A DNA stretch of 64,000 nt from Candidatus Moraniibacteriota bacterium (GTDB lineage Bacteria; Patescibacteriota; Minisyncoccia; Moranbacterales; UBA2206): positions 2,020-66,019 of the forward strand of contig JBAQNP010000011.1 in assembly GCA_049303905.1 (NCBI GenBank), read 5' to 3'. The translations under genes and the position numbers were made by a program. Positions within the stretch are counted from its first letter, which is position 1; every line of letters starts with the position of its first letter. This document shows, in pieces, positions 1 to 64,000 of the stretch. The notes under the pieces are model-generated. The model saw only the letters and a program-made list of their open reading frames with translations, had not been told where the DNA came from and ran no database searches.

Positions 1-673
1 GCCTCGTCTGCACGCATAGCCATACCTCCATTATTTTCAAAATTAGAATTGATTATTTCTAAATAATCATTGGCACTGGAAGAATAAGCACTGATTGCAC
101 CATATGGATTATTTATGAATTCAGAATTTTCGATATGAACTTTACCCGAACTAAAATCGAAACCACTCATTCCTGTTCCTGCCAAGGCAGTATTCAAAAA
201 AGTATTCTTAAGCATCAATTGCGGGGCATATCCGCCATTTTCAAAAACGACATAGCGAAAAAATGATTCCTTATTATCCTGATTGCCTTGGAAACTCATC
301 CCGTATTCACCAGTTTCATAACTATTATCCCCTGATTTAGTAGTGAAAACTATTTTTTCCTCTTGAGTTCCTTTGGCAATAATGTTTCCATCCGAAACCG
401 AAAGGCTGGGCGAATAAGTATAAACATCGCCTTTTTCAAATTTTATCACTGCCCCTTTTTCAATAGTAAGTGTTGCGCCGTTAGTGACAACAACCCAATT
501 ATTTATAATATGCTCTCCTTTTTCCCAAACGGTATCTTCAGCTATTTCAATTCTATCCATCCCAAGAACTACCGGTAATCTGAGACTTGAAAAAGAAAAA
601 CTGAGTGGAGAAAAGATTAATAGAAAAACAATAAGGATACAAATCGTATTTCTAATTATTTTATTTTTTGACA
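1..673 (-). CDS. secreted protein (N-terminal part; ATG at 673, ORF runs off the window start so the C-terminus is missing)
   Basis: Read by hand; absent from the ORF track because there is no stop inside the window. MSKNKIIRNTICILIVFSINLFSTQ... is a signal-peptide-like N-terminus followed by a Gly/Asn/Thr-rich soluble region. Confidence 0.5.
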
Positions 674-981
674 TTTTTGTTTTTGATAATATTAATAATT
701 AACAAGATAAATAAGGCAAGATTTATGTATGGCCAATACCCAAGAGTAAATTTAACGAGCCATTTGAGATTGTATATATTAAAAATTCTAGAATCAATAT
801 TTGAATAAAAACTTAAATAACTAAGCATAGAAAAAATAAACAATACCAGTAATTTGTTTTTTGTTTTGTAATAAACAATCGATGAAATAGAAATAGAAAA
901 TAACAAAAGGAATATTATTATATTTATTGCTCTACTTGGACTTGACCAAAACATAATTTTTTCTCCCTCAACCTCCCGCAA
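661..981 (-). CDS. small multi-pass membrane protein, hypothetical
   Basis: 106-aa ORF with 3 hydrophobic segments; overlaps the next gene start by 13 nt. Confidence 0.4.
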   Translation of the reverse strand: MREVEGEKIMFWSSPSRAINIIIFLLLFSISISSIVYYKTKNKLLVLFIFSMLSYLSFYSNIDSRIFNIYNLKWLVKFTLGYWPYINLALFILLIINIIKNKNVKK

Positions 982-1175
982 AAAAATTATTTTTATAATT
1001 CCGGCTTGAAGCGAGTTTTTTTAATTTTTATTTTAATTTTTACATTTTTATTATATTACAACTTCTTTTTTCTCGCCACAACAAAAATTACCTTATCCTT
1101 TTTTGATTGATTTTTTTCAACCAATTCTCGATTAACTTCTCTGGCTGTATTTTTAGCGATCTTCGCCTCCCCTCT

Positions 1176-1204
1176 CCCAAAAAACCACCTTCGGGTGGTT
1201 TTTG
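1176..1204 (-). terminator. Rho-independent terminator (bidirectional hairpin AAAAACCACC-TTCG-GGTGGTTTTT) downstream of the 1290..1700 gene
   Basis: Perfect 7-bp GC stem, tetraloop, A/T runs on both sides. A further GC-rich imperfect hairpin lies at 1208-1262. Confidence 0.6.
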
Positions 1205-1289
1205 AAAAAGTGTTATTTGTCCGCCCGCTTCGCCATAGCTCCAGCGAGGCGAGCCGATGAGGCGGGTTACTGAACAAAAAAATTCACCT

Positions 1290-1700
1290 TTATTGAATTA
1301 TATTTTTATAGATAAAATAAGTTGCCACTGAAACCGATGACGACAAAACCATCCCCCAAATGATATCTATAATTACTATTTTCCAAGGCCAATCTCTTAA
1401 AACTGCCCAACTAGTTAAATCAAATGTCATGTAAGTAAAGAATCCAAATAAAGCCCCATATAAAAGTGCATATGACCAAGAGTTGTTTCTAATTGCCGGA
1501 GAAATGACAAAAATAATCAAACCAACAATAAAGAGCAGGTAAAAAATTACCGCTATTGACCAATTTGGAGTAGGTCGCATTAAATGACCCATATGTTTTT
1601 GATACACCTCCTTAGCAATCACGCCCAACCAGGTTAAATCAATTATGAAAAAGATAGGCACCGCAATGAAATATAGTTTTAGAAAATTAATAATTGTCAT
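1290..1700 (-). CDS. DUF2177-like integral membrane protein
   Basis: 136 aa, 4 predicted TM segments. Pattern WLGVIAKEVYQKHMGHLMRP...WKIVIIDIIWG is reminiscent of DUF2177. Confidence 0.45.
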   Translation of the reverse strand: MTIINFLKLYFIAVPIFFIIDLTWLGVIAKEVYQKHMGHLMRPTPNWSIAVIFYLLFIVGLIIFVISPAIRNNSWSYALLYGALFGFFTYMTFDLTSWAVLRDWPWKIVIIDIIWGMVLSSSVSVATYFIYKNIIQ

Positions 1701-1795
1701 AATTTTATTTTTTAATTAATTATTATTTAAAACATATACTTCTTGCATTATATCACGATTTTTTTATTTTTACTCTTTTAGATATTGAGGCATGA

Positions 1796-2785
1796 TTATT
1801 TTTTAACCGATAATAATGTCGTAACAAGCGCTGTCATTTGATTCTTTTTGTTTGGATTGCTTTCTGCAATTAAAAGTGTCAGAGCGGTAAGTGCACTCGG
1901 GTTGATGTTTTTTGCGCCTTGTATTTTTGTTTTTCGCAAAAACCACACAAAAGCAAAAGCGCCAGAACGTTTGTTTCCGTCGTCAAATGGATGATTCTTT
2001 ACCATAAAATACAAAAGATGGGCCGCCTTTTCTTCGGCAGTAGCGTATAAATTTTTGCCACCAAATGATTGCATCACATTTCCCACTATTCCTTCCACGC
2101 TTCCCACTCTTTTTTCTCGCGCAAAAAGATCAGAGGCTTCGCCTTTTTTCATAAGTTCAGCCCGAAGTTCGCCGATCGCTTCCGCCAACTCCCTGCCTGA
2201 CAACCGAACTGCTTTTTTAGTTGTGCCAATCGCGCTCAGAGCATCTTTGTCATAAGCATCCAAAGCTACCCAGGTACTGGCAAATTCTTTGATAAGTTCC
2301 AAAACTAGTTTCGGATCAAGTGTGACATGCTCTGGTAAAAGATTTTGAATACTGGCCACTGCGCCCATAAAAGCTTCATAATTTTTGGTGATTTGTTTTT
2401 TGTTGATTGTATAGCCTTTAACAATATGCTCACGAAGAGTTTTAGTCGCCCATTGGCGAAATTTGGTTGCATTTGTAGAGTTAACTCTATAGCCTATTGA
2501 TATTATTAAATCAAGATTATAGTATTCAATTTTTCTAGTAATCTTTCTTTTTCCTTCAAGTTGAACTGTTTCCATTTTGGAAACAGTTGACTTTTCATTT
2601 AATTCTCCTGTATTAAATATATTTTTAACATGTTTAGAAATTGCTGCTTTTTTTACATCAAATAACTGGCCAACTTGCTGTTGAGTAAGTAACATAGTTT
2701 CTCGCTTTTTATCTAAGCGAACTTCCACAGCGCCATCTTTGGCTTGATAGATAATTACCTCTTTTTGTTCTTTTTTGTTTTTCAT
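1796..2785 (-). CDS. Fic/Doc family protein with N-terminal RhuM-like domain
   Basis: C-terminal Fic motif HPFDDGNKRSGAFAFVWFL (HPFx[DE]GNxR). N-terminal IIYQAKDGAVEVRLDKKRETMLLTQQQVGQLFDV resembles RhuM virulence-protein family. Confidence 0.75.
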   Translation of the reverse strand: MKNKKEQKEVIIYQAKDGAVEVRLDKKRETMLLTQQQVGQLFDVKKAAISKHVKNIFNTGELNEKSTVSKMETVQLEGKRKITRKIEYYNLDLIISIGYRVNSTNATKFRQWATKTLREHIVKGYTINKKQITKNYEAFMGAVASIQNLLPEHVTLDPKLVLELIKEFASTWVALDAYDKDALSAIGTTKKAVRLSGRELAEAIGELRAELMKKGEASDLFAREKRVGSVEGIVGNVMQSFGGKNLYATAEEKAAHLLYFMVKNHPFDDGNKRSGAFAFVWFLRKTKIQGAKNINPSALTALTLLIAESNPNKKNQMTALVTTLLSVKK

Positions 2786-2798
2786 ATCTATAATTTTT

Positions 2799-3593
2799 TT
2801 ATTTTTTTGCTTTCAACTTTTTTATCCGAGTTTTTGCTCTAGATATTCCATCTGCTGATGATAGTTCTTCCGGCATCGTTCCACCCAATTCTTCAATTGT
2901 ACGCCGAACTTTTTGCCCGACATGAAAATGTGTCAAATTTGCGTTCATTTCGCCTTGAATTTTTTCTCTGCGTAATTTCGCATCGGCTTGAGTGGCGCGA
3001 AATAAGTTAGCTGCCAACTCTTCGCTCCCCATATGATCAAGTATTTTTTGAGATTTTTTTAAACCTTTCTTTTTGTGAATATCATTTGCATCCAGCCCTC
3101 CATACAATCCCTTGTATCCATAATTTTGAAATTTTCCATAATTACTAACTCCCGCATTTTCGGCGGCTTCAGCCAAAGATGTACTATGAGTTTTTATTTC
3201 ACTGCGCAAATGCAATCGCTTATTATCCTCTATCAACTGATCTGATTTTTCTTGTCTTCGAGTTTGAATCGCAAAATATGCCTGACCCAAAGCAACTACT
3301 TCTTTGGATGGATCGGAATTTTGGATAATTAGATAACACGCATAACGAGATAAATATATGGTATCAATCGCTCTTTTTGCACCTGAACCTATTTCGACCA
3401 TTTCGTCCACATGGGAAAAATGGTTGTGGATAACTTGACCACTATTTTTACATGCTTCTTTAGCTTTATTAATAACATTTAGGAATTTATCGTAGCTGGA
3501 ATAATCAAGCGCTTTTGCCAAATCGCGAGATGACCAAAATTCACTTTGGTATTCATTAATTTTTTTAATTTTTTCAAAAATATTGTTTTTCAT
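2799..3593 (-). CDS. dinD: DNA-damage-inducible protein D (DinD) family, paralog 1
   Basis: IGSGAKRAIDTIYLSRYACYLIIQNSDPSKEVVALGQAYFAIQTRRQE block is typical of DinD. Paralogous to 6018..6836. Confidence 0.7.
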   Translation of the reverse strand: MKNNIFEKIKKINEYQSEFWSSRDLAKALDYSSYDKFLNVINKAKEACKNSGQVIHNHFSHVDEMVEIGSGAKRAIDTIYLSRYACYLIIQNSDPSKEVVALGQAYFAIQTRRQEKSDQLIEDNKRLHLRSEIKTHSTSLAEAAENAGVSNYGKFQNYGYKGLYGGLDANDIHKKKGLKKSQKILDHMGSEELAANLFRATQADAKLRREKIQGEMNANLTHFHVGQKVRRTIEELGGTMPEELSSADGISRAKTRIKKLKAKK

Positions 3594-3608
3594 ATCACTT
3601 AGTTATGT

Positions 3609-3668
3609 TTATTATAGTGATATTATACCACTCTATATATTTTTGGCAACTCCTCTGCTGTGGATAAC
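3609..3668 (-). promoter_or_regulatory. conserved promoter cassette: DnaA box GTTATCCACA, -35 TTGCCA, 16-nt spacer, extended -10 TGGTATAAT (minus strand)
   Basis: Minus-strand read gTTATCCACAgcagaggagTTGCCAaaaatatatagagTGgTATAAT. The ~60-bp cassette is nearly identical at 10398-10448 and 47452-47505. Confidence 0.55.
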
Positions 3669-3703
3669 TTCTCATTTCCAAAAAAGTGCTCCTGAACAAA
3701 AAA

Positions 3704-4459
3704 TTATTTTTCCACTTCCTTTACTGCCTGAATATAGGTGCAGTAGTCACATTCTTTTGAATATTTTGGAATTTTCGAACTCATCAGGCATTTCTTGGCG
3801 TCAATTAGAGCGCCTTCCACCCAACTGTCGTCCCCCACATAGGGAATGACTTTAACATTAAACTCCAATTTTCCATCAAAAGCCTCCTTGTCCTTGTCGC
3901 CGTTGCAATAAACAAAATATCCGGTGGTGGAAACTTTGAAGCCATTTTTGCGAAAAAGCCATTGATACATTTCCATTTGTCTTTTATAACCAATTTGCCA
4001 ATCGGCGTCCAAGCTCACTTCTCCATTTTTGGAAGTCGCCTTATAATCCACAATCAAAAGTTCGCCTTTCGGATTCACCCAAACATCATCTACTCCACCC
4101 GTGAATAATAGATTAGTTTTTGGATGCAGATATTGAATTCCTCTTCTCAAGGAATCTCGCCACTGATCCATTCGTTCGTCTTGAAACGGCACAGCGTCAA
4201 TTCCATATTCTTTCATCAAAGGATGAGTAGTTTCATTTGCCCTATGCACATCAAATTCTTTTTTTAGTAGTGCATCCACCGCTGAATTTAGATTAAACGG
4301 AAACCCCGGTGGCTGCCCAACTCCCAAACGACGATCCAAATAGAAACATCGAGGACAATTCAAAAACAGATCCAACTTAGACCGACTAATCCGAAAAGGC
4401 TCTTTTGATTTGGGATCAAAGAGATTTCTAATTCTTTTTGCTTTATAATATTCAGACAT
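3704..4459 (-). CDS. PD-(D/E)XK nuclease superfamily protein with four Cys (Cas4/RecB-nuclease-like, DUF83-like)
   Basis: GGVDDVW ... ELLIVDYKATSK gives D ... (D/E)xK. N-terminal CPRC and C-terminal CDYC cysteine pairs. Confidence 0.6.
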   Translation of the reverse strand: MSEYYKAKRIRNLFDPKSKEPFRISRSKLDLFLNCPRCFYLDRRLGVGQPPGFPFNLNSAVDALLKKEFDVHRANETTHPLMKEYGIDAVPFQDERMDQWRDSLRRGIQYLHPKTNLLFTGGVDDVWVNPKGELLIVDYKATSKNGEVSLDADWQIGYKRQMEMYQWLFRKNGFKVSTTGYFVYCNGDKDKEAFDGKLEFNVKVIPYVGDDSWVEGALIDAKKCLMSSKIPKYSKECDYCTYIQAVKEVEK

Positions 4460-4670
4460 AATTATTTTTTGAAAAAAGTGTTACTTAACATGTTACTGAA
4501 CAAAAATTTATTTTTGAAATATAAAAAGATGCTCATGCATAATTAGAAGAAAATTACTTTTTTTAGATTGTGTTATTTTTTATTCTAGCATTATCTTAAG
4601 AAAATAAAAACTAGCTAATCAAAGCTAGTTTATAATTAAACATTTAAAATATGCTTGCATGCCTTTAAAA

Positions 4671-5069
4671 TCAACTTTTTGAAATAATAGTGATTTTAAA
4701 ATCTGCCGGCTCTTCGATAGTGCCCGTCAAAAAAGACACTACTTGATCTGGTGTTGTTTGGGATTGAAGTAAATTTATCATCATAAAACTAGGTGGCAAT
4801 AAATCACAAGAATACAAAACTTTTGTATCTTCAAGATATTTTTCAATTTCAGGATAAGTAGTTGATTGATTATAACCATTGGAAGTAATGTATATAACGA
4901 AAAATTCATCTTGACTGATTTCTTGCGAAGTTTTAGATTGAACATTTGCCGATGATGAATCACAAACATAAAATTGCCCACCATCATTAAAACTTCCAGT
5001 ATGCACTTCTAGAACAACCCCGTCAACATCCCTAAGGGTTGATTCATTATTTTTTTCTAAATCTATCAT
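4671..5069 (-). CDS. hypothetical protein
   Basis: 132-aa ORF, no recognisable motif. Confidence 0.4.
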   Translation of the reverse strand: MIDLEKNNESTLRDVDGVVLEVHTGSFNDGGQFYVCDSSSANVQSKTSQEISQDEFFVIYITSNGYNQSTTYPEIEKYLEDTKVLYSCDLLPPSFMMINLLQSQTTPDQVVSFLTGTIEEPADFKITIISKS

Positions 5070-5203
5070 ATTATTTTTTTCACTCTCCTACTCCAGGTTT
5101 CCCATTGGGTTTGGCAGAATGAATTATTAATTTATTAAATATTTTGCTTTCTATTATAACGCTATCAAAAAAAATCAGTCAATTTTCGTAATTTAAAAAT
5201 AAA

Positions 5204-5950
5204 CTATTTTAATTTTGCTATTTCTTTGAGCCTACCAACAACATCACTATTGTAAATTGGCTCATATTTACTAACGATCTCATTAAACAATATGGTTGTT
5301 GGTATTGAGTTTATGGTTAGATTAACCCCAATATTAATATTTTTCGGTATTGGGTCTAAAAAAGAACTCCTTTGCTTATCGCTAATATTTCCGATAGTTA
5401 TTGAACTACTCGTACTAGATTGAGGTTCTGACGAAAAGTTATTTATTTTTTGAATAAAAGGAGATAATTGTTGATTAACTTGTTCTTTAGCTTGATTTTT
5501 AATATCATCATGAATTCTTGAATCGAAATTAATATCTGAAACCATTTTAATTATTGAATCTAAATATTCGCCCGTAGAATATAAGTCACTTATTTTATCT
5601 AAATTTTCAAATGGCATTTCTTCTATAAAATAATGCATATTATTAGCCCAACTATTTGTAGCGATTATTTTTTTAGTAAATTTAAAATGACCATGTTCTT
5701 TGTAATCAGAAATAATTTTTTCTGCTCTCTTAATTTCTTGTAAAATCGTCTTCGCAGCATCTTTTTTGTTATCGATTTTTTGAACTATATAAAGAACAAT
5801 TGCAACTATACCAACTATTAAAGTAACAAGCCAACTCAAAAAAACAGAGTTGGCAAATTTTTCATATTTTTGATAGATGAAATATAATAAACTAATAGCT
5901 ATGCCTAAAACTAACACTACCGTTGAAATTAAATTCTTATTTTTAAACAT
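5204..5950 (-). CDS. membrane-anchored hypothetical protein (2 N-terminal TM helices)
   Basis: 248-aa ORF; N-terminal LISTVVLVLGIAISLLYFIY and LVTLIVGIVAIVLYIV hydrophobic helices. Confidence 0.45.
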   Translation of the reverse strand: MFKNKNLISTVVLVLGIAISLLYFIYQKYEKFANSVFLSWLVTLIVGIVAIVLYIVQKIDNKKDAAKTILQEIKRAEKIISDYKEHGHFKFTKKIIATNSWANNMHYFIEEMPFENLDKISDLYSTGEYLDSIIKMVSDINFDSRIHDDIKNQAKEQVNQQLSPFIQKINNFSSEPQSSTSSSITIGNISDKQRSSFLDPIPKNINIGVNLTINSIPTTILFNEIVSKYEPIYNSDVVGRLKEIAKLK

Positions 5951-6017
5951 AATTTTATTTCCACCCCCTACTTAATCATCCTCCACACAATTTGTTACCG
6001 TGAAGGATACTGAAAAT

Positions 6018-6836
6018 TTATTTTTTACTTTTTTTCAACAATTTTTTCTTTTCTTTTTTCAATTCTTTGATATGTTTTTCAGTCGGTAATTCCTCTGGCA
6101 GAGTTCCGCCAATATCTTTGATAGTTTGTCGAACTTTTCCACCAATCATAAAGTGCGTTTGTGATGCATCACGATCACCTCGAATATTATCTTTTTTGAT
6201 TTTCTCGTCAGTTTGCGTAATTCGAAAAAGATTTGCCGCTAATTCAGTTGTTCCTGCCCTATCCAACAATTCACCTTTCTTGATACTTTTTCTATTTTCT
6301 ATTTCAGCCAACGACATTCCATACAATCCTTTATATCCTGCATCATTGAATGATCCAAATTTTGTAACTCCCGCTTTTTTTGCAGTTTTGAAAAGTTTTT
6401 TATTGTGATCTGAAACTTCACCTCGAATAAACAATCTTTTATCCACCCCTGAAAGTCCTTGGAATATTTCTTGTTTTCTGGTTTGAATCGCAAAGTAGGT
6501 TTGAGCCATAGCAATCTCCTGTTTTTTAGGATCACCATTTTGTGCAACCAAATAACAAGCATACCTATCCAATTTCCAGTCCCTCACTTCTCTTACTGTA
6601 TTTGAACCAATTTCGACCATTTTACTAAGTGCGGTAAAATGGTTATCCACAGCCTGACCGCTATTGATACATGCTTTAGCCGCCCTAGCTATAACCTCCT
6701 CGGCATTCTGCCATTTTTCATATCCCAAAACCAACATCAATTCGCGTGCTTCCCAATATTCAACACCACTCCTATCAACTTTTTTAATGTTTTCAAAATT
6801 TTTATTCAACGAATTTATGATTAACTCTTTTGTCAT
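6018..6836 (-). CDS. dinD: DinD family protein, paralog 2
   Basis: IGSNTVREVRDWKLDRYACYLVAQNGDPKKQEIAMAQTYFAIQTRKQE is the same conserved core as 2799..3593. Confidence 0.7.
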   Translation of the reverse strand: MTKELIINSLNKNFENIKKVDRSGVEYWEARELMLVLGYEKWQNAEEVIARAAKACINSGQAVDNHFTALSKMVEIGSNTVREVRDWKLDRYACYLVAQNGDPKKQEIAMAQTYFAIQTRKQEIFQGLSGVDKRLFIRGEVSDHNKKLFKTAKKAGVTKFGSFNDAGYKGLYGMSLAEIENRKSIKKGELLDRAGTTELAANLFRITQTDEKIKKDNIRGDRDASQTHFMIGGKVRQTIKDIGGTLPEELPTEKHIKELKKEKKKLLKKSKK

Positions 6837-6853
6837 ATTGACTTATTTTATTT

Positions 6854-7879
6854 TTATTTCCACCCCTGCCCAATTGCTCTCCAAATAATTTGTTCTTGAG
6901 GAACATTAATCATACCTTGCGGAGTTTGTTGTTGAACATTTTGTTGAACTTTTTTAAATTCCATATTAATTTCAAAAAAATTGGAAATTTCAGCACTTTC
7001 TACAAAAGCAATTTTATAACCTTTGCGATTCATTGCTTGATTTTCTCCCAATTCCAATTCGGGATTCCAAACTTGGCGAGTTTTCATTTCTTCAGCATAA
7101 TCTTCATAAATTTCTGTCATAAGATTTGCAAGTTCTGTGTCTGCGTTAACTACAGTTTTTATCCCCAAATCTTCCCTGGCTTCTTTTCTACCAATAAAAT
7201 ATTGATGGGAATATAATTTTTCTGTTAGAAATTCAATTATTTTTTCAATTTCTTCATCTTTCATTTTTTCTTTATGACTCTTGAGTAATCTTTTGGCAAG
7301 AATTTTTATCAACTCATGTGTTCGATTTACATTTCCCAAAGCCAATGGATGAATTGAGGGAGTAGCTTCTACAAATTTATTGAAAATTTTAACTAATTCC
7401 TCATCACCTTTTATTCCAAATTTATTTTTTGCCAAATCAAAGTAACTCATCACTTCTTCCACAGAAATCGGAATGCGATTTTGTGGATTTTTTGGATCAA
7501 TAGGATTGAAAACATTGGCGGTTGATGGATCAATCGGCGAAAGTTCACTCATATCACTCATCACAATTTCATCAGCTCCAAGTGCAATCATTGTCGCCGC
7601 ACTATGTGCTTTGTAAGGAATAATAACAGAAAACTTTTCGCAATATTCACGAATCATAGAAACTAAACGCCACGGAGTCATTGTGTCTCCACCAGCACTA
7701 TATAATATTAAATCTATTTTTTCTTGTTTTCCAATGCGTCGCAATTGTGAACTGATAATTGGAATAATATCCATTGCTACTCGAGCATTCACTGGTCCTT
7801 GTCGATCACTAGTTGCATAAGTTATAACCTTTGAACCTCTCTTGGTTTCAATTTTTTTGATCAAATCTTTCGTATTCAT
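6854..7879 (-). CDS. ClpP/crotonase-fold serine protease (SDH / S49-like family)
   Basis: LILYSAGGDTMTPWRLVSMIREY...AHSAATMIALGADEIVMSDMSELSPIDPS has SppA/SDH-proteinase-like nucleophile-serine context. 17 nt upstream of dinD paralog 2, same strand. Confidence 0.55.
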   Translation of the reverse strand: MNTKDLIKKIETKRGSKVITYATSDRQGPVNARVAMDIIPIISSQLRRIGKQEKIDLILYSAGGDTMTPWRLVSMIREYCEKFSVIIPYKAHSAATMIALGADEIVMSDMSELSPIDPSTANVFNPIDPKNPQNRIPISVEEVMSYFDLAKNKFGIKGDEELVKIFNKFVEATPSIHPLALGNVNRTHELIKILAKRLLKSHKEKMKDEEIEKIIEFLTEKLYSHQYFIGRKEAREDLGIKTVVNADTELANLMTEIYEDYAEEMKTRQVWNPELELGENQAMNRKGYKIAFVESAEISNFFEINMEFKKVQQNVQQQTPQGMINVPQEQIIWRAIGQGWK

Positions 7880-8012
7880 AAAATTATTAAAGTTTTATTT
7901 AAAATTAAAAAATTACTCTAGTGATAGTATAACATTCTCATAAAAAATGTCAATTTTTTCATTGGCCATTTTAAAAAGGTTTATTTTACCCCATATTTTT
8001 AGAGACTTTTAT

Positions 8013-8507
8013 TTAAATTAAGATAATACTTTTTTCATCTTTCAATTCAGCTCCTATGACATTATCAAATAGTGATTCTTTAAGCCATTTATTTTTCTGT
8101 GTAAAATTATCGAAAGCTTCTTTAACATCATTCCCTTTTCCCCACCCTAATATTTGGCAATTCTCAACTTCTGGAAAATTATCCTCGGATCCTGGATAAA
8201 AAGTATAACCCTCGGTGGTATAGAAAATAAAATTTTTTATAGCTTTTATGTTGGTGATTTTTTCCAAAAATCCCTTCGACATTAATTTCAAAGTTTCTTC
8301 ATCTAAATTTTGTAAATTTTCCCACAATTCAAAAGTTTGATATTTTTCATCTTCTTCAATATTTTCCCACTCATCAGCCTCGATTTCTACAAAATCATCA
8401 TCTTCATCAGAATATTCTTTGCACATCACCAAAAATGGAAAATAGAAATCAGGATTTTCATCCAAGTATTTTAATATTTTTATCGCCAACTCTCTTGAAA
8501 TTTTCAT
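8013..8507 (-). CDS. acidic hypothetical protein, possible DpnD-like partner of the DpnI-like gene
   Basis: 164 aa, Asp/Glu-rich. Lies immediately downstream of the DpnI homolog, as dpnD does in the pneumococcal DpnI cassette (positional inference only). Confidence 0.4.
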   Translation of the reverse strand: MKISRELAIKILKYLDENPDFYFPFLVMCKEYSDEDDDFVEIEADEWENIEEDEKYQTFELWENLQNLDEETLKLMSKGFLEKITNIKAIKNFIFYTTEGYTFYPGSEDNFPEVENCQILGWGKGNDVKEAFDNFTQKNKWLKESLFDNVIGAELKDEKSIILI

Positions 8508-8571
8508 AAAATTGAACAGAAATTAATTTTTATTTCTGATCAATTTTTGATCGAATTTGAATTATTGTCAA

Positions 8572-9336
8572 CTAGCTCAATTTATATTTTCCTGGCTCAA
8601 TAAATTTTAAATATCCCTTGTCTCGCAAAAATTGCAATTGTTGACGAATTTTTGGCTTAATATTGTTATTTTCTGGATGAATAATAGCTAAATTTTTTTC
8701 AAAAGCATAGATATCTTGCAGAGAAAATTCTTTTTTACCCAAAGATTCAATACAATTCATAATATCCAAAATCCAACCTTTCAAATCTGTCCTTTTTATT
8801 TTTTTCAAAAAAGCAGTTTTTTGCCATTTTTTCAAAACTTCTTTTTTGGAAATTTCAGTTCCATTTTCTACATAAAAAATCTTGCCTGAATTGGGAATTT
8901 TATAAAATAAGATATTTGAACCAATCCAACCAGCTCTGCGTGCATTTTCTGACAAAGCTTTTCTTTTTTCAATAATTTCAGGAACAAAAAAATATTTTGG
9001 AACAATAAAAAAATCATTAACGGAAAATGTGGCTAAATATCCCATAAAAAAGAAATGTGGATTTTGTGGCGATTCTATTCTTTTTATTATCTGCGAATAT
9101 GCACCCGCTGAAACCTTTTTGCCAATTTTTCCTTTTTTGGATTTTAATTCAAAATCTTCTGAACATTTTTCACAATAAAAATCCGCTACAGGCTTATTGT
9201 TAGTATAATTTTCAATTTTATCTCCGCAGTTCGGACAATAAATTTCACTCCCAACCCACGCTTCAGTCAAAACTCTTATTTTTTGAGAATTACTATTATA
9301 TTTTTCCGCTAATTTTAAATCAAAAAATGTGTTCAT
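8572..9336 (-). CDS. dpnC: DpnI-like methyl-directed (Gm6ATC) type IIM restriction endonuclease
   Basis: 254 aa, the same length as DpnI. Blocks YNSNSQKIRVLTEAWV, YCPNCG, NKPVADFYCEKCSEDFELKSKKG, RRAGWIGSNI and IRQQLQFLRDKGYLKF match my recollection of S. pneumoniae DpnI almost residue-for-residue. Confidence 0.8.
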   Translation of the reverse strand: MNTFFDLKLAEKYNSNSQKIRVLTEAWVGSEIYCPNCGDKIENYTNNKPVADFYCEKCSEDFELKSKKGKIGKKVSAGAYSQIIKRIESPQNPHFFFMGYLATFSVNDFFIVPKYFFVPEIIEKRKALSENARRAGWIGSNILFYKIPNSGKIFYVENGTEISKKEVLKKWQKTAFLKKIKRTDLKGWILDIMNCIESLGKKEFSLQDIYAFEKNLAIIHPENNNIKPKIRQQLQFLRDKGYLKFIEPGKYKLS

Positions 9337-9413
9337 ATTTTCACCTATTTTAAGCCATTTTATACAGCCACTTGACTTTTACTTATTTATGGCTTAAAAT
9401 AAAAGATAAGAAA

Positions 9414-9519
9414 TCGGTATATGTGCGGATAGCCATGGCCGGTTTTTTTGTTGTATTTTTTCGAAAAAAGTGTACTATTATATATAAGGAGTCGGTATAT
9501 GTGCGGATAGCCATGGCCG
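9414..9519. repeat. two copies of a 28-nt direct repeat TCGGTATATGTGCGGATAGCCATGGCCG (9414-9441, 9492-9519), each followed by a T-run, with palindromic core GCCATGGC
   Basis: Exact 28/28 identity. Located between the DUF3800 stop and the DpnI-like start. A plus-strand TTGACT-N17-TAAAAT lies just upstream (9368-9400). Confidence 0.6.
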
Positions 9520-9528
9520 ACTTTTTTA

Positions 9529-10269
9529 TTATACAAGTATCTCGAAAATGCCAAGTCCCTTATCCATTTTTCTCTCAATTAGTCTTTTCATCATTCTCTC
9601 AACTTTTGTAAGTTTTTTCAGTTTACCCATTTTCATTTCATATACCATATCAGCCATCAAGGCCAGACTATCTGCTATTTGTATATCATCATCAAGATTT
9701 AATTTATTTACCAAACTTAATGATGTAATTTTTCCACGATAATCTGAACCGTTTATGCCCTCTGAAGGAATTCCGACTCCTTGTAATCTAGTGTGAGCCT
9801 CAATTAAATATTTATCTTGAGCTGGATCTGATTCAACAATAATTTTTCCATAAATCTTATCCTTCAAATGTTTTTTAACAAATTCTTCTAATATTTTATG
9901 ATAAGATTTTCTAAGTATTGCAATTTCATTCCATCCTATCTTCCTAGCCTTACCTTTATCGGTTATCACAAATGCAGGAGATATTTTATCTGAATTTAAA
10001 ATAGTCGTGAATTCTGACCAAAATTGAATCTCCTTCTCTCTGTCTTCTCTAAAAAAAGCAAAGGGTCCCTTTCTGCGGATCATATCCCTGCAATGAAATA
10101 CGATTTCCTCATCATCAAAATGTTTCTTTTTTAATTTGCACATTGCCCTATTAAGCTGGGCTTTAAAACTTTCTGGAATAATTATTCCAGACAAAATAAA
10201 ATTTTTTGATTTATGCTTCAAACTAGCCTTTCCCGTTTCATCGATAGCTAAAATTTTATATTTTTTCAT
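9529..10269 (-). CDS. DUF3800 family protein
   Basis: N-terminal KILAIDETGKAS matches the DUF3800 signature (YIDESG-like start); 246 aa. Confidence 0.55.
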   Translation of the reverse strand: MKKYKILAIDETGKASLKHKSKNFILSGIIIPESFKAQLNRAMCKLKKKHFDDEEIVFHCRDMIRRKGPFAFFREDREKEIQFWSEFTTILNSDKISPAFVITDKGKARKIGWNEIAILRKSYHKILEEFVKKHLKDKIYGKIIVESDPAQDKYLIEAHTRLQGVGIPSEGINGSDYRGKITSLSLVNKLNLDDDIQIADSLALMADMVYEMKMGKLKKLTKVERMMKRLIERKMDKGLGIFEILV

Positions 10270-10397
10270 AATTTTCCGATGGATCTACTTTTATATTCGA
10301 CAAAAAAAACCGCAAATGAATTGGATGAACATTTATTTTAGTTGCAATGTTTTGTATTGTTTCCTGTGTCATTTTTATTTTCTATTTTAAAACTCAA

Positions 10398-10448
10398 TGA
10401 TATTATATCACTCTGCATAATTTTGGCAAGTCTTGGATTGTGGATAAC
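10398..10448 (-). promoter_or_regulatory. conserved promoter cassette with DnaA box (copy 2)
   Basis: Minus-strand read gTTATCCACAatccaagacTTGCCAaaattatgcagagTGaTATAAT; aligns with 3609-3668 and 47452-47505. Confidence 0.55.
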
Positions 10449-10940
10449 CTTACTTCCCGCCTCATCGGCGGACAGGTTTCCAATCACTAATTACAAAATT
10501 CTCCCTATTAAAAAATTTAAATTTTATTGGCACTTCAAGCATAATTTTAGAAAAATAACTAAACTTTTTATATAAACTAAATCCCTGTTTTTGTTTATGT
10601 TGTCAACTACAATATAAACTAACTTTTAAAAAGGCTTATTAATTTTCAACTCACTAATTACAAAATTCTTCCTACTAAATATCGCTTCGCTATTAAACAG
10701 AGTAAACCCCAACTTTTTTCACCCCCACCCCGAATTAATTATGCTATTCTCACTCTTTAATTCTACCCCCATCCCCCCTTTTCGTAAAGAAAAAGCCCGG
10801 ATCGGACTTTTTCTTTTTTTTGCGAATTTTTCTAATTTTCAACCCCAATTTTCCAAACACCTTTTTCCAAAGTTTTCACGCTTTTGTCAATATAATCGTG
10901 AAAATGTGGTTAAAATTAGTGCATTTTCACGGTTTTGACT

Positions 10941-11663
10941 TTAGCTTTGAAATTTCGGGATTTTGTTTTCGGCTGGTCGGCCGGCTTTTTTCCAAGCGGA
11001 AAAAGTGTTAAATTTTGCATAACTAATGGCGATAATTTTTTCTTTGGGTTCGCTTTTCCCGCAGGTGCGAGAAAAATAAACAACATATTCGGGTTTTTTT
11101 ATCCAGCTCAAAGAATCAGCCAATGCAAAAAGATCTGAAACTACCTTGTCAGTTTTTTCCTCAAAATCAGAGAAGGTGCTCACTTCAAAAATCATTTTAA
11201 CATTTCCTCTTTCACTGTTCACGATTACATCCGCTTCGATATAGTGCTTGCCTTCTTTCGGTCCGACTTTGACATATCTCCCAAGTTCAACAAGTTCAAA
11301 TGGATATTTATATTTCTCAACTAATTCTACATAAAGTTGAGCTTTAACAAGATTCTCTTCCTGCTCCTTTGATTCCTGCTTGTCTCCGGATAAATAAACC
11401 ACTCTGGATTCGTCGCGGATAATCAGAGTCTTGGCAAAAACTTGCGAAGCATACTTTCTTTCTCCTTTGTCAGCTAGACAAAATCCTTTGTTATTATTTT
11501 TATTTTCCAGAAGTGTTTCGAATTTTTCTGCTGAAAGAACCACCATCTTAGGACACCCTCTTTCTGTGAGAGTATAGTATGTATCACCTTTTTGCACTTC
11601 TTCGGCAATGTTAAAAATATTTTTTCTGGCCGATGTGATCGACAAAGTTGTTTTTGTACGCAT
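10941..11663 (-). CDS. fusion protein: N-terminal Phd/YefM antitoxin-like domain + C-terminal restriction-endonuclease-fold (HsdR-N/PD-(D/E)XK-like) domain
   Basis: N-terminal TLSITSARKNIFNIAEEVQKGDTYYTLTERGCPKMVVLSAEKFETL is YefM-like. C-terminal HYIEADVIVNSERGNVKMIFEVS resembles the D...E.K core. Confidence 0.5.
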   Translation of the reverse strand: MRTKTTLSITSARKNIFNIAEEVQKGDTYYTLTERGCPKMVVLSAEKFETLLENKNNNKGFCLADKGERKYASQVFAKTLIIRDESRVVYLSGDKQESKEQEENLVKAQLYVELVEKYKYPFELVELGRYVKVGPKEGKHYIEADVIVNSERGNVKMIFEVSTFSDFEEKTDKVVSDLFALADSLSWIKKPEYVVYFSRTCGKSEPKEKIIAISYAKFNTFSAWKKAGRPAENKIPKFQS

Positions 11664-11714
11664 TTTTTATTTTTAATTTAGAAGTTATGCGTACATAATA
11701 GCGTACATAGCATT

Positions 11715-12380
11715 TTATAGCAAGCCCTCACACTTCAAACTCAAAAAAGAATTTTCACTCACAATCACATGATCCGTTATTTCAATCCCAAGTATGTTTC
11801 CCGCTTCTACTAAGCGCTTGGTGATTTCCAAATCATCTTGCGAAGGATTCACGTCCCCTGACGGATGGTTGTGGCAAATTATTATCTGCGCAGCACAGTG
11901 GCGAATAGCCGGTTCGAAAACTTCCCGCGGATGAATTAAATTGGCGTTGAGAATTCCGACAGAGATAATTTCCCGTTGGATTTTTTGATTGCGCGTGTCC
12001 AAGTAGAAAACTACGAAATGTTCTTTCTTATTATCACGAATATCTTTCAAATTTTCCCACGTATCACGTGGGGACAAAATCAACTCAGTTTTTTTGCCAT
12101 TGAGAAATCTCCTGCCCAATTCAAAACAAGCTAAAATCTCCGCCGATTTGACCGGGCCAAGTCCGAAAGTTTTTTTGAGCTCAGAAAAACTCGCCTGAGA
12201 AATTCCCTCTCGGCCGAATTTTCGCAGAATTTTTTTAGAAATTTCAACCACACTCAAATCTTTTGTTCCACTTCGAAGAATTATCGCCAGAAGTTCCGAA
12301 TCAGACAGTTTCCCTGGACCATATTTTTCCATTTTTTCCCGCGGTCGATCGATACGCGGAATATCTTTTATTCTTGACAT
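11715..12380 (-). CDS. radC: RadC / UPF0758 JAB-domain protein
   Basis: JAMM motif HNHPSG and the SDSELLAIILRSGT helix-hairpin-helix region. Promoter TTGCAA-N16-TGGTATAAT ends 6 nt before the ATG, so likely leaderless. Confidence 0.85.
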   Translation of the reverse strand: MSRIKDIPRIDRPREKMEKYGPGKLSDSELLAIILRSGTKDLSVVEISKKILRKFGREGISQASFSELKKTFGLGPVKSAEILACFELGRRFLNGKKTELILSPRDTWENLKDIRDNKKEHFVVFYLDTRNQKIQREIISVGILNANLIHPREVFEPAIRHCAAQIIICHNHPSGDVNPSQDDLEITKRLVEAGNILGIEITDHVIVSENSFLSLKCEGLL

Positions 12381-12418
12381 AATGATATTATACCACTAAA
12401 AAATATTTTTGCAATATC

Positions 12419-12691
12419 CTACTCTACCCTATTTTTTTCTTCCGGCTTATCTTTTAAAATCCGTACTAAATACAAGCTCACAATAACTACTCCCAAAGTG
12501 ATAACAACCGCATAGATAAACTTAGCCCACAAACTGTTTTGCTCTAGCGGGAAGAAATATTCAATAGAAGATTTGATTGCATCGTTCCAAGCAAATCCAG
12601 CTACTAGCCCCAAGCCAGCTGTAATATAACCGGCGATTTTGTTTCTTACTTCCCGATTAATGTCGGAAACTTGCTCGCGAATTTTTTTCAT
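12419..12691 (-). CDS. small two-TM membrane protein, hypothetical
   Basis: 90 aa; GYITAGLGLVAGFAW and YAVVITLGVVIVSLYLV helices. Confidence 0.45.
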   Translation of the reverse strand: MKKIREQVSDINREVRNKIAGYITAGLGLVAGFAWNDAIKSSIEYFFPLEQNSLWAKFIYAVVITLGVVIVSLYLVRILKDKPEEKNRVE

Positions 12692-12790
12692 TTTATTAGC
12701 TTTACGAAATACGAAATTAATACTAAATACAAGCCTCGCGTCGACAAGCGGTCTCCGCGAGTCGAGGCGGGCGAAAGTACGAAAAAATAA

Positions 12791-13699
12791 TTATTCCTTT
12801 ATTTTCGTATTTCGCTCATTTCGTAGTTCGTAAATATTTAATATATATTCAAAAACTTTTCCCGCCGCGCAAGAATAAACATTGTGTTCACCAAAACGTG
12901 GCACGAAAAATTCTTGTGTTTTATTATTATGTTTTAACCAAAATTTTTGTCCGTTTTTTTGTTTTTCGATTTTCTCAATTTGAAAAATTACCGGAGCATC
13001 AGTTTTTCCAAAAAATTCTACTCGAGCGCGCGTTTTTTTGGACAAATTTCTCACTCGAGCATTATCATAATTCAAAATTAGTGCACCATCTTTTTTAGAA
13101 CGCCGAGCCAAGTATGCATATTCTAAGAATAAATTATCCATTCCGGAAAAAGACTCGACGTAGCGTTGATTAATTTCAGAAATTATGGAAATTCTTGGTC
13201 TCACAATAGAAAGCAAATAGCGCATATCCCCTTTTTGGGAAACCCCCAGCTCGAGCACTAAGTACTCAGGAAAGTTTTTTTGAAAAATTGCGAGAAAAGA
13301 CTTCGCAATAATCGGAAGCCATGCACGATAGGAATTATATCCGCTCTCAACATTGAGAATGGCCAAGGGCAAACCAATTTCGGTATTGAAATTTTTTGGA
13401 TTCGCTCGGACTGTTTTTCCTTTTTCTTTCAAAATTTTTCTAATTTCATCCCGAATGAAAGTTTTGTTCGAACTGCCAGAAATTGCCACAATAGTCGGCC
13501 GATGAACAGCCAAGACTATTTTTGTCACATACTTCAAATAATATTTCAGAATTGTTTTGCAAAAAAATTTCATACTTTTTAATAACTCTTCGTACTTTTT
13601 CTCTCCGCGAGAAAATATTCTCCCCTTACTTTTCTTTGCCTCAAAGAAAAGTAACAAAAGAAAGTGGCCATCCGAGCTCATAGAAAGATAAATTTTCAA
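12791..13699 (-). CDS. Mur ligase family protein, MurF-like central domain only (C-terminal domain absent)
   Basis: P-loop TIVAISGSSNKT and NTEIGLPLAIL (MurF NxEIGxP). Only ~227 aa follow the P-loop, so the Mur ligase C-terminal domain is missing. The N-terminal 40-70 aa may be over-extended. Confidence 0.5.
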   Translation of the reverse strand: MKIYLSMSSDGHFLLLLFFEAKKSKGRIFSRGEKKYEELLKSMKFFCKTILKYYLKYVTKIVLAVHRPTIVAISGSSNKTFIRDEIRKILKEKGKTVRANPKNFNTEIGLPLAILNVESGYNSYRAWLPIIAKSFLAIFQKNFPEYLVLELGVSQKGDMRYLLSIVRPRISIISEINQRYVESFSGMDNLFLEYAYLARRSKKDGALILNYDNARVRNLSKKTRARVEFFGKTDAPVIFQIEKIEKQKNGQKFWLKHNNKTQEFFVPRFGEHNVYSCAAGKVFEYILNIYELRNERNTKIKE

Positions 13700-13830
13700 C
13701 TTTTTTGCTAAAATTTATAACTCTCCGCCAACTGGCGGATCAAACAGGATAAATTTTTTAACGCGAAAAAGTTTCAATTTATTTCTTTTTATTTCGCAAG
13801 GATGGGGTGAAATACGAAATGCATTTTTTG

Positions 13831-15015
13831 TTAAATTTTAAATATTTTTTCCATCCTATCAAACGCTCGGTTGATGTCGTGCTCGGTTCGGCCAAAACTC
13901 AAACGAATGTGACCTTCACCACTTGGACCAAAGGCCACTCCTGGGACAACTGCTACCTGAGCTTTTTCTAGCATCCAAAAAGCAAATCTGAAAGAAAAAC
14001 TTTCCGGTGCTTCGATTGAACCAAAGTCAAAATCTTTTTTTATAATTTTTGGGAAAACATAATAAGCGCTTTCTGGTCGAACATAGCTGAAAATATGTTT
14101 CAGCTTATCCAGGCGAGCACAAACTAAATCTCGCCGTTTCAGATATTGTTTATTGAAAAAAATCACATCCTTTTCCGCCATTTCTAACGCCCCCATAGCT
14201 GCATACTGAGAAATAACTGGGGCGCAAGTGACAAGAGAATCATGCACTTTCAAAATTTCAGCAACAATACTTTCATCCGAGTGGAGATATCCGACGCGAT
14301 ACCCTGTCATGGCATAGGATTTAGAGAAACTAAATAGTCGGATGACTCTTTTTCGAAGCTCTGGAATTTCCGCTAAACTAAAAATTTTTTCTTTTCGAGC
14401 AAAAGTAAAATCCTTGTACACTTCATCTGAAATCAAAAATAAATTATGTTTTTTGGCGAGCTCAGCTAATCCCAAAAGCTGTTCCTTGGAATAGATAGTG
14501 CCGGTGGGATTATTGGGATTACAATAGAAAATGGCTTTGGTTTTTGGGGTGATAGCTTTCTCAAATTTTTCCAGTTCAAAACTCCAATCTTTTTCTTCAT
14601 TGAGTCCCACAAAAACTGGCGTGCAACCGCAAAGAATAATCACTTCGCGATACGAGGTATAAGTTGGTTCAGGGATAATTATCTCATCTCCTGAATTTGT
14701 GATTGCCAATAGCGTGGCGGTTATTCCTTCAATTGAACCAGCAGTCACAATGATTTCTTTTTCAAAATCATAAAACATATTATCCTGGGCCAACTTGACT
14801 TCAATCAGTTCGCGAAGTTCCGAAAGTCCCGGAGAAAGTGAATATTTGGAAACAACACCATTTTTAAGTGCCAACTCCACTCGCCTTTTTATCCCTGACG
14901 GCGTATCAAAACTTGGCACGCCCTGCGCCAAAGAAATGACATCTGGAAACTTGGAAGCCCGAAGCTCCATCTGCTTTATCACTGAAAGTCGAAGATCTTT
15001 TGTGCGTTCAAACAT
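13831..15015 (-). CDS. PLP-dependent aminotransferase, class I/II (AspAT family; could be DapL-like)
   Basis: NPNNPTG and the SFSKSYAMTGYRVGY PLP-lysine motif; 394 aa. Confidence 0.8.
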   Translation of the reverse strand: MFERTKDLRLSVIKQMELRASKFPDVISLAQGVPSFDTPSGIKRRVELALKNGVVSKYSLSPGLSELRELIEVKLAQDNMFYDFEKEIIVTAGSIEGITATLLAITNSGDEIIIPEPTYTSYREVIILCGCTPVFVGLNEEKDWSFELEKFEKAITPKTKAIFYCNPNNPTGTIYSKEQLLGLAELAKKHNLFLISDEVYKDFTFARKEKIFSLAEIPELRKRVIRLFSFSKSYAMTGYRVGYLHSDESIVAEILKVHDSLVTCAPVISQYAAMGALEMAEKDVIFFNKQYLKRRDLVCARLDKLKHIFSYVRPESAYYVFPKIIKKDFDFGSIEAPESFSFRFAFWMLEKAQVAVVPGVAFGPSGEGHIRLSFGRTEHDINRAFDRMEKIFKI

Positions 15016-15029
15016 TTTATAAGTAAAAA

Positions 15030-17396
15030 TTACTGCGATGAATTTCTAATAATATTTTCCAAAAATTCAACTGGATATATAGGTGGATTTTCTGCTAAAG
15101 CCTGATGAAAAATTACTGTCGAAGGAGTAAGTGCGGGAGTAGTATTCGCTTCTATAATTATCAATTCGCCAGACGCAATATTCATAAATGCATCGATTCG
15201 CACATAATTTTCCACACCCAAAGCATTGGCAACTATCTCCATTCGTTTCATAGCTTTTTCCACAACAGATTTAGGCACAAATTTTTCCGGCGGTGGCGTA
15301 ATATTTATTCCTGTTCCGCCTTGAAATTTCTCTTCTAAGGTTAGGACACTGCCCATTGCCACAGTCATGCTTGGCTTCATAGCTTGCATCTTTCCTTTCT
15401 TACCTATTAGCCCCATCGTTATCTCAATATAACCAGTTTTTTTCTGCCATAATATTTCTTTGCCAACCACTTTCACCTTATCAGTCACGATAAATTCTTC
15501 AAACATAATATCCTTCATCGGATTACTTGGCATCTCAATTATCCCGTGCTGATTTTTCAATAGACCATTTTCTATACAATTTTTATTAGCAATAATATGC
15601 TTTATGTAGATTCCTAAATCATTTGAATTGTGAAGTTGGGCTATGCCAGAACTGCAACCATCGTCCACTGGTTTTACGATAATATTTTTTGCATTTAACT
15701 CTTGAAGTAATTTCTTCCAATAATTTTCAAAATCTTTTTTTGCAAAATCCTTGAACATGCCAACTTTTTCTTTTTTCTTTTTAGCCGTATAAATTCCCTT
15801 ACAGGATAATTCTTTAACCACCTCCCCTGTCATATATTTATCCATTGAAAGCTTTGATGACGCAGAACCCGAACCATTAAATGCTAACTTAGCTTTTTCT
15901 AACATTGCCTGCAGAGTTCCATCCTCGCCTATTCCGCCGTGCAAACCAATAAAGACGTACTTCGAATTTTTGATGAAATTTTTCAGAGTAATTTTTTTAG
16001 GTAATATTAATTTTTCATTTATGTCCCCTGATTCCGGACTTAATTTATCAATAACTCTTTGAATTAATATTTTCAGCCTAGCCTCATCTTGAGGCGCATT
16101 TTTGCAAGTTTCTGTAATTTCCTCAACAGTATGATTTAGAGTAAGTGAATAAGGCAGATGCCAGACATTACGATCAATATCCAATAGGTATGGCTCGGGT
16201 GAATATAGTTTTGATTTTTTTAATTTTAGCCACGCATTTGTGCCACTCATAACTGAGACTTGTCTTTCAGCTGTATCGCCACCAAATATAACATTAATTT
16301 TTTTCTTTTCTGTTAAGTTTTTTTTCTTTTTTGGAAATTTTAAATTATATCTTCGGCAAGCATTTTTCACAACATAGCTCAAAAAATCACCGTGACTCAT
16401 CCCTATTTTTGCCGACTGCATAAACAAGAAACTATTTTGTTCCATGCCACTAATGGGATTGAAATCGGAAAACCAAATTTTTCCATCCGGCAATAGCCAC
16501 CCATCAAAACGTGCAAAATCACGCATACCAAAGAGAGTAAAAATTTGCTGGGCTTGAATCTGTATCCTTTCAATCACATCATTGTCAAATCTTGGTGGAC
16601 AATGATAAGTAACCTGCCTGGTTGCTAAATATTTTTTTCGATAATCGAAAATATTATAATCCTTATTATGAATTTCTATTTCTGTGGGGATAATAGAAAC
16701 GGGTTGCCCAAATCTGTTTTGAAGGATTATTACGGTAAATTCAATACCCCTGCAAAAAGGTTCGATAACCACCCGATCATCAACGCTGTCAAAAATTATC
16801 TGTGCATTCTTGATTGCTCCCCTAAAATCATCCGCCACATAAACTGCAATTGATGAGCCTCCGTTAGCCGGTTTGACAATGGCCTTTTTTATTTTATTTT
16901 CTATAAAAAAATTTCTAACGGCCTTATCGTTATTTTTCCCTTTTTTTATGACAACTGAAGGAAGAGTATGGAAATTATATTTTTTTATATATTCATTGGC
17001 GTTGTATTTATCAAAAGCCTTTTTGCAAGCATTAGATGAAGAACCCACAAAAGAAATATCATTTTTTTCAAGCAATTCTTGAATTTCTCCATCTTCGCCA
17101 AATTTTCCGTGAATAACCGGGAAAACTAAATCGAATTTTTTCAAATACTCTACTAGCTCCTTCTGATTTAATGGTTTTGAATTTTGAGCTAATTTGAAAT
17201 CAAAATCTGACGGAGTGTTTGAATATAGCATTGCTCGCGAAATTTTGTACGCCTTTTTATTTTGATCAAAATATATCGGAAGGATATCTAGGGACGCTGA
17301 CTGAAGATGATCACATACTGAACGAGCAGAATTCAAAGAAATTCCTCGCTCAAGAGATGGCCCTCCGCATAATAAAGCTAATTTAAATTTTTTCAT
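15030..17396 (-). CDS. ddl: tandem fusion of two D-Ala-D-Ala-ligase-family ATP-grasp modules
   Basis: Module 1: LALLCGGPSLERGISLNSA, FPVIHGKFGEDGEIQELLE, ARFDGWLLPDGKIWFSDFNPISGM. Module 2: INVIFGGDTAERQVSVMSGTNA, VFIGLHGGIGEDGTLQAMLE, VRIDAFMNIASGELIIIEANTTPALT. Confidence 0.8.
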   Translation of the reverse strand: MKKFKLALLCGGPSLERGISLNSARSVCDHLQSASLDILPIYFDQNKKAYKISRAMLYSNTPSDFDFKLAQNSKPLNQKELVEYLKKFDLVFPVIHGKFGEDGEIQELLEKNDISFVGSSSNACKKAFDKYNANEYIKKYNFHTLPSVVIKKGKNNDKAVRNFFIENKIKKAIVKPANGGSSIAVYVADDFRGAIKNAQIIFDSVDDRVVIEPFCRGIEFTVIILQNRFGQPVSIIPTEIEIHNKDYNIFDYRKKYLATRQVTYHCPPRFDNDVIERIQIQAQQIFTLFGMRDFARFDGWLLPDGKIWFSDFNPISGMEQNSFLFMQSAKIGMSHGDFLSYVVKNACRRYNLKFPKKKKNLTEKKKINVIFGGDTAERQVSVMSGTNAWLKLKKSKLYSPEPYLLDIDRNVWHLPYSLTLNHTVEEITETCKNAPQDEARLKILIQRVIDKLSPESGDINEKLILPKKITLKNFIKNSKYVFIGLHGGIGEDGTLQAMLEKAKLAFNGSGSASSKLSMDKYMTGEVVKELSCKGIYTAKKKKEKVGMFKDFAKKDFENYWKKLLQELNAKNIIVKPVDDGCSSGIAQLHNSNDLGIYIKHIIANKNCIENGLLKNQHGIIEMPSNPMKDIMFEEFIVTDKVKVVGKEILWQKKTGYIEITMGLIGKKGKMQAMKPSMTVAMGSVLTLEEKFQGGTGINITPPPEKFVPKSVVEKAMKRMEIVANALGVENYVRIDAFMNIASGELIIIEANTTPALTPSTVIFHQALAENPPIYPVEFLENIIRNSSQ

Positions 17397-17410
17397 TCTA
17401 GTAAATCTTA

Positions 17411-17941
17411 TTATTCAATACAACAGTCGATGGCTTTTCGCACTAATTCGCCAAGTTTACCCATAAAACCTGATTTCACTTCATCATTTTTATCAATCGC
17501 CTGTTCATCAATTTTTTTCACGTCCCCAGTGCTAATAACTTTCATGTTTATCCCCCAGAATAAAGAATAGAGGTCATAAGCTTTTTGGAATAGTTCACGC
17601 GCCTCTTCTTTTTTGCCCATGCCTTGCTGTTTAGTACCCACTTCCATGAGACGCATCGAGGCTGCCAAAAGATGTTTTGAAATACACCAGACTTCCCCTT
17701 CCGGTTCTTTGACAATTTTTCGAAGCAAATCTCCTCGCATTTTTCTCACTTCTTGCAAGAGATCAAAATATTCCGGTTTACCTAATTTTGCGCCAGTAAA
17801 AAAGAAATGTTCTTCGATACTCACTAAATTCATAATCGCAATTGACAAATCTTGATCCGAACTCAAATCAAGCTTGTCCTGCTTTTTCATGGTGTCGACT
17901 TTTTCAATTAGTTCATTAAGATTGTTGATTGGATTGTTCAT
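17411..17941 (-). CDS. hypothetical protein
   Basis: 176-aa ORF, no motif recognised. Confidence 0.4.
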   Translation of the reverse strand: MNNPINNLNELIEKVDTMKKQDKLDLSSDQDLSIAIMNLVSIEEHFFFTGAKLGKPEYFDLLQEVRKMRGDLLRKIVKEPEGEVWCISKHLLAASMRLMEVGTKQQGMGKKEEARELFQKAYDLYSLFWGINMKVISTGDVKKIDEQAIDKNDEVKSGFMGKLGELVRKAIDCCIE

Positions 17942-18018
17942 AATGTTTCACATTTACGAAATTACGAATTAAGCGAAAGTACGAATTCGTAATTTAGTTA
18001 GATTCGTATTTTCGTAAA

Positions 18019-18534
18019 TTAACATGTTAAAAAATAAAAAACGCCACTCATAATTCCCAGTATTGCGACTGGCACAACCACTTTTTGAAATGGGAAAAAA
18101 ACTTTGTCATTATTTTTCTTTTTGAGATATGCGTTTAAAAATACCGCCACAAGGAAAAAAATACTACCTGAAATTATCCCGAGCAACAATTTGTCCATTC
18201 CCCAAAGCTTATTGGCCGGATGTCCAATCATCTCACTTCTATACAACGGTCCGATAGTAAAAACATAGAATAGGCCGGCGACTAGAATTTTTCTGAAATA
18301 AAATTTTATATTTTTCCTTTTCAGCCAATCAATTGTCCAAATTATCATTGAAACCAAAAGTCCTCCAATCCAAAGACCGGAAATTGTATCGTCAATTCCC
18401 AAGTATTGCGAAAGTCCCACGCAAGCACTCACCGCTACCACACAAACAGGGCAAACTGCCTGCGCACCGCGGGCAAAAAGAAAAATTACCGTTAGTAGAA
18501 AAATTATTAAATATTTTTTAAATTCATTGTTCAT
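18019..18534 (-). CDS. polytopic membrane protein with CPVC motif
   Basis: 171 aa, 4-5 TM segments, CxxC directly after the first TM. Confidence 0.45.
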   Translation of the reverse strand: MNNEFKKYLIIFLLTVIFLFARGAQAVCPVCVVAVSACVGLSQYLGIDDTISGLWIGGLLVSMIIWTIDWLKRKNIKFYFRKILVAGLFYVFTIGPLYRSEMIGHPANKLWGMDKLLLGIISGSIFFLVAVFLNAYLKKKNNDKVFFPFQKVVVPVAILGIMSGVFYFLTC

Positions 18535-18554
18535 TGTTCTTTGTTCGTTGATTA

Positions 18555-18911
18555 TTATTTTATTTTATTCTTAAAAAATTCAATCACATCCTTATCGCCA
18601 ACATAGCATTTATCATCCGCCCAAAGCAAAGGCACACCGATTGATTTCGTATCAATTCCGCATTTGCCGGCTTTTTCCGCCAGAAAGGCTGAGTTATTTT
18701 TATTATGATACACTTCACCCTCGGAAAAATCTACTTTTTCTTTTATCTTATTCTCCTCAATATATTTTTCTACAATTTTACAATGCGGACACTCTTGTCC
18801 ATAAAAAAATATAATCGAGGCATTCTTGTCCACATCTCCACTGTTTTGCCCGCAACCGGACAAAATTAAGCTAAATCCTAGAAAAACGGCAGTTAAAAAA
18901 TATTTATTCAT
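18555..18911 (-). CDS. thioredoxin-fold lipoprotein (CPHC active site)
   Basis: Lipobox LILSGC after a signal peptide; ...FFYGQECPHCK... is a thioredoxin-like CxxC. Confidence 0.6.
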   Translation of the reverse strand: MNKYFLTAVFLGFSLILSGCGQNSGDVDKNASIIFFYGQECPHCKIVEKYIEENKIKEKVDFSEGEVYHNKNNSAFLAEKAGKCGIDTKSIGVPLLWADDKCYVGDKDVIEFFKNKIK

Positions 18912-18972
18912 TATTGTTGATTTTTAAATTATTACATTTAACATTAATTATACTAGCATAAAACCAAAAAAT

Positions 18973-19006
18973 ACAAAACAGCCCCGCCTAAACGGGACTG
19001 TCCTAT
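18973..19006 (-). terminator. Rho-independent terminator downstream of the RRM gene
   Basis: Minus strand: ACAGTCCCG-TTTAGG-CGGGGCTGT followed by a T-rich run. Confidence 0.5.
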
Positions 19007-19041
19007 TATTCGCATGTGCCTTTCGCTAAGGCTTTCACATA

Positions 19042-19368
19042 CTAGAATCGGTCTCTTCGTCCGCCGAAATCTCGGCCACGACCATTTCCGCCTCCAAAGC
19101 CACCTGTGCGAGGTCGGTCTTCTTTTGGTCGGGCTTCATTAACAGTCAATGCTCGTCCTTCGACTTCTTTTCCATTGAACATGTCAATTGCAGCTGTCGC
19201 TTCCGCGTCAGAACTCATTTCAACGAATCCAAAACCCTTGGATCGTCCAGACATTCTGTCGGTGATGATCATTGCAGAAGCTACTGTTCCCGCTGCGGAA
19301 AACATTTCTTTTAATGATTCATCGTTTACGCTGTAGGGCAAATTGCCTACATATAGTTTTTGTGCCAT
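19042..19368 (-). CDS. RRM-type RNA-binding protein with Gly/Arg-rich tail
   Basis: RNP-2 LYVGNL and RNP-1 KGFGFVEM; C-terminal RGG/GR repeats. Confidence 0.85.
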   Translation of the reverse strand: MAQKLYVGNLPYSVNDESLKEMFSAAGTVASAMIITDRMSGRSKGFGFVEMSSDAEATAAIDMFNGKEVEGRALTVNEARPKEDRPRTGGFGGGNGRGRDFGGRRDRF

Positions 19369-19550
19369 TTTCTTACTTGCCCCGCTATTCTGTTTACAGA
19401 ATTTTGCGGGGTTGCCTTATTTAATTTAATATTGCAAGGCGACCTCTCTCATATCGCTTGTTCCTTACTTTTTTTAGATAAGGCAAAACTTACTGAGAAG
19501 ACTTACAACTAAAAAGATTGTAGCTTAAAAAATAAATTACGTCAATCTCA

Positions 19551-20378
19551 TTAGGGAGCAATTTTTTCTACGCTTTGCCCCATCGGAATTTCATTCGTTT
19601 CAATTTGTTCTGTTTGAGGTTGACTTACTTTATCATCCTCATTTTCCTCCGGCACTACTGGCGCAACTTCTGGCGGTAATTCCCCTTTTTGCAGACTGGC
19701 ATATCCAAAGAAAGCGTTGAAACGATTAGACCAAATCAAGACATTATAATACTTATCCAAATCAACTAACTTCTCAACTTTATAGTTAACATTTCCTGTG
19801 GTTGATTTCATCACACCTAAATCAATAGCATCATCTGGATTAAGATTCGAAACTGGCGAAAGATAGATGTGCATATCTTGCCCATTGACCATTTCAAAAC
19901 CTTCCAATCGCAAAAAAAATTCTCCTTCGCTTTTTACAAAAAGTGCTTTGCCTTTCAAAATTTGTTCTACATTATTGAATCTTCCTTGAGAAACAATTTC
20001 TCCATTAGCTGGGAAAGCTTCGTCTAGATTCTCAATTTCTATAACCTTTCCTGGTTCTTGCAAATTGGAAGAAATTGAATTTTTTGGCAGTGGGCGCGGA
20101 GCATTTTTCTTCTTTTTCACCAGAAAAATCACTCCCGCAATGATGGCTAAAATCAGAACTATAATCAAAACTAGAAACACTATTTTCTTCCAAGTTTTTT
20201 TCTGATAGGTTTTTCGCATTACCACTTTTGGTTTTCTGAATTTTTTGAAAGGATTAGTGACCCTAATCGTTTTTATTTTCTCCATTATATCCCCTATCGC
20301 CTTTTTTATCACTTCTTTTTTGATAATAGTTTTTTTAGTTTTATTGATTTTTCTAACTTTTATAATTTGCTTTTTCAT
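19551..20378 (-). CDS. membrane-anchored DM13-like domain protein
   Basis: Basic N-terminus, one TM helix; C-terminal GKALFVKSEGEFFLRLEGFEMVNGQDMHIYLSP resembles the DM13 domain. Confidence 0.45.
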   Translation of the reverse strand: MKKQIIKVRKINKTKKTIIKKEVIKKAIGDIMEKIKTIRVTNPFKKFRKPKVVMRKTYQKKTWKKIVFLVLIIVLILAIIAGVIFLVKKKKNAPRPLPKNSISSNLQEPGKVIEIENLDEAFPANGEIVSQGRFNNVEQILKGKALFVKSEGEFFLRLEGFEMVNGQDMHIYLSPVSNLNPDDAIDLGVMKSTTGNVNYKVEKLVDLDKYYNVLIWSNRFNAFFGYASLQKGELPPEVAPVVPEENEDDKVSQPQTEQIETNEIPMGQSVEKIAP

Positions 20379-20665
20379 TTTTTTTATTTACCCTGTTAAA
20401 TAAAATTTGTCCCTTATACTAAGAAACATCCTATTTTAATTATTGTTATTTATTTTTTTCACCTACTGTTTACCTAGATATATCCAAATCTAATTTTAAT
20501 TTTTTTTAAAAATTAAAATTATTTAACAGGGTGAATTCCTAATATAATTATAATCCAAAAACAAAAAACTTGCCAGAATTATTCGAAATTAATAAAACCT
20601 TGATTTATTTGAAATGTTTGATATAATCAAATTGTTAGATAAATAGTCCTTGAGGCTATTTAAAA

Positions 20666-20690
20666 TTGACAATTAAATATTCCGCGATAG
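20666..20690 (+). repeat. 25-bp direct repeat copy 1 (TTGACAATTAAATATTCCGCGATAG), contains the first 10 nt of tRNA-Asn
   Basis: 24/25 identical to 21019-21043. Followed by nested perfect hairpins (TCCCGAC/GTCGGGA; TTCTGTC/GACAGAA) and then GCTCAAT, which looks like a pseudo-tRNA 5' fragment. Confidence 0.6.
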
Positions 20691-20758
20691 TCCCGACGCA
20701 AGGTCGGGATCCCGACTTCTGTCTGGAGACAGAACGTCGGAGCTCAATCAAAAATCCA

Positions 20759-21022
20759 ATGCCACATGTTTACATATTAGAAAGCATAAACGATGGTCGG
20801 TATTATATAGGTAGTACCGCTGATTTAAAGTCTAGGATAAAACATCATATTGGTGGGCACACTCCAAGTACCAAAAGATTTGGTAAAATTAAATTAGTCT
20901 TTTCTCAAGAATATGCAACATTGAAAGAGGTTAGAATTATTGAGAAAAAACTAAAGAAATTAAAGAGAAAAGATTATTTGCAGAAAATAATCAAGGATGG
21001 TTTTATAAAAATAAAACCTTGA
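20759..21022 (+). CDS. small GIY-YIG nuclease (YhbQ/UPF0213-like)
   Basis: HVYILESINDGRYYIGSTADLKSRIKHHIGG is the GIY-YIG core. The track ORF begins at 20666 but the N-terminal 31 codons read through the repeat and hairpins, so the start is placed at MPHVYIL. Confidence 0.65.
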   Translation: MPHVYILESINDGRYYIGSTADLKSRIKHHIGGHTPSTKRFGKIKLVFSQEYATLKEVRIIEKKLKKLKRKDYLQKIIKDGFIKIKP

Positions 21023-21033
21023 CAACTAAATAT

Positions 21034-21105
21034 TCCGCGATAGCTCAATGGTAGAGCAGTTGACTGTTAATCAATTGGTTCCAGGTTCGAGTCCTGGTCG
21101 CGGAG
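21034..21105 (+). tRNA. tRNA-Asn (anticodon GTT)
   Basis: Acceptor TCCGCGA/TCGCGGA, D arm GCTCAATGGTAGAGC, anticodon loop CTGTTAA, T arm CCAGGTTCGAGTCCTGG, discriminator G. Confidence 0.85.
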
Positions 21106-22698
21106 CAGAACTGGAGAACTAGAGTATAAAAGCTCTAGTTTTTCTTTATCTTCGGGCAAATTCAGAGGTTCGAACTTTCTGAATATCGTATTTAGCTCGG
21201 AAGATATTTTTTCTAGGCCAGCGAACTTATTATCGGCTCTAATATTGAGTTTTTTCTCAGAAAGTGAGAGGTTCGAACCAATCGCCCTAAATATCTCTTT
21301 TCGTTTTTCTTCATCGCCATTTCTGAACTTTTCAAGTGAGTCCTTGGCAAGCTCCAGCAATTCTTTCGTTTCTTCCAGCTGGTCTATCCAATAGGTTGAA
21401 TTGTCCTCACAAGCGTCCAAACTGGCCTTCAGCCGTCCTTTTTCTCGTGTTAGCTCATCTTTCTTCGTTGCGAATTCACCCTCGCTTAATTCGCCATTTA
21501 TTCGCATATCTAGGAGTCTAGCTAACTTGTTATCATAAGCTTCGCATTCCTTTTTTCGGTTTTCTAATGTTTGTTTCCTTTCCTCAATTTCTTCCTTGTT
21601 TTCCTTTCTGAGTTTTTCAATCGCCCATTCTAGGAATGTGGGGTGGATCTTTATTCTTTTTAGGATTCCAATGATTTCTTCTTCAAACTTCCTTTCCTCG
21701 ACTACTTTTTGATCGCATTTTGGATCTAACCTGTGACTACAGTGGTAGTAGATGTAATAATGAGTTTTGCCATTCTTGCATTTCTTAACTTTATGTTCAG
21801 CTACTATCGATGCTTCACATATTCCGCATCTGATCGCTCCTGTATATTTGAAACTGTATTTTCGTGGTCTGGTCGTTCCTCGTCGACCGAGTATCATTTG
21901 AGTCTTTTCGAATTCTGCTTGTGTGATCATCGGTTCATGCTTGCCTTTATGCCATTGGCCACTATCGGATGGAAATTCATACCAGCCGTAGTAGAAAGGG
22001 TTATTCATCATGGCGTACCATGAGCTGATGGAAACTTTTTGGCCATGCTTATTTGTAAAGTTCCATTCAGCAGTTCCTTTCCTGTATGCTTCTGGCGGAG
22101 TGAGTTTTCCTGAAGCGACCATTTTCAACATCTTTTGAATCGTTTCAAATCTTTCAGGATCTTTGATGATTTCTTTTTCGCCTTTGAGCTTGATGGGATT
22201 GTGTCTATATCCGAGTGGCGATCCATTAGGATACCACCCTCGCTCCGCTTTGTTTCGCAGGCCTCGCTTTGTGTCAGTGCTTAGATCGCGAATGAATTGG
22301 TTAGCCATTCCTTGCTCTACAGCCATCACTAGAACATTATCTTCAGGGTAATAACTTCTCCCGAATGTAAAAATATGTTTTATCATCTTACCCTGTAGCA
22401 TCCAACTTATCGTACCGCTATCTACAGGATTTCTAGACAGACGATTAAGTTTCCAACAAAGTATTCCATCAGCTTCGCCCCGTTTTATTTTTTCGAACAT
22501 TTCGTTAAAAACTATCCTCCCAGGCTCTTTGGCTGATTTGGATTCATGCATAATTTCAGATACATTCAACCCGTTTTCTTTTGCGAGTCTTTGTAACTCT
22601 TCAATTTGCGAGTCAATCGATGCCATTTGTCGATCCTCGCTTTCAGATGATTTTCGAGCGTAAAGAATGTACTTAGTTGCTCTTGTTTCTTGGTTCAT
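21067..22698 (-). CDS. large serine recombinase (resolvase/invertase-type catalytic domain + recombinase domain + zinc ribbon + coiled coil)
   Basis: N-terminal YARKSSESEDRQMASIDSQ (catalytic Ser region), zinc ribbon CGICEAS...YYHCSHR, long coiled coil. The annotated 3' end reads through the tRNA-Asn 3' half (last ~13 codons), so the true stop may be earlier or it overlaps att. Confidence 0.85.
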   Translation of the reverse strand: MNQETRATKYILYARKSSESEDRQMASIDSQIEELQRLAKENGLNVSEIMHESKSAKEPGRIVFNEMFEKIKRGEADGILCWKLNRLSRNPVDSGTISWMLQGKMIKHIFTFGRSYYPEDNVLVMAVEQGMANQFIRDLSTDTKRGLRNKAERGWYPNGSPLGYRHNPIKLKGEKEIIKDPERFETIQKMLKMVASGKLTPPEAYRKGTAEWNFTNKHGQKVSISSWYAMMNNPFYYGWYEFPSDSGQWHKGKHEPMITQAEFEKTQMILGRRGTTRPRKYSFKYTGAIRCGICEASIVAEHKVKKCKNGKTHYYIYYHCSHRLDPKCDQKVVEERKFEEEIIGILKRIKIHPTFLEWAIEKLRKENKEEIEERKQTLENRKKECEAYDNKLARLLDMRINGELSEGEFATKKDELTREKGRLKASLDACEDNSTYWIDQLEETKELLELAKDSLEKFRNGDEEKRKEIFRAIGSNLSLSEKKLNIRADNKFAGLEKISSELNTIFRKFEPLNLPEDKEKLELLYSSSPVLLRDQDSNLEPID

Positions 22699-22916
22699 TT
22701 TTTTAATATTAATTGATTAGTTTTCTTAACAACACAATACTCCAAAGTGATATTAAAGCTAGTGGGTAAAAACCTGCGAAAATCCGACAAAGTTCGGGCT
22801 CAAAATAGGGTAAAGCTCTTTGCCAAAATCCCGCTTTTCTCTTTTATTAAGCCATAATATGCGATTTGAACTTTACCCTTTTTTCTGAAAAAACTTTGTC
22901 GTCTTTTCTAAAAGAA

Positions 22917-23010
22917 AGCGGACTCATGTAAGGGCTTTTTCTTTTTTAGTAAACCGACTCACGTAAGTCGGTTTTCTTTTGAGAATACTGACTCATGTAG
23001 GTAAGTTTTC
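22917..23010. repeat. three tandem ~34/35-bp repeats with core GACTCAYGTAAG (imperfect palindrome around ACGT)
   Basis: Copies at 22921, 22956 and 22990, each followed by GGnTTTTCTTTT. Confidence 0.6.
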
Positions 23011-23029
23011 TTCAATCTCTATATTGCAA

Positions 23030-23246
23030 AAAACGTTCAGAAAATTCAGAAAATGTGTCCGCAAAACCCGCAAAACTACATTCTCAAAACGTTCGGAAAA
23101 CTCGGAAAACTAAAGTACGAAAAACGCTCCAAAAACTCCAAAAACCTACCTTTAAAAACGTTCAGAAAATTCAGGGGATTAAATTCCTGAAACGTTCAGA
23201 AAACTCAGAAAACCATATCCTTTTCTGTGTCAGAAAAGTCAGGGAA
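23030..23246. repeat. six degenerate iteron-like repeats AAAACGTTCAGAAAAYTCAGAAAA (each itself a TTCAGAAAA dimer)
   Basis: Copies begin near 23030, 23087, 23116, 23154, 23190 and 23225. The spurious 97-aa plus-strand ORF at 23055..23348 is just a translation of these repeats. Confidence 0.6.
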
Positions 23247-23371
23247 TTATTTTTTAAAAAATCGCCGTTTTTTATTTTTTTACTTAACTTCATTGATTGC
23301 ATAGATACTTTATATTTACCTTATAGGGAACATATATTCTTTATATGACGTATATGTATATATAATAGTTA

Positions 23372-23710
23372 CTATGTTTGACCATTAATGTTTCTGGAAA
23401 ACTCCTCGCTTTGATAACATTCAATTATTTTTTCTTCTAATTTTTTCCATAGCACTTTATTCTCCATGTAAACAATTTCAACAAATTTACCTTTGTGTGG
23501 CGTGGCTGGAGGAGAAACGTAAAGCCCTCTGGATGAATACCAAATTCTATAGCCCTTTATAACTAAACAGCCAAAGAAAGTAACATTTACAATAGCTCTG
23601 ACGGAATCCTTTCTCGTTTCCATCTCCTTGATCAGGTTAATTTTGACACGAATATTTTCTATGTCACTATGATTCAATATTCTTTTCTCATTGGGGGTTT
23701 CTATCTTCAT
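23372..23710 (-). CDS. SpoVG-like protein
   Basis: VRAIVNVTFFGCLVIKGYRIWYSSRGLYVSPPATPHKGKFVEIVYMENKVLWKKLEEKII parallels SpoVG ([32 protein letters not shown]...FRDIAHPI). Recalled alignment, moderate confidence. Confidence 0.5.
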   Translation of the reverse strand: MKIETPNEKRILNHSDIENIRVKINLIKEMETRKDSVRAIVNVTFFGCLVIKGYRIWYSSRGLYVSPPATPHKGKFVEIVYMENKVLWKKLEEKIIECYQSEEFSRNINGQT

Positions 23711-23814
23711 TTTTTTACTAATTTTAATAATAATGCTAATTATGTATAAGAATTCATTTTAGATGCTTAGCTCTCCATTTCCAGCTTTGCTCATCCTCGC
23801 ATGCAAAATGTAAT

Positions 23815-24096
23815 TTATGTTTCCGAATAGTATAAGTCATGTAAGATTTCTATTTTTTTACTACCATCATAATCTTCTTTGGAAACGTTTTTATTGAAAT
23901 GATAGTTGATTGATTTTATGGAAATTTTTCGACTACTCTGCTTTACTTCCATCACGATCATTCTGAATAGACAAATATCGGAAACCAGTTGATAGTTCCT
24001 TAAACTCCGAAGATACTTAAAAATTCTTCCCAACCCATAGTTCTTATCAATCAGTCTCCTAGCAATTTTGATTTGATCATTTGCATTTTTGCTCAT
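23815..24096 (-). CDS. small hypothetical protein
   Basis: 93-aa ORF in a tightly packed minus-strand operon. Confidence 0.4.
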   Translation of the reverse strand: MSKNANDQIKIARRLIDKNYGLGRIFKYLRSLRNYQLVSDICLFRMIVMEVKQSSRKISIKSINYHFNKNVSKEDYDGSKKIEILHDLYYSET

Positions 24097-24100
24097 ATTT

Positions 24101-24238
24101 TTTTAATTAGATTTATAAACAGCAGTCAGTAAATCCAGCAACATTTGAGCATTTTCAACAATCTCGTTGTCGCTTATTTCAACGCCAAATTCTTCTTCGT
24201 GCATTTGCTTTAGTTGTTGGATTTCTTCTTGCGAAAAC
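24101..24238 (-). CDS. small hypothetical protein (45 aa, MFSQEEIQQLKQMHEEEFGVEISDNEIVENAQMLLDLLTAVYKSN)
   Basis: Hand-translated; below the track length cutoff. Fills the gap between the two neighbouring genes with 3-4 nt spacing. Confidence 0.3.
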
Positions 24239-24241
24239 ATT

Positions 24242-24460
24242 TTAGTTATAGATTCTACCTTTCAAATCCTTTTGAATGAAAAATAACTTTTTTGGTTCGA
24301 CCTTTATTTTTCCATTGTGAAAATCATCCAATATCATATTGGTTTTTTCGTTTGGGATAATAACAAAGACACATCTTCTTGGATCGCTTTTGTCTATTTC
24401 TGCAATTTCATGATCAAAGTAAAGCAGTACTGAACACGTTAATAGATCTGTTATTTTCAT
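24242..24460 (-). CDS. small hypothetical protein
   Basis: 72-aa ORF. Confidence 0.4.
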   Translation of the reverse strand: MKITDLLTCSVLLYFDHEIAEIDKSDPRRCVFVIIPNEKTNMILDDFHNGKIKVEPKKLFFIQKDLKGRIYN

Positions 24461-24546
24461 CTTAATCTAAATAAAAAAATTACGACTTTATATGTCGTAA
24501 TCATAGAGCGTAACTATTTAATCCTGCACAGTATAAATCTGGTGGA

Positions 24547-25653
24547 TTATAGGTTCATTAGCTTTTTGAATCTGGTTATTTCTCTTGATGCAATATTTGC
24601 AGGGACTTTCTTAAGCTTAAGGTTTTCCATTACTTTGTTTGCCTCTTTGTTGGTCAATTTTTCCCCAGTAATCAAGAAGAAATATATTGCCTCGCTCAAT
24701 ATTGTTTTTGGATCTATCCTTGAAATTCCCATTTTAGACTTGTAGGATGGAAATTTCTTTATGACACCAGCACCGCTTAATTCTTTGATAAGGTTTCTTA
24801 TATCGGTTATGTCAGTTGCACCATAAATATCAATGCTGATGTGTGGCTCAAAATTCTTCAGTTTTTCCTTGCTTAACTGAATGCATCGATTTTCCGTTTG
24901 TATTATTGAAGCCCTTGATGATCTTCGGCTGGAAGTCGCAAAATTATCATCCCACTCTATTTTATTGAACAAAATAAATTTTCTTAGATTGGATGAATAA
25001 CTCGAAGGGAAACCCAATTCCATGACAAAAAAATTGTAAATTTCCTCTTTGAGTTTCGGGTATTTATTATCTAAAAATATATCAATTTCATCAATCAATT
25101 TTTGCTTGGTTTTGCCACTTTGATTTTCCGTGCTTTTGTCAGCTATTTCCAAAATCAGATCATAATATGGATCGGATTCATTTTCCAATACTTCTACCAA
25201 ATAAACTGCATTTTCTCTAAAATTACTATATACTTCCGCTCTGACAGCACTAGGTTTTATTCCATATTTTTTTCTCAGGTTGCTTAACCATTGATTGAAT
25301 TTTGGAATAAATCGCAATATGGTAATCAGCGATATTTCTTTTGGATGTTTTAAACCTTTTTTAATATAACCAAAATCTGTAGCCAAAATTGATAAAACTT
25401 CTCGCTTAGCTAAGGATTCTTTTTCAGATAATCCCATTTCAATCCCTGTTTTTTTGGATGGTTTATTTTTCTCCTTAATTAGATTATTTAAACCGAGCAA
25501 ATCATTTGGAATAAAATATTCTTCTTTGATAAAACCAGCATCTTCTAGAAATTTGCTTGATACCTGGATAGTTCTCTTCGAGAAAAGAGGACTTTTATTT
25601 GCTTCTGTACAAAAATCAACTAAATTCATGATGTTAATCTTAATTTCTTCCAT
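24547..25653 (-). CDS. hypothetical protein (start placed at MEEIKIN; track ORF extends to 25845)
   Basis: The first 64 codons of the track ORF (MSGRPDGYHNQKTPRCSIMCVEPPAKGRDRAKPKG...) run through a GC-rich hairpin cluster that is atypical for this genome's coding sequence. Confidence 0.45.
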   Translation of the reverse strand: MEEIKINIMNLVDFCTEANKSPLFSKRTIQVSSKFLEDAGFIKEEYFIPNDLLGLNNLIKEKNKPSKKTGIEMGLSEKESLAKREVLSILATDFGYIKKGLKHPKEISLITILRFIPKFNQWLSNLRKKYGIKPSAVRAEVYSNFRENAVYLVEVLENESDPYYDLILEIADKSTENQSGKTKQKLIDEIDIFLDNKYPKLKEEIYNFFVMELGFPSSYSSNLRKFILFNKIEWDDNFATSSRRSSRASIIQTENRCIQLSKEKLKNFEPHISIDIYGATDITDIRNLIKELSGAGVIKKFPSYKSKMGISRIDPKTILSEAIYFFLITGEKLTNKEANKVMENLKLKKVPANIASREITRFKKLMNL

Positions 25654-25740
25654 TTTACCACTAAACCCGAAATGGTTGTATTTTAAGCAATTTGATGGTA
25701 TTTTATATTTGGTACCATAATCAATAAATACTAAGGTGAA

Positions 25741-25880
25741 ACCCTTGGGTTTTGCTCTATCACGCCCTTTAGCGGGCGGCTCGACGCACATGATAGAGCA
25801 CCTTGGTGTTTTTTGATTGTGGTACCCGTCGGGTCGTCCACTCAAGCGGAACCACTCGACGACTAATTATTAGTCGTTTT
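25741..25880. other. GC-rich structured element (nested hairpins) ending in a terminator-like CGACTAA-TTA-TTAGTCG-TTTTT
   Basis: Stems GCTCTATCA/TGATAGAGC (25754-25799) enclosing CGCCC/GGGCG; GTCGTC/GACGAC (25833-25863); final hairpin 25860-25881. Could be an sRNA or ribo-regulator on the plus strand, or a 5' leader of the minus-strand gene. Confidence 0.3.
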
Positions 25881-25884
25881 TATT

Positions 25885-27168
25885 ATGAAAATTTCTAGAA
25901 TTTTAGGGGAAAACTTTTTTCGGAAAGATTTGAATCTTAAAAATAAATGGTTGCATAGACTTATTTCTATCTCATTTGTTTTATTATTTTTTGTTTCTGT
26001 TATTTCCGTATTTGTAGACTATTTTGATGGTAATGGTTTTACCCAATGGACACAGACAAACACTCTTAAAGAGAGAATAAATTCTGATATGAATGCTACT
26101 GGCAATCTTGTTAAACAAAACGAGAAATTAGAAGAAATTGGTGCTCCTGCACAAACTCTAAATCTTAATGACTTGCCCTATGGTGATTATGTTTTAAATA
26201 ATGTATATTGTTCCACTGAAATTCAAAATCATGTAGGGGAAATAAAAAACGAACGTAAAATTGACCACCTTCTAGTAAGAGATTTGTATGATAAAAATGA
26301 TGTTTCAATTGAAGATTTTAATAAATACATAAAGGAAAATAATATAGATTGTATAGCTGTGGATGCTTATACGACTTATGGAAATAACAGTCAGGAAACT
26401 GGTAAATTTACTTTTTTAGAACCCAATAAAAAATTTCAGAATGGTTGGGCGTTTTATAAAAAATCAATCCCCAAAACCGTTTTATATCTTTTAGGATATT
26501 CACTTTGGACAGTGACATCTTTATTACTTATTTTCATTGTAATAGCCGTTATCTATTATAAAATTTTGCTTTATATAATATTCGGCAAAGCCACCAATGA
26601 AGCATCAAGGGAGGGAATCGAAAGAAGCGATGCAGTAAAATTGAGTCGATACGCAAAGCCCATAGTCATTATCTCAATCGTAATCATTTTACTTTTAGGA
26701 GTTTCTTTTTATTGGTTTGGAATTAGGCCGTCAAATATTCGACAGTGGTGTTCTGACGTTGAGGGAAGACAGGCTACTAATAGTGAATACACGAATTGTT
26801 TAAGGAAAAATGGGTTAAGAGAGGACAATTTACAATCTATTAATGATGAGCAATTAAAAAATTTACAACAAAGCATCGACGAGCAGTCGGAAAAAATAGA
26901 AAATGTTAACACAAAAAAGAACACCTCGTCTATCGATGCTCAGGCAATAATAAAGTCATCCATAGAAAAAACTAATCGTGAAGAGCAGGCAAAATGCCAG
27001 CAGGAATTAAGTGAATATAACTCCTGTTTAGCTGAGTATAATTCTAAGATGACTGAATATAATTCATGCCTAACGGAAGAAGCGAATCCGAATTCCTGGA
27101 ATTATGGCAAGACATCACTTTGTTTCAAGCCATCTAATTATTGCTTTAAGCCAGTTTGTGCTTATTAG
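25885..27168 (+). CDS. membrane protein with coiled-coil and Cys-rich C-terminus, hypothetical
   Basis: 427 aa; N-terminal TM helix, two internal TM helices, C-terminal CxxEYNSC repeats. Confidence 0.5.
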   Translation: MKISRILGENFFRKDLNLKNKWLHRLISISFVLLFFVSVISVFVDYFDGNGFTQWTQTNTLKERINSDMNATGNLVKQNEKLEEIGAPAQTLNLNDLPYGDYVLNNVYCSTEIQNHVGEIKNERKIDHLLVRDLYDKNDVSIEDFNKYIKENNIDCIAVDAYTTYGNNSQETGKFTFLEPNKKFQNGWAFYKKSIPKTVLYLLGYSLWTVTSLLLIFIVIAVIYYKILLYIIFGKATNEASREGIERSDAVKLSRYAKPIVIISIVIILLLGVSFYWFGIRPSNIRQWCSDVEGRQATNSEYTNCLRKNGLREDNLQSINDEQLKNLQQSIDEQSEKIENVNTKKNTSSIDAQAIIKSSIEKTNREEQAKCQQELSEYNSCLAEYNSKMTEYNSCLTEEANPNSWNYGKTSLCFKPSNYCFKPVCAY

Positions 27169-27177
27169 TAAAAAAGT

Positions 27178-29430
27178 CTATAGTTTGATTTTTGTTTTTA
27201 CTTTTTGGTCTATGATGTTGTATATGGGATATTTTTCTCTGATAATTTGGTGTAAGTCTATCCTTTTTGTTGTATCTGGCGTTATATCCTCAATAGATAT
27301 TACCAGTGCATAATCTTGAGAATAATCAATTGTATCAGCCTTTCCTCTTGTAGTTAAGGTTAGCCATATTTCCCAATCACCATTTTTATAATGCGAAAAA
27401 GTTTTTTCAAAAGTCTTTAGATTTTGCCATTTTGTTCTATTGTCAATCTTTTCCGAGGGGAGTCCGGCACTTCTATCCGTACCATTAGAGTTTTTATAAT
27501 GAAGATTGATGTCTATATCTGCTAATGTATAATCTATCTGGCCACTTTCACTTATGAGTGGAGTATAGGCTAAAGTTCCCCTAATCTTAACTTTTTTATT
27601 TTTTCCAACCAACTCATCAGGAATAATAAATTTTATTTTATGTTTATACTCTTTTGCTTCTTGATCATTTTCTTTTTTTGCCTCAATGGCTCCCAGGTGT
27701 ATAAATGTCGCTGATGACTTATCGCAGTCTAAAGCTCTGCTGTAATCAGGGATTCCAAAACCAACTGCTCTTCTACAATCATTCTCTTTTATTTTTGAAT
27801 TATTAGGCAGATTGTAACTAGCAGAATGAACAACTAAGGCCTTTACTAAATCAATCGAGTTTCTCCCAGTGTTCAACAGATAAGCATAAATTTGAGCGGC
27901 AATACTACTTACTAATGGAGCCGCAAAACTTGTTCCGATATTTTCATAAATTTTTTTAGGATCAATTGATAAGCTCCTAACTCCAACCCCTGCATAGTTT
28001 CCGTATTTATCGATATTCCCTCCAAAATGTGCTAAATCTGGCTTTTTTGAATCAGGCAGACCGGTTCTTGTAAAAGGAGACGGCTCATTATTCAGAGATA
28101 ATGCTCTTGAAGACGAACTATCAGCAATGGAGCCAACGCTTAAACCATTTATGATGTCGGCAGGAGAGGTAATAACTGAATTGTTGCAGAATAAACAATC
28201 TGGATATGTATCAGTCAGAAAAGTTTTTTGATTGCCTGCCGTTACAATTAAACAAACTTTGTGTTTATATGCTATTGCATCAAGCTCGCGAGTGAAAAAT
28301 GATTTTGTGTTATTTAGTATTGTCGTATCCGAGTCATTATTTAATGATAGATTAAAAACTTTTATATCTTTGTATTTTGGGTTTTTTATTGTGTCCAAGA
28401 GAGCGTTTATTATTTCTCGATCATTAGCACCCCTGCTTTTTCTCATCACTTTTATATCTAGAATTTTCAAGGCTGGTATCAGTCGGTTATTTTCTCTTAT
28501 TTGGTTTTCAATGTCATTTCCAAAAATTGCTCGTCCTGCAACGAATGTGCCATGCGAATGATTTTCGTCTTGAGAATCCTTTATAAAATCACAAGTATCT
28601 AGAATTAAATCCTTAATTAAGGGGTGTCTAGATATGCCAGTATCTATGACACCAATTTTTGCATCAAGTAATGGTTTTTCTATAATAACCGAATTGTATT
28701 CATATTCAATAGGTAGCTCTTGCGGGGTAAAAAAATCAATAGATTTTTCCACTCTAACAATTGGATTTCTTGGATCTGGTTCAGAAATTTCATCAATAAA
28801 ATTTGCGGCGAAAGAACCATATAATATTTTTGAACCAGCTTGCGAAGTAAAATACTCAACTTCAGAGCCAGTTTTCTTTTTCAGATTTTTTGCTACTTGT
28901 TTTCCATCTTCTTCGGAAACACCATCTGCAAGTATCAAATAGCTCTTGATTTTTTTGCCTTTTTGCGGAACAAATGATAACTTCGCACGCTTATTAATAA
29001 GTCCAATCTTGGTAATCGCAGACAAATATGCACTTCCGTTTTTATTATTAATCAAATCGAATTTACTTACAGAGTCCCTAAAGGATTTAAGATTTTCAGC
29101 AGTTGAGGATGCTAGAAAATTTTGTTTTCCTATTTGCGAATAAACATCTATATGGTTTTGTTCTAGTAGCTTACGTGGTTGTGCTGACTTTGCTAGTGCC
29201 TCATCATGAAATTCGATTTCATAAAATAATCTGTTTCCAGATAAAATTTGCCCTACTTTCTTTGTTTCCGCAAAACCTATAAGGTTGTCAACTTCTCGAA
29301 CCCTATCTCTTTTGTGTTTTTCAAATTCCGAATCATCTCCTCTGTAAGGCGGTGGATTTCCGCCTCCAGATTTTTGCTCTCTGCGATTATTTTCGGCTGG
29401 TATTTCAAATAAAGGGTTTTTTATTTTCAT
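27178..29430 (-). CDS. S8 family subtilisin-like serine peptidase with ~220-aa N-terminal extension
   Basis: Catalytic triad contexts VIDTGI (Asp), HGTFVAG (His), GTSFAAP (Ser). Sits 14 nt downstream of the AAA ATPase. Confidence 0.8.
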   Translation of the reverse strand: MKIKNPLFEIPAENNRREQKSGGGNPPPYRGDDSEFEKHKRDRVREVDNLIGFAETKKVGQILSGNRLFYEIEFHDEALAKSAQPRKLLEQNHIDVYSQIGKQNFLASSTAENLKSFRDSVSKFDLINNKNGSAYLSAITKIGLINKRAKLSFVPQKGKKIKSYLILADGVSEEDGKQVAKNLKKKTGSEVEYFTSQAGSKILYGSFAANFIDEISEPDPRNPIVRVEKSIDFFTPQELPIEYEYNSVIIEKPLLDAKIGVIDTGISRHPLIKDLILDTCDFIKDSQDENHSHGTFVAGRAIFGNDIENQIRENNRLIPALKILDIKVMRKSRGANDREIINALLDTIKNPKYKDIKVFNLSLNNDSDTTILNNTKSFFTRELDAIAYKHKVCLIVTAGNQKTFLTDTYPDCLFCNNSVITSPADIINGLSVGSIADSSSSRALSLNNEPSPFTRTGLPDSKKPDLAHFGGNIDKYGNYAGVGVRSLSIDPKKIYENIGTSFAAPLVSSIAAQIYAYLLNTGRNSIDLVKALVVHSASYNLPNNSKIKENDCRRAVGFGIPDYSRALDCDKSSATFIHLGAIEAKKENDQEAKEYKHKIKFIIPDELVGKNKKVKIRGTLAYTPLISESGQIDYTLADIDINLHYKNSNGTDRSAGLPSEKIDNRTKWQNLKTFEKTFSHYKNGDWEIWLTLTTRGKADTIDYSQDYALVISIEDITPDTTKRIDLHQIIREKYPIYNIIDQKVKTKIKL

Positions 29431-29444
29431 AATTTTACTTTTAA

Positions 29445-30557
29445 TTATTTGCTTATATTATGAATTGTTGAAGATGAGATACCTGTCATTTTTTCAAGAT
29501 TATCGAAGGTGTATCTTGATTTATCGGATTTTCTTAAATGTCTTATTGCTTTTATAAAATTTTTTCTAGGAGCACCTTTTAACTTTTCATTTTTTCCAGC
29601 AGTTGCAATTAAGAAATTTTCTATAAGAATATCTCTTAAACCAGCAGAATCTTTATCAAGGAGTGATTTCCTGAGACTCTTGTTAATAATTTGCTTTATT
29701 ATTGCACCTGATAATCCCTCTGAGAGTTCGGCTAGAAGATTGATATCAATATCTTCATTTGCCCCTATAATCATCTGAATTAAAGATTTACGAAGTGAGG
29801 CAGGGAGGATATCTATTTTAAGGGAATAATCAAATCTTCTCCAGACCGCTGAATCAAGTAAATGATCATGATTTGTTGCGGCAATCAATATGGTATCAGG
29901 ATTAAGCTCGTCGATATTTTGAAGTAAAACAGTCACTACTCGCTTAAGCTCACCTAGTTCTTGCGAATCATCTCGATGCTTTGCGATTGCATCAAATTCA
30001 TCCAATAATAAAACGCACTCGTTTGCGGAAGCTTCTCTGAATATTTCTTTTAAGTTTTTTCCTGTTTCTCCAAGATATGAAGATATAAGCGAATCTAAAT
30101 AAACATGAAGAATCGGAATACCTAATTCTCCGGCGACAACATAGGCGAAGAGAGTTTTTCCTGTTCCAGGAGGACCATGCAAAATTAACCTACTATCATT
30201 ACTTAATCCATGCTTTCTTAAGAGATCCTTTTTCTTGTAGTTGTGTATTATTTCTTGAAGGGTTTCCTTATTTGTATCTGAAAGTATTATATTTCCAATG
30301 CCAATTTTTGATTTTCGTATTTCAAAAAGTTTAGAATTATTATCCTGCGTATTTGAAAATTGAAATGAGCTTAGTGATGAGGGAGAGAAATGTGCCTCCG
30401 ATGCTGATGCATAAGCTTCTCGTAGTTTTTTTGCCAAATTATATTGCTTCCTTTTTTCTGCGGTCGCTATGAGCTTCTTGATGATGATATCAATTTCTTG
30501 CGGATCATTTTTTTTGAATGAATTTATTAAATTTATGATAATTTCTGTAGAAATCAT
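29445..30557 (-). CDS. AAA+ ATPase
   Basis: Walker A GPPGTGKT, Walker B VLLLDEFD; 370 aa; first gene of a two-gene operon with the S8 peptidase. Confidence 0.8.
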   Translation of the reverse strand: MISTEIIINLINSFKKNDPQEIDIIIKKLIATAEKRKQYNLAKKLREAYASASEAHFSPSSLSSFQFSNTQDNNSKLFEIRKSKIGIGNIILSDTNKETLQEIIHNYKKKDLLRKHGLSNDSRLILHGPPGTGKTLFAYVVAGELGIPILHVYLDSLISSYLGETGKNLKEIFREASANECVLLLDEFDAIAKHRDDSQELGELKRVVTVLLQNIDELNPDTILIAATNHDHLLDSAVWRRFDYSLKIDILPASLRKSLIQMIIGANEDIDINLLAELSEGLSGAIIKQIINKSLRKSLLDKDSAGLRDILIENFLIATAGKNEKLKGAPRKNFIKAIRHLRKSDKSRYTFDNLEKMTGISSSTIHNISK

Positions 30558-30780
30558 AGCAATTTTTATTTTATTTTAAGATTATGTTTTAATTATATCC
30601 AAAAATAGAAATTAAGTAAAGTTTTGGATAAATGCAATTTAAAACAGTTTAGATACGCCAGTTGTTATGCTGTTATAGTCATCCATAATTATTATTGACT
30701 GGCACTCAGTCGAAAGAATGGTCATTGCTTTTTATGTAAATGTGGAATATAAATGATTATAGACGCAAGCTAAAATTGAG

Positions 30781-32073
30781 TTGTTAAATATGGGAAAATT
30801 ATCTGAAAAATTAGTAGTTTATCTTGATCAAAATTTCATTAGTGAAATTGCTAAATCAAAAATAAACAGTAAAGTCAGAAAGGAATTTCAAGAACTTTTT
30901 GATTTGCTTCATAGAGGTTTTCTAGAAGAAAAATTAGTCGTACCATCTTCTTGGTTTCATGAAATTGAAACATGTTTGATTCCTGAATTCAAAGAAAGAA
31001 TCAAGGAATGCCAAGCATACATGGGTCAGATAGGCTTGGAAAATAAGGAGAACATATACACGTTTCAAATCGGAAGAGCCGCTAACGATTTCTTAGGAAA
31101 TAAAAATAAGCCACTGGATTACACAATTGCTTTCCATGATGATCCAGATCAGTTCTTGAAGTTTTACAATATAAGTTTTGATATGCATCTGGAGCGTTAT
31201 CACAATAAGGAAGAAAGAGAGGAGCTCGCATCAAAAATCGATGCAAACAGAGAGGAAATAAAGAAAGTAAGCTATAAAATTCAGTTAGGAAGAGAAATAG
31301 AAGCTTACTCTGCTGGTTTTCTGGCAAGCAACGGTTGGCGAGTTAACTATTTATTTAACGGAGATGTTGATAAAATTAAAGATTTTGCTGGTTCTAAAAA
31401 TTTTAAAGACATACCCCTGGTTGAAATTGGATCAAAGCTTTGGGCAAAAATCCTAACAGCTCATGGTAATAGAAAGATTCAAAGTGGCGACGCTACTGAT
31501 GTTGAGGTGATATCTTCCTATTTGCCCTATGTTGATGTGATGGCCATAGATGGTTTCATGGCCAATAATGTAAAAGAATTAAAAATGGATGAAAAATACA
31601 AAACCATTGTTTTTACTGCAAAGGGTGATGGTTTGAGAAAATTTATTGAGTTTATTAAAGATTATCTGGACAATAATCCACCAGTAAATGTTCCTGACGC
31701 CACTATATTTGTACTTTCGGATGATAAAATAAAAGATGTTTCTTTTGAATTTTTTAGAAAACTAGGGTCTTTATGCAGTAGATATTATACTGATGTCTAC
31801 GCTTTTGATGATGGGAATATGCCTAAATATCAACACAGAGATTCAAAAATCATAATGCCATTCAGTGGTTTGCAGGAAGTGCATCATATTGATATTAAAC
31901 CCAACACTTCAACAGAGGAAACCGTTGCTATCTGTAAAGAAAAATGTAGGTCGGAAAAATTCGTAATAATTGATTCATACCGAGATTTACCCGATAATTT
32001 TATTAAGACATTTATTGAATATTGTGAAAATGATAAAGATATGATTTTGGGGTATGGTATATACACAAAGTAG
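30781..32073 (+). CDS. hypothetical protein (430 aa)
   Basis: Long ORF divergent from the ATPase gene; no motif recognised. Confidence 0.5.
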   Translation: MLNMGKLSEKLVVYLDQNFISEIAKSKINSKVRKEFQELFDLLHRGFLEEKLVVPSSWFHEIETCLIPEFKERIKECQAYMGQIGLENKENIYTFQIGRAANDFLGNKNKPLDYTIAFHDDPDQFLKFYNISFDMHLERYHNKEEREELASKIDANREEIKKVSYKIQLGREIEAYSAGFLASNGWRVNYLFNGDVDKIKDFAGSKNFKDIPLVEIGSKLWAKILTAHGNRKIQSGDATDVEVISSYLPYVDVMAIDGFMANNVKELKMDEKYKTIVFTAKGDGLRKFIEFIKDYLDNNPPVNVPDATIFVLSDDKIKDVSFEFFRKLGSLCSRYYTDVYAFDDGNMPKYQHRDSKIIMPFSGLQEVHHIDIKPNTSTEETVAICKEKCRSEKFVIIDSYRDLPDNFIKTFIEYCENDKDMILGYGIYTK

Positions 32074-32245
32074 TTTTGCCTGAGTGATGAAATTGGTAGA
32101 CGAGGTGCCAACTTCTTCTTTCCAGTTTTTCTTAATTATTATTGAAGAATGGAATAAAGTTTCCAAGCTTTCCTTAGATAAAGAGATAGAAACTATAACT
32201 AAAAATGGGTAGAGCGAATGAAGGAAAAGAATAACAAACAAAATT

Positions 32246-32827
32246 ATGGTAAGAAAAATGAGCTATGGTATTAAGGTCTCCTATCCGGGATTCAGTGCGA
32301 CAGACTTAGAAAAAGAACGATCACAGAAGAAGTCGTCTGTTGAAGCATTGCCTAATTTGCTTTCGTCTTTGGCCTTGCCGTATTTATTTGGTGCAAAAAA
32401 GCAGATTAACAGGTATAAAACTTCCACATCGTTACTCTCTACACGACCCATATTATCTACTATGGAATGTTTGCATGAAGCATCTACATTATTTGAGGAT
32501 TTAAACACTGTGGCTATGTATGCTAATAAATGTAACCAACACCATGAGTACCATCGGCTATTTAGAGATATTTGTAATCATATTAGGCATACTGTTCGAG
32601 AAGATTTTGATATAGAGGATAAGAGCGTAAAAAATGAAGCTGCAAAAAGATTAGGACTTGATTCTAGGCTTCAAATTAATATAGGTTTTGATATGGATAG
32701 CATTAAAGTTGGAGAAAAAGTGATTAAGCTGGTTGATATAAAAGCGTATTTAGATTGGGCGGAAGGAGTTTTCACTGAGATCATAAATAGAGCCAAAAGG
32801 GACGGTGCTTTTCGAGAGATGGAATGA
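32246..32827 (+). CDS. hypothetical protein (193 aa)
   Basis: ORF with no recognised motif. Confidence 0.4.
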   Translation: MVRKMSYGIKVSYPGFSATDLEKERSQKKSSVEALPNLLSSLALPYLFGAKKQINRYKTSTSLLSTRPILSTMECLHEASTLFEDLNTVAMYANKCNQHHEYHRLFRDICNHIRHTVREDFDIEDKSVKNEAAKRLGLDSRLQINIGFDMDSIKVGEKVIKLVDIKAYLDWAEGVFTEIINRAKRDGAFREME

Positions 32828-32907
32828 ATTGGAAGCTGGCATTGAGATATATGTGGTATTTATTATTAAGCATAGGTTCGCATCATTTTTAGCTCGCGGA
32901 GCCTTTA

Positions 32908-32944
32908 AAAAATTACGTAATTAATTACGTAATTTTATTTTGAA
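32908..32944. terminator. bidirectional terminator: A-run, 24-bp perfect palindrome AATTACGTAATTAATTACGTAATT, T-run
   Basis: The identical 24-mer recurs at 58468-58491 in the same A/T-run context. Confidence 0.55.
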
Positions 32945-33035
32945 AAAAAGGTGCTTGACCTTTTTTTAATTGTTGCATTAATTGTATCAAAATGTTACAA
33001 TTAGAGTAAATAAATGTAATAATTAGAATAAATTC

Positions 33036-34091
33036 ATGGAAAAATTAACTAATCGTCAAAACTCAATACTAGAATTCATAAGAAATCAGGGGCAAGCCAG
33101 CACTAGGGAAATTAAGAAATACCAAGAACTAAAAACGGGAACTCTAAATAGAATAACAATCATAAGAGATCTTGATGTTTTAATAACGAAAAAACTAATT
33201 AAAAAAACAGGACAAGGAAGAAGCGTTTCTTATAGCATGATAATTGAAAATCCCCTACTGTCTTTTTATGATATTGAAAAATATTTTAAACAATCAATAA
33301 AAGAAAGAAATTCTCGAAAAAACTTCAACTTCGATATCTTTAAAAATTTTGATAATTCCATATTTTCAAAAGAAGAATTATCTAATCTTGATAAACTGAA
33401 TGATACCTACCGAAAAAGCGTAGCAAGGCTTTCCCCAACTATTTTAAAAAAGGAGTTTGAAAGACTAACTATCGAATTAAGTTGGAAATCATCTCAAATA
33501 GAAGGAAACACATATTCGTTAATAGAAACGGAAATTTTAATAACAGAAAATCAAGAGGCTTCCGGTCACACAAAATCAGAAACTCAAATGATCTTAAATC
33601 ATAAAAAAGCTCTGGATTATATTATTAATAATCCTAAAATTTTCAAAGAATTAACTCTTTCCAAAATCGAAGACTTGCACAAGCTACTCATCTTCGATCT
33701 TGGAGTTGAAAAAAATATTAGAAAAACATCAGTCGGAATAACTGGAACTAATTACAAACCGCTAGACAACCAATTTCAAATAAAAGAAGCCTTGCATGAA
33801 ATGCTTTCGATTATTAATGCTAAAAATCTACATCCCCTGCTAAAAGCACTCTCTGCAATCGCCTTAATTTCCTATACCCAGCCCTTTGAAGATGGAAACA
33901 AAAGAACTGCTAGAATTTTAGGCAATGCTATTTTATTAGCCCAGGAATATTGCCCACTATCCTACAGAGATGTTGATAAAAATGACTACAAGAAAGCGAT
34001 TTTGCTTTTTTATGAACAAAATAGTCTTTATTTACTAAAAGAAATTTTCATCCAACAATTTGAATTTGCAGTGAAGAATTATTTTGAATAA
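33036..34091 (+). CDS. Fic family protein with N-terminal HTH-like region
   Basis: Fic motif QPFEDGNKRTARILGNAILL. Confidence 0.75.
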   Translation: MEKLTNRQNSILEFIRNQGQASTREIKKYQELKTGTLNRITIIRDLDVLITKKLIKKTGQGRSVSYSMIIENPLLSFYDIEKYFKQSIKERNSRKNFNFDIFKNFDNSIFSKEELSNLDKLNDTYRKSVARLSPTILKKEFERLTIELSWKSSQIEGNTYSLIETEILITENQEASGHTKSETQMILNHKKALDYIINNPKIFKELTLSKIEDLHKLLIFDLGVEKNIRKTSVGITGTNYKPLDNQFQIKEALHEMLSIINAKNLHPLLKALSAIALISYTQPFEDGNKRTARILGNAILLAQEYCPLSYRDVDKNDYKKAILLFYEQNSLYLLKEIFIQQFEFAVKNYFE

Positions 34092-34106
34092 TACTAAAAT
34101 GGAAAC

Positions 34107-35195
34107 ATGTCTGAAGAAATAACAAAAATTGAAGATTTAGGATGGGATGAATTTTTTGAATCTAACCGGATAAAACTTGGACTAGAGGCTTTTCAAATTG
34201 CTCGGGTAATTTCCGAATTAAGAGGAGGTTATCGGGTGAAAAATGTCCAGGGTGAATATTTGGCCAAAATAATGGGCAAACAGATTTGGAAAGCAACTTC
34301 TCGAGAAGACTATCCGGCTGTGGGCGATTGGGTGGCAATTTCCAACTTGGAAGATGGGAAAGCGATAATCGAAAAAATATTGCCCAGAAAAACAATTATG
34401 CAAAGAAAATATAGCGGAAAGGATGAAACTCAAATTATAGCAACAAATATTGATGTGGTGTTTATCATTGAAGCGGTGGGCAGGGATTATAATTTAAATC
34501 GATTTGAACGATATTCTGCCATGGCAAATGATGGCGGAATAAAGTCAGCAATAATACTAAACAAAATAGATTTAATTTCCAAAGAAGAATTAAATTTGAA
34601 ACTTAATCAAATACGAGACCGCTTTAAAGATATTGATGTTCTCCTAACCAGCGTTTTGACTAATAGCGGACTAGAAGAATTAAAAAAATATATCACCAAA
34701 GGAAAAACCTATTGCTTTTTAGGCTCTTCTGGTGTGGGAAAATCTTCTCTAATCAATAGCTTACTTGGCGAAAGTAAAATAGAAACCGGTGAAATTGGTT
34801 CGCATTCAGGCAGAGGAAAACACGTGACAACTGCAAGGGAAATGTATTTCTCAAAACAAGGCGGTATCATAATAGACAATCCGGGGGTGCGAGAAGTAGG
34901 AATGACTGATGCCAGCGGTGGCGTTGATAATTTATTTGATGAAATAACGAGTCTATCTCAAGAATGTAAATTCGTTAATTGCACACATGTCCACGAGCCA
35001 GGATGCGCAGTTCTACTATCCTTGGAAGCTGGAAAAATAGATAAGCAAAGATATGTAAATTATATCAACCTCAAAAAAGAAACTCAGCATTATGGAATGA
35101 ATAAATTAGAGAAAAAAGAAAAGGACCGTCAGTTCGGAAAATTTATTAAAAATGCAAAAGCAGATTTTAAAAAATATTCTCATAAGGATTATTAA
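34107..35195 (+). CDS. rsgA: ribosome small-subunit-dependent GTPase A (RsgA/YjeQ)
   Basis: G motifs GSSGVGKSSLINSL and DNPGVRE, circularly permuted order; C-terminal zinc finger CKFVNCTHVHEPGC. Confidence 0.85.
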   Translation: MSEEITKIEDLGWDEFFESNRIKLGLEAFQIARVISELRGGYRVKNVQGEYLAKIMGKQIWKATSREDYPAVGDWVAISNLEDGKAIIEKILPRKTIMQRKYSGKDETQIIATNIDVVFIIEAVGRDYNLNRFERYSAMANDGGIKSAIILNKIDLISKEELNLKLNQIRDRFKDIDVLLTSVLTNSGLEELKKYITKGKTYCFLGSSGVGKSSLINSLLGESKIETGEIGSHSGRGKHVTTAREMYFSKQGGIIIDNPGVREVGMTDASGGVDNLFDEITSLSQECKFVNCTHVHEPGCAVLLSLEAGKIDKQRYVNYINLKKETQHYGMNKLEKKEKDRQFGKFIKNAKADFKKYSHKDY

Positions 35196-35210
35196 TTAAA
35201 AACTAAAAAA

Positions 35211-35801
35211 ATGGAACTGTTAAATTATAAAATTATTATTAGTCTTATTGCTGTTGTTCTATCTTTTGTTGGTTACGGTGTATATATCAGGGATGTACTA
35301 AGAAAGAAAACCACTCCGCACAGCTTTACTTTTTTTATTTGGGGCTTAGTTAGTTCTATAGTCTGGGCGCTTCAGGTTTATGGGGGAGCTGGCGTAGGCG
35401 CTTGGGTTACACTCTCAGTATCCCTAATTTGCACTTTTATTTTTTTTCTTTCTCTCAAATACGGCGAAAAGAATATTACTTTGCTAGATATCGTTTTTCT
35501 TCTCATCTCTTTGTTGGCACTTATCCTTTGGTTTTTTGCCAAGCTACCTATCTGGTCGATGATTTTATTAACAGCAATTGAAGTTTTTGGTTTTGCTCCA
35601 ACGATAAGAAAATCTTGGAATAAACCACAGGAGGAATCATTGCTGACTTGGGAAATAACAGCTTTTAGGCACGGGCTTAGTATTTTCGCATTGCAGTCGT
35701 TTAATATTCTAACTCTCCTATATCCAGTCACTTGGGTGTTTGTAAATTTACTTTTTAGTTTTCTTTTAATTATTCGTCGCAGACAGCTAAAATTAGTATA
35801 A
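35211..35801 (+). CDS. polytopic membrane protein, hypothetical
   Basis: 196 aa with ~6 hydrophobic helices. Confidence 0.5.
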   Translation: MELLNYKIIISLIAVVLSFVGYGVYIRDVLRKKTTPHSFTFFIWGLVSSIVWALQVYGGAGVGAWVTLSVSLICTFIFFLSLKYGEKNITLLDIVFLLISLLALILWFFAKLPIWSMILLTAIEVFGFAPTIRKSWNKPQEESLLTWEITAFRHGLSIFALQSFNILTLLYPVTWVFVNLLFSFLLIIRRRQLKLV

Positions 35802-35893
35802 AGCTTAAGACTTAGCTTAATTAGAAAAAATTAAATTTATAGTTATTTCGGAAAAAAGATAACTAATGAAATGATTATGCTATACTAAAAAAC

Positions 35894-36907
35894 ATGACTC
35901 ATAACAATAAATTATCAAAAAACAAGCATTGGGATATTTTGGGGATTGGCAGTCCCCTGTTTGATATTGTGATTCCGGTGAGTGAAGAAATGCTCGCTAA
36001 ATTGAATTTCAAAAAAGGCTCTATGAATTTGATTTCAAAGGCGGAAAGTGAAAATATTTTCCAGCAATTTAAAAACATAGAATTAAATTTAACTCCTGGG
36101 GGCAGTGTTTCCAATACTCTTTCTGGAGCTAATCTTTTGGGCAGTCGCGTGTCATTTTTGGGACTTGTTGGCCAAGATGAACATGGCAAAAAATATCAAG
36201 AAAAAATAGAAGCAGAAGGCGTCGCTTCTCATCTTTGTTTTCACGATGGTGGGATAACCGGACATGCGATTGTTTTTGTCACTCCAGACGGAGAACGTAC
36301 CATGGCTACGCATTTGGGGGCCTCGATTAATTTCAATAAAAATCATATTCAAGAAAAAGAAATTAGGCGCGCAAAAATTCTCCATATCGAAGCCTATCAA
36401 CTGGAAAATTCTGTCAGTCGCCAAGCAGTTTTGCACGCGGTGGAAATTGCCAAAAAAAATGATGTTTTGGTTTCACTGGATTTGTCTGATACTCAACTCA
36501 TTAAGCGCAACAAAAAACTTTTTTTGCAAATTGTCAAAGAACATATTGATATTGTTTTTGCCAATGAAGAAGAAGCCACCGCCTTTAGTGGCAAGAAAAA
36601 TTCTCGCAAAGCTTTGCGCGAAATAGCTAAAAATTGTCGTATCGCAATAGTGAAATTAGGAGAAAAAGGCAGTCTAATAGAGAAAGATGGAAAAATTTTT
36701 GAAATTTTACCTCAAAAAGTTAAAGTGGTAAACACTAATGGCGCAGGCGATATGTACGCCGCCGGAATTTTACATGGATTGATAAATAATTTAGACTTAG
36801 AAGAAGCTGGAAAAATAGCCAGTCATGTTTCTGCTCTAATTGTTGCCAGCTCCGGCTCGCGACTCGACAAAAAACATCACAAATTAATTCAGAAAAACAG
36901 TAAGTGA
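35894..36907 (+). CDS. PfkB-family carbohydrate/adenosine kinase
   Basis: NTNGAGDMYAAGILHG (GAGD anion hole) and an N-terminal GG-type motif. Adjacent to ahcY, which suggests adenosine kinase. Confidence 0.75.
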   Translation: MTHNNKLSKNKHWDILGIGSPLFDIVIPVSEEMLAKLNFKKGSMNLISKAESENIFQQFKNIELNLTPGGSVSNTLSGANLLGSRVSFLGLVGQDEHGKKYQEKIEAEGVASHLCFHDGGITGHAIVFVTPDGERTMATHLGASINFNKNHIQEKEIRRAKILHIEAYQLENSVSRQAVLHAVEIAKKNDVLVSLDLSDTQLIKRNKKLFLQIVKEHIDIVFANEEEATAFSGKKNSRKALREIAKNCRIAIVKLGEKGSLIEKDGKIFEILPQKVKVVNTNGAGDMYAAGILHGLINNLDLEEAGKIASHVSALIVASSGSRLDKKHHKLIQKNSK

Positions 36908-36979
36908 AAAAATAAATAATATAATTAAAAATAAGTTGCGTCTTATCATAAGATTCAAATCTTATTTAACAGGGTAAAT

Positions 36980-38392
36980 ATGAAACAAGAACAAGATTAC
37001 AAAATCAAAGACATTAGTTTGGCGGAATATGGGCGAAACGAAATTATCATCGCTGAAAAAGAAATGCCTGGGCTGATGGCACTGCGAAAAAAATTTGGCA
37101 AGAAAAAACCTCTCCGGGGCGCCAGAATTTTGGGCAGTCTGCACATGACCATTCAAACTGCAGTGCTTATCGAAACTTTGGTTGAATTGGGCGCCAAAGT
37201 ACGCTGGGTTTCTTGCAATATATATTCCACTCAAGACCACGCAGCGGCGGCCATCGCCAAAGCCGGCGTTCCGGTTTTTGCTTGGAAAGGTGAAACATTG
37301 GAAGAATATTGGTGGTGCACTGAGCAAGCTTTCAAATTTGGCAAAAATCTAGGTCCAAATCTAATCGTAGATGACGGAGGCGACGCTACTCTGATGCTTC
37401 ATCTTGGGACCGAGATTGAAAAAGATCCAAAGTTACTCAAACGAAATTATTCTGGCAAAACTGAAGATGAAAAAGAGCTAATGAAAATTCTTGCTAAAAT
37501 TTATAGCGAAGACAAAACTTTTTGGAGCAAAATGATTCGAGATGTCAAAGGAGTTTCCGAAGAAACTACCACGGGCGTGCACCGACTCTATCAAATGTTT
37601 GAAAAAAAGAGATTGCTTTTTCCAGCAATCAATGTCAATGACAGCGTAACTAAAAGTAAGTTTGATAATTTGTATGGTTGTCGAGAAAGCTTGGCGGATG
37701 GCATCAAGCGTGGAACAGACGTGATGGTGGCCGGAAAAGTGGTTGTTGTTTGCGGTTATGGCGACGTTGGCAAAGGTTGCGCGCAAAGCATGAAAGGTCT
37801 TGGAGCGCGTGTAATTATTACCGAAATTGATCCAATTTGCGCTTTGCAAGCTTCGATGGAAGGTTTTGAAATAAAGACTGTTGAAGAAACTTTGGGCGAA
37901 GGTAATATCTATGTGACCGCTACTGGCAATCAAGATATCATCACAATTTCTCATATGGAAAAAATGAAGGACGAAGCGATTGTCTGCAACATCGGACACT
38001 TTGACAATGAAATTCAAGTGGAAAAATTGGAAAAATATAATGGAATCAAAAAAATAAATATCAAACCGCAAGTGGATAAATATATCTTCCCTGACGGACA
38101 CGCTATCGTACTTCTTTCACAAGGCCGACTCGTCAATCTTGGCAACGCCACGGGACATCCAAGTTTTGTGATGAGCACATCTTTTACCAATCAAGTCTTG
38201 GCGCAAATGGAACTTTGGAAAAATAAACTAGCTGTTGGAGTTTATACTTTGCCAAAAAAATTGGATGAAGAAGTAGCACGGTTGCACCTAGAAAAACTTG
38301 GCGTGTCCTTGACCAAACTCACCAAAAAACAAGCCAACTATATCAACACTCCGATTGATGGGCCTTATAAGTCGGAAAATTATCGGTATTAG
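36980..38392 (+). CDS. ahcY: adenosylhomocysteinase (SAH hydrolase)
   Basis: [30 protein letters not shown] is the N-terminal signature; NAD-binding [10 protein letters not shown]. Confidence 0.9.
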
Positions 38393-38443
38393 AAAAATTT
38401 TTTAGAAATTTTAAAGGGAAGAAATAAATTTATCCTTCCCTTT

Positions 38444-38620
38444 TTATTCTTTACAATCGCCATGCTTGGCTTTTTGTATTTTCTCAGGATACGATTCCTC
38501 AAAAAGCCTAATTGTGGGACAATTTATTCGGAGTAAACAATTTTGACAAAATGTTATTTTACGGCTCATACAGCCCATATATTTCCCACAGACCTTACAT
38601 TTAAATAATCTGGTATCCAT
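38444..38620 (-). CDS. small Cys-rich zinc-ribbon-like protein (58 aa)
   Basis: Hand-translated: MDTRLFKCKVCGKYMGCMSRKITFCQNCLLRINCP... with CxxC...CxxC. Conflicts with the track ORF 38566..38835, which I consider less likely. Confidence 0.3.
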   Translation of the reverse strand: MDTRLFKCKVCGKYMGCMSRKITFCQNCLLRINCPTIRLFEESYPEKIQKAKHGDCKE

Positions 38621-38758
38621 TTTTCCTCCCTAATTGTGAACTTAAAAAAATTAAAATCAATTTTCAATCTCGAAATAGTAGCCTCTTTCTCGTTTTTCGT
38701 CAAATTAAAAGGGAGGGCAACGGAGTTATTCGTCGCCTTCCCTTTTTTTGCGCTAATT

Positions 38759-39106
38759 TTAGTGCACAACATGGCTTTCACTGCCCACCTCCTTTCCTTC
38801 ACAGAAATTACATTGTTTAACTGCTCCGCTGGCAAGTTTGAGACAGCCTAACCGATAATGACATTCTCGGCAGAACACGTCTTGACCATCAAACCCAACA
38901 CAGTAATATAATTTGCAATCCATACATAAAAATTTTTCGTTAGCATGTTCCACTTTTTTTCTTGGGATTCTCGCAATTATTAAAAGTGCGAGTTCATGAT
39001 TAATTTGGCGCTCTTCAGCGGAGTCTTTTCTCCGCTTACTCTTGGGTCGCCTGTCTTTGCTCCGTCTCACTCTTTTTTTCTGCTTACGTTCCGGTACTTT
39101 TCTCAT
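38759..39106 (-). CDS. small basic Cys-rich protein (zinc-ribbon-like)
   Basis: Highly basic N-terminus followed by CMDC...CREC...CNFC. Confidence 0.4.
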   Translation of the reverse strand: MRKVPERKQKKRVRRSKDRRPKSKRRKDSAEERQINHELALLIIARIPRKKVEHANEKFLCMDCKLYYCVGFDGQDVFCRECHYRLGCLKLASGAVKQCNFCEGKEVGSESHVVH

Positions 39107-39458
39107 AATAGGAGCCTCCGATGGTTACATGCTTAAGTTAATAAATTCCACGATTATTAATATACAGCATTTTTTTCTATTCTTATTTTATCTTTTTTAT
39201 CCTCCTTTCTCATTAAAAAAAGATAATTTTCTTCCAAAAAATAATAGCCTCCGAAGGCCACCTTCGCTAGCCAAGTTATTATTGCATCTTTCATACTGCC
39301 TCCTTATGTAAAAATTTATTCAAATCTTACACAGACAGAAAGAAAAGCTTTTTAAAGGACAAAAAAAGCCACCGATTAAAGTGGCTTTGTATAAAAATTT
39401 TCTATTAATTGAGTTTTCATGTCTTCATGATAATCCAATCCTCATATCTCGTCAATGC

Positions 39459-39854
39459 CTATTTTTTGATTTTTTTAACTGCTTTTACAACACGAGAAGC
39501 ATCCTTAGCGATATCGCGCTTGGCAGAAATTGCCAATTTACTTATCGATTTCCAATGTTTTTTGAGATCATTAGCAATTGCTCCGATCTCCTCTCGAGTT
39601 GCCACTTTTTCTTTGGCATAGTCCTTGGACACTGCATCGATAATTTCAAGATAGATTGGCTCGGTGATTTCTTTGGCCTTTTCTAATTTTTCAATAACAT
39701 CCCCTTTCATTTTGATTGCCCAAGATTTGGCGTGCTCGCGATGTTTCTTCCCTTTTGGCCCGAAGAAAAAATAGGCGGTGGCTGCTACACCAGCCAAGCT
39801 TGCGCCGATGACTGCCAGCTTGATCACTTTCGAACTGTCTGTCTTCTTTTTCAT
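39459..39854 (-). CDS. membrane-anchored coiled-coil protein, hypothetical
   Basis: 131 aa, one TM helix, Lys-rich. Confidence 0.45.
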   Translation of the reverse strand: MKKKTDSSKVIKLAVIGASLAGVAATAYFFFGPKGKKHREHAKSWAIKMKGDVIEKLEKAKEITEPIYLEIIDAVSKDYAKEKVATREEIGAIANDLKKHWKSISKLAISAKRDIAKDASRVVKAVKKIKK

Positions 39855-39874
39855 AATTTTATTTTATTAATTTA

Positions 39875-40150
39875 TTAAACTTTTTTTTGATCTTTCTCTT
39901 CTGAACGTTTTCTTTTGCGAGCTGGCGGAAAAAACATTCGAAAGATAATGTTGTCTTCCAATCTTTCTTTGAGTTCCAGAATAAATTCTTTCGAATCCTC
40001 AAAATTATCTTGTAGCTTTTCTGAAATTAAATATAAATTTCTACCGGCTTTGATGAAATAAAACAAGCCGATAGAAAATAATACCGAAAGCACCACTGTC
40101 GCCACCGAAGAGATGAAAAAGAAAATGTCCGCTTTCATAACTGTTTCCAT
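39875..40150 (-). CDS. small membrane protein
   Basis: 91 aa, one TM helix. Confidence 0.4.
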   Translation of the reverse strand: METVMKADIFFFISSVATVVLSVLFSIGLFYFIKAGRNLYLISEKLQDNFEDSKEFILELKERLEDNIIFRMFFPPARKRKRSEEKDQKKV

Positions 40151-40171
40151 ATATAATATCTATATTTTAGA

Positions 40172-40318
40172 TTAAATAATATTTCGACCTTGCAGTAATC
40201 TTATTATAACTAAAATAACAGCAATTACAAGTAGGATATGAAGCAATCCCCCGAGAGTATATGAGGTGATGAGTCCCAAAAACCAAAGGATTACTAAGAT
40301 TATGATTATTGTCCACAT
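40172..40318 (-). CDS. Lmo0937-family small membrane protein (48 aa)
   Basis: Hand-translated: MWTIIIILVILWFLGLITSYTLGGLLHILLVIAVILVIIRLLQGRNII matches the lmo0937 family pattern. Confidence 0.55.
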   Translation of the reverse strand: MWTIIIILVILWFLGLITSYTLGGLLHILLVIAVILVIIRLLQGRNII

Positions 40319-40335
40319 ATTTTTTGAAAATTTAA

Positions 40336-40737
40336 TTACATACTAGATTTTTGTTTTTCGCCCGAGAATATTCGTACTAATTTGACGATTCCCCAAGCTA
40401 AAACAGCGTACACGATAATTGCCACGAGTGTTGATGGCTCCAAAACTGAAGTCGTTTCCACACCTTGAGCAAAGCCTCTGCGAAATATTCCTTCAAAAGG
40501 AGCAATGAAAATTCCTGTTATCCCGTAGATTAATCCTACAAATGCACTTGCCAAACTCGCTCCCATCAATTTGAGCACAAGACGAAAAACTAAGAGTATT
40601 TCCAAAAGTCCGGCAAAGAAATAAACTAAATATTCAATCGTCTGAAAACCAGTCGCTTCGCTTTCGATTGAAGTCACTGCAACTGGAGTTTTGCCATCTT
40701 CTTTCGCAGTTGTAGTTTCTTTTATAATTTCTGTCAT
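40336..40737 (-). CDS. membrane protein (YggT-like?)
   Basis: 133 aa, 3 TM helices. Confidence 0.45.
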   Translation of the reverse strand: MTEIIKETTTAKEDGKTPVAVTSIESEATGFQTIEYLVYFFAGLLEILLVFRLVLKLMGASLASAFVGLIYGITGIFIAPFEGIFRRGFAQGVETTSVLEPSTLVAIIVYAVLAWGIVKLVRIFSGEKQKSSM

Positions 40738-40931
40738 ATTTTTTTCACCGCCTTTCTATTTTTGCTAATTTCGACCTTTTTAATTATCGTCTCTTTGGGT
40801 AAATATTCAATTAATGCCCTCTCTATTAAATCAGTAAGACTCCTCTCCTCAACAATAGCTTGCGCTTTTGCTTGCTTGGCCAGAGAAGGATTGATGAAAA
40901 TTGTCAATCTTTGATTTTTTTTAGTTGTCAT
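40734..40931 (-). CDS. ribbon-helix-helix (CopG/Arc-like) DNA-binding protein
   Basis: RLTIFINPSLAKQAKAQAIVEERSLTDLIERALIEYL has the RHH beta-strand + two helices pattern; 4-nt overlap with the downstream gene. Confidence 0.5.
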   Translation of the reverse strand: MTTKKNQRLTIFINPSLAKQAKAQAIVEERSLTDLIERALIEYLPKETIIKKVEISKNRKAVKKI

Positions 40932-41191
40932 AATTGATATATTAGTGTTTATTGCACTACTTGATATAGTACAACAATAAAAGCATTATATTTCAAAAGG
41001 ATGATTTTGGTGCCAGCCCCTTGATTTTTTCTGTGGCTGTGCTACAGTTTCAAACTAATTGGAGGATAGTTTTTTTAACAATTAAATAGCCCTAAAAGAA
41101 AGGAGGTTGGGAGGGCAGTTTTATTTTTTCAGAAATGACCAAGGAATTATTAACGGGCGATAACGCCCAAAAAAATTTTACGGAGGACATC

Positions 41192-41710
41192 ATGAAAAAA
41201 TTAACGCTCATTCTGGCAATTTTTACGATTTTTTTCTCAACAAGTGCCGCCGGCGCCGATGATACAACCAACGCGCCCGTTACCACAATCTCAGTTTCCG
41301 CATATCCTGTGGGCTTCTGTGGCAGACTTCGGTTTGTCAGTGTCCTCTGGATCTCCCCAGGAGGAACTGCTGTTAAAAAAGTCCAGGACAGAATCGAACA
41401 GGGGTTAGGCAAAGACTATATTCAAGACCCGGAATATTATTTCTTGCCTGCCAATATGATCGATGAATCAATAATCGAAACGTCATCATCAAGAAGTTCT
41501 CACATCAAACCGGAATTCAATAACGGATACATTGTTGTTTACCAAACAATGCTCGTTCTGCCTGGAGATCATATCAAATTCATATTCAAAGCTCAGGGTA
41601 AATATTACCAACCGCTAATATGCGATAGCCTTGAACCATTCATTAACCTGGATGGATCTCTGCTGTGTAATGATATTCCCCATGGAGAATATGATTTTGA
41701 AATTCCGTAA
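41192..41710 (+). CDS. secreted hypothetical protein
   Basis: Signal peptide MKKLTLILAIFTIFFSTSAAGA. The track ORF starts 19 codons earlier. Confidence 0.5.
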   Translation: MKKLTLILAIFTIFFSTSAAGADDTTNAPVTTISVSAYPVGFCGRLRFVSVLWISPGGTAVKKVQDRIEQGLGKDYIQDPEYYFLPANMIDESIIETSSSRSSHIKPEFNNGYIVVYQTMLVLPGDHIKFIFKAQGKYYQPLICDSLEPFINLDGSLLCNDIPHGEYDFEIP

Positions 41711-41735
41711 AATAACGGCCGAACCGCCACAAGCA

Positions 41736-41782
41736 TAAGTCTCGACGTTCACACACGAACGCCGAGACTTATTTTTTCATAA
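41736..41782 (+). terminator. Rho-independent terminator (10-bp stem ATAAGTCTCG/CGAGACTTAT + T6)
   Basis: Perfect inverted repeat followed by TTTTTT. Confidence 0.65.
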
Positions 41783-41976
41783 AACCCACATTCTCTTCCC
41801 CTTCCCAAATTTTCAAAAATGCGCTAGAATAAAAACTCATACCGTTATAACTTAAACAATTTTAGTTGTATTTTACAAAAAATCCTATTGGACAAGTTAA
41901 AAATACTCGATTAAAACTAGCGAATTAAGTTATAACGGCATCAGTGCTTTTTTTATTTTTAATTTTTCAAAACATC

Positions 41977-43428
41977 ATGGCTAAAGACGACGTCGCAGTT
42001 AGATTCAACAAAGTTTCTTTTGAATATACTCACAATAAAACCATCCTCGAAGAGGCTTCTTTTTCTATCCGCCAAGGCACCAAAATTACTATTATGGGAC
42101 AAAATGGCGCCGGGAAATCGACTATTTTGAATTTGATCACAGGGTCACTGAAAGAAGAAGATGGTTCAATCTATGTCAATCCTAGTCTCAAAATTGCTTA
42201 TGCTAAGCAAGTTATTCCAAATGAACAAATGACGCTCACTGTCAAAGAATTTTTTGCCCTTTGTTTCACTGAGAAATTATATAATCTCGATCCAAAGATT
42301 GATAAGGTTTTGGACCTTGTAAATCTAAAAGCGCCACACGACAAGATAATTAAATCTTTTTCCGGCGGACAACAAGCCCGTCTGCTTTTAGCTTCTGCTT
42401 TGATTCAAGATCCTGATCTTTTGATTCTAGATGAACCAACCAATAATTTAGACAAAGCCGGCATTGAACATCTCACGCAATTTTTGATGAATTACAATAA
42501 AACTTGTATTGTTATTTCTCATGACGCTGACTTTTTGAATTCTTTTACTGATGGCGTGCTCTATCTTGATATCTTTACCCACAAAGTTGAACAATATCTC
42601 GGCGACTACTATGTTGTGGTGGCTGAAATTGCCGATCGAATCGAAAAAGAAAAAATGAAAAACGCGCAATATGAAAAAGAAATCATCGCCAACAAAGAAA
42701 AAGCTAACTTCTTTGCTAACAAAGGTGGCAAGATGCGACTAGTAGCTCGAAAGATGCGCGACAAAGCTGAGGAGATGGAGGAAGCCAAGGTTGATGTCAG
42801 ACGTGAAGACAAAGCTATTTGTGATTTTGAAATTCCAGTCCAAGATGGACTTATTGGAGAGATAATTAATATTTCTTCACTAACTGTCATGAAAAATCAT
42901 GAACCCGAAGAAAAGAAAGTTCAAATCTCTCTCAAGAAAAAAACTCATCTGCTTCTTGCCGGACCAAATGGTATTGGTAAAAGTACCCTGCTTGAATCTC
43001 TCGCTTCCGGTCACGCTAAGGGCGCAAAAATTACTGAAGGCATTCGGGTGGGATATTACCGCCAAGATTTTTCCACACTTAATTTTGAAGACACTGTTTA
43101 TAATTCGCTTTCAGAGGTTATGCGAGAAAACAACGAAGAAAAACTCCGCTCTGTCGCTGCCGGATTTTTGATCGACAAAACAATAATCAACGCCAAAATT
43201 GGCACGCTTTCTGAAGGACAAAAAGGTCTCGTAGCTTTCGCGCGCCTCATGCTCGAAGAACCAGGACTTCTAATCCTCGACGAACCAACCAACCACATCA
43301 ACTTTCGCCACTTGCCAATCATCGCCAAAGCCCTTGATTCTTTCGAAGGCGCCATGATTCTCGTTAGCCACGTCCCCGAATTCGTCTCGCAAATTAGGAT
43401 TGATGAAGTTTTAGATTTGGAGAAATAA
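41977..43428 (+). CDS. ABC-F family ATPase (two NBDs, no TMD; EttA/ARE-like translation factor)
   Basis: Walker A GQNGAGKST and GPNGIGKST; signatures LSGGQQAR and LSEGQKGL; inter-domain linker. Confidence 0.85.
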   Translation: MAKDDVAVRFNKVSFEYTHNKTILEEASFSIRQGTKITIMGQNGAGKSTILNLITGSLKEEDGSIYVNPSLKIAYAKQVIPNEQMTLTVKEFFALCFTEKLYNLDPKIDKVLDLVNLKAPHDKIIKSFSGGQQARLLLASALIQDPDLLILDEPTNNLDKAGIEHLTQFLMNYNKTCIVISHDADFLNSFTDGVLYLDIFTHKVEQYLGDYYVVVAEIADRIEKEKMKNAQYEKEIIANKEKANFFANKGGKMRLVARKMRDKAEEMEEAKVDVRREDKAICDFEIPVQDGLIGEIINISSLTVMKNHEPEEKKVQISLKKKTHLLLAGPNGIGKSTLLESLASGHAKGAKITEGIRVGYYRQDFSTLNFEDTVYNSLSEVMRENNEEKLRSVAAGFLIDKTIINAKIGTLSEGQKGLVAFARLMLEEPGLLILDEPTNHINFRHLPIIAKALDSFEGAMILVSHVPEFVSQIRIDEVLDLEK

Positions 43429-43499
43429 TATTAAATTTTGCAAATAAAAAAGTACAGAATCAATTCTGTACTTTTTTTCTAAAATATTTTTTAATTTTC

Positions 43500-44717
43500 C
43501 TATTCCACAAAAGTCAGCGCATTTCCTTTTTTGTCGGCACGGCCGGTGCGACCGATGCGATGCACATAGTCTTCATAGGTTGCTGGCAAATCAAAATTGA
43601 TAACATGACTCACATTTGGAATGTCGAGTCCGCGGGCAGCCACGTCCGTGGCGACCAAAATTTCCACCACATTTTCTTTGAACATTTTGAGTGCTCGCTG
43701 TCGTTTGCTATGTGGTTTGTCACCGTGAATAGATTCAGTTTTAAAACCTCGACCAAGTAAACTCTTGGTAAGTTTGTCGGCACCGTGCTTGGTGCGAGTA
43801 AAAATCAAAACTTTTTCAAATTTAGCTTGGATGAGTAAATCATGGAGTGTATCTGTTTTGTCCTTGCCTTTTTCCACTCTAACAATATTTTGATCAATTT
43901 GCGCGCTTGATTCTCCGCTTTTAACAGAAATTTTCACCGGATTATTCAAGAATTTTCTGGTCAAACTTTCGATCTCAGCGCCAAAGGTTGCCGAGAAAAG
44001 CATGATCTGTCTTTGTTTTGCCACCAGTGACAAGAGCCAATTCACATCATTGATAAATCCCATATCGAGCATGCGATCAGCTTCGTCGAGCACCACACTG
44101 CTAAACTGTGAAAGATCCAAAACTTTTCTAGTGATCAAATCTTTGAGTCTGCCAGGAGTGCCAACGACTAAATTATGCCGTCTATGCATTTCCTTGATTT
44201 GTCTTCGAATATCTGCGCCTCCAACTACCACCACGGAAAAAATATTTAGTCTTTTAGCCAGCGCCATAAATTCATCTTGAATTTGAATCGCTAATTCGCG
44301 AGTCGGCGTCACAATCAAAACTTTTTCGCGCGGATTCAAAAGAATTTTATTGATCATTGGAATGAGAAAAGCCCCCGTTTTTCCGGTTCCAGTATTAGCC
44401 AAACCAATCACATCTTTTCCTGCTAAAATTTCTGGAATAGCTTGATCTTGAATCGGTGTTGGCGTGGCAAAACCACGACTTTCGATGGCGCGTTTGAGCA
44501 AAGTATGAATTTCAAGATCGCAAAAGGCATAGCGAGGCTTGAAAGCTTCCGTTGGAACAATTTCCTTGGCCTTGCAAATGAAACGACTAACGTCGATTAC
44601 ATTGCCAGTGAATCTTCTTCGGCCACTTGGACGAGAACCGCCTCGCGATCCCCCTTTTCTACCACCATGAGAACTGCCTGCGCGAGAACTTCGCGCGTTT
44701 GTTTTGTATTGCATCAT
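43500..44717 (-). CDS. DEAD-box ATP-dependent RNA helicase with RG-rich C-terminal tail
   Basis: Motifs TGTGKT, DEAD, SAT, HRIGRTGRA. Confidence 0.9.
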   Translation of the reverse strand: MMQYKTNARSSRAGSSHGGRKGGSRGGSRPSGRRRFTGNVIDVSRFICKAKEIVPTEAFKPRYAFCDLEIHTLLKRAIESRGFATPTPIQDQAIPEILAGKDVIGLANTGTGKTGAFLIPMINKILLNPREKVLIVTPTRELAIQIQDEFMALAKRLNIFSVVVVGGADIRRQIKEMHRRHNLVVGTPGRLKDLITRKVLDLSQFSSVVLDEADRMLDMGFINDVNWLLSLVAKQRQIMLFSATFGAEIESLTRKFLNNPVKISVKSGESSAQIDQNIVRVEKGKDKTDTLHDLLIQAKFEKVLIFTRTKHGADKLTKSLLGRGFKTESIHGDKPHSKRQRALKMFKENVVEILVATDVAARGLDIPNVSHVINFDLPATYEDYVHRIGRTGRADKKGNALTFVE

Positions 44718-45045
44718 TATCTAATACAGAATTACGCTTTTGATTGCGGAAAAGATATTAACGCAGTCGCCAGAAAAATATTTTACATAAAAAATTTCTA
44801 ACTACTGGTGAATCGTTGCATTTTATAATCGCTTTTGCGACGAGCATATCTTGACGCAAGCAAATGCGTAAGTCCTAAACATAAAAAATTAATTATTTTA
44901 TGTTTAGATACGTACGAAGATGTATTAACATAAAAAGTAAGTATACCTTTTCTTTTTTGTTTTGTCAAGCTAGGCTAGGCCACCCCATTCTTCTTTCCTA
45001 ATTTTTTATGCTATAATATAAAAGTAATTAACTAAAATAAATAAA

Positions 45046-45429
45046 ATGAAAAAATACGCAATATTGTTTCTTTTGCCAATTGCTCTTTTTCTTTCTGGAT
45101 GCGGAAAAAGCGTCAGCTATCCGGAGCTTTACACGCAAGAAAAATTGCCACAGTATGCTGACGCCAAACTAGTCCAAATAATTAAAGACGGACCAACACT
45201 TAAGGATGGTGTTCTTTTGCGACTTGAAAGTTCTAAGGATGTAAAAACGATTGCTACTTATTATGATGAAGAAATGAAAAAACTGGGCTGGACTATGCCA
45301 GCTGTAAACACTCCGACTGAAACCCTTTATGCCACTCAATATAATAACGGAAAAAAATATATCCAGCTCACCGTGAGTCAAATAACCGGATCTAGTCAAA
45401 CTATTTCTATCAATTTCATGGAACAGTAG
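45046..45429 (+). CDS. lipoprotein, hypothetical
   Basis: Signal + lipobox LFLSGC. Confidence 0.55.
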   Translation: MKKYAILFLLPIALFLSGCGKSVSYPELYTQEKLPQYADAKLVQIIKDGPTLKDGVLLRLESSKDVKTIATYYDEEMKKLGWTMPAVNTPTETLYATQYNNGKKYIQLTVSQITGSSQTISINFMEQ

Positions 45430-45500
45430 TCGAAAAAAATTAGTCGGGTTCAAAAAAAGACTGGGGATTCCCCAGTCTTTTAATTATCATTCTTCCAAGT

Positions 45501-46442
45501 CTAGGTGCAAGGAACACTAATAGTTTTAGTTAGGGTATTATTATCTTCCTCCTCTTCATCAACATCATCATCGACATCAGCTATTATTTTCATAACATAA
45601 GCACCCGAACATCCGTCATATTTTTCAGTGCATGACACGGTTGTGCTTTCACCAGCCTCCAATTCATCAATTTCTCCATCACAAAGCTTGAGAGCTGAAG
45701 CCCCCCAATATTCCCATTCGAAATCTTTGGCATCCGTTTGTCCTTCATTTTTTATAGTGATAGTAATTTTAAAATCTTCTCCCATTTTTGGATCATGATT
45801 AAATTCATATTTACTGATTGTTAAATCAGCTTTCTTGTGTTTAGGCGTCACTTGTTTTGTGGACGTATTATTTCCCTCGTCACTTTCACTCACATCATTT
45901 TGCGAATCAACCACAACCTTGGTGGCATAATCTGACCAGTCGGAATATGTAAATTCACATTCAACTGTGCTAGTTCCTCCTGCAGAAATCGCGCCAACTT
46001 TTTTCTTGCAAGATTGTTTGGAAGCAGTTGACCACCATTCCCAATAGGACTCAGGCGAAGCAATTTGTCCTTTGTTGCCAATGACAACCGTTACAGTAAA
46101 TTCAGATCCAACTTTTGGATCTTTGCTAAAGGAATAACTTTTCACATAGAGATCGGCTTTTTTAGTTTCTACTGGAACTGTCGGCTCGGGTTCGGTTGTG
46201 ACCGCAGGAGTGGTTGGGATGACTGAAGAACTAGAGCTAGTAGGAACATCTGAAGTTGTTTCTGTTTTTTTTGCTTCCTCTTCAACTTGAGAATTTTTCG
46301 AAACATTATAAATATAGAGAGCAGCCAAACCTACCAGCGCCACAGATAGCATCACTATGATAGTGATTAGAAATTTTTTTGAATCTTCATCTTTTTGTGG
46401 CTCTGGTTGAGAATACATATTATACCGTGGATCTTGTTCCAT
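45501..46442 (-). CDS. membrane-anchored protein with two CARDB-like domains
   Basis: Two repeats ending in the ...E.DEGNN / EEEDNN signature, KADL...NKGQ/NEGQ; one N-terminal TM helix; Thr/Pro/Ser linker. Confidence 0.55.
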   Translation of the reverse strand: MEQDPRYNMYSQPEPQKDEDSKKFLITIIVMLSVALVGLAALYIYNVSKNSQVEEEAKKTETTSDVPTSSSSSVIPTTPAVTTEPEPTVPVETKKADLYVKSYSFSKDPKVGSEFTVTVVIGNKGQIASPESYWEWWSTASKQSCKKKVGAISAGGTSTVECEFTYSDWSDYATKVVVDSQNDVSESDEGNNTSTKQVTPKHKKADLTISKYEFNHDPKMGEDFKITITIKNEGQTDAKDFEWEYWGASALKLCDGEIDELEAGESTTVSCTEKYDGCSGAYVMKIIADVDDDVDEEEEDNNTLTKTISVPCT

Positions 46443-46585
46443 ATTTTTAGATTTAATATTTATTTTTAAATATATTATTTAACACTTCTATACATTTATA
46501 TATTACCTCTTTTTTTCCAAAAAATCAAAAACCGCCGGTGATAGCGGTTTTGTTGTTTTTTAGATTGGTTTAATTTTCCATAAAT

Positions 46586-47431
46586 TTAATTCAATTTTTT
46601 CACAGATTTTTTCTTAGGCAGATAATTCTCCCCAGTCACAATTGATTTTCCAATTTTTTCTTCCAGTGCCGTTCTGGCATCTTTGGCAATTTTCCCGCCT
46701 TTTATCGCTGGAATTTTATTCTCCTCTAAACCTTTGGCTTCGTCTGTTTCTGCAATTCTTCTGGTGGAAAGTTCCGCCAAGGCGGTAAAGATTAATTCCT
46801 CTTCGCTCATATGGTCTCGTAAATTTTGTGTTTTGAGACCTTTCAAGTTTTTATGCGCTTTTACAGATAAATCACTCCACTCTTTATGAATAATATTAGT
46901 CAGAATTGCAAACTCATCTCCCTTTTTCACACCACTCTCAGACCAATAATCCGTTAATTTATTTCTAGTTTCTTGCCCGGTCATTCTTTGTTGTATCCAT
47001 TTTTCACTTCGCCCTTGTTTTTGCCAGTATTCACGACTGCGATTAAGTGCCTTTTCCGGATCACTCATTTCCTGCATTCGTTCATAACCAACCCTAGCCA
47101 ACCAAAGTTTGATTGGCTCGGCTTTTTTGCTAGGCACGGATTGGATGAGTCGCAAAATTGTTTCTGTGTTTGCCACATCAGTTTCTCTCATTTTTCCATC
47201 CTCTGCTAATAATTTCAACCGGTTACAATTTGTAACCACTTCACTTCCTTCTTTTACTAGGCGGTTTTTTAAAACCTTCCAATAATTTCTTGCTAATTGA
47301 AAATCTATCTGTTCTGTTAAAGCGGCAACGATATCAATTACCGAAAAATACCAAGTTTCTATTTTTTCGTCGTAGTGACGACGAATCTTAAAATCTTCAA
47401 AAATGACGAGTGAGTTATATTTGTTTTTCAT
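46586..47431 (-). CDS. Bro-N domain protein (phage antirepressor-like)
   Basis: N-terminal FEDFKIRRHYDEKIETWYFSVIDIVAAL resembles the Bro-N domain. Confidence 0.5.
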   Translation of the reverse strand: MKNKYNSLVIFEDFKIRRHYDEKIETWYFSVIDIVAALTEQIDFQLARNYWKVLKNRLVKEGSEVVTNCNRLKLLAEDGKMRETDVANTETILRLIQSVPSKKAEPIKLWLARVGYERMQEMSDPEKALNRSREYWQKQGRSEKWIQQRMTGQETRNKLTDYWSESGVKKGDEFAILTNIIHKEWSDLSVKAHKNLKGLKTQNLRDHMSEEELIFTALAELSTRRIAETDEAKGLEENKIPAIKGGKIAKDARTALEEKIGKSIVTGENYLPKKKSVKKLN

Positions 47432-47451
47432 AACTTTATTTAGTTTATTAT

Positions 47452-47505
47452 AATGATATTATATCACTTAGGAATAATTTTGGCAACTTTTTGGTTGTGG
47501 ATAAC
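47452..47505 (-). promoter_or_regulatory. conserved promoter cassette with DnaA box (copy 3)
   Basis: Minus-strand read gTTATCCACAaccaaaaagTTGCCAaaattattcctaagTGaTATAAT. Confidence 0.55.
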
Positions 47506-47535
47506 TTTCTCCAATAATGCTAGGATAAAATTATT

Positions 47536-48897
47536 ATGAGTAATTTAAGAGAAGAAAAATTTGATACGGTGGTTATTGGCGGTGGGGCGTCTGGGATGAT
47601 GGCGGGGATTTTGGCGAGCGCTGACGGAGCGAAAGTAGCCATCCTGGAAAAAAACTCAGCACTGGGAAAGAAATTACTTTTGACTGGCAATGGGCGGTGC
47701 AACATCACCCAAGCTAATTTTTCCAATCGGGAGTTTGTGGAAAAAATTGGAAAAAATGGTAAGTTCCTTTTTTCGGGGTTGGCTATTTTTGGAACGCATG
47801 AGACCCAAGATTTTTTTGAAAAACTTGGACTCAAACTCAAAACCGAAAAAGATGGACGGGTTTTCCCCGAGAGCGACAAAGCCCAGGATGTGCTAGACGC
47901 TTTGAAAAAAAGTTTGAAAAAAAATGGGGTGGTAGTGAAACTCAATCAAAATGTTTTGGATTTTGAACTCAAAGATGGAAAAATAATCTGCGTCAAAACA
48001 ATTGAGCGAAAAATCTATGCCAAAAATTTCATTCTTGCTACGGGCGGAAAATCTTTTCCGACCACTGGTTCCACAGGAGACGGCTACATGTGGCTAGAAA
48101 AAATGGGGCACACTATCGTGCGCCCAATGCCGGCGCTGACGCCGATAAAAATAAAAGAGCGCTGGGTTAAGGAGTTGCCAGGAGTGAGCCTTCCAAATGT
48201 CGGGATAAAAATATTACAACAGGACAAAAAAATATTCGCAGTTACGGGAGAAATTCTTTTCACTCACTTTGGCCTTTCCGGACCAGCTATTATTAATGCC
48301 AGCAAATATGTCAGTCAAAATCTTTCCGCATGTGAAATTTTTTTGGAACTTGACCTCTTCCCTACTCTCACACTTTTCGCATTAGAAGAAAAACTGAAAA
48401 TAGATTTTGAAAATTATAAGAAGAAGGATTTGAAAAATTATCTGGCCGAATATTTTTCGCAAAAATTAGCTCTCATAATTTTAGAACTTTCTAAACTTGA
48501 AACTGATCGAAAAATTTATTCTCTCGGCAAAACTCATCGCAACAACTTAGCCAAACTTTTGAAAAACATTCGTCTGAGTGTCGATTCTCTTTTGGATTTT
48601 GAGTCCGCCATGATAACTTCCGGCGGAGTGAGTTTAAAAGAAGTGGAAAATAAAACTATGCGCTCCAAAATTATTTCTAATTTATATCTGGCCGGCGAAA
48701 TCTTGGATCTCGACGGCCCCACCGGTGGATACAACCTCCAAATCGCCTGGACGACTGGATATGTGGCCGGAAAATCCAGCGCCAGAGCCATTGACAAAAT
48801 CAAAAAAGAGGCGTATACTAGTCTACAAGTCCCAATAAGCCTGCAGTTAGAAGAATCGTCGAACTTTTTTGCAAAGCCTCTAGTGGAACAAATTTAA
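47536..48897 (+). CDS. HI0933-family (BaiN-like) NAD(P)/FAD-dependent oxidoreductase
   Basis: FDTVVIGGGASGMMAG dinucleotide-binding motif, GKKLLLTGNGRCNITQ. Confidence 0.8.
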   Translation: MSNLREEKFDTVVIGGGASGMMAGILASADGAKVAILEKNSALGKKLLLTGNGRCNITQANFSNREFVEKIGKNGKFLFSGLAIFGTHETQDFFEKLGLKLKTEKDGRVFPESDKAQDVLDALKKSLKKNGVVVKLNQNVLDFELKDGKIICVKTIERKIYAKNFILATGGKSFPTTGSTGDGYMWLEKMGHTIVRPMPALTPIKIKERWVKELPGVSLPNVGIKILQQDKKIFAVTGEILFTHFGLSGPAIINASKYVSQNLSACEIFLELDLFPTLTLFALEEKLKIDFENYKKKDLKNYLAEYFSQKLALIILELSKLETDRKIYSLGKTHRNNLAKLLKNIRLSVDSLLDFESAMITSGGVSLKEVENKTMRSKIISNLYLAGEILDLDGPTGGYNLQIAWTTGYVAGKSSARAIDKIKKEAYTSLQVPISLQLEESSNFFAKPLVEQI

Positions 48898-48918
48898 ATA
48901 ACCTATATCTCTATCACA

Positions 48919-49119
48919 ATGGAACAAGGAACAATCAAAAAATTGACTGATCGAGGATTCGGATTCATTTCCCGAGAAGGAAATGACAAGGATCTTTTCT
49001 TTCATTCAAAAGAACTTCAAGGTGTAACCTTTGAAGAACTGCGAGAAGGTGACAAGGTACAGTTCGAAGTAAGCGAAAGCCCAAAAGGACCATGCGCTGT
49101 CAACGTATCAAAGATCTAA
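48919..49119 (+). CDS. cspA: cold-shock protein (CspA family)
   Basis: GTIKKLTDRGFGFI RNP1-like motif; 66 aa. Confidence 0.9.
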   Translation: MEQGTIKKLTDRGFGFISREGNDKDLFFHSKELQGVTFEELREGDKVQFEVSESPKGPCAVNVSKI

Positions 49120-49142
49120 TACTTTTAATAGTATTTAAACTA

Positions 49143-49169
49143 AACCACCCTGCGAGGGGTGGTTTTTTT
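49143..49169 (+). terminator. Rho-independent terminator (CCACCC-TGCGAG-GGGTGG + T7)
   Basis: GC stem followed by TTTTTTT. Confidence 0.7.
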
Positions 49170-49192
49170 GTGGCTGTGATATAATTAGATTT

Positions 49193-50470
49193 ATGAAGAT
49201 ACAAGAGCGACAAAACTTGCGAGTAAAAAAATATAGCGCCCGAAGAAAACTTTTTGTGGGTTTGTTTTTTTTGCTCATTATTTTCGTGTTTTTTAAATGT
49301 TCCATCTGGCTAAAAAATGCTATTTTCACTAAAGAAAAACCGACAGAAAAAATTATTGAAAGAGTAGAAGAAATTTCTATACCTGAAACGAAAAAAAATA
49401 CTGACCGCGTAGTGGAATATACCATTTCAGAGGGCGACATTCCCGCTGAAGTTTTTTCCTCTCAAGGGAAGGTCAACGCTAACGATGTAGTGTCACTTCT
49501 CTCTTGCGCCAAAGATGTTTATGATTTTACCAACATTAAAATTGGCCAAAAATTGCGTTTCTATTTTGGAGAGGAAGAAAAAACTAAGCGCATTGAGTAT
49601 GACAAAAATAGTGAGGCAATGATTGTTGTGGAGCGAAAGGACGACAAGTTTAGTGCCTGCGAAGAAAAAATTTCCTACGAGATCTCCCAAAGTGTTGCGC
49701 GAGGAAAAATTGATAATTTTTTCTATGTTGATGCGTTGGAAGCAGGATTGCAAGAAGCCACTGTGCTGGAGGTGGGTGATATTTTTTCTTTTGACATTGA
49801 CTTTACCACTGAAATTCAGCGTGATGATGAGTTTGTGATTATTTATGAAAAACGTTTGCGTGACGGAAAAAGCGCCCCAGATGGAAAAATTTTAGGCGCA
49901 AAATTTGTTAACTCTGGTACAGCCTATTTTGCCTACTATTTCGACAATGGTGGCAAAGGTGGGTATTATGACAGTGACGGACGACTACTCGAGCGACAAT
50001 TCTTGAAAGCTCCCTTGAGTTATCGTCACATCTCTTCCGGTTTTACAGGAGCGCGCATGCATCCAATCACGCGAAAAGTTTCCGCCCACTATCAAATTGA
50101 CTATGCCGCGCCGACTGGCACGCCAGTTTCCGCTGCTGCGCATGGCACAGTAGTAAGCGCCGGATGGGAAGGTGGCTGGGGGAATATGATTCGACTTACT
50201 CATGACAATGGGTATACTACGCATTATGGGCATTTGAGTAAATTTGCCCAAGGCTTGCGTTCAGGCGAAAGAGTTAGTCGCGGACAAATTATTGGCTATG
50301 TCGGCTCGACCGGTTGGTCCACTGGACCGCATCTGGATTATGGAGTGAAACTCAATGGTGTTCCTGTTAATCCTCTGAAAATGGATCTGCCCAAGGGTGA
50401 ACCAATTACGGGAGAGCAAATTAAACTTTTTGAAGAAACTAAACATAATTTCGCGGATTTATTAAAATAA
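49193..50470 (+). CDS. M23 family metallopeptidase with N-terminal TM anchor
   Basis: HYGHLSKF ... GYVGSTGWSTGPHLDYGV (HxxxD / HxH LytM motifs). Confidence 0.8.
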   Translation: MKIQERQNLRVKKYSARRKLFVGLFFLLIIFVFFKCSIWLKNAIFTKEKPTEKIIERVEEISIPETKKNTDRVVEYTISEGDIPAEVFSSQGKVNANDVVSLLSCAKDVYDFTNIKIGQKLRFYFGEEEKTKRIEYDKNSEAMIVVERKDDKFSACEEKISYEISQSVARGKIDNFFYVDALEAGLQEATVLEVGDIFSFDIDFTTEIQRDDEFVIIYEKRLRDGKSAPDGKILGAKFVNSGTAYFAYYFDNGGKGGYYDSDGRLLERQFLKAPLSYRHISSGFTGARMHPITRKVSAHYQIDYAAPTGTPVSAAAHGTVVSAGWEGGWGNMIRLTHDNGYTTHYGHLSKFAQGLRSGERVSRGQIIGYVGSTGWSTGPHLDYGVKLNGVPVNPLKMDLPKGEPITGEQIKLFEETKHNFADLLK

Positions 50471-50474
50471 TTTT

Positions 50475-51431
50475 ATGCTAAAATTTTTTGCCGACTGGCT
50501 CACTTATTCAATTTTTAATATTACCCCAGAAACGCTTCTTACTGAAGCGGTCAATTTTTTCATTTATGACACAATTAAAATATTTTTACTATTAGTTGCA
50601 ATTATTTTCTTCGTATCTCTTTTGCGATCTTTCCTTCCGCCAGAAAAAATCAGAAAAATTCTTTCGCAAGAAAAAAAATATTTTGGCAATATCTTGGCGT
50701 CACTTTTTGGCATCATCACTCCCTTTTGCACTTGTTCAGCCATTCCATTATTTTTAGGTTTCTTAGAAGCCGGCGTACCGCTGGGCACTACCTTTTCTTT
50801 TTTAGTCGCTTCTCCAATGATCAATGAAGTGGCACTGGTAATGCTTCTAGGAATGTTTGGTTGGAAAATTGCCTTGCTTTATGTTGCAAGCGGACTCCTC
50901 ATTGCAATTTTTTCCGGAATTATTATCGGCCAATTAAAAGTAGAAAATTTATTGAAAAATTTTGGAGAGAGAAATATAGATACTGCTCAAAAAAAATTAT
51001 CCGAATTATCTTGGAAACAAAGAACGATTTATGCCAAAGATTATACATTAGGGATTATAAAAAATATTTGGCTTTATATAATTATCGGTGTTGGAATTGG
51101 AGCTATCATTCATGGCTATGTGCCTACAGATTTTCTCGCACAATATGCCGGCACTGATCAGTGGTACGCTGTGCCTTTGGCTGTGATTCTTGGCGTCCCA
51201 CTCTATTCCAATGTAGCTGGAATAATTCCTCTTGTAGGTGTACTCAGCGAAAAAGGCGTGAGTATCGGCACGAGTCTGGCTTTTATGATGGCTGTCACAG
51301 GATTGTCATTTCCTGAGTTTATGATTCTCAAAAAAGTAATGCGGGTAAAATTAATTTTGATTTTTGCCTCTGTCGTTGGCGCAGGGATAATTTTCACTGG
51401 CTATCTTTTTAATTTTATTTTAGCTAAATAA
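50475..51431 (+). CDS. COG0701-type permease
   Basis: Signature ITPFCTCSAIPL; 8-9 TM helices. Confidence 0.65.
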   Translation: MLKFFADWLTYSIFNITPETLLTEAVNFFIYDTIKIFLLLVAIIFFVSLLRSFLPPEKIRKILSQEKKYFGNILASLFGIITPFCTCSAIPLFLGFLEAGVPLGTTFSFLVASPMINEVALVMLLGMFGWKIALLYVASGLLIAIFSGIIIGQLKVENLLKNFGERNIDTAQKKLSELSWKQRTIYAKDYTLGIIKNIWLYIIIGVGIGAIIHGYVPTDFLAQYAGTDQWYAVPLAVILGVPLYSNVAGIIPLVGVLSEKGVSIGTSLAFMMAVTGLSFPEFMILKKVMRVKLILIFASVVGAGIIFTGYLFNFILAK

Positions 51432-51433
51432 AA

Positions 51434-52045
51434 ATGTTTGGCATTCCCAAAGAAAAATTGAAAATCTTAAAGTCACTGAATGATCCCAAGAAAATTCAAG
51501 CCTTTTTAAATTCAATGCCGATGAATTTTGAAAAAGACGGCGACACTTGTTTTTCACCGATGACAGTTCTGGACAAAAAAGTTTGTCATTGCATCGAAGG
51601 TGCTGTTCTGGCTGCTCTCGCACTTCGACTAAATGGTCGACCTCCCCTACTTTTAGATCTCATGGCCAGTAGAACTGATTTCGATCATGTCGTAGCGGTT
51701 TTCAAAAGATATGGCAAATGGGGCGCCATCTCCAAAACTAATCATGTCTTCCTTCGCTACCGTGAGCCGGTCTATTCTTCTATTCGCGAACTGACGATGA
51801 GTTATTTTCATGAATATTTTGACACCACCGGCCGCAAAAGTCTGCGCAGTTTTTCCGCTCCGATAAATTTGAAACGTTTTGACCATCTTGATTGGATGAC
51901 AACCGAAGAAGAAATTTTCTATATCCCCGAATATCTGGCCGACGTCAAGCATTCCCTAATCCTCACTCGCCAGCAAATAATGTATCTCCAAAAAGCCGAC
52001 CACATGGAAGCCAAGATTGGAAAAATGTTAGAGTGGGAGGAATAA
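51434..52045 (+). CDS. hypothetical protein
   Basis: 203 aa; conserved-looking CHCIEGAVLAAL; no confident family. Confidence 0.45.
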   Translation: MFGIPKEKLKILKSLNDPKKIQAFLNSMPMNFEKDGDTCFSPMTVLDKKVCHCIEGAVLAALALRLNGRPPLLLDLMASRTDFDHVVAVFKRYGKWGAISKTNHVFLRYREPVYSSIRELTMSYFHEYFDTTGRKSLRSFSAPINLKRFDHLDWMTTEEEIFYIPEYLADVKHSLILTRQQIMYLQKADHMEAKIGKMLEWEE

Positions 52046-52046
52046 A

Positions 52047-52075
52047 AAAATCAGCTTCAGTAGCTGATTTTTTAA
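52047..52075 (+). terminator. Rho-independent terminator (ATCAGCT-TCAGT-AGCTGAT + T6)
   Basis: Perfect 7-bp stem and T-run; also serves the convergent tRNA-Glu. Confidence 0.65.
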
Positions 52076-52079
52076 TTTG

Positions 52080-52154
52080 TACCGCGTATGGGATTTGAAC
52101 CCATGATTTCCAGGATGAAAACCTGGCGTCCTGACCGGGCTAGACGAACGCGGC
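52080..52154 (-). tRNA. tRNA-Glu (anticodon TTC)
   Basis: Minus-strand read GCCGCGT...CCAGG-TTTTCAT-CCTGG...ATGGG-TTCAAAT-CCCAT-ACGCGGT-A; full cloverleaf. Confidence 0.85.
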
Positions 52155-52240
52155 ATATAGTTCAATAAAAAATGCCTTAGCAGGGCACCTTTCAATGATA
52201 GAAAGATATTATCATATATTTAAAAATAAATCAACTATTT

Positions 52241-52909
52241 CTAATCTTCATCGCAACATCTCACAATTTGCGCGTGGAAAAGATTGTCATCGTCAAGATC
52301 GCGTGTTCCAACGGCGCGCAAAAATTTCCCTGTCTCATATTCATCCACACTTGTCGGCTGAGGTTTTTTGATAAAAATTCTGACTATTTTTCCATTCTCA
52401 TCTTCCACTAAAACCTCCTCTGGTGAAAAAGTTTTTACCCGACCAGAAATCGCACTCTCTCGAGGAATGTTTTTTCCCGACCAACCCTTGAGGTATTCCC
52501 CCACCCCCATGACGCCAAAAATAGTTCCTAAGATTAATGAGCCGGCAAAAAAATATACAGCGAAAGAATCTGTTCGTGTACAATTTCCGCAAAACAATTC
52601 TATTTGATTGGCAAAATAAATAGCCAAGATCACAAAAAATATAAACAGCGCGATGTAATCATAGGGCAAAGTTAGAAGAAAAATTTTGAGTCCCGGTGTG
52701 CCTAGACTCAAAAATTTCAAAACGCCGGTTTTTTTCAAGAAATAAAATAGGATGCTGATTAGGAGTGAGCCAAAAATTATCGCTCCCGCTAAAGCGCTTT
52801 CCAATCCCAATTTTTCCGCCATAAAAACCAAATGACTGCGCATTTTCACTTTTTTACTTTTTATTACTTGCATTACTTTTTCTTTGACGATATCTTTTTT
52901 TTCTTCCAT
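52241..52909 (-). CDS. membrane protein, possible anti-sigma factor for the upstream ECF sigma
   Basis: 222 aa, several TM helices. Lies downstream of the ECF sigma gene on the same strand (positional inference). Confidence 0.4.
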   Translation of the reverse strand: MEEKKDIVKEKVMQVIKSKKVKMRSHLVFMAEKLGLESALAGAIIFGSLLISILFYFLKKTGVLKFLSLGTPGLKIFLLTLPYDYIALFIFFVILAIYFANQIELFCGNCTRTDSFAVYFFAGSLILGTIFGVMGVGEYLKGWSGKNIPRESAISGRVKTFSPEEVLVEDENGKIVRIFIKKPQPTSVDEYETGKFLRAVGTRDLDDDNLFHAQIVRCCDED

Positions 52910-53013
52910 TTTATTAAAATTATTTACCCCACACCAATTAAATACAAACTTAATTATATTATTAAATATTTTTTACAAAATAAACCCAACCAATGCGCTG
53001 CTTTTAAAAAATT

Positions 53014-53622
53014 TTAATTAGTGTGGGGTGAATCAAACGGCAAATTTTTTCCTTTCAACTCTTGCGAAAGTTTTTGCTTGGCACGACTAATTAGCGTCCC
53101 TACCGTGTTCATTGGCTTTCCCAAAATTTCACTTATCTCCTCATATGATTTATCAGAAAAATAGCGTAGCACCAATACTTGTTTATATTTGAATGGCATT
53201 TTTTCAAGTGCCGTGTTGACCTCTTTGCCAATTTCTTTTCGAAGCCACGCCTTATCCGCCCCTTCCTCAAAACTCATCATCTCCAGTTTATCTTTGGTCG
53301 CGGCGATATCTTCCCAAGGGATAAATCTTTTAAGTGCTCTTCTTTTGATGAAATTGACCGCTTCATTGTGCGCAATGCGATAGATCCAAGAAGAAAATTT
53401 TCGCGTCGTGTCATAGCTTTGCAAATTTCGATAGGCTTTGAGAAAAACATCTTGCAAAATATCTTGGGCTTCATCCCGAGAACCAATCAAGCGAAAAAGA
53501 TAGGCAAATAATTTTCCTTGATATCTTTCAATTATCTCCCCATATCTTTCCTGATCCGAGTTTCGCACAATTTCTACCAACTCACTGTCAGTTAATTCAT
53601 TTTTTTGCTTATTTTCTGTCAT
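53014..53622 (-). CDS. ECF-type RNA polymerase sigma-70 family factor
   Basis: Region 2 (ILQDVFLKAYRNL...WIYRIAHN) and region 4 HTH (YEEISEILGKPMNTVGTLISRA). Confidence 0.8.
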   Translation of the reverse strand: MTENKQKNELTDSELVEIVRNSDQERYGEIIERYQGKLFAYLFRLIGSRDEAQDILQDVFLKAYRNLQSYDTTRKFSSWIYRIAHNEAVNFIKRRALKRFIPWEDIAATKDKLEMMSFEEGADKAWLRKEIGKEVNTALEKMPFKYKQVLVLRYFSDKSYEEISEILGKPMNTVGTLISRAKQKLSQELKGKNLPFDSPHTN

Positions 53623-53700
53623 TTATAATACTTGGATTTATTACTTTATATTTCGCAATAATAATGATACTATATAATCAGTAATTATACTAGCAATTTT

Positions 53701-54825
53701 ATGATCATTTTAAGCCTTGAAACATCTTGTGATGAAACCGCCTGCGCTATTTTGGAAGAAAAAAATAGTGCTTTTTCGGTTTTAGCCAACATTGTTTCTT
53801 CGCAAATAGCCCTTCATGCCACCTGGGGTGGAGTGGTACCAAACCTAGCTGCTAGAGAACATTTGAAAAATATTATGCCCGTTATTGACGAAGCACTGAA
53901 AAAAGCCCACCTAACTTCCAAAGATATTGATCTTATCGCCGTTACCAACGGCCCCGGACTTATCCCAGCCCTGCTTATCGGTGTCGAAACCGCCAAAACA
54001 TTGTCCTATCTTTGGAAAAAACCTCTAGTTGGAATTCATCATATTGAAGGGCACATCTACGCTAATTTTATTGAAAATAAAATTGGCGCAATTTCCAATT
54101 TCCAACCTGCCTCGCCGGCAGGCGGGTTTCCAATTTCCAAACAAGTTAAAAGCCAAAAGCTAAAAGCTAAAAGCTATTTTCCTATTCTTTGTTTGGTAGT
54201 TTCTGGCGGGCATACACAATTAGTTCTAATGAAAAAACATTTAGATTATGAAATTATTGGCGAAACCCAAGATGATGCCGTGGGAGAAGCCTTTGACAAG
54301 GTCGCGAGAATCTTGGGACTTGGTTACCCTGGTGGCCCCGCCATTGCCAAAGTCGCCCTAAAAGCTAGAAGCCCAAAGCTAAAAGCTAGTCTTCCAAGAC
54401 CAATGATTAAGAGTGATAATTTTAATTTTTCTTTTTCCGGACTCAAAACTGCCGTACTCTATAGTGTTAAAAAAAATCCTGATTACAAATTACAAATTGC
54501 AAATTACTGCTATGAATTCCAACAAGCTGTTTGCGATGTCTTGATTTCCAAAACTATGCGCGCGGCAAAAAAATATAACCCCAAAACTATTATGCTAGCC
54601 GGAGGTGTATCTGCCAATGCCGAACTGCGCAAACAACTTGGCGAAGCGATTGAAATAGATCTGCCCAATACTACTTACTGCATACCAGAAACTAAATACA
54701 GCATCGACAACGCCGCCATGATTGCTATTGCCGCCTCTTTCCGTTATAAGCTCAAAAAAGATACTCGCAAGTTGAAAAATAATTGGAAAAATTTGGAAAC
54801 GAACGCTAATTTAAAATTAAACTAA
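53701..54825 (+). CDS. tsaD: tRNA N6-adenosine threonylcarbamoyltransferase TsaD (Kae1/Gcp family)
   Basis: MIILSLETSCDETACAIL, HHIEGHIYANF metal-binding, GGVSANAELRKQL. Contains a ~25-aa low-complexity insertion (PASPAGGFPISKQVKSQKLKAKS). Confidence 0.85.
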   Translation: MIILSLETSCDETACAILEEKNSAFSVLANIVSSQIALHATWGGVVPNLAAREHLKNIMPVIDEALKKAHLTSKDIDLIAVTNGPGLIPALLIGVETAKTLSYLWKKPLVGIHHIEGHIYANFIENKIGAISNFQPASPAGGFPISKQVKSQKLKAKSYFPILCLVVSGGHTQLVLMKKHLDYEIIGETQDDAVGEAFDKVARILGLGYPGGPAIAKVALKARSPKLKASLPRPMIKSDNFNFSFSGLKTAVLYSVKKNPDYKLQIANYCYEFQQAVCDVLISKTMRAAKKYNPKTIMLAGGVSANAELRKQLGEAIEIDLPNTTYCIPETKYSIDNAAMIAIAASFRYKLKKDTRKLKNNWKNLETNANLKLN

Positions 54826-54826
54826 T

Positions 54827-55366
54827 ATGAACAAATTTCTAATTTTCTCTTTTGGAATAGCTGCCGCCTTTGGCGCTTTGATTTTCCAAACAATTTCAAC
54901 TATCATCTTTCCTGCCTTAGAAAATTCTGCCGTTTCGGAAAAAATTGGAATTTTCATGCTTTTGGCAATTTTTTCAGAAGAATTTATTAAGCTTGGTCTC
55001 TTATGGAAAATTTCAAAAAGCGCAAAAAATATTTTCTGGCATTCGATTATTTTAGGCAGTGGATTTGCCGTGGCAGAAATATTTCTAAATATTCTAAATA
55101 ATAATCCTCTTAACCCTGACTTATTACTCTCTTATTTTGGACTATTTCTGATTCATATTTTTACTTGTGCAATCTATGGACTCTACTTTACCAAAAAAGA
55201 GACTCTGGCAATTTGGAGTATTTTGATTGTCTTTTGTCTGGGATACTTATCTCATTTTCTTTTTAATTTTTTTGTTCTCATTTCGACCAATCCCCTGACG
55301 CTTAATGGCGGGTTAATTATTCTCATTTTTTTAGCTTTTTTACTAAGCAAGAATGGCCAAAAATAA
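54827..55366 (+). CDS. polytopic membrane protein, hypothetical
   Basis: 179 aa, 5-6 TM helices. Confidence 0.5.
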   Translation: MNKFLIFSFGIAAAFGALIFQTISTIIFPALENSAVSEKIGIFMLLAIFSEEFIKLGLLWKISKSAKNIFWHSIILGSGFAVAEIFLNILNNNPLNPDLLLSYFGLFLIHIFTCAIYGLYFTKKETLAIWSILIVFCLGYLSHFLFNFFVLISTNPLTLNGGLIILIFLAFLLSKNGQK

Positions 55367-55431
55367 CTTTTCTTGCCAAAATAGCAGAATTAAATTAGAA
55401 TTAAAGTAAGATAAATAAATAACAATATTAT

Positions 55432-55968
55432 ATGACCAAAGTAAAGAAATCTTTTTTTGAAAAATTAACCGGCTCTCGAACAATCGACAGTAGTGAAGGG
55501 GGATCTTTTGAGAGAGAACGCCCAATGAATATTTCCAACATTTATTCCGAAGATGTCGAAGCCGAAATGATTCTCAATTCCTCTCCGCGCATGATGGAAC
55601 GAGAAGAAACACACTCTTCCCCTGTTCAAGAAGACGGCGAAGGACAACTCACTATCGATGTTTACCAAACTGACAATGATGTAGTGATTCGTTCCACTAT
55701 CGCTGGCGTGAAACCAGAAGATTTGGATGTGAGCATCAACAATGATATGATCACCATCCGTGGTGAAAGAAGAAAAGACGAAGAAGTTTCCGAAGAAAAT
55801 TATTATTATCAAGAATGTTATTGGGGGAGTTTTTCCCGTTCTGTTATTTTGCCAGTAGATGTTTTGGCTGATAAGATAGAGGCTTCAATGAAAAACGGAA
55901 TTTTGACCATTCGCTTGCCAAAGGCTGACAATACTAAAACAAAAAAAATTCAAGTTAGAGGATTCTAG
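55432..55968 (+). CDS. Hsp20/alpha-crystallin family small heat-shock protein
   Basis: ACD pattern ...DVYQTDNDVVIRSTIAGVKPEDLDVSINNDMITIRGER ... NGILTIRLPK. Confidence 0.85.
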   Translation: MTKVKKSFFEKLTGSRTIDSSEGGSFERERPMNISNIYSEDVEAEMILNSSPRMMEREETHSSPVQEDGEGQLTIDVYQTDNDVVIRSTIAGVKPEDLDVSINNDMITIRGERRKDEEVSEENYYYQECYWGSFSRSVILPVDVLADKIEASMKNGILTIRLPKADNTKTKKIQVRGF

Positions 55969-56052
55969 AAGAAAAAAATGAAAACACAGAAATTAACAGA
56001 ATGACACAGAAAAATTCTGTGTTTTTCTTTCTATTTATGGTATATTAAAGCT

Positions 56053-57354
56053 ATGCAAACTCGAAATTACATTTTAATGGCTTCTTTTTTAACTCTGGTT
56101 TTTTGGCCAGGAAATATTTTCGCCCAAAATAATGATTTGAGCAAAGCCTTGCCAATAGATATTTTGAATAAAATTCCGAGTGATTTGAGTTTGACCATCA
56201 ACGAAAACTCCTACCCACTGGCTAAATCAGAAATTTCTACTTGGCTAAAAGAAAAAAATTATCTTTCGTGTGATGCCATTTATTTTTCCGAGATAGAAAA
56301 TATTGATCTATGTAAATATGAAAAATCCATCGAATGTCGACTCTCCTTTCCCTATGAAAAACAAAGACATGTTCGCAAAAATCATACTCTCAGTGTCAAT
56401 ATTATTTCAATTGAAAATTTCACTAAAGATCTGGCTAGGAAAGTTAACAAGGATCCGATTGATGCAAAATTTGAAATAACTGACGGCAAGGTTTCTGTTT
56501 TTTCTCTTTCTAGTCCTGGCATAGAACTCAATGAAAAAGAAAGTGTTAAAATTTTAGAAAATTATTTATTAGCCCAAAATTTTTCCAGCTCTCCAGAACT
56601 TCCGACTCAAAAAAAACAACCGGAAATTTCTTCTGACTCACAAAATAATTTAGGCATTACCAGTCTCATCGGAAGCGGAAAATCAAATTTTGTCGGTTCA
56701 CCAAAAAATAGGATCTTTAATATTAAGGTAGCCACTAACCGTTTCAATGGAATTCTTATTAAGCCCGACGAAGAATTTTCTTTTGTCAAAGTTTTGGGCG
56801 AAGTAGATGGTGAACATGGCTATTTGCCAGAGCTGGTTATCAAGCAAGATAAGACCGAACCAGAATTTGGGGGAGGAATTTGCCAAGTTTCTACTACTGC
56901 TTTTCGCGCTGCGATAAATTCTGGGCTAGAAATAACCGCCAGAAGAAATCATGCTTATCCGGTTAGTTACTATAACCCACAAGGCATGGATGCTACAGTT
57001 TATGTCCCCCGCCCTGATTTGCGCTTTATCAATAATACTCCAAAACATATTCTCATTGAAACAAAAATCGAAGGTACGGAATTATTTTTCAATTTTTATG
57101 GCACGGATGATGGCCGAAAAACAAATGTTATCGGACCAACAATCACAGAGAGAAAACCCGATGGTTCAATGAAAGCTACTTTCACCCAACAAGTTTTTGA
57201 CAAAGATGCCAAGCTAATTCGAGAAGATGTTTTCAATAGCGCTTATGATTCTCCTAGTAAATATCCGCACCCCGGCGCCGAAACTCTAACTGAAAAACCA
57301 AAGGATTGGTCTGATAATGAATGGAAAAAATATAAAAAAGAACATAAAATATAG
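56053..57354 (+). CDS. VanW-family protein
   Basis: VanW core GGGICQVSTTAFRAAINSGLEITARRNHAY; signal peptide. Confidence 0.7.
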   Translation: MQTRNYILMASFLTLVFWPGNIFAQNNDLSKALPIDILNKIPSDLSLTINENSYPLAKSEISTWLKEKNYLSCDAIYFSEIENIDLCKYEKSIECRLSFPYEKQRHVRKNHTLSVNIISIENFTKDLARKVNKDPIDAKFEITDGKVSVFSLSSPGIELNEKESVKILENYLLAQNFSSSPELPTQKKQPEISSDSQNNLGITSLIGSGKSNFVGSPKNRIFNIKVATNRFNGILIKPDEEFSFVKVLGEVDGEHGYLPELVIKQDKTEPEFGGGICQVSTTAFRAAINSGLEITARRNHAYPVSYYNPQGMDATVYVPRPDLRFINNTPKHILIETKIEGTELFFNFYGTDDGRKTNVIGPTITERKPDGSMKATFTQQVFDKDAKLIREDVFNSAYDSPSKYPHPGAETLTEKPKDWSDNEWKKYKKEHKI

Positions 57355-57502
57355 CAGTCTGTTAATCCCGCACTAACTTTTTTTGCTTTTCAAAATTTTT
57401 AGATTTTATTGTGCTAATAAAAATTTAGTGCGGGATTGACTAAGCTCTCCATTTGGGCTAGTATTTCATATGTTATAAAGAAAGAGGAGTGATAACAACG
57501 AC

Positions 57503-57575
57503 GCGCCCGTAGCTCAATGGATAGAGTACTTGGCTTCGAACCAAGGGGTTGTAGGTCCGATTCCTGCCGGGCGCA
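57503..57575 (+). tRNA. tRNA-Arg (anticodon TCG)
   Basis: Acceptor GCGCCCG/CGGGCGC, anticodon arm CTTGG-CTTCGAA-CCAAG. Confidence 0.65.
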
Positions 57576-57600
57576 CAAAATTTCAAGAAATAGCAACGAC

Positions 57601-57673
57601 GCGCCCATAGCTCAGTTGGTAGAGCAGATCCCTCTTAAGGATATGGTCCCAGGTTCGAGTCCCGGTGGGCGCA
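57601..57673 (+). tRNA. tRNA-Lys (anticodon CTT)
   Basis: Acceptor GCGCCCA/TGGGCGC, anticodon loop CTCTTAA. One mismatch each in the anticodon and T stems. Confidence 0.55.
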
Positions 57674-57758
57674 CAAAAAAATGTTGGTGAGTTGGTTTGT
57701 GAATAAAATCAGAAAGCCATCCCTTGCCAAATGAAATATTTTATTATATCATCAAGGC

Positions 57759-58313
57759 ATGGTGCAAATAAAATGCAATGTCTGTAAAAAAGAATTTTAT
57801 GCTAAGCCGAGCCAGATTAAAAATGGCTTAGGTAAATATTGTTCTCGAGAATGTCATCATGTAAAACTAAAAACTGGAAAAATAGTCAGTTGTTATATTT
57901 GCAAAAAACAAACATACAAATCTGGCAAAGCGCTAAAAGGTTCAAAAAGTAAAAAATATTTCTGTAGCAAATCCTGTCAAACTAAATGGAGAAATTCGAT
58001 GGTTTTTATAGGTAAAAATCATACAAATTGGAAGGGTGGTCGCTTCACATATAGAAATATCATATCTAGAAGCAATGTTCCAAAGGTTTGCACCATATGT
58101 GATGAAAAAGATACTAGGGTATTACTCGTCCATCATATGGATGTAGATAATAAAAATAATAAACTTGATAATTTAATTTGGTTGTGTCATAATTGTCATT
58201 TCTTAGTTCACCATTATGCAAAAGAAAAAGAAAATATAAATAAAATTATTTCCAATAAAAATTCAATGAGTAATTTAAAGTCTATAGAGGGGCGGGTATC
58301 GTCCAGTGGTTAG
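57759..58313 (+). CDS. HNH endonuclease with N-terminal Cys-rich zinc-finger repeats
   Basis: HHMDVDNKNNKLDNLIWLCHNCHFLVHH HNH motif; N-terminal CxxC...C..H repeats. The last ~8 codons read into tRNA-His. Confidence 0.7.
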   Translation: MVQIKCNVCKKEFYAKPSQIKNGLGKYCSRECHHVKLKTGKIVSCYICKKQTYKSGKALKGSKSKKYFCSKSCQTKWRNSMVFIGKNHTNWKGGRFTYRNIISRSNVPKVCTICDEKDTRVLLVHHMDVDNKNNKLDNLIWLCHNCHFLVHHYAKEKENINKIISNKNSMSNLKSIEGRVSSSG

Positions 58314-58364
58314 GACACAAGTTTGTGGAACTTGGAAGTTGGGTTCAATTCCCAATACCCGCCC
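58290..58364 (+). tRNA. tRNA-His (anticodon GTG) with extra 5' G(-1)
   Basis: G-1 + GGCGGGT/ACCCGCC + C73; anticodon arm CAAGT-TTGTGGA-ACTTG. Confidence 0.75.
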
Positions 58365-58387
58365 CTGTGTAGATTTTCATACTATAT

Positions 58388-58460
58388 GCGCCGGTAGCTC
58401 AGTGGATAGAGCAGTAGCCTTCTAAGCTATTGGTCGCAGGTTCGATTCCTACCCGGCGCA
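58388..58460 (+). tRNA. tRNA-Arg (anticodon TCT)
   Basis: Acceptor GCGCCGG/CCGGCGC, anticodon arm GTAGC-CTTCTAA-GCTAT. Confidence 0.65.
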
Positions 58461-58461
58461 C

Positions 58462-58498
58462 AATAAAAAATTACGTAATTAATTACGTAATTTTTTTC
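58462..58498. terminator. bidirectional terminator: A6 + AATTACGTAATTAATTACGTAATT + T7 (second copy of the palindrome at 32914-32937)
   Basis: Perfect 24-bp palindrome flanked by A-run and T-run; placed between the tRNA cluster (+) and the giant gene (-). Confidence 0.6.
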
Positions 58499-58787
58499 TT
58501 TTCATCCTCTTTGCTAAAAACAAAAAATATTTGCCGAAATTCTTGTTTGAGTTTTAGATTTTTATCTAAAAATATCCTTTCTTTTGTATTTTTTTGCATT
58601 TTTATCCACCCCATAAAATAAAGAATTATAAATTGAGATTTTAGAGCGTTAAGAATTTACTCATCAGTGCCTAAGAGGCGTTAGTAAATTTAGCGAGAAA
58701 ATCGAAAATTTATTTCTTTATTTTATTAGGGTGGCCTTTTTTCTTTCTGCCACTTTCTTTTTGGGCAAAAAGAAAGTGGTGAGGAGT

Positions 58788-61700
58788 CTAATTCCCAATC
58801 TTCTTCACCCACCCAAAGGTGCTTTCAAAGTTAGAGATGATGAGATCAAGAACTGATTGTTGTTTAGTTGGAGTGAGGAGGGAGTAGTTTTCAGAGATAG
58901 AGACATTACCGTGTTTGTCAAAGGAAGCAGTTCTGAATTGATAGACACTGGCAGGTTTTAGATCAGTCAGAACAAAGAGATGGTTTTTGGTGAGATCTTG
59001 TTTTTTGATGAGTTTCCAGTTATCAATTTTAGTTATGTCAGGGTTTTTGAGTTGATCAATTAGATTAGGGTCTTTTTCTACTCCTTCGCGGTAAGCCAGG
59101 ATAGAATTAGAATCTTTGTCAGTGTTCCAACTAATGATGGTTTGGATTTGAGCTTCTTTACCAGGAAAGACGGTGGTGTCAGATTTAACGTTGGTGATAG
59201 TCGGAGCGTTGAGATCTTCCTCGGTTGTGAAACTCTGCTCTTCACTACTAGATTCATTGTTAAATGCGTCTTTGGAAGAGACTTTGAAGGTGTAGCGCGT
59301 ACCAGGGAAAAGGTTGGTGAGGGTGAAGGAGTGGTCAGTGACCGCTTCGAGTTCTCCGTTGGTGGTACCTTTGGTCTCTCCATCTTTTTTGAATTCTACT
59401 CGGGAGTCTGTTTTGACGTTAGTTTGCCAATTAATGGTGGCGGATTCGATTTGGATATCTTTGATGGTAACATTGGAGATTACTGGGAGAGAGGTGGTGG
59501 TGAAGGAGTAGTCGTCACTGGTGAGAGTTTGACCGTCAGAGTCGGTGGCAGTGACTCTTAGGTGGTAAGTGGTGTTTTCGTTGAGGTTAGTGAGATTAAC
59601 TGTGTGGAGATTACTGGTAGTTTTACCTTTGTCAGATTTTCCATATTTAATTGATTCACCGTATTCAAGTTGGGAAGAGTCAATGGAGCCAGTGGTGGTC
59701 CAAGAGATATCAGCAGAGTTGAGGGTGAGGTTGGAAATGGAGATACCAGAGAGACTGGCAGTGTCTCCGGTGGAGAAAGATTTGTTTTCTGATTGGGTGG
59801 TGGTACCTAGGAGTCCTTCAGAGTAAGCGTAGTAGTTATACTGAGTGTTAGCGTTCAAGTTTTTAATTATGATTTCGTGGTCTGTCCTAGCAGCAGTAAT
59901 GTTTTCCGCTTGACTCGTTGCCGTGTCCTCGTTGTCAGTGTCTTGCCAATAGTAAATCTTTCCAATAGCTGGTCGGTTGGTGGTCCAGGAGAAAGTAGCT
60001 GTGGTATCAGTGATATCTACAGATGGGCCACTGCTGGTAATGGAGATAGAGTAGAGTCCAGAGAGAGCGTCTTGGATTTCGGCTTCGGTGAAATAGTAGT
60101 TGTCGATCATATCTTGGATTTGGGACATGATGTCGGTAAGTTGGTCGCCTTCGCCATCTGCGTCAACATCTTCGGTTGGGGAGGTGGTGGTGAAGGTGAG
60201 AAGATTATTTGAGTCGTCTTTGTTTTGGGTGGAAAGATTATCATCAGAATCTCTTGAAGAAACCTTAAAATAATATGTAGTAACTGAGTTTAAGCCATTT
60301 AATAAAACTTCATGAACAGTGACTGATTCAGTAGAAGCATTTCCTTTACTCTCTGCATATTCCTCTGCTATTCCATAATCCACCAAACTATTCCCCACCA
60401 CATCCGTCACCCACCTCACCACCGCACTGTCATACTTAATATCACTCACGACAATATCAGAAATAGTCGGTCCGGTAGTGTCGGGAGTTTCTTCTGAGTT
60501 AGTAGTGAAAGTATAATCTGTATTGCTGTTAGTATTAGGATTGGAGTTTTCATCCGTGGCAGTAATTTTGAAATGATAGGTGGTGTTAGGAGTGAGTTCT
60601 TCTAAATCAAAGACTTGATTGATGTTTAGATTATCACTGGTAAGCGTAGTGCCATAACTAGTGTCTGTTCCATATTCCAAAGTTGAAGTTGATTGTTCAC
60701 TAGTGGTGAAATTGATTTTAGCGGTAGTGGTGGTTTTGGAAATATCAGTGTTGGAGTTGAAAGTAATGGTTGGGGCAATAAGGTCTTGCGTAGTAGTAAA
60801 GGAGTAATAGCTGTTAATGGGATATTGGTTGTTGTCAGTAGCAGTGTCTCCATTGTAAGTTGATTGGGCATAGAAATAGTATTTAGTTCCTTGAAGAAGT
60901 CCAGTAATAGTCACTTCATGATTGGTAGAATCTTGGCTGGTACCTAAGAAGTTTTCTGCATTAGACATATCTGAAAAGGTAGAATAGTTAATTTTAGAAG
61001 AAGCGGCGATGTCAGTAATCCAATTGATGGTAGCTGAAGTGTTGGTGGTTTTAGAAACTAAAACAGAACCACTGGTGATTTTTGGTCCGGGGAGAGTTTT
61101 GAAATGATAGCCAAGATGATTATTATCGGCGTTATCGTCAGTGCCTGTAATAGCATTAGTGCCCGTAGATTTGACTTGGAAATAGTAGTCGGTGTCAGGA
61201 GTGAGATTAGTAAGCACTACAGTGTGCGGTCCATAGTGGCCGGTGGAACTATTGTCATACATTGTATCAGAGCCAACTTCAGTAGTGAATGATCCGGGGG
61301 TGATGGAATACCCGACAGTAGAATTAGAAAAAACATCCGTACTCCAAGTGATGGTGGCCTGGGAAGTGAAAATGGGAGAAGGTGGGATTTGGACATCGGA
61401 AATAATTGGCGGAGCGGTAGATGTGCCTCCTCCTCCTTCACCATAGTTTTGAATTCCATCAGCTTTGGCTTGGACAGTTTCTGAAAAGAAAGATTGGTTA
61501 CTATTAGAATCAATTGTTTTGACTTTGTAGAAATATTCAGTGTCTCCTACTACGGTATTATCAGGATAGGAGTTGGTGGATTGAGTGTAGGTGAAAAAGA
61601 TTTGATTAAAAGTGCTGTTGTCAGTAGAGCGATAGAGCTCATAGCGATTAAAATTTGGATCAGTGGATACTTTCCAAGCAATGAAGAGTCGAAATTCATT

Positions 61701-63830
61701 AGGAGTGGTAAGGGTGTTAGTGGTATCTTGGACCATAAAAGCAGTAGGGGTTTCGGGGGAGGTGGTGTAAGAGATGCTTGATTCGTTATTGTATTGGTCT
61801 TTTAGTTGGAGACAAATGGTGAATGGATCTTGAGCGGGAGTGATGGTGGGAGTGGCATTATATGTTTCGTAACTTGCAGAAGAAAGAGCGATTTGGCAAG
61901 CATCTGAATCTTCTCCTTGAGCGAGTTTCATTTGATAGGTAGAGTCATCAGAGGATGTAATGTTGATTTGGGCGGGAGAAACGGAAGCGTCTAAATCCAC
62001 ATCAGTAATAACGGGTGGTTTGGTGTCGAGGGTGAAGTTAGTGGAAGCTAAGATGGCGGTGTTGTTGGCGGCTTCACCATCATTAACTATCGCTTTAATT
62101 TGCGTATCAGTTTCATAAGTGGTAATTTCAATACCCGATTCACAACCTGGATCCCAAACGGCGGAGTATGGCAAGAAGTTTGTTTCTTCGACGGTTTTTT
62201 GATCTAGATCATTTGCGCCAAGACAACCAGCAGTAATATTAGTCCAGTTTGTTCCGCCATCGATGGAATATTGAAAAGATGGAGTCACTTTATACCTGTT
62301 AACCAAAGTAGCCGTGGAAGTGTCAGGATCACGAGCTTCATAGGCAATATTGACATTGCCGGAAGAATCAGGACTGGCGGTGACATTTTGAATTTGAGGA
62401 GCGCCATTGACTACATAGACCATTTGAATATCATCTACTGTCGGAGCATTACCCATTCCTTTGGAAAGTTCCAGTTTGTATTGGAAATATCGATCATCAG
62501 TTCCATCTTTCATTCCGGCGGGAATAATTGTTTGATCACAAGAAACTGCGGTAGAGTTTTTTTCACAACCAGTGGTCAAACTGCTAGGAGTTGAAAGCGC
62601 CACTTCGGTCCAACTGGCGCCGGAAAGTGCGGTGGCGTCGGCACCGGTGCGCAAATATATTTTTGTTTGAGAGCCATCTTGCAATGTTTCATCTTCTTCC
62701 CAGCTTACTCCTCCGAGGGCATTGGCAGAGTCGGTGGAATCATAGGGGGAGGAAATAAGAGAGCCAGCATCGCCATAGTAGACCACCAAGTCATACATCA
62801 CTGGAGTTTTTGCCAAATCATCCGTACCTAAGACAACTTGATATTGAAAATATCTTTCACCGTCATCCACGCAATTATTATTTGAAATGTCAGTGTTATT
62901 AGAAACCAAATCACAAGTTGACCAAGCCGGAGCAGTACTCATATTAGAATTGGAATCCGTTCGTACTTTGATCGAAAGAGAAGTATTGGGCAAAACATTA
63001 TCCGTCCAAACCACATTCAAATAATCTTTTCCTGAAGCACCAGTATCTTTGATTGAACTGGTAAAAGTTGATTCATAAGTTCTCATGGCTGTCGTCGGCA
63101 ATTCATAGTCCACATTCACATTATCCGTAATTGGAAAATCAGTTCCGCCCACCACATTAGCAATGAGGATGGCGCGATATTGAAAATATCGATCACTGGT
63201 TTGATCGCGAAAAGCGGAAGCGGTTTGTTCTCCCCCATTGGGATCAGAAAACCAACTTTCCGTTCCTCCGCTCGGCCCCATCCAAGAAGTCCAAGTGGCA
63301 TTATCCGCCGAAGAACGTATTTGATAAACGACATTAGAAGTTCCCGCCAAAGTTTCACTCCAACTCAAACTGTTGATGATATTTTTGGAATCCTGTGAAT
63401 CAAAAATGGAAGAAGTTAGAACGGCGGTATTGGTAGTGATTAAAACATCATAAACGGTCGGCGTAGCGGACAAATTATTTGTTCCCAAAACTACATTATA
63501 TTGAATATATCGCAAACCATCATAAGCATCCAAGGAATTTCCATTAGTGAGTTCTGCCGACCAAGCCGTCCAAGTGCCGTCCGGCGTCACAACATTTCCC
63601 GCTCTGACTTTGAAAACCAAAGAAGTGCTAGCGGGAACATTCAATCCCCAGCTGATTGTTCCATAGTCCACCGAGGAGTGATAATTATCCATTACTCGTG
63701 AAGTAAAAGTTGATTCATAAGCGGATGCTTTCGCGCTATCCGTTTTTAAAAATAAAAAACAAAAAACCGCCAAACAAAATATTGCTACTGAAAAAATTGA
63801 TTTTAATTTGTACATCTTTGTCTTTTTCAT
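58788..63830 (-). CDS. giant (1680 aa) secreted cell-surface protein with many fibronectin-type-III-like repeats
   Basis: Signal peptide MKKTKMYKLKSIFSVAIFCLAVFCFLF; repeated FN3-like blocks (...TYHFKITATDENSN..., ...YYFKVSSRDSDDN..., ...YYFYAQSTYNGD..., ...RYTFKVSSKDAFNN...); Thr/Ser-rich. Confidence 0.7.
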   Translation of the reverse strand: MKKTKMYKLKSIFSVAIFCLAVFCFLFLKTDSAKASAYESTFTSRVMDNYHSSVDYGTISWGLNVPASTSLVFKVRAGNVVTPDGTWTAWSAELTNGNSLDAYDGLRYIQYNVVLGTNNLSATPTVYDVLITTNTAVLTSSIFDSQDSKNIINSLSWSETLAGTSNVVYQIRSSADNATWTSWMGPSGGTESWFSDPNGGEQTASAFRDQTSDRYFQYRAILIANVVGGTDFPITDNVNVDYELPTTAMRTYESTFTSSIKDTGASGKDYLNVVWTDNVLPNTSLSIKVRTDSNSNMSTAPAWSTCDLVSNNTDISNNNCVDDGERYFQYQVVLGTDDLAKTPVMYDLVVYYGDAGSLISSPYDSTDSANALGGVSWEEDETLQDGSQTKIYLRTGADATALSGASWTEVALSTPSSLTTGCEKNSTAVSCDQTIIPAGMKDGTDDRYFQYKLELSKGMGNAPTVDDIQMVYVVNGAPQIQNVTASPDSSGNVNIAYEARDPDTSTATLVNRYKVTPSFQYSIDGGTNWTNITAGCLGANDLDQKTVEETNFLPYSAVWDPGCESGIEITTYETDTQIKAIVNDGEAANNTAILASTNFTLDTKPPVITDVDLDASVSPAQINITSSDDSTYQMKLAQGEDSDACQIALSSASYETYNATPTITPAQDPFTICLQLKDQYNNESSISYTTSPETPTAFMVQDTTNTLTTPNEFRLFIAWKVSTDPNFNRYELYRSTDNSTFNQIFFTYTQSTNSYPDNTVVGDTEYFYKVKTIDSNSNQSFFSETVQAKADGIQNYGEGGGGTSTAPPIISDVQIPPSPIFTSQATITWSTDVFSNSTVGYSITPGSFTTEVGSDTMYDNSSTGHYGPHTVVLTNLTPDTDYYFQVKSTGTNAITGTDDNADNNHLGYHFKTLPGPKITSGSVLVSKTTNTSATINWITDIAASSKINYSTFSDMSNAENFLGTSQDSTNHEVTITGLLQGTKYYFYAQSTYNGDTATDNNQYPINSYYSFTTTQDLIAPTITFNSNTDISKTTTTAKINFTTSEQSTSTLEYGTDTSYGTTLTSDNLNINQVFDLEELTPNTTYHFKITATDENSNPNTNSNTDYTFTTNSEETPDTTGPTISDIVVSDIKYDSAVVRWVTDVVGNSLVDYGIAEEYAESKGNASTESVTVHEVLLNGLNSVTTYYFKVSSRDSDDNLSTQNKDDSNNLLTFTTTSPTEDVDADGEGDQLTDIMSQIQDMIDNYYFTEAEIQDALSGLYSISITSSGPSVDITDTTATFSWTTNRPAIGKIYYWQDTDNEDTATSQAENITAARTDHEIIIKNLNANTQYNYYAYSEGLLGTTTQSENKSFSTGDTASLSGISISNLTLNSADISWTTTGSIDSSQLEYGESIKYGKSDKGKTTSNLHTVNLTNLNENTTYHLRVTATDSDGQTLTSDDYSFTTTSLPVISNVTIKDIQIESATINWQTNVKTDSRVEFKKDGETKGTTNGELEAVTDHSFTLTNLFPGTRYTFKVSSKDAFNNESSSEEQSFTTEEDLNAPTITNVKSDTTVFPGKEAQIQTIISWNTDKDSNSILAYREGVEKDPNLIDQLKNPDITKIDNWKLIKKQDLTKNHLFVLTDLKPASVYQFRTASFDKHGNVSISENYSLLTPTKQQSVLDLIISNFESTFGWVKKIGN

Positions 63831-64000
63831 CGCTGAATCGCTTATAGATTAAAAATATATATTATCTCTTTTGAACATTCGGCAATATCTGAAATCAATA
63901 TAAAAATAATTGTAGAAAAGAATGGAAATCTCCTTGGTGAGAATTTTTTTTCGTAAATTATATGAATTATAGTGTTTCATCATTCCAAGTATTGAATTGA

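What the first reader, a model, noticed from the sequence alone, without database searches (positions are those of the whole stretch)
21034..32902. Putative ~12-kb integrative element at tRNA-Asn: serine recombinase, iterons, phage-like small genes, defence cargo
A large serine recombinase gene abuts tRNA-Asn(GTT); its annotated 3' end even overlaps the tRNA 3' half. Everything from 25845 down to 21067 is on one strand: a 432-aa unknown, three tiny ORFs, a SpoVG-like gene, two iteron arrays, then the recombinase. Beyond that lie a membrane protein, the ATPase/S8 pair and two unknown genes. A weak partial echo of the tRNA 3' end (AGGTTCG ... TCGCGGAGC, 32873-32902) sits just before the 24-bp palindromic terminator and may mark the distal attachment site. 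The cargo composition (no structural phage genes, iterons, small regulators) is more plasmid- or satellite-like than prophage-like.
Basis: partly seen in the sequence, partly recalled or inferred. Interest (0 to 1): 0.65.

Follow-up and report, generated by a model that had tools for sequence, protein, structure and literature searches.

The report
Serine-integrase defence island at tRNA-Asn
An 11.8-kb mobile island, moved by a large serine recombinase that targets the last bases of the tRNA-Asn gene, sits in this candidate-phyla-radiation (Moraniibacteriota) genome; it carries an IetAS anti-phage system and an undescribed ~175-nt structured RNA, and it belongs to a large, little-studied family of such islands.

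Summary
Window 21107-32902 is an integrated element. A sibling copy (L012) matches from the tRNA to exactly 32902 and has unrelated flanks. Close relatives (L014/L015) have an identical tRNA-Asn followed 68 bp later by rsgA, which is an empty site.

The "echo" at 32874-32902 is not decayed tRNA. It is the element's own attP arm, conserved in four elements. Its GGTTCG motif lies 5 bp further from the crossover than in the tRNA, which is the known attP/attB signature of large serine integrases. The recombinase ORF runs across the junction, and the element supplies a new terminator for the tRNA.

Cargo is IetA/IetS plus unknown genes. Siblings carry restriction-modification, ABC-3C-like, AIPR or helicase cargo instead. 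Fic (33036-34091) lies outside the element.

Between core and cargo sits a conserved promoter, structured RNA and terminator block (25676-25884). It has strong covariation, no Rfam match, and occurs in all eight family members tested.

Sibling cores encode replication-initiator and small-terminase-like proteins, so the family looks satellite- or plasmid-like. The window's own core is functionally opaque.

It is a new variant of a known kind. tRNA targeting by serine integrases has rarely been reported.

The parts
21034..21106 (+). tRNA-Asn(GTT), the integration target. attB left arm = GGTTCG-N8-TCGCGGAGC (21084-21106). The crossover is inferred to lie inside GGAGC (21102-21106).
   Evidence: ARAGORN; Rfam tRNA 74 bits. 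A 100% identical tRNA sits at the empty site in L014. Junctions in 7 sibling loci all read ...CGGAGC|AGAACTGG.
21107..21145 (+). Element left end (P' arm of attL). Contains an intrinsic-terminator-like hairpin plus T-run (21113-21144) that replaces the tRNA's own terminator. It is embedded antisense in the recombinase 3' coding region.
   Evidence: Terminator scan. The hairpin is kept with different stem sequences in distant relatives L007, L008, L009, L020. Homology with the empty-site locus L014 stops at 21106.
21067..22698 (-). Large serine recombinase (integrase), 543 aa, with the YARKSS catalytic motif. The ORF crosses attL, so the last 11 residues and the stop are encoded by tRNA antisense.
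   Evidence: Pfam PF00239 4.3e-20, PF07508, PF13408; PHROG integrase 1.6e-64; PDB A118 and TP901-1 integrases; 2460 homologues at E<1e-20, those named being Patescibacteria; C-terminal tails computed.
22913..23014 (.). Repeat array A: 3 copies of ~34 nt with core GACTCAYGTA.
   Evidence: 100% conserved in sibling L012.
23021..23371 (.). Repeat array B (seven doublets of 9-mers TYCNNAAAA with phased A-tracts, ~23029-23250), followed by an AT-rich stretch (23250-23371). Candidate origin or operator region.
   Evidence: The intergenic region is 95% identical to L012, against 86% for the surrounding core. Its function is inferred, not shown.
23372..23710 (-). SpoVG-like protein, 112 aa.
   Evidence: Pfam PF04026 5.9e-11; conserved in L012, L024, L025.
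23815..24460 (-). Three small ORFs: 93 aa (23815-24096), 45 aa (24103-24240) and DUF5659, 72 aa (24242-24460). Candidate regulators or directionality factor.
   Evidence: The DUF5659 and 45-aa ORFs are shared with L002/L022, and all three with L012. No PHROG or PADLOC hit.
24547..25656 (-). 369-aa protein of unknown function, first gene of the core operon.
   Evidence: Only 5 homologues in 5.8 billion clusters; no Pfam, PHROG, PADLOC or PDB match; AlphaFold pLDDT 42.
25676..25884 (+). Conserved block 'R1': promoter (TTGTAT 25676-25681, 17-nt spacer, TATTTT 25699-25704), a ~175-nt structured RNA (about 25711-25884), and a terminator hairpin 25858-25878 plus U-run. It sits back-to-back with the core-operon promoter and ends 1 nt before the first cargo ORF.
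   Evidence: Covariance model R1 hits at 120-222 bits in 8 loci, always at the core/cargo boundary. 93.6% of cells are paired, 28 of 50 pairs have double changes, 0 of 500 shuffles reach this, and slid controls give 31-41%. Fold z = -9.6. No Rfam family. The strand is assigned from promoter and terminator; G-U counts mildly favour the other strand.
25885..27168 (+). Cargo: 427-aa membrane protein.
   Evidence: The C-terminal part is shared with L012. The first cargo-side gene is a small membrane or secreted protein in most siblings.
27178..29430 (-). Cargo: IetS (S8 serine protease, 750 aa).
   Evidence: PADLOC IetS 2.6e-96 over the full length; Pfam Peptidase_S8 7.7e-30.
29445..30557 (-). Cargo: IetA (AAA+ ATPase, 370 aa).
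   Evidence: PADLOC IetA 4.1e-101 over the full length; Pfam AAA 3.8e-32.
30781..32827 (+). Cargo: two unknown genes (430 aa at 30781-32073; 193 aa at 32246-32827). Present in L012, absent from L025.
32874..32902 (+). attR: element right end (P arm), AGGTTCG-N13-TCGCGGAGC. The element ends at 32902.
   Evidence: Homology with L012, L024 and L025 ends at 32902. The P arm is conserved in four elements and followed by unrelated host DNA. The 5-bp outward shift of GGTTCG relative to the tRNA matches the serine-integrase rule (PMC3783163).
32903..32940 (+). Host side of attR (B' arm): native palindromic tRNA terminator (32911-32934).
   Evidence: The identical 24-bp palindrome lies 8 nt after tRNA-Arg(TCT) at 58469-58492.

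Best explanation
Window 21107-32902 is an integrated mobile island. It entered by site-specific recombination catalysed by its own large serine recombinase.

How integration works (inferred from sequence):
- The enzyme pairs an element site (attP) with the 3' end of the tRNA-Asn gene (attB).
- attP lies across the 3' end of the recombinase gene.
- Exchange happens inside the last bases of the tRNA, GGAGC.
- The tRNA therefore stays intact. Its lost terminator is replaced by a hairpin plus T-run carried at the element's left end.

Layout of the element:
- A recombinase-proximal core operon holds small regulators, a SpoVG-like protein, an iteron-like and AT-rich region, and an orphan 369-aa protein.
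- A divergent promoter pair includes a conserved ~175-nt structured RNA.
- A swappable cargo module lies beyond. Here it holds the IetA/IetS anti-phage system, a membrane protein and two unknown genes.

Shown by comparison: the boundaries, empty sites, the same element in other genomic contexts, cargo exchange, the RNA structure, and the attP/attB motif geometry.

Inferred only: the exact crossover dinucleotide, excision to a circle, replication from the iteron region, and the route of cell-to-cell transfer. Transfer is probably phage-assisted or by natural transformation, since no conjugation genes are present.
For: Boundaries:
- blastn gives window 21032-25711 = L012 231-4908 (86%) and 26898-32902 = L012 6826-12825 (95%). 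Flanks are unrelated.
- L024 and L025 homology also ends at 32902.

Empty site:
- In L014/L015 the window matches at 17404-20389, 21031-21106 (100%) and 34095-35151, contiguous within about 400 bp.

Target specificity:
- In 10 of the 11 distinct loci where the sequence reaches past the recombinase gene (L010 is cut off inside it), the recombinase 3' end reads into a tRNA.
- The tRNA is Asn for relatives at 42-87% identity (window, L001, L002, L005, L007, L012, L013, L020). It is Gln for relatives at 34-42% (L008, L009).
- At least four different acceptor stems and different neighbouring genes show independent insertions.

att geometry:
- The tRNA arm is GGTTCG-N8-TCGCGGAGC. The element arm is GGTTCG-N13-CTCGYGGAGC in four elements.
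- This equals the 5-bp zinc-ribbon-motif shift described for A118-type integrases.
- A C/T difference between the P arm and the tRNA in L012/L025 places the crossover within GGAGC.

Enzyme.
Cargo: (IetAS). Siblings carry other cargo.
Native host terminator right of attR.
RNA block.
Against: - No excised circle or attP junction was found. The metagenome scan returned only integrated copies and viral-contig scans returned nothing.
- No recombination directionality factor, replicase, relaxase or packaging gene could be identified in the window's own copy.
- One sibling pair (L022/L023) shows the element end next to sequence in which no tRNA was detected. In L025 the contig ends about 30 nt beyond the junction, so nothing can be said there.
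- GC content is host-like and tetranucleotide deviation is small, so composition alone would not flag the region.
- Only about a dozen of more than 2400 family members were inspected.
Confidence: 0.85

Rival explanations
1. Phage satellite (PICI- or tycheposon-like). After excision the island replicates and is packaged by a helper phage of the Moraniibacteriota host. The defence cargo protects the host and the island.
For: - Sibling elements with 62-87% identical recombinases encode, between R1 and the recombinase, an O-like/DnaD-like replication initiator (phrog_9773, 8.8e-25) or a primase zinc ribbon plus AAA_25 helicase.
- They also encode a small-terminase-like protein (phrog_4102, 7e-21 to 2.9e-25), with no other virion genes.
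- The PICI-like tycheposons described in Prochlorococcus carry terS or MCP genes. All tycheposons encode site-specific integrases, a few of them large serine recombinases.
- Sizes of 8-12 kb fit satellites.
Against: - The window's own copy has no TerS-like, replication-initiator or primase hit.
- None of these elements appears in IMG/VR.
- The TerS-like HTH protein could equally be an excisionase or regulator.
- No helper phage is known.
Confidence: 0.3
2. Integrative plasmid-like element. After excision it replicates on its own from the iteron and AT-rich region (22913-23371), using the 369-aa orphan or the SpoVG-like protein as initiator. It spreads by natural transformation.
For: - Two iteron-like arrays with phased A-tracts sit next to an AT-rich stretch.
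- This intergenic region is more conserved (95%) than the neighbouring genes.
- There are no virion or conjugation genes.
Against: - No recognisable Rep protein was found. The 369-aa protein has no informative homologue or model.
- The repeats lie just upstream of the recombinase gene and could be operators controlling it.
- Siblings with other cores lack these repeats.
Confidence: 0.25
3. Immobile remnant. The block is an old, now fixed island and the recombinase is decaying or has been put to another use.
For: - L005 carries a recombinase ORF cut to 509 aa.
- L018/L019 show a ~500-bp remnant at the same site, so decay does occur in this family.
Against: - In the window the 543-aa ORF is intact with its catalytic motif, and both att arms are intact.
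- Copies at 76-95% nt identity lie in at least five different genomic contexts and samples.
- Close relatives have the empty site.
Confidence: 0.1
4. The 32874-32902 echo is the displaced, decayed 3' end of the original tRNA, as in tyrosine-integrase islands, rather than an element-borne site.
For: Same strand and order as a displaced tRNA fragment would have. L012 also has a true 20-nt copy of its tRNA 3' end about 160 nt further right.
Against: - The same arm, including the 13-nt spacer, is present in four elements whose host tRNAs and right flanks differ.
- It carries a C/T variant that does not match the resident tRNA in L012 and L025.
- It keeps the recombinase reading frame open, with three different synonymous Leu codons (CTA, TTG, CTC).
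- No tyrosine recombinase is present.
Confidence: 0.05

Closest known systems
Large serine integrases of temperate phages and integrative elements (A118, TP901-1, Bxb1, phiC31 type)
   Same: - Domain order: resolvase catalytic domain, recombinase domain, zinc ribbon.
- Short core of identity between the att sites.
- The distal binding motif lies 5 bp further out in the attP-derived arm than in attB.
- The int gene sits at the element edge.
   Different: - The target is the extreme 3' end of a tRNA gene. The 2020 survey in PMC7192596 said it knew of no earlier report of this for serine integrases and found it in only 14 of 297 cases.
- attP lies inside the recombinase ORF, so the C-terminal 10-11 residues differ between the integrated and excised states.
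- The element carries a replacement tRNA terminator.
Tycheposons of Prochlorococcus (Hackl et al., bioRxiv 10.1101/2020.12.28.424599)
   Same: Small modular islands in streamlined genomes that integrate at tRNA genes. They have an integration-plus-replication module and a swappable cargo module. Some are PICI-like with terS, and a minority use a large serine recombinase.
   Different: - Different phylum.
- Here the serine recombinase is the rule, not the exception.
- The cargo is anti-phage defence rather than nutrient acquisition.
- A conserved structured RNA marks the core/cargo junction.
- Homology of hallmark genes to tycheposons was not tested.
Phage-inducible chromosomal islands and P4-like satellites as defence-cargo hotspots
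   Same: About 10-kb size, integrase at one end, a replication module with iterons, variable defence cargo at a fixed position, and no virion genes apart from TerS-like genes in siblings.
   Different: Those elements use tyrosine integrases. No helper phage, repressor or packaging function is shown here, and the window copy lacks TerS and a recognisable replicase.
IetAS defence system (Gao et al. 2020, from my own knowledge; PADLOC models)
   Same: An adjacent AAA+ ATPase and S8 protease pair, with full-length HMM matches at 4e-101 and 3e-96.
   Different: None seen at the sequence level. Activity was not tested. Here it is carried as cargo of a mobile island in a Patescibacteria genome.

Membership tests
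Large serine recombinase (serine integrase) | N-terminal resolvase-type catalytic domain with a serine nucleophile | tested here: met
   PF00239 4.3e-20, residues 11-154. The motif Y13-A-R-K-S17-S is read from the translation. PDB hits to TP901-1 integrase and transposon recombinase catalytic domains.
Large serine recombinase (serine integrase) | C-terminal recombinase domain plus zinc-ribbon domain | tested here: met
   PF07508 2.5e-05 and PF13408 1.1e-05, both above the curated cut-offs. Residues 227-432 align to the A118 integrase C-terminal domain structures 4kis and 6dnw.
Large serine recombinase (serine integrase) | attP and attB half-sites share motifs, with the distal (zinc-ribbon) motif 5 bp closer to the centre in attB | tested here: met
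   GGTTCG-N8-TCGCGGAGC in the tRNA against GGTTCG-N13-CTCGYGGAGC in the element arm of four elements. The rule is from PMC3783163. Only the left arms were analysed.
Large serine recombinase (serine integrase) | Catalyses attP x attB recombination with a 2-bp staggered crossover; needs a directionality factor for excision | not testable with these tools
   The crossover is narrowed to GGAGC by sequence comparison only. No directionality factor was identified.
Integrative genetic element (genomic island) | Presence/absence polymorphism at a defined site in related genomes | tested here: met
   Empty site in L014/L015, remnant in L018/L019.
Integrative genetic element (genomic island) | The same element, with the same ends, occurs in different genomic contexts | tested here: met
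   L012, L013, L024, L025, L001, L002 and L005 have the same left end. Four have the same right arm. Flanks are unrelated.
Integrative genetic element (genomic island) | Excised circular form with an attP junction | tested here: inconclusive
   The scan for the element left end in metagenome contigs found only tRNA-joined copies. The L022/L023 junction lacks a detectable tRNA but is not a clear attP.
IetAS defence system | Adjacent IetA (AAA+ ATPase) and IetS (S8 protease) genes | tested here: met
   PADLOC PDLC02196 4.1e-101 and PDLC02197 2.6e-96, both near full length. The genes are 14 bp apart on the same strand.
Phage satellite (PICI-like) | Replication initiator or primase together with packaging-redirection genes (TerS etc.) and no virion genes | tested here: not met
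   The window's core proteins have no PHROG or Pfam hit to these functions. The feature is met only in siblings L001, L002, L005, L020.
Phage satellite (PICI-like) | Induction and packaging by a helper phage | not testable with these tools
   No helper known; no hits in IMG/VR.
Iteron-type plasmid origin | Directly repeated iterons next to an AT-rich region, together with a cognate Rep protein | tested here: inconclusive
   Repeats and an AT-rich stretch are present. No Rep was identified.
Any Rfam RNA family (for block R1) | Match to a curated covariance model | tested here: not met
   No hit at gathering score. Nothing credible at E<=1 over 16 kb or at E<=10 over 281 nt.

The most novel reading that the evidence does not exclude
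The window holds one member of a Patescibacteria-wide family of tRNA-3'-end-targeting serine-integrase islands. The family has more than 2400 recombinase homologues and works as an exchangeable platform for defence cargo. Its hallmark is a previously undescribed ~175-nt structured RNA (R1), transcribed from an invariant promoter towards the cargo. R1 may govern read-through into whatever cargo is installed, or it may control the element's maintenance. Because attP lies inside the recombinase ORF, the enzyme would also have different C-terminal tails in the integrated and excised states.
Probability: 0.4. Interest if true: 0.72.

Novelty: new variant of a known kind. Interest (0 to 1): 0.6.

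Why it matters
- Candidate-phyla-radiation bacteria have tiny genomes, are mostly uncultured, and have very few described mobile elements or genetic tools.
- A large clade of serine integrases with a short, conserved attB (the tRNA-Asn or tRNA-Gln 3' end) would be an obvious route to site-specific integration vectors for these organisms.
- The clade would also add tRNA-specific enzymes to the serine-integrase toolbox.
- The family shows how defence systems (IetAS, restriction-modification, ABC-3C-like, AIPR) move between streamlined episymbiont genomes.
- Serine integrases were thought to avoid tRNA genes. This clade is a counter-example with clear att-site logic.
- The R1 block is a well-supported new structured RNA tied to a mobile element. 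It offers a concrete object for studying how islands control their cargo.

Tried and rejected
- Exact-protein look-ups of the window's recombinase, Fic and DM13 genes found nothing. The source MAG surfaced only through homologue searches (P0121, P0241).
- IMG/VR scans with the R1 core, the element left end and the recombinase all gave nothing.
- A first search for the right arm in L001/L002 failed, presumably because those islands run beyond the 10-kb flank.
- Reading the conserved block as a 5' leader of the core operon was rejected. The operon promoter (for example TTGACT-17-TATAAT in L005) lies downstream of the block. The block's unpaired conserved tail is a promoter on the opposite strand, and the hairpin plus T-run works only on that strand. 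G-U counts slightly favour the other strand, so the strand call is not final.
- The AlphaFold model of the 369-aa protein was useless (pLDDT 42), so no fold search was run. PDB sequence searches of the 369-aa and 430-aa proteins were empty.
- No attR was found in L022.
- ARAGORN with introns allowed mis-assigns the anticodon in L001, L002 and L016. The exon sequences, and for L002/L016 their 93-100% identity to the window tRNA, show these are tRNA-Asn.
- A prophage reading was rejected: no structural or lysis genes were found by Pfam or PHROGs.

Full report
**Observation.**
- ARAGORN and Rfam place tRNA-Asn(GTT) at 21034-21106 (+).
- The 543-aa ORF at 21067-22698 (-) has the Resolvase, Recombinase and Zn_ribbon_recom domains.
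- It also has a PHROG integrase match of 1.6e-64 and PDB matches to the A118 and TP901-1 serine integrases.
- Its last 40 nt are antisense to the tRNA 3' half.
- Downstream on the same strand lie two repeat arrays, a SpoVG-like gene, three small ORFs (one of them DUF5659) and a long orphan ORF.
- The window comes from a low-GC Moraniibacteriota (Patescibacteria/CPR) MAG. Proteins 100% identical to two window genes (RsgA and the 369-aa orphan) are on an NCBI contig of 70,195 bp.

**Is the echo more than chance?**
- TCGCGGAGC occurs twice in 64 kb, against 0.09 expected.
- The composite AGGTTCG-N(5-20)-TCGCGGAGC occurs only at the tRNA and at 32874-32902, on the same strand, and in no shuffle.
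- In 2000 dinucleotide shuffles of the 15 kb downstream of the tRNA, the 9-mer appears in 23 and a looser composite in 2.

**Boundaries by comparison.**
- A scan of metagenome contigs for the element's left end returned L012 and L013.
- L012 is a sibling island. Window 21032-25711 matches L012 231-4908 (86%), and 26898-32902 matches 6826-12825 (95%).
- Homology stops exactly at 32902 and starts at the tRNA. The flanks are unrelated.
- Two further siblings found through the orphan protein (L024, L025) also lose homology at 32902.
- All four right ends read WGGTTCG-N13-CTCGYGGAGC. Unrelated host DNA follows, and it begins with a terminator hairpin.
- In the window that hairpin is a 24-bp palindrome. 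The same palindrome also follows tRNA-Arg(TCT) at 58469-58492, so it is a native tRNA terminator of this host.

**Empty sites.**
- RsgA homologues led to L014/L015 (RsgA 90% identical). The order there is aminotransferase ... RRM - DM13 - tRNA-Asn - RsgA.
- Their tRNA is 100% identical to the window's, and rsgA starts 80 nt after it; 68 bp of that spacer has no match in the window.
- Relative to them the window has gained 21107-34094, which is the island plus a 1.2-kb Fic cassette. It has also gained a 0.35-kb GIY-YIG cassette upstream of the tRNA.
- L018/L019 (83%) have a ~500-bp remnant ending in another ...CGGCGGAGC|A echo.

**Target specificity and mechanism.**
- The left junction always reads ...CGGAGC|AGAACTGGAGAACTAGAG... 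in window, L001, L002, L005, L012 and L013 (recombinases 85-87% identical where measured).
- The tRNA-Asn acceptor stems differ (GCGGAGC, GTCGGAGC, GCCGGAGC) and so do the neighbouring genes.
- L020 (62%) and L007 (42%) also abut tRNA-Asn. L008 and L009 (42% and 34%) abut tRNA-Gln.
- Ten of the eleven distinct loci where the sequence reaches past the recombinase gene therefore show it reading into a tRNA 3' end (L010 is cut off inside the gene).
- A C/T difference between the P arm and the resident tRNA in L012 and L025 confines the exchange to GGAGC.
- The tRNA arm is GGTTCG-N8-TCGCGGAGC and the element arm is GGTTCG-N13-TCGCGGAGC.
- Rutherford et al. (PMC3783163) showed that in serine-integrase sites the zinc-ribbon motif sits 5 bp closer to the centre in attB than in attP. 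The same 5-bp offset is seen here.
- The echo is therefore an attP-derived binding arm, not a decayed tRNA end.
- Because attP lies within the recombinase ORF, the protein ends ...PVLLRDQDSNLEPID when integrated. In the reconstructed circle it ends ...PVLLRELKMMRTYA.
- The sibling P arms keep this frame open with three synonymous Leu codons (CTA, TTG, CTC). This hints that the excised form is expressed.
- The element's first 40 nt form a hairpin plus T-run on the tRNA strand. Distant relatives keep the hairpin with different stem sequences. The island thus replaces the terminator it displaces.
- Mageeney et al. (PMC7192596) wrote that tRNA use by serine integrases had not been reported to their knowledge, and they saw it in only 14 of 297 cases.
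- Here it characterises a clade with 2460 homologues at E<1e-20, all of whose source-named members are Patescibacteria. Only a dozen of these were inspected.

**Architecture.**
- Comparison shows a mosaic. The recombinase and a ~230-bp block at 25650-25890 are shared by all inspected siblings. The genes between them and beyond them vary.
- Cargo beyond the block in the window and L012 is a membrane protein, IetS and IetA (PADLOC 2.6e-96 and 4.1e-101), and two unknown genes.
- L022 and L025 also carry IetAS.
- L005 carries a two-domain methyltransferase-like protein and a 609-aa protein that look like a restriction-modification pair (read from the translations, not scanned), plus an HTH protein and a 228-aa protein carrying an HExxH motif.
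- L002 carries HTH/M78, DUF2188 and a 1085-aa helicase. L001 carries AIPR and a 1259-aa protein. L024 carries DUF2326/MC6, which is ABC-3C-like.
- Sibling cores encode an O-like/DnaD-like initiator (8.8e-25), or a primase zinc ribbon plus AAA_25 helicase. They also encode a small-terminase-like protein next to the recombinase (2.9e-25).
- The window's core has no such hits. Its 369-aa protein has five homologues in the whole database and an uninformative model.
- Its repeat and AT-rich region is 95% identical to L012, more than the flanking genes. That suggests an origin or operator, but no initiator is identified.

**The conserved block (R1).**
- A covariance model built from six copies finds the block at 120-222 bits in window, L001, L002, L005, L012, L013, L020 and L022. 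It is always at the core/cargo boundary.
- On the eight-sequence alignment, 93.6% of cells pair, 28 of 50 pairs show compensatory double changes, and no shuffle in 500 reaches this. Slid controls pair at 31-41%.
- Rfam has no match.
- The unpaired conserved tail reads on the window + strand as TTGTAT-17-TATTTT. The hexamers are invariant and the spacers vary across the eight loci.
- The predicted start (~25711) is the first base of a 116-nt hairpin. A second hairpin and a terminator hairpin with a U-run follow, ending 1 nt before the first cargo ORF (fold z = -9.6).
- The core-operon promoter lies back-to-back with it.
- G-U counts slightly favour the opposite strand, so the strand assignment rests on the promoter and terminator logic.
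- Function is unknown. My best guess is a leader or small RNA that gates transcription into the swappable cargo. A trans-acting maintenance RNA is the alternative.

**What it is, and how sure.**
- Integrative island moved by a tRNA-targeting large serine recombinase: 0.85.
- How it transfers is open. The options are satellite-like (0.3), plasmid-like with transformation (0.25), or currently immobile (0.1).
- No excised form was seen.

**Novelty.**
- Islands at tRNA genes carrying defence cargo are ordinary. IetAS is known, and group I introns in Patescibacteria tRNA-Asn genes are published (PMC13011429).
- Several aspects seem not to be described in the literature I could search:
  - a large CPR clade of serine integrases aimed at tRNA 3' ends;
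  - attP inside the integrase ORF;
  - the element-borne tRNA terminator;
  - the R1 RNA.
- I rate it a new variant of a known kind, with interest 0.6.

Noticed in passing
window 20666-21043: A 25-bp direct repeat, TTGACAAYTAAATATTCCGCGATAG, occurs at 20666-20690 and 21019-21043. The second copy includes the first 10 nt of tRNA-Asn. The repeat brackets a 353-bp insert with two hairpins and an 88-aa GIY-YIG gene (20756-21022, Pfam 1.3e-15). Relatives L014, L016 and L018 lack the insert. It looks like a small GIY-YIG cassette inserted into the 5' end of the tRNA gene, with a duplication that keeps the tRNA intact.
   Followed up: partly
window 32903-34094: A Fic-domain gene (33036-34091; SoFic-like by PADLOC at 1e-16, with an N-terminal winged-helix repressor-like domain) lies between the native tRNA terminator and rsgA. 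It is absent from L014/L015 and L018. It is outside the island, since sibling homology ends at 32902, so it is a second, independent gain at the same hotspot.
   Followed up: partly
L001 11593-12199, L002 11593-12213, L007 11591-12023, L016 4504-5130: In these relatives the tRNA-Asn gene is split after CTGT|T of the anticodon loop by a 360-550-nt group I-type intron. In some it carries an HNH-like ORF (an 81-aa ORF lies inside the L002 intron; the 101-aa ORF in L017 has a faint HNH hit). Default ARAGORN misses these genes. The phenomenon is already published for Patescibacteria (PMC13011429). The island still integrates at the 3' end of such intron-bearing genes.
   Followed up: partly
L012 12826-13003: About 160 nt to the right of the island's attR in L012 there is an exact 20-nt copy of that host's tRNA-Asn 3' end (CGAATCCCTCTCGCGGAGCA). 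An inverted GCTCCGCGA lies just before it. This looks like the fossil of an earlier, different integration at the same tRNA.
   Followed up: no
L022 11560-11700 and L025 9990-10025: Two siblings have the element left end joined to ...GGGGGAGC|A. In L022 no tRNA is detected there, even with introns allowed; in L025 the contig ends about 30 nt beyond the junction, so it is uninformative. In L022 the upstream sequence contains CTGTTAA and a T-arm-like GTTCAATTC, so it may be a degenerate or unusually interrupted tRNA, or a secondary site.
   Followed up: partly
window 21165-21180, and the equivalent position in all relatives: A T-loop-like GAGGTTCGAAC motif lies about 60-70 nt inside the element from the junction, within the recombinase coding region (codons F-E-P). 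It is kept even in relatives at 34-42% identity (GGTTCTAAC, AGGTTCGAAG, GAGGTTCGAGC). Whether it is a protein constraint or a DNA site is unknown.
   Followed up: no
window 58788-63830 (-): A single 1680-aa ORF just after a cluster of four tRNA genes (57503-58461) accounts for the odd composition of the window's last 6 kb. There the tetranucleotide r is 0.75, GC is 0.40-0.44, and GC skew is strong.
   Followed up: no
window 23029-23250: In repeat array B each unit is an internal doublet of a 9-mer, and the variable trinucleotide is the same in both halves: TCAGAAAA/TCAGAAAA, CCGCAAAA/CCGCAAAA, TCGGAAAA/TCGGAAAA, CTCCAAAAA/CTCCAAAAA. This matched variation between neighbouring half-sites is unusual for iterons and is unexplained.
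   Followed up: no

Follow-up and report, generated by a model that had tools for sequence, protein, structure and literature searches.

Tandem repeats beside a serine recombinase gene of a Moraniibacteriota island as a candidate borrowed phage packaging signal

Introduction

What role do two neighbouring arrays of short direct repeats play upstream of a recombinase gene in a mobile element of an ultrasmall bacterium? The question is raised by a 64,000-nucleotide stretch of a Moraniibacteriota (CPR) genome, hereafter the window. In it, an intergenic region (22699-23371) separates the gene of a large serine recombinase (LSR) from a SpoVG-like gene and holds both repeat sets, arrays A and B, 215-550 bp upstream of the LSR gene. 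An initial annotation of the sequence had read them as an iteron-type replication origin, or a partition or regulatory site, of a plasmid-like element.

Here we describe the arrays as parts of the cis-acting control region of a satellite-like integrative island of ~11.8 kb (21098-32902). We find that array B is more likely to be a borrowed phage DNA-packaging signal than a plasmid-type replication origin. The reading that we favour, with a probability of roughly 0.45, is that array B is a multiplied recognition site for the terminase small subunit (TerS), that is, a pac-like site, in an island that lacks terS and would use the packaging machinery of a helper.

Results

The arrays lie in an island integrated at a tRNA gene

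The LSR (543 aa; 21067..22698, minus strand) matched the Pfam families Resolvase, Recombinase and Zn_ribbon_recom as well as the integrase family PHROG 95 (E=1.6e-64). Its last ~13 codons, including the stop, overlap the gene for tRNA-Asn (GTT) (21034..21106, plus strand), the integration target, which was detected by both ARAGORN and Rfam. The left island junction (21098-21106) is the 3' end of this tRNA gene, TCGCGGAGC(A), and the right junction (32875..32902, plus strand) is a degenerate copy of the same 3' end (GGTTCGCATCATTTTTAGCTCGCGGAGC; ...CTCGCGGAGC). Alignment with L060, a second copy of the island, begins at tRNA-Asn and stops at window position 32902. These homology limits, together with the tRNA 3'-end copy, give the island its length of ~11.8 kb. 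After the right junction comes the native tRNA terminator palindrome (32911-32934), a hairpin (AATTACGTAATT x2) that recurs after tRNA-Arg at 58469-58492. The arrays, upstream of the LSR gene and between the two tRNA ends, are thus within a mobile element, as had been proposed. An attP or other recombinase site was rejected as an explanation of the arrays, since the reconstructed junction sequences resemble neither of them.

The closest relatives of the LSR were found in Candidatus Moraniibacteriota MAGs, and a neighbouring protein was annotated from such a MAG. Two genes on the minus strand, ietS (27178-29430; PADLOC E=2.6e-96) and ietA (29445-30557; E=4.1e-101), form defence-system cargo. 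Beyond the arrays lie the SpoVG-like gene (112 aa; 23372..23710, minus strand; Pfam SpoVG E=5.9e-11) and the gene of a 93-aa protein, p93 (23815..24096, minus strand). The SpoVG-like protein scored below the family cut-off of NCBIfam PRK13259 (E=1e-7), and the search for its homologues returned one cluster only. No family match was obtained for p93, its comparison with the TerS family by hhalign was negative (probability 0.1), and its single-sequence AF2 model was unusable (pLDDT 51).

No terS, terL, portal, virion structural or lysis genes were found in the island. With an integrase, site-specific insertion, a length of 11.8 kb and no virion structural or lysis genes, it has part of the make-up of PICI-like elements; a replication module of its own (pri/rep and ori) and a packaging module (terS) are absent from it.

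Two repeat arrays of different structure

Array A (22913..23014, plus strand) consists of three units of ~34 bp, each GACTCAYGTARG followed by a T-rich tail. Their first positions are 22913, 22948 and 22982, which puts them 35 and 34 nt apart, and they show 70-76% identity to the reference copy; TRF reported a period of 34-35 with scores of 87-88. The motif GACTCAYGTAAG, allowing at most one mismatch, occurs three times in 64 kb, always inside array A, compared with 0.26 expected, a count reached in none of 100 shuffles. A perfect hairpin, AAACCGACT-CACGTA-AGTCGGTTT, makes up unit 2 (22948-22980), with TCTTTTG after it. On the plus strand the nine pairs of this hairpin are followed by TCTTTTGAGA, giving the G+C-containing hairpin and T-run of an intrinsic terminator. 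Units 1 and 3 are degenerate in this respect, and unit 2 is the only one of the three with these properties.

Array B (23029..23249, minus strand) comprises seven ~34-bp units, in each of which AAACG precedes a tandem dimer of a 9-mer. Units 1-4 occupy 23029-23053, 23057-23076, 23086-23110 and 23120-23145, and units 5-7 occupy 23154-23178, 23190-23213 and 23230-23246. On the recombinase-sense strand this candidate TerS-recognition (pac-like) array reads TTTT-NN-GRR-TTTT-NN-GAACGTTT. TRF found a period of 34 with 4.1 copies (score 112) plus five 9-nt sub-repeats, and the 18-mer dimer, allowing at most two mismatches, matched four times in the window where 0.06 matches were expected; three of the four lie in the array. 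The central 2-3 nt vary among units (CAG, CGC, CGG, CCA; CCG also occurs in the array of haplotype L161) but are equal in the two 9-mers of one unit. Half-sites matched within units at 3.0 of 3 central positions, versus 1.97 for shuffled partners (window, p=0.004), and the match within units was above expectation in L161 too (p=0.004). Every complete unit keeps exactly two half-sites.

Both arrays are therefore real and regularly spaced, as first described, with the corrections that array B has seven units where about six had been counted and that not all of them are TTCAGAAAA dimers. The 97-aa open reading frame across the repeats (23055-23348) is an artefact, in agreement with the initial annotation: all six frames of the array region contain stops, a 13-bp indel breaks the frame in L060, and the number of units varies (three in L160, about eight in L161).

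We also checked whether the repeats are dispersed, the finding that would have spoken for a generic REP/MITE family. Array A had no match outside itself within the 64 kb, and the only off-array match of the array B dimer there, at 20232-20249, carries one mismatch. The repeat pattern had no match in 185,579 species genomes; in IMG/VR it had one, a coding-sequence match due to chance. Among the matches listed from a metagenome pattern scan, L060, L121 and L023 were relevant and most of the others were chance. A REP/MITE family was accordingly rejected on the window and the 185,579 species genomes, neither of which shows dispersed copies. A CRISPR-like array and the template or variable repeat of a DGR were also rejected from the sequence, as period, spacers and differences that are not A-specific do not fit.

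Conservation of the control region between haplotypes

The SpoVG cassette was compared in four haplotypes that form two close pairs: the window (=L130), L060 (=L129), L160 and L161. Divergence between the window and L060 was set against a neutral proxy of 0.161, the synonymous divergence of four adjacent genes. Array A differs at 2 of 102 nt (p=3e-6) and looks strongly constrained between these close haplotypes; it has three copies in the window, L060 and L160 and one in L161. Next to array B lies an A/T-run segment (TTTTTTAAAAAATCGCCGTTTTTTATTTTTTT; 23250..23300), followed by a 75-nt AT-rich imperfect palindrome (23301..23375) that begins at the SpoVG stop codon and has a predicted hairpin of 26 pairs. 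Over 23250-23371 the window and L060 differ at 2 of 122 nt (p=1e-7 against the neutral proxy), and this AT-rich part likewise looks strongly constrained. No other non-coding piece of the region is as conserved as the palindrome, which shows 81-96% identity in L161 and L160; the adjoining SpoVG-like gene is only 68% identical there in nucleotides and 64% in amino acids.

Array B gave a mixed picture. It is present in all four haplotypes, with seven units in the window, six in L060, three in L160 and about eight in L161. Between the window and L060 it has 19 substitutions in 221 nt, a divergence of 0.086 (p=8e-4 against 0.161), and an indel of 13 bp. In both close haplotypes every unit with the AAACGTTC part has it unaltered; several substitutions in L060 fall in central triplets, so that the two half-sites are no longer identical. 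Array B thus looks to be under partial constraint and labile in structure, and its substitutions, indel and change in copy number also fit weak or no constraint.

Between array A and the LSR gene lies an imperfect inverted repeat (22778..22908; 41-nt arms, 76% complementary, 49-nt spacer) with folding z-scores of -4.3 and -5.4. A small RNA gene on the plus strand could account for this stretch, with a promoter-like match at 22726-22754, the hairpin at 22778-22908 and a terminator at 22951-22982 formed by array A, so that array A and the inverted repeat would belong together. The promoter-like match, the canonical plus-strand terminator and the folding z-score of -4.3 are in line with such a gene, as are five changes that distinguish L060 from the window on one side of a pair and keep it, as G-U, on the plus strand. 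Against it, the inverted repeat is kept only partly in L160 and L161; adding these two haplotypes breaks many pairs and leaves negligible, unconvincing covariation, and the RNA structure then loses its support. The arrays region matched no Rfam family at gathering score or E<=1, its two sub-threshold matches being due to chance, and array B would be left unaccounted for. We consider a small RNA gene very improbable.

The array B unit matches a block inside terS

Relatives of the window island were found whose LSR is 76-87% identical to that of the window and in which the gene directly upstream encodes an HTH protein of 124-163 aa. This protein matches the terminase small subunit (PHROG 4102, E=7e-21). 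The terS-bearing sister islands are L002, L003, L121, L149, L150, L151-153 and L159; the same terS gene is present in L154 and L155, whose contigs are not long enough for the LSR to be seen. Members of the same TerS family (66-79% identity) lie beside TerL in the phage fragments L131, L156 and L023, which indicates that the family is genuinely TerS; L131 also has a gene for a P22-like portal, after terS-terL. Several sister islands have a gene with a replication-initiator O-like/DnaD-like domain before terS (PHROG 9773, E=1.6e-23). Judged by gene content, the sister islands are built like phage satellites, with an integrase, a replication initiator, TerS and defence cargo but no TerL. A profile search of a representative library recovered the generic TerS-HTH family (16,859 matches), in which close relatives are collapsed and no motif variants appear.

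Within terS lies the block AAG TTT TGC GGG TTT TGC GAA CGT TTA GAG, which encodes the peptide KFCGFCERLE; the reverse complement of this block is an array B unit. In unit 2, window positions 23060-23077 are identical over 18 of 18 nt to the terS motif of L002, L003, L121 and L023. Unit 3, taken with its flank, agrees with the motif at 26 of 30 positions, and the terS of L159 matches array B at 95% identity across 21 nt and at 86% across 28 nt. The block and array B are on the same strand relative to the LSR gene and at similar distances upstream of it (~320 nt for the block in L003, 331-551 nt for array B in the window). The array B unit is thus homologous to a block of ~21-34 nt inside the terS of sister islands and related phages, with homology confined to ~34 nt. 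Neither array A nor the inverted repeat and AT-rich part showed similarity to terS beyond shuffled controls, and the idea that they are further terS remnants was rejected. Array A is a repeat set of its own with no relation to terS; it may be a second group of protein-binding sites or (tandem) terminators. L060, which has the array, and L121, which has terS, come from the same metagenome (Ga0209319), and phage fragments L023, L131 and L156 have the same TerS family and motif types.

These results bear directly on the iteron-type origin proposed initially, in which array A, array B or both would bind an island-encoded initiator and the AT-rich segment and palindrome would unwind after excision. 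There are indeed two sets of ~34-bp direct repeats, each of at least three regularly spaced copies, which suits iteron origins with their three or more regular repeats of ~17-22+ bp. They adjoin a 120-bp AT-rich stretch and the 75-nt palindrome, both far more conserved than neutral, and the O-like/DnaD-like initiator domain of sister islands makes replication part of the family's lifestyle. Repeats beside an AT-rich stretch and a palindrome also have the classic look of a theta origin, which counts against a packaging reading. The origin lacks its cognate initiator, however. Island proteins gave no Rep, O, DnaD, primase, helicase or ParB match in Pfam, PHROGs, NCBIfam or PADLOC (several of these proteins are unassigned, and more remote homologues may exist), and tblastn with the sister islands' O-like protein found nothing in the window. 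The sister O-like gene moreover has candidate iterons of its own, four copies of ACAGAGA directly downstream of it and apart from the terS motif, and the array B motif travels with terS, even in phages with no neighbouring O-like gene. The repeats and the adjacent AT-rich segment of the earlier proposal therefore stand, and the Rep- or ParB-like protein that it suggested looking for near the arrays was not found in the island by these four resources; nor was anything found in support of autonomous plasmid-like replication after excision. As its unit is homologous to a terS site, array B points to a pac-type signal rather than to Rep iterons, and we regard an iteron-type origin as distinctly unlikely.

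A cassette swap in the island lineage

Comparison with the sister island L159 placed the arrays in an exchanged segment. L159 and the window have in common, at 88% identity, the upstream flanking genes (a 368-aa protein, a DUF5659 protein and a 45-55-aa protein) and the LSR leader (aligned over window 22771-22600). This leader and promoter region (22699..22775, minus strand) can be aligned to L002, L003 and L159 downstream of the terS stop codon. Between these shared parts, L159 carries ~400 nt of non-coding DNA and terS, whereas the window carries the 93-aa gene, the SpoVG-like gene, the AT-rich palindrome, array B, array A and the inverted repeat. The sole similarity between the two cassettes is that of the terS motif to array B. 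A cassette swap thus removed terS in the window island lineage, in which the O-like gene of sister islands has also been lost.

The new cassette behaves as a unit, with the SpoVG-like gene, p93 and the arrays together in 4 of 4 haplotypes. This association, and the position of the arrays between the SpoVG-like operon and the recombinase promoter, would suit an operator array that is bound by the SpoVG-like protein, p93, the recombinase or a host factor and that controls recombinase expression or excision. SpoVG proteins are site-specific nucleic-acid binders, and both array A and the AT palindrome are strongly constrained. An operator array nonetheless leaves unexplained why the array B unit equals a terS block, and why this block is conserved in phage terS genes that precede terL and not a recombinase gene. 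We also know of no SpoVG site that resembles the array B units. We judge this explanation unlikely.

Constraint on the terS block at the DNA level

If the block were a DNA site as well as a coding sequence, its nucleotides should be conserved beyond the demands of the protein. A first codon alignment showed striking synonymous conservation, but two of its four sequences had come from the DNA pattern. The test was therefore made on six terS genes found through their proteins only, leaving out L121 and L023, which had been found by DNA pattern. The longest stretch that all six genes share without change is the 21-mer GTTTTGCGGGTTTTGCGAACG, followed by one of 8 nt. Identical synonymous codons made up 6 of 9 positions in the motif block and 12 of 59 elsewhere (Fisher p=0.008, with the motif window chosen post hoc); a four-gene version gave p=0.009. 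The terS of L159 adds a seventh identical copy of the block, which is the most nucleotide-conserved stretch of terS. A programmed frameshift at A-AAA-AAG was rejected as the cause of this conservation, since L023 has CAA and L149 has AAA-AAA-AGG at the site.

Other motif types occur in the family. Island L151 and phage L156, whose TerS proteins otherwise differ, have 29 identical nt of the FSEFSE type (TTT AGT GAA TTT AGT GAA CGT; TTTAGTGAATTTAGTGAACG core), and phage L131 has a third type, FPEFPE. The FxEFxE peptide belongs to a common TerS protein motif, ..PEF.., and no universal co-variation of the two half-sites was found in TerS proteins, in which FPEFTE, FPEFSE and FPEFME exist. As the block descends from this motif, whose halves are often unequal, part of the repeat character of the DNA may come from coding history and slippage. 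The evidence for constraint on the block at the DNA level is real but moderate.

Slippage is also central to the view that array B is a relic, a fragment of the lost terS that replication slippage would have expanded and homogenised, leaving an unstable minisatellite. The limit of ~34 nt on the terS homology is consistent with this, as are units lying in different frames with stops, copy numbers of 3-8, the 13-bp deletion and half-site-breaking substitutions between haplotypes, and the proneness of tandem 9-mers to slippage. A relic would not, however, be expected to persist in 4 of 4 haplotypes while the neighbouring SpoVG-like protein diverged by 36%, nor to evolve at about half the neutral proxy (p=8e-4). 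The invariance of AAACGTTC in the units of both close haplotypes, the retention of exactly two half-sites in complete units, and the coincidence of the amplified piece with the nucleotide-constrained block of terS argue in the same direction. A relic is, in our view, decidedly improbable.

Discussion

The sequence homology of array B, where and in which orientation it lies, its conservation, the cassette swap and the genomic setting were all observed; from them we infer that it would serve TerS binding and packaging. A pac-like site is the most economical reading of the array because the block is tied to terS in phages and islands, is constrained at the nucleotide level, and is the sole part that was kept when terS was replaced. 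Under this reading, a terS segment present as a single copy in sister islands and P22-like phages would have been amplified in tandem to give array B. The segment would be the site bound by a ring-shaped TerS oligomer, and the pac-type signal would be a pair of direct 9-bp half-sites separated by about one turn of the helix. The island lineage would have exchanged its terS cassette for one with the 93-aa gene, the SpoVG-like gene and the repeats, while the site was kept and multiplied. The excised island could then still be packaged, by pac-site mimicry, with TerS and TerL that a helper phage or co-resident terS-bearing island provides in trans.

The packaging reading needs a helper, given that terS, terL, a portal gene and an O-like gene are all missing from the window island. 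That no LSR relatives were found in IMG/VR viral contigs counts against it. The differing central nucleotides of the array B units may match different TerS specificities. Taken further, array B could be a multi-specificity packaging array whose units mimic the pac sites of different TerS lineages, so that several helpers could package the island, or so that the array acts as a decoy, titrating phage TerS and hindering the packaging of phages. We consider this extension quite doubtful; if it were true, the LSR/TerS islands of Moraniibacteriota would be the first phage-satellite family described in CPR bacteria.

Should the packaging reading be correct, ultrasmall CPR/Patescibacteria would host phage satellites in the form of serine-recombinase islands with a phage-type small terminase and defence cargo, and one island lineage would have cut its packaging module down to a multiplied cis site. 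The array B unit would then be a testable candidate pac site for a CPR phage group, and the array a case of pac mimicry in array form. It would also point to a possible route by which IetAS and restriction-modification systems spread among organisms not yet grown or genetically manipulated. Even if the packaging reading is wrong, the locus clearly shows a piece of coding sequence that has become a repeat array without coding function and has persisted as such.

Among known systems, iteron origins of plasmids, phage lambda and SaPIs share with the locus the regular direct repeats beside an AT-rich segment and a palindrome. They differ from it in that the window island has no cognate initiator gene and the array B unit is derived from terS rather than linked to rep. 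The pac of P22 is a 22-bp site inside terS (PMC9611059). Like the sites of P22/Sf6-type headful phages, the terS block is short, asymmetric and within terS, and the related phages found here have the order terS-terL-P22-like portal. Unlike in those phages, the site is a tandem 9-mer dimer that in the window lies outside any terS and is present seven-fold, and its pac role is putative.

The pac of SPP1/SF6 consists of direct-repeat sets, boxA, boxB and boxC, wrapped by the TerS ring (PMC4737164). The arrays resemble it in having several different short direct-repeat sets within a few hundred bp, in bendable A-tract-rich DNA and with a spacing of about one helical turn. Array A, as a second protein-binding set, would add to this likeness with the several repeat boxes of the SPP1 region. 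In contrast, the SPP1 region overlaps the promoter and start of terS and its TerS is phage-encoded, whereas the window island has no TerS in cis.

PICI-like satellites usually have an integrase of the tyrosine type, and that of the window island is a serine recombinase. The sister islands resemble SaPIs in carrying a TerS of their own. PICIs of the SaPIbov5 type lack terS and carry the cos site of their helper. The satellite PLE needs a 14-bp copy of the pac site of its helper ICP1 (PMC11417361). The window island stands apart from PLE and SaPIbov5-type PICIs in its diversified multi-copy array, its large serine recombinase and its CPR host, and is like them in being a small terminase-less integrative island with a short exact copy, here 18 nt, of a site found in phage terS.

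Mosaic composition of the island and a retained small protein

Judged by sequence comparison with L060, the closest relative copy, the island is a mosaic. The large serine recombinase (LSR) gene and the 432-aa ORF share only 79-83% nucleotide identity between the window and L060, against 94-97% for the SpoVG-DUF5659 block. A segment of ~1.2 kb (window 25712-26897), consisting mostly of a gene for a 427-aa membrane protein, has other genes in its place in L060 (4909-6825).

A small acidic protein of 45 aa (MFSQEEIQQLKQMHEEEFG…; window 24103-24240) was kept in every cassette type. It was also found in distant LSR islands, with a 60-aa version in L004 and, in L005, a counterpart located at the C-terminal end of an HTH protein of 269 aa. 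The acidic protein is a candidate core component of this LSR island family.

Junctions at tRNA-Asn

On the left side, a small GIY-YIG nuclease gene lies within the ORF at window 20666-21022, flanked by two copies of a 25-nt sequence (20666-20690 and 21019-21043) that are 96% identical. The repeat is made up of the 15 nt upstream of tRNA-Asn and the first 10 nt of the tRNA itself. The stretch from 20666 to 21043 has the appearance of a GIY-YIG element that entered at the 5' end of tRNA-Asn and duplicated its target.

The LSR ORF overlaps the tRNA-Asn gene, which is on the other strand, by ~40 nt (window 21067-21106), so that the coding sequence for the LSR C-terminus spans the attachment junction. 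Excision of the island would alter this C-terminus. The LSR C-terminus is not the same in different hosts, and the tRNA in L060 is only 85% identical.

We found an identical 24-nt double palindrome, AATTACGTAATTAATTACGTAATT, at window 32911-32934 and 58469-58492, in both cases inside A/T runs and directly 3' of a tRNA end: the displaced tRNA-Asn end at the right junction of the island and tRNA-Arg, respectively. The palindrome probably represents the hairpin of the host's tRNA terminator, and its copy at 32911-32934 marks the island boundary. The gene just outside this junction (window 33036-34091) codes for a protein that combines a Fic domain with a winged-helix domain at its N-terminus; its PADLOC matches, to SoFic/PDC-S04, are weak. 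L060 carries an additional exact copy of its own tRNA-Asn 3' end (GAATCCCTCTCGCGGAGCA; 12826-13000) about 150 bp past the right end of the island, suggesting that this tRNA received tandem or successive integrations.

Non-coding elements near the arrays and in sister islands

A 75-nt AT-rich imperfect palindrome (window 23301-23375) begins at the SpoVG stop codon. It retains 81-96% identity in relatives whose SpoVG gene shows only 64% amino acid identity, making it the non-coding element under most constraint in the region and a candidate origin, terminator or protein site. Between the LSR leader and array A lies an imperfect inverted repeat with 41-nt arms (window 22778-22908). Its folding is favourable (z = -4 to -5), but the diverged relatives offer no convincing covariation.

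Two further elements were observed in the sister islands. Four ACAGAGA repeats, at intervals of ~12-13 nt, occur immediately downstream of the O-like replication-initiator gene (L002 5377-5425, L003 5389-5434, L150 ~6885-6930), and an A/T-rich stretch comes after them; the repeats are candidate iterons for these islands and are separate from the terS motif. Islands without the O-like gene carry a conserved non-coding element of ~400 nt with higher G+C, located between a small gene of 45-55 aa and terS (L121 1231-1690, L149 6590-7000, L155 369-771, L159 2558-2959). No Rfam family matches the element, which may be a structured RNA or may serve these islands as their origin.

Array-B-like repeats on an unrelated chromosome

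An array that resembles array B, perhaps by chance, was found on an unrelated chromosome recovered from freshwater-sediment metagenomes (L090 390-540 and L028 10705-10855). It comprises ~17 units of 8-9 nt in tandem that follow the pattern TCNGAAAAY, among them AAACGTTCGGAAAACTCAGAAAAC, followed by four copies of TCTGAC and inverted copies. This array stands upstream of an RNase H-like gene, at a locus that also holds rpmH-rnpA-yidC-jag and recF.

Follow-up and report, generated by a model that had tools for sequence, protein, structure and literature searches.

In the IetAS systems that have been studied, both catalytic and ATPase activity are needed for defence. The pair was reportedly presented as an anti-phage system by Gao et al. 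in 2020. IetAS was first described as a toxin-antitoxin (TA) system for plasmid stability, and a homologue on SGI1 aids the maintenance of that integrative island (PMC13069673, PMC5006074); protection against phage, by abortive infection, is known only for the homologues of B. cereus and E. coli, where it was measured (10.1101/2022.08.27.505566, 10.1101/2022.08.21.504612). In the three homologues studied in this respect the protease alone was toxic and the ATPase neutralised it; attempts to obtain an ietA mutant construct failed, and deletion of the ATPase alone was lethal (PMC13069673, PMC8562856, PMC5006074). In one of them, the TA132/133 pair of Mycoplasma mycoides / JCVI-syn2.0, the ATPase was essential solely while the protease was present (PMC8562856). 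As of April 2026, the molecular mechanism of IetAS was stated to be unknown (PMC13069673). CPR bacteria (Patescibacteria) have been regarded as devoid of most classical defence and TA systems (PMC12455944), and our literature search returned no paper linking IetAS or Gao_Iet with them, although this does not prove that none exists.

The window, that is, the whole stretch of 64,000 nucleotides that we analysed, comes from Candidatus Moraniibacteriota, a CPR host, an origin confirmed by database proteins identical to those of the pair, which carry that name. An initial annotation had described two co-directional genes 14 nt apart, an ATPase followed by an S8 protease, and had likened them to IetAS; both ORFs and the spacer were found as described, on the minus strand (Table 1). 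Defence-profile HMM searches bore out the identity, as both proteins were matched along their full length. IetA aligned with PADLOC profile PDLC02196 (E 4.1e-101, residues 4-370 on positions 4-369 of 374) and with PHROG 3757 (E 7.9e-95), and IetS with PDLC02197 (E 2.6e-96, residues 4-745 on positions 5-746 of 749, flanking domains covered) and PHROG 3964 (E 1.2e-87). The Pfam matches to AAA and Peptidase_S8 were far beyond chance, and the catalytic machinery (Ser-His-Asp triad and Walker A/B) is intact and invariant among the homologues. Taken together, the profile searches confirmed, at the sequence level, that the pair is a complete but divergent member of IetAS, and thus of a known system rather than a new kind of system; such a pair would be picked up whenever PADLOC or DefenseFinder is run.

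The pair agrees with IetAS as modelled elsewhere (PADLOC IetA/IetS, NCBIfam IteA/IteS, DefenseFinder Gao_Iet) in its ATPase-then-S8 order, protein sizes of ~370 and ~750 aa, full-length profile matches and catalytic residues, but it differs from the prototypes in its identity to the PGAP-named pair (26% for IetS, 34% for IetA), its scores below the cut-offs and its membership of a clade almost restricted to CPR. IteA (NF042959) and IteS (NF042956) were the best NCBIfam matches for the two proteins, scoring 310.5 bits (cut-off 510) and 250.4 bits (cut-off 900), respectively, so that neither protein qualifies as an equivalog of the prototypes. Because of the 26-34% identity and of scores this far below the equivalog cut-offs, transferring function to the window is an extrapolation. 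The identical NCBI proteins are named just 'ATP-binding protein' and 'S8 family peptidase'; NCBI annotation misses the CPR clade since its proteins score below the equivalog cut-offs.

Table 1. Positions in the window of the ietA-ietS pair, of its domains and of the surrounding island features
Feature	Position	Strand	Description
tRNA-Asn(GTT)	21034..21106	+	Integration-side island boundary; ARAGORN; Rfam tRNA 74 bits
Large serine recombinase	21067..22698	-	Pfam Resolvase + Recombinase + Zn_ribbon_recom
Four 23-nt iteron-like direct repeats	23031..23212		Between recombinase and small ORFs; repeat family D1, 87-100% identity
Conserved structured RNA, ~185 nt	25694..25876	-	Covariance-model match 204 bits; island backbone, outside IetAS itself
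ietS	27178..29430	-	750 aa, ATG start; predicted cytoplasmic S8 protease, putative toxin/effector
IetS C-terminal beta-rich domain, residues 560-750, ~190 aa	27181..27753	-	Beta strands 573-715 in model; within PADLOC IetS profile
IetS S8 catalytic domain, residues 257-559	27754..28662	-	Pfam Peptidase_S8 PF00082 E 7.7e-30
IetS N-terminal module, residues 1-255	28666..29430	-	Two beta-alpha-beta-beta-alpha units; subtilase-prodomain (I9-type) fold in predicted structure
ietA-ietS spacer	29431..29444	-	14 nt
ietA	29445..30557	-	370 aa, ATG start; classical-clade AAA+ ATPase, putative antitoxin/regulator
AAA core domain of IetA, residues 124-248	29814..30188	-	Pfam PF00004 E 3.8e-32
Best sigma-70-like promoter match	30592..30620	-	TTTACT-17-TATAAT, 10/12; ~35 nt upstream of ietA
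Degenerate direct repeat of tRNA-Asn 3' end (AGGTTCG...TCGCGGAGC)	32874..32902	+	Candidate far boundary, attR-like

Both motifs quoted for the ATPase were present, GPPGTGKT as Walker A (residues 128-135) and LLLDEFD as Walker B (D186-E187). Among 47 homologues, G128, K134, T135, D186, E187, N229, R240 and R241 were invariant, and Y161, L162 and G163 were invariant or nearly so; as the last three lie between the two Walker motifs, we infer that they form a candidate pore loop. In PDB sequence searches the IetA profile (A2) matched the D2 domains of p97, Cdc48 and VAT (E ~1e-80); the hits for the two proteins were limited to p97-type ATPases and generic subtilisins, with neither IetA nor IetS among the solved structures. 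By eye, the final 71 residues of IetA resemble a helix-turn-helix, but their sole PDB match was a 'possible Trp repressor' (E 0.73), so that we assign no such domain.

The protease likewise carried its three motifs as quoted, DTG (D263), HGTFVAG (H293) and GTSFAAP (S501), and this triad, together with the oxyanion residue N400, was invariant in 44 IetS homologues. A complete subtilisin domain had been placed in the C-terminal two-thirds of the protein; the domain is complete, but it occupies the middle ~40%, with an N-terminal region of ~255 aa rather than ~220 aa before it and a beta-rich domain behind. The AF2 model of IetS (pLDDT 86.5, pTM 0.84) matched subtilases in Foldseek down to E 3e-25, and in this predicted structure an alpha/beta fold resembling a subtilase prodomain precedes the S8 core. 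The N-terminal region had been put forward as a possible sensor domain of unknown function, a view that the model replaces with a prodomain-like module confined to IetS proteins. Scanned on their own against Pfam, the N- and C-terminal regions gave noise only. The best whole-chain structural matches (Tk-SP 3afg, KP-43 1wmd, SubHal 5fax, PCSK9 and Kex2/furin) also have a C-terminal beta domain, and the order of a prodomain-like unit, an S8 core and a C-terminal beta domain is shared with pro-subtilases and proprotein convertases (Tk-SP, pro-Tk-subtilisin, KP-43, PCSK9, furin/Kex2). Those enzymes, however, are secreted and mature by cleavage of the prodomain, whereas IetS has two units in its ~255-aa N-terminal region and an ATPase partner and, having neither a signal peptide nor a TM segment, is firmly predicted to be cytoplasmic, unlike secreted nutritional proteases.

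No terminator-like site was found on the minus strand between ietA and ietS, and since the 14-nt spacer holds none the two genes are likely to form an operon. The candidate promoter listed in Table 1 is a consensus match alone, and such sites were not above shuffled expectation in the region. Across homologous loci the two genes were at most 17 nt apart and overlapped by up to 11 nt. As proposed initially, the two genes are conserved neighbours: the ATPase lay directly upstream in 19/19 strong IetS loci, and the ATPase-then-protease adjacency was strict across phyla. The search for IetS recovered 53 homologues among 5.8 billion clusters, the identical NCBI cluster included. The clade of the window comprised ~46 full-length clusters, nearly all from metagenome contigs, and was almost confined to CPR. 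A conserved third gene comparable to ietH was considered and rejected, as the flanking genes differ among the window and the related loci L001, L072, L002, L004 and L006; ietHAS (Liu-DS4) has IetA and IetS in common with the window, but its third gene, an SNF2 helicase (PMC13069673), is absent there.

The surroundings support the assignment of ietA and ietS to the cargo of an ~11.8-kb integrative island that sits at tRNA-Asn and encodes a large serine recombinase. The tRNA, the recombinase and the iterons named in the initial annotation are all real (Table 1), and the tRNA, the recombinase and the related island loci L001 and L072 agree with its placement of the pair as cargo of a tRNA-Asn element. 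The recombinase lies at one island end with all three domain types present (PF00239, E 4.3e-20; PF07508; PF13408), and its final 13 codons run antisense into tRNA-Asn. Homologues of it were found 3-7 kb from IetAS in L001, L002, L006 and L072; tRNA-Asn adjoins the homologue in L001 too, and the homologues in L002 and L006 overlap tRNA-Trp and tRNA-Gln, respectively, at their 3' ends. We considered whether the tRNA-Asn of L001 was split by an element nested in the att site and rejected this, as the interruption is a group I intron of a type already published (PMC13011429).

At the far end the candidate island boundary is a degenerate 29-nt repeat rather than a clean att site. The gapped pattern of the tRNA-Asn 3' end occurred in the 64 kb only there and in the tRNA itself, with 0.00 occurrences expected (100 shuffles), and the repeat was 92% conserved over 38 nt at the equivalent position in L072. 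A second exact or near-exact copy of the tRNA-Asn 3' end was not found in searches with a 36-mer (3 mismatches) or a 14-mer (2 mismatches), and a generic repeat search of the window yielded no usable att repeat. A Fic gene (33036-34091), ~130 nt beyond the far repeat, was considered as an island gene. Within the island, ORFs of 112, 93, 72, 432, 427, 430 and 193 aa had no match in Pfam, NCBIfam, PADLOC or PHROGs. The cargo differs among related islands, comprising a membrane protein and ORFs without assignment in the window, and a DpnII restriction-modification (R-M) system and a primase in L001; IetAS was kept in the three closest relatives (the window, L072 and L001) while other cargo changed, and the island backbone of structured RNA and recombinase occurred without IetAS in L077, L080, L082 and L085. 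In the CPR clade, IetAS occurred together with a homologous serine recombinase in 5/6 distinct contexts as compared with 0/29 elsewhere, and defence genes lay near related IetAS loci (the DpnII R-M system in L001; GmrSD and a DGR in L005). In CPR, a distinct IetAS clade is spread on tRNA-targeting serine-recombinase islands, despite the supposed paucity of defence systems in these bacteria.

Among the described systems, IetA/IetS of pTiC58 and S026/S025 (SgiAT) of SGI1 are, by description, the same kind of pair on a mobile element, and SGI1 is also an integrative island (PMC5006074, PMC13069673); the window differs in that its host is a CPR bacterium and its island relies on a large serine recombinase next to tRNA-Asn. 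TA132/133 (a 353-aa AAA-ATPase and a 757-aa subtilisin-like protease), again compared by description, resembles the pair in sizes, gene order and very small host genome, but its host belongs to another phylum. By analogy with these three pairs and with ietAS of B. cereus and E. coli, IetS would be a toxic intracellular protease that active IetA keeps harmless. The order of the genes, with the putative antitoxin upstream, matches that of type II-like toxin-antitoxin pairs. If IetA were disabled or diverted, IetS would cleave cellular proteins and growth would stop or the cell would die; IetA might be put out of action by a protein of an infecting phage, or the island might be lost and with it the resupply of IetA. 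Infection would then be abortive and, on the same reasoning, the cell would be addicted to the island. We know of no phage of the window's host. As for the point of control, our own inference from the structural model is that it may lie in the prodomain-like N-terminal module of IetS, and IetA, which resembles a ring unfoldase and whose candidate pore loop shows a conserved aromatic-hydrophobic-Gly pattern, may keep IetS as a zymogen inhibited by its prodomain or restore it to that state. On the sequence, the model and these analogies, we consider it probable that the window carries a divergent IetAS on a tRNA-Asn island in which IetA holds the toxic protease IetS harmless, serving both abortive infection and island addiction.

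The pair might instead be mainly a post-segregational killing module that stabilises the island and has little or no anti-phage role, island loss ending the supply of IetA so that leftover IetS kills. The first description of IetAS as a plasmid-stability TA system and the contribution of the SGI1 homologue to island maintenance (PMC13069673, PMC5006074) speak for this, as do the link with the serine recombinase in CPR and the retention of IetAS amid changing cargo in the three closest relatives. Four loci, however, have the backbone without IetAS, and the pair is therefore not a core maintenance gene; the defence genes beside related loci and the phage protection measured for homologues (10.1101/2022.08.27.505566, 10.1101/2022.08.21.504612) also weigh against it. 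We regard an addiction module with hardly any defensive role as a serious but not a probable reading, and the addiction and anti-phage roles are compatible with each other. The fold of the N-terminal module would also suit a reverse arrangement, in which a phage cue leads IetA to unfold or remove the inhibitory module and so switch on the IetS zymogen, given that subtilase prodomains inhibit until removed and that IetA belongs to an unfoldase clade and keeps the pore-loop motif. An obligate activator would predict the reverse of the toxic protease and neutralising ATPase seen in three studied homologues, and the unobtainable ietA mutant construct and the lethal ATPase-alone deletion also speak against it (PMC13069673, PMC8562856, PMC5006074), so that we think this arrangement improbable. 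The initial annotation had spoken of the ATPase 'licensing' the protease; in the literature the ATPase is instead an antitoxin that restrains it (PMC13069673, PMC8562856, PMC5006074).

A housekeeping origin, either as an AAA+ quality-control protease analogous to FtsH, Lon or the PAN-proteasome or as a secreted nutritional subtilase with a chaperone, could be suggested by the resemblance of the AAA core to FtsH, PAN and Cdc48 and by S8 proteases being commonly secreted. IetA scored 104 bits with FtsH, 103 with PAN and 21 with ClpX, at most one-third of its IteA score and far under their cut-offs (600, 500 and 371 bits, respectively), which sets it apart from the housekeeping AAA families as had been anticipated. 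The partner protease, moreover, is of the S8 type, not M41, S16, S14 or T1. Together with the lack of a signal peptide in IetS, the mobile-island location, the patchy distribution and the full-length defence-profile matches of both proteins, this makes such an origin very unlikely. Returning to IetS as a toxin restrained by IetA, the prodomain-like N-terminus and the unfoldase-type partner provide a concrete idea of how IetAS might be controlled. Generalised from the structural model, the N-terminal module would be an intramolecular prodomain through which all members of the IetAS family are controlled, IetA would hold or reset the zymogen, phage triggers would divert IetA, and a dedicated CPR clade would ride tRNA-targeting serine-recombinase islands; we put this forward tentatively, as more doubtful than not. 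If true, prodomain control would supply the molecular mechanism of a defence/TA family said to have no known one as of 2026, and the CPR clade would be one of few abortive-infection modules in these reduced genomes.

The structured RNA of the island backbone is well supported in its own right. Its model has 45 pairs, 14 of them with compensatory changes; pairing reached 98.3% as compared with 91.0% in shuffles (0/500), and covariation was 0.271 as compared with 0.131, falling to ≤0.078 when the structure was slid. It matched no Rfam family and may merit separate study.

Both genes that the initial annotation had described as an ATPase–subtilase operon were present and intact at the positions it gave, 14 nt apart, with every ATPase and S8 motif it had quoted; to this we add that both lie on the minus strand, where no terminator-like site was found between ietA and ietS. 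The ATPase contained an AAA domain (PF00004, residues 124–248, E 3.8e-32, Pfam) and the protease a Peptidase_S8 domain (PF00082, residues 257–559, E 7.7e-30, Pfam). The S8 domain is thus real, but it spans the middle ~40 % of IetS and not the C-terminal two-thirds, with ~255 aa preceding it, instead of the ~220 aa proposed, and ~190 aa following it. Because IetS has no hydrophobic N-terminus and no TM segment in its sequence, it is predicted to be cytoplasmic.

Features of the IetAS island and copies of its structured RNA in related contigs
Feature	Position	Strand	Details
ietA ORF, 370 aa	29445..30557	minus	intact ORF
ietS ORF, 750 aa	27178..29430	minus	intact ORF
Large serine recombinase	21067..22698	antisense to tRNA-Asn	Resolvase + Recombinase + Zn ribbon (Pfam)
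tRNA-Asn	21034-21106	opposite to recombinase	recombinase gene ends inside it
Structured RNA, ~185 nt, GC-rich	25694-25876	minus	RNAalifold + covariance model
Structured RNA copies	L001 13688-13875; L072 8319-8501; L075-L085

The name IetAS, proposed in the initial annotation, was borne out by full-length PADLOC matches to IetA (PDLC02196, E 4.1e-101, residues 4–370 on profile positions 4–369 of 374) and IetS (PDLC02197, E 2.6e-96, residues 4–745 on 5–746 of 749). The top NCBIfam matches, 'anti-phage ATPase IteA' (310.5 bits; equivalog cut-off 510 bits) and 'S8 family anti-phage peptidase IteS' (250.4 bits; cut-off 900 bits), were both well under the curated cut-offs, and the runner-up families for IetA (FtsH, PAN and Cdc48) scored ~100 bits each. 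In PHROGs, the ATPase matched phrog_3757 (E 7.9e-95) and the protease phrog_3964 (E 1.2e-87), both listed as 'unknown function', and relatives were also present in phage and plasmid records (tblastn). The best annotated relative was a collinear pair on a Dongshaea marina plasmid (26 % identity over IetS residues 71–747 and 34 % over IetA residues 28–369), whose protease was named iteS by PGAP. Taken together, the full-length profile matches, the scores below cut-off and this collinear relative indicate that, by profile and architecture, the pair belongs to the IetAS family in a divergent subfamily; every sequence-level hallmark of IetAS was found, namely both profile matches, the adjacency and order of the genes and the catalytic residues. 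IetAS is already known as a system, while its genomic context and one proposed structural feature are new.

The initial annotation had made its reading depend on the two genes being conserved as neighbours, which proved to be the case. IetS homologues at 94, 76, 60, 47 and 36 % identity had an IetA homologue directly upstream on the same strand, the two genes being up to 17 nt apart or overlapping by as much as 11 nt. A survey of one genome per species yielded 63 loci with an S8 relative, whose ORFs were scored with HMMs from our own IetA and IetS alignments. An IetA-like ORF lay directly upstream in 19/19 loci with an S8 ORF of at least 200 bits (Uhrbacteria, Planctomycetales, Verrucomicrobiae, Christensenellaceae, Shewanella, Bacteroidota, Acidobacteriota, Bdellovibrionota and Paenibacillus among them), was present in 7/11 loci at 100–200 bits, and occurred in only 3 of the loci below 100 bits, the S8 gene being split into two ORFs in each of the three. 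A search of 5.8 billion clusters gave only 53 IetS homologues (46 full-length at ≥34 % identity); the few that are named belong to the CPR lineages Moranbacteria, Uhrbacteria and Saccharimonadales, and among species-representative genomes the Uhrbacteria locus alone exceeded 31 % identity. No conserved third gene was found beside IetAS among the related loci, and the ietHAS variant was therefore rejected. Two otherwise identical Uhrbacteria contigs (L004 and L005) differed just downstream of IetAS (11.3–18.2 kb), where GmrSD and a diversity-generating retroelement (RVT_1 and bAvd) were present in one and missing from the other; this site is a variable defence hotspot.

The recombinase gene runs antisense through a tRNA at its 3′ end in three independent islands, at tRNA-Asn in the window (21067–21106), tRNA-Trp in contig L002 (2201–2278) and tRNA-Gln in contig L006 (1816–1914), so that the recombinase C-terminus is partly encoded by tRNA sequence. 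These overlaps point to a CPR family of serine recombinases that target tRNAs. The order and orientation of the backbone were common to the island and its closest relatives, L072 (IetS 94 %, IetA 92 %, recombinase ~80 % nucleotide identity) and L001 (IetS 76 %, IetA 82 %, recombinase 47 %), the L001 recombinase likewise adjoining tRNA-Asn. The cargo comprised a three-TM protein and unknown ORFs in the window, and a DpnII restriction-modification system with a primase-like module in L001. A recombinase homologue was located 3–7 kb from IetAS in five of six distinct CPR contexts, versus none of 29 non-CPR IetAS loci. The proposal that IetAS is mobile-element cargo agrees with this conserved backbone, the varying cargo and the occurrence of the recombinase and the structured RNA without IetAS.

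No exact second copy of the tRNA-Asn 3′ end was found in the window. A 38-nt stretch shared with L072 (32866–32903) holds AGGTTCG...TCGCGGAGC, both ends of the tRNA-Asn T-arm/acceptor segment on the tRNA's strand; in the 64 kb this gapped pattern occurred only in the tRNA and at 32874–32902 (0.00 expected), and it was also found at the equivalent L072 position. We read 32874–32902 as a degenerate att-type repeat, which would make the island ~11.8 kb long, running from about 21.07 kb to about 32.90 kb. Between the recombinase and small ORFs (23031–23212) lie four 23-nt direct repeats (AAACGTTCAGAAAATTCAGAAAA, 87–100 % identical, 34–69-nt spacing), which may serve as iterons or as binding sites for regulation or recombination directionality. 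The gene immediately downstream of ietS runs the other way (25885–27168, plus); its 427-aa product has three TM-like segments and a C-terminal tail rich in Cys, is 54 % identical over 158 aa to the same-position ORF in L072 and matched no family in any library searched.

The structured RNA of the backbone was more conserved between islands than most island genes, and 11 additional copies were found in metagenomes. RNAalifold predicted 45 pairs, 14 with compensatory changes. Among 12 distinct sequences, 98.3 % of cells were paired versus 91.0 % in shuffles (0/500 reaching the observed value), and the covariation score was 0.271 versus 0.131, or ≤0.078 with partners slid. No Rfam family matched it, and the motif, seen on serine-recombinase islands of CPR bacteria, appears not to have been described before. 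The covariance model found one copy per island. The RNA immediately precedes a variable ORF of the same orientation; since the extra loci have recombinases and lack IetAS, the RNA is a backbone feature and IetAS is cargo. The model also gave a weak full-length match (32 bits, rough E 1.7e-5) in the Saccharimonadales island L006 (3468–3639, plus), between the recombinase and the next ORF but oriented opposite to the recombinase; this match could reflect remote homology or chance. The first RNA helix has a competitor for the GTCGTC segment in a small hairpin upstream (ACGAC...GTCGT). A 432-aa ORF (24547–25845, minus) overlaps the RNA with its first ~50 codons; the TTG start of this ORF at 25845 is probably spurious, the real protein likely starting further downstream, e.g. 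at the MEEIKINIMN methionine. In L083, an RNA-bearing contig, an ORF 26 % identical to it follows the RNA.

Among 44 IetS homologues, the triad D263/H293/S501 and the oxyanion N400 were invariant, as were several residues in the N- and C-terminal regions, and the N-terminal module is modelled as having a prodomain-like fold, the new structural point. Among 47 IetA homologues, Walker A G128, K134 and T135, Walker B D186 and E187, N229 and R240/R241 were invariant, and Y161-L162-G163, between Walker A and Walker B, was invariant or nearly so. In classical AAA+ unfoldases pore loop 1 is located between these motifs, and from its position we infer that Y161-L162-G163 is pore loop 1, an assignment backed by IetA profile matches to p97/Cdc48/VAT D2 domains (E ~1e-80). 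The conserved IetA tail (residues 300–370; 29448–29660, minus; consensus KKYT..L..ITGIP.STLH) resembles a helix-turn-helix, its lone PDB match being 'possible Trp repressor' (E 0.73); such a fold, if real, would suit antitoxin autoregulation.

IetAS was first described as a plasmid-stabilising toxin–antitoxin in which the ATPase is the antitoxin to a protease toxin; in Escherichia coli, defence needs protease activity, a mutated-ietA construct was unobtainable, and how the pair acts against phages 'remains unknown' (PMC13069673). S026/S025, the homologues on SGI1, work as a TA pair and aid upkeep of that integrative island (PMC5006074), a 353-aa ATPase and 757-aa S8 protease behave alike in Mycoplasma mycoides/JCVI-syn2.0, where deleting the ATPase alone is lethal (PMC8562856), and Bacillus cereus ietAS causes abortive infection triggered by the SPbeta gene yosG (10.1101/2022.08.27.505566). 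By analogy with these homologues, the protease IetS would be toxic in the cytoplasm unless restrained by active IetA, which may work as a ring unfoldase on the prodomain-like module of IetS; if a phage product or the loss of the island removed or diverted IetA, IetS would be released and the cell would stop. The opposite arrangement, with IetA as the activator of IetS, suits the folds but is at odds with genetic results from three homologues, and we favour restraint by IetA. In a phylum thought poor in such systems (PMC12455944), the new context is a CPR-specific IetAS clade riding tRNA-targeting serine-recombinase islands.

A gene for a 351-aa Fic protein (33036–34091, plus; PADLOC SoFic E 1e-16, PDC-S04 E 3e-16, Pfam Fic E 3e-13) lies ~130 nt beyond the att-like repeat, with rsgA 16 nt further on; the N-terminal region of the protein is winged-helix-like. 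A 45 %-identical Fic adjoins IetA in L001 and a Fic gene lies near IetAS in L006; the Fic gene of the window may be another defence/TA gene or mark an older island accreted there. Upstream of tRNA-Asn (20666–20690, plus) is a 25-nt copy, 96 % identical, of the promoter-like TTGACA box of the tRNA and its first 10 nt, followed (to 21022, plus) by a hairpin-rich insert and a 118-aa GIY-YIG-like ORF with a weak PHROG 'homing endonuclease' match (E 1e-4) and a 38 %-identical relative beyond the att-like repeat in L072. This flank resembles the remains of past homing-endonuclease activity at tRNA-Asn. In L001, the recombinase-adjoining tRNA-Asn (18964–19671, minus), missed by ARAGORN, contains a group I intron of ~630 nt (RF00028, 59.6 bits) that encodes a 108-aa HNH-like protein and interrupts the anticodon loop; the intron agrees with the published position-35/36 tRNA-Asn introns of Patescibacteria (PMC13011429) and is thus already known.
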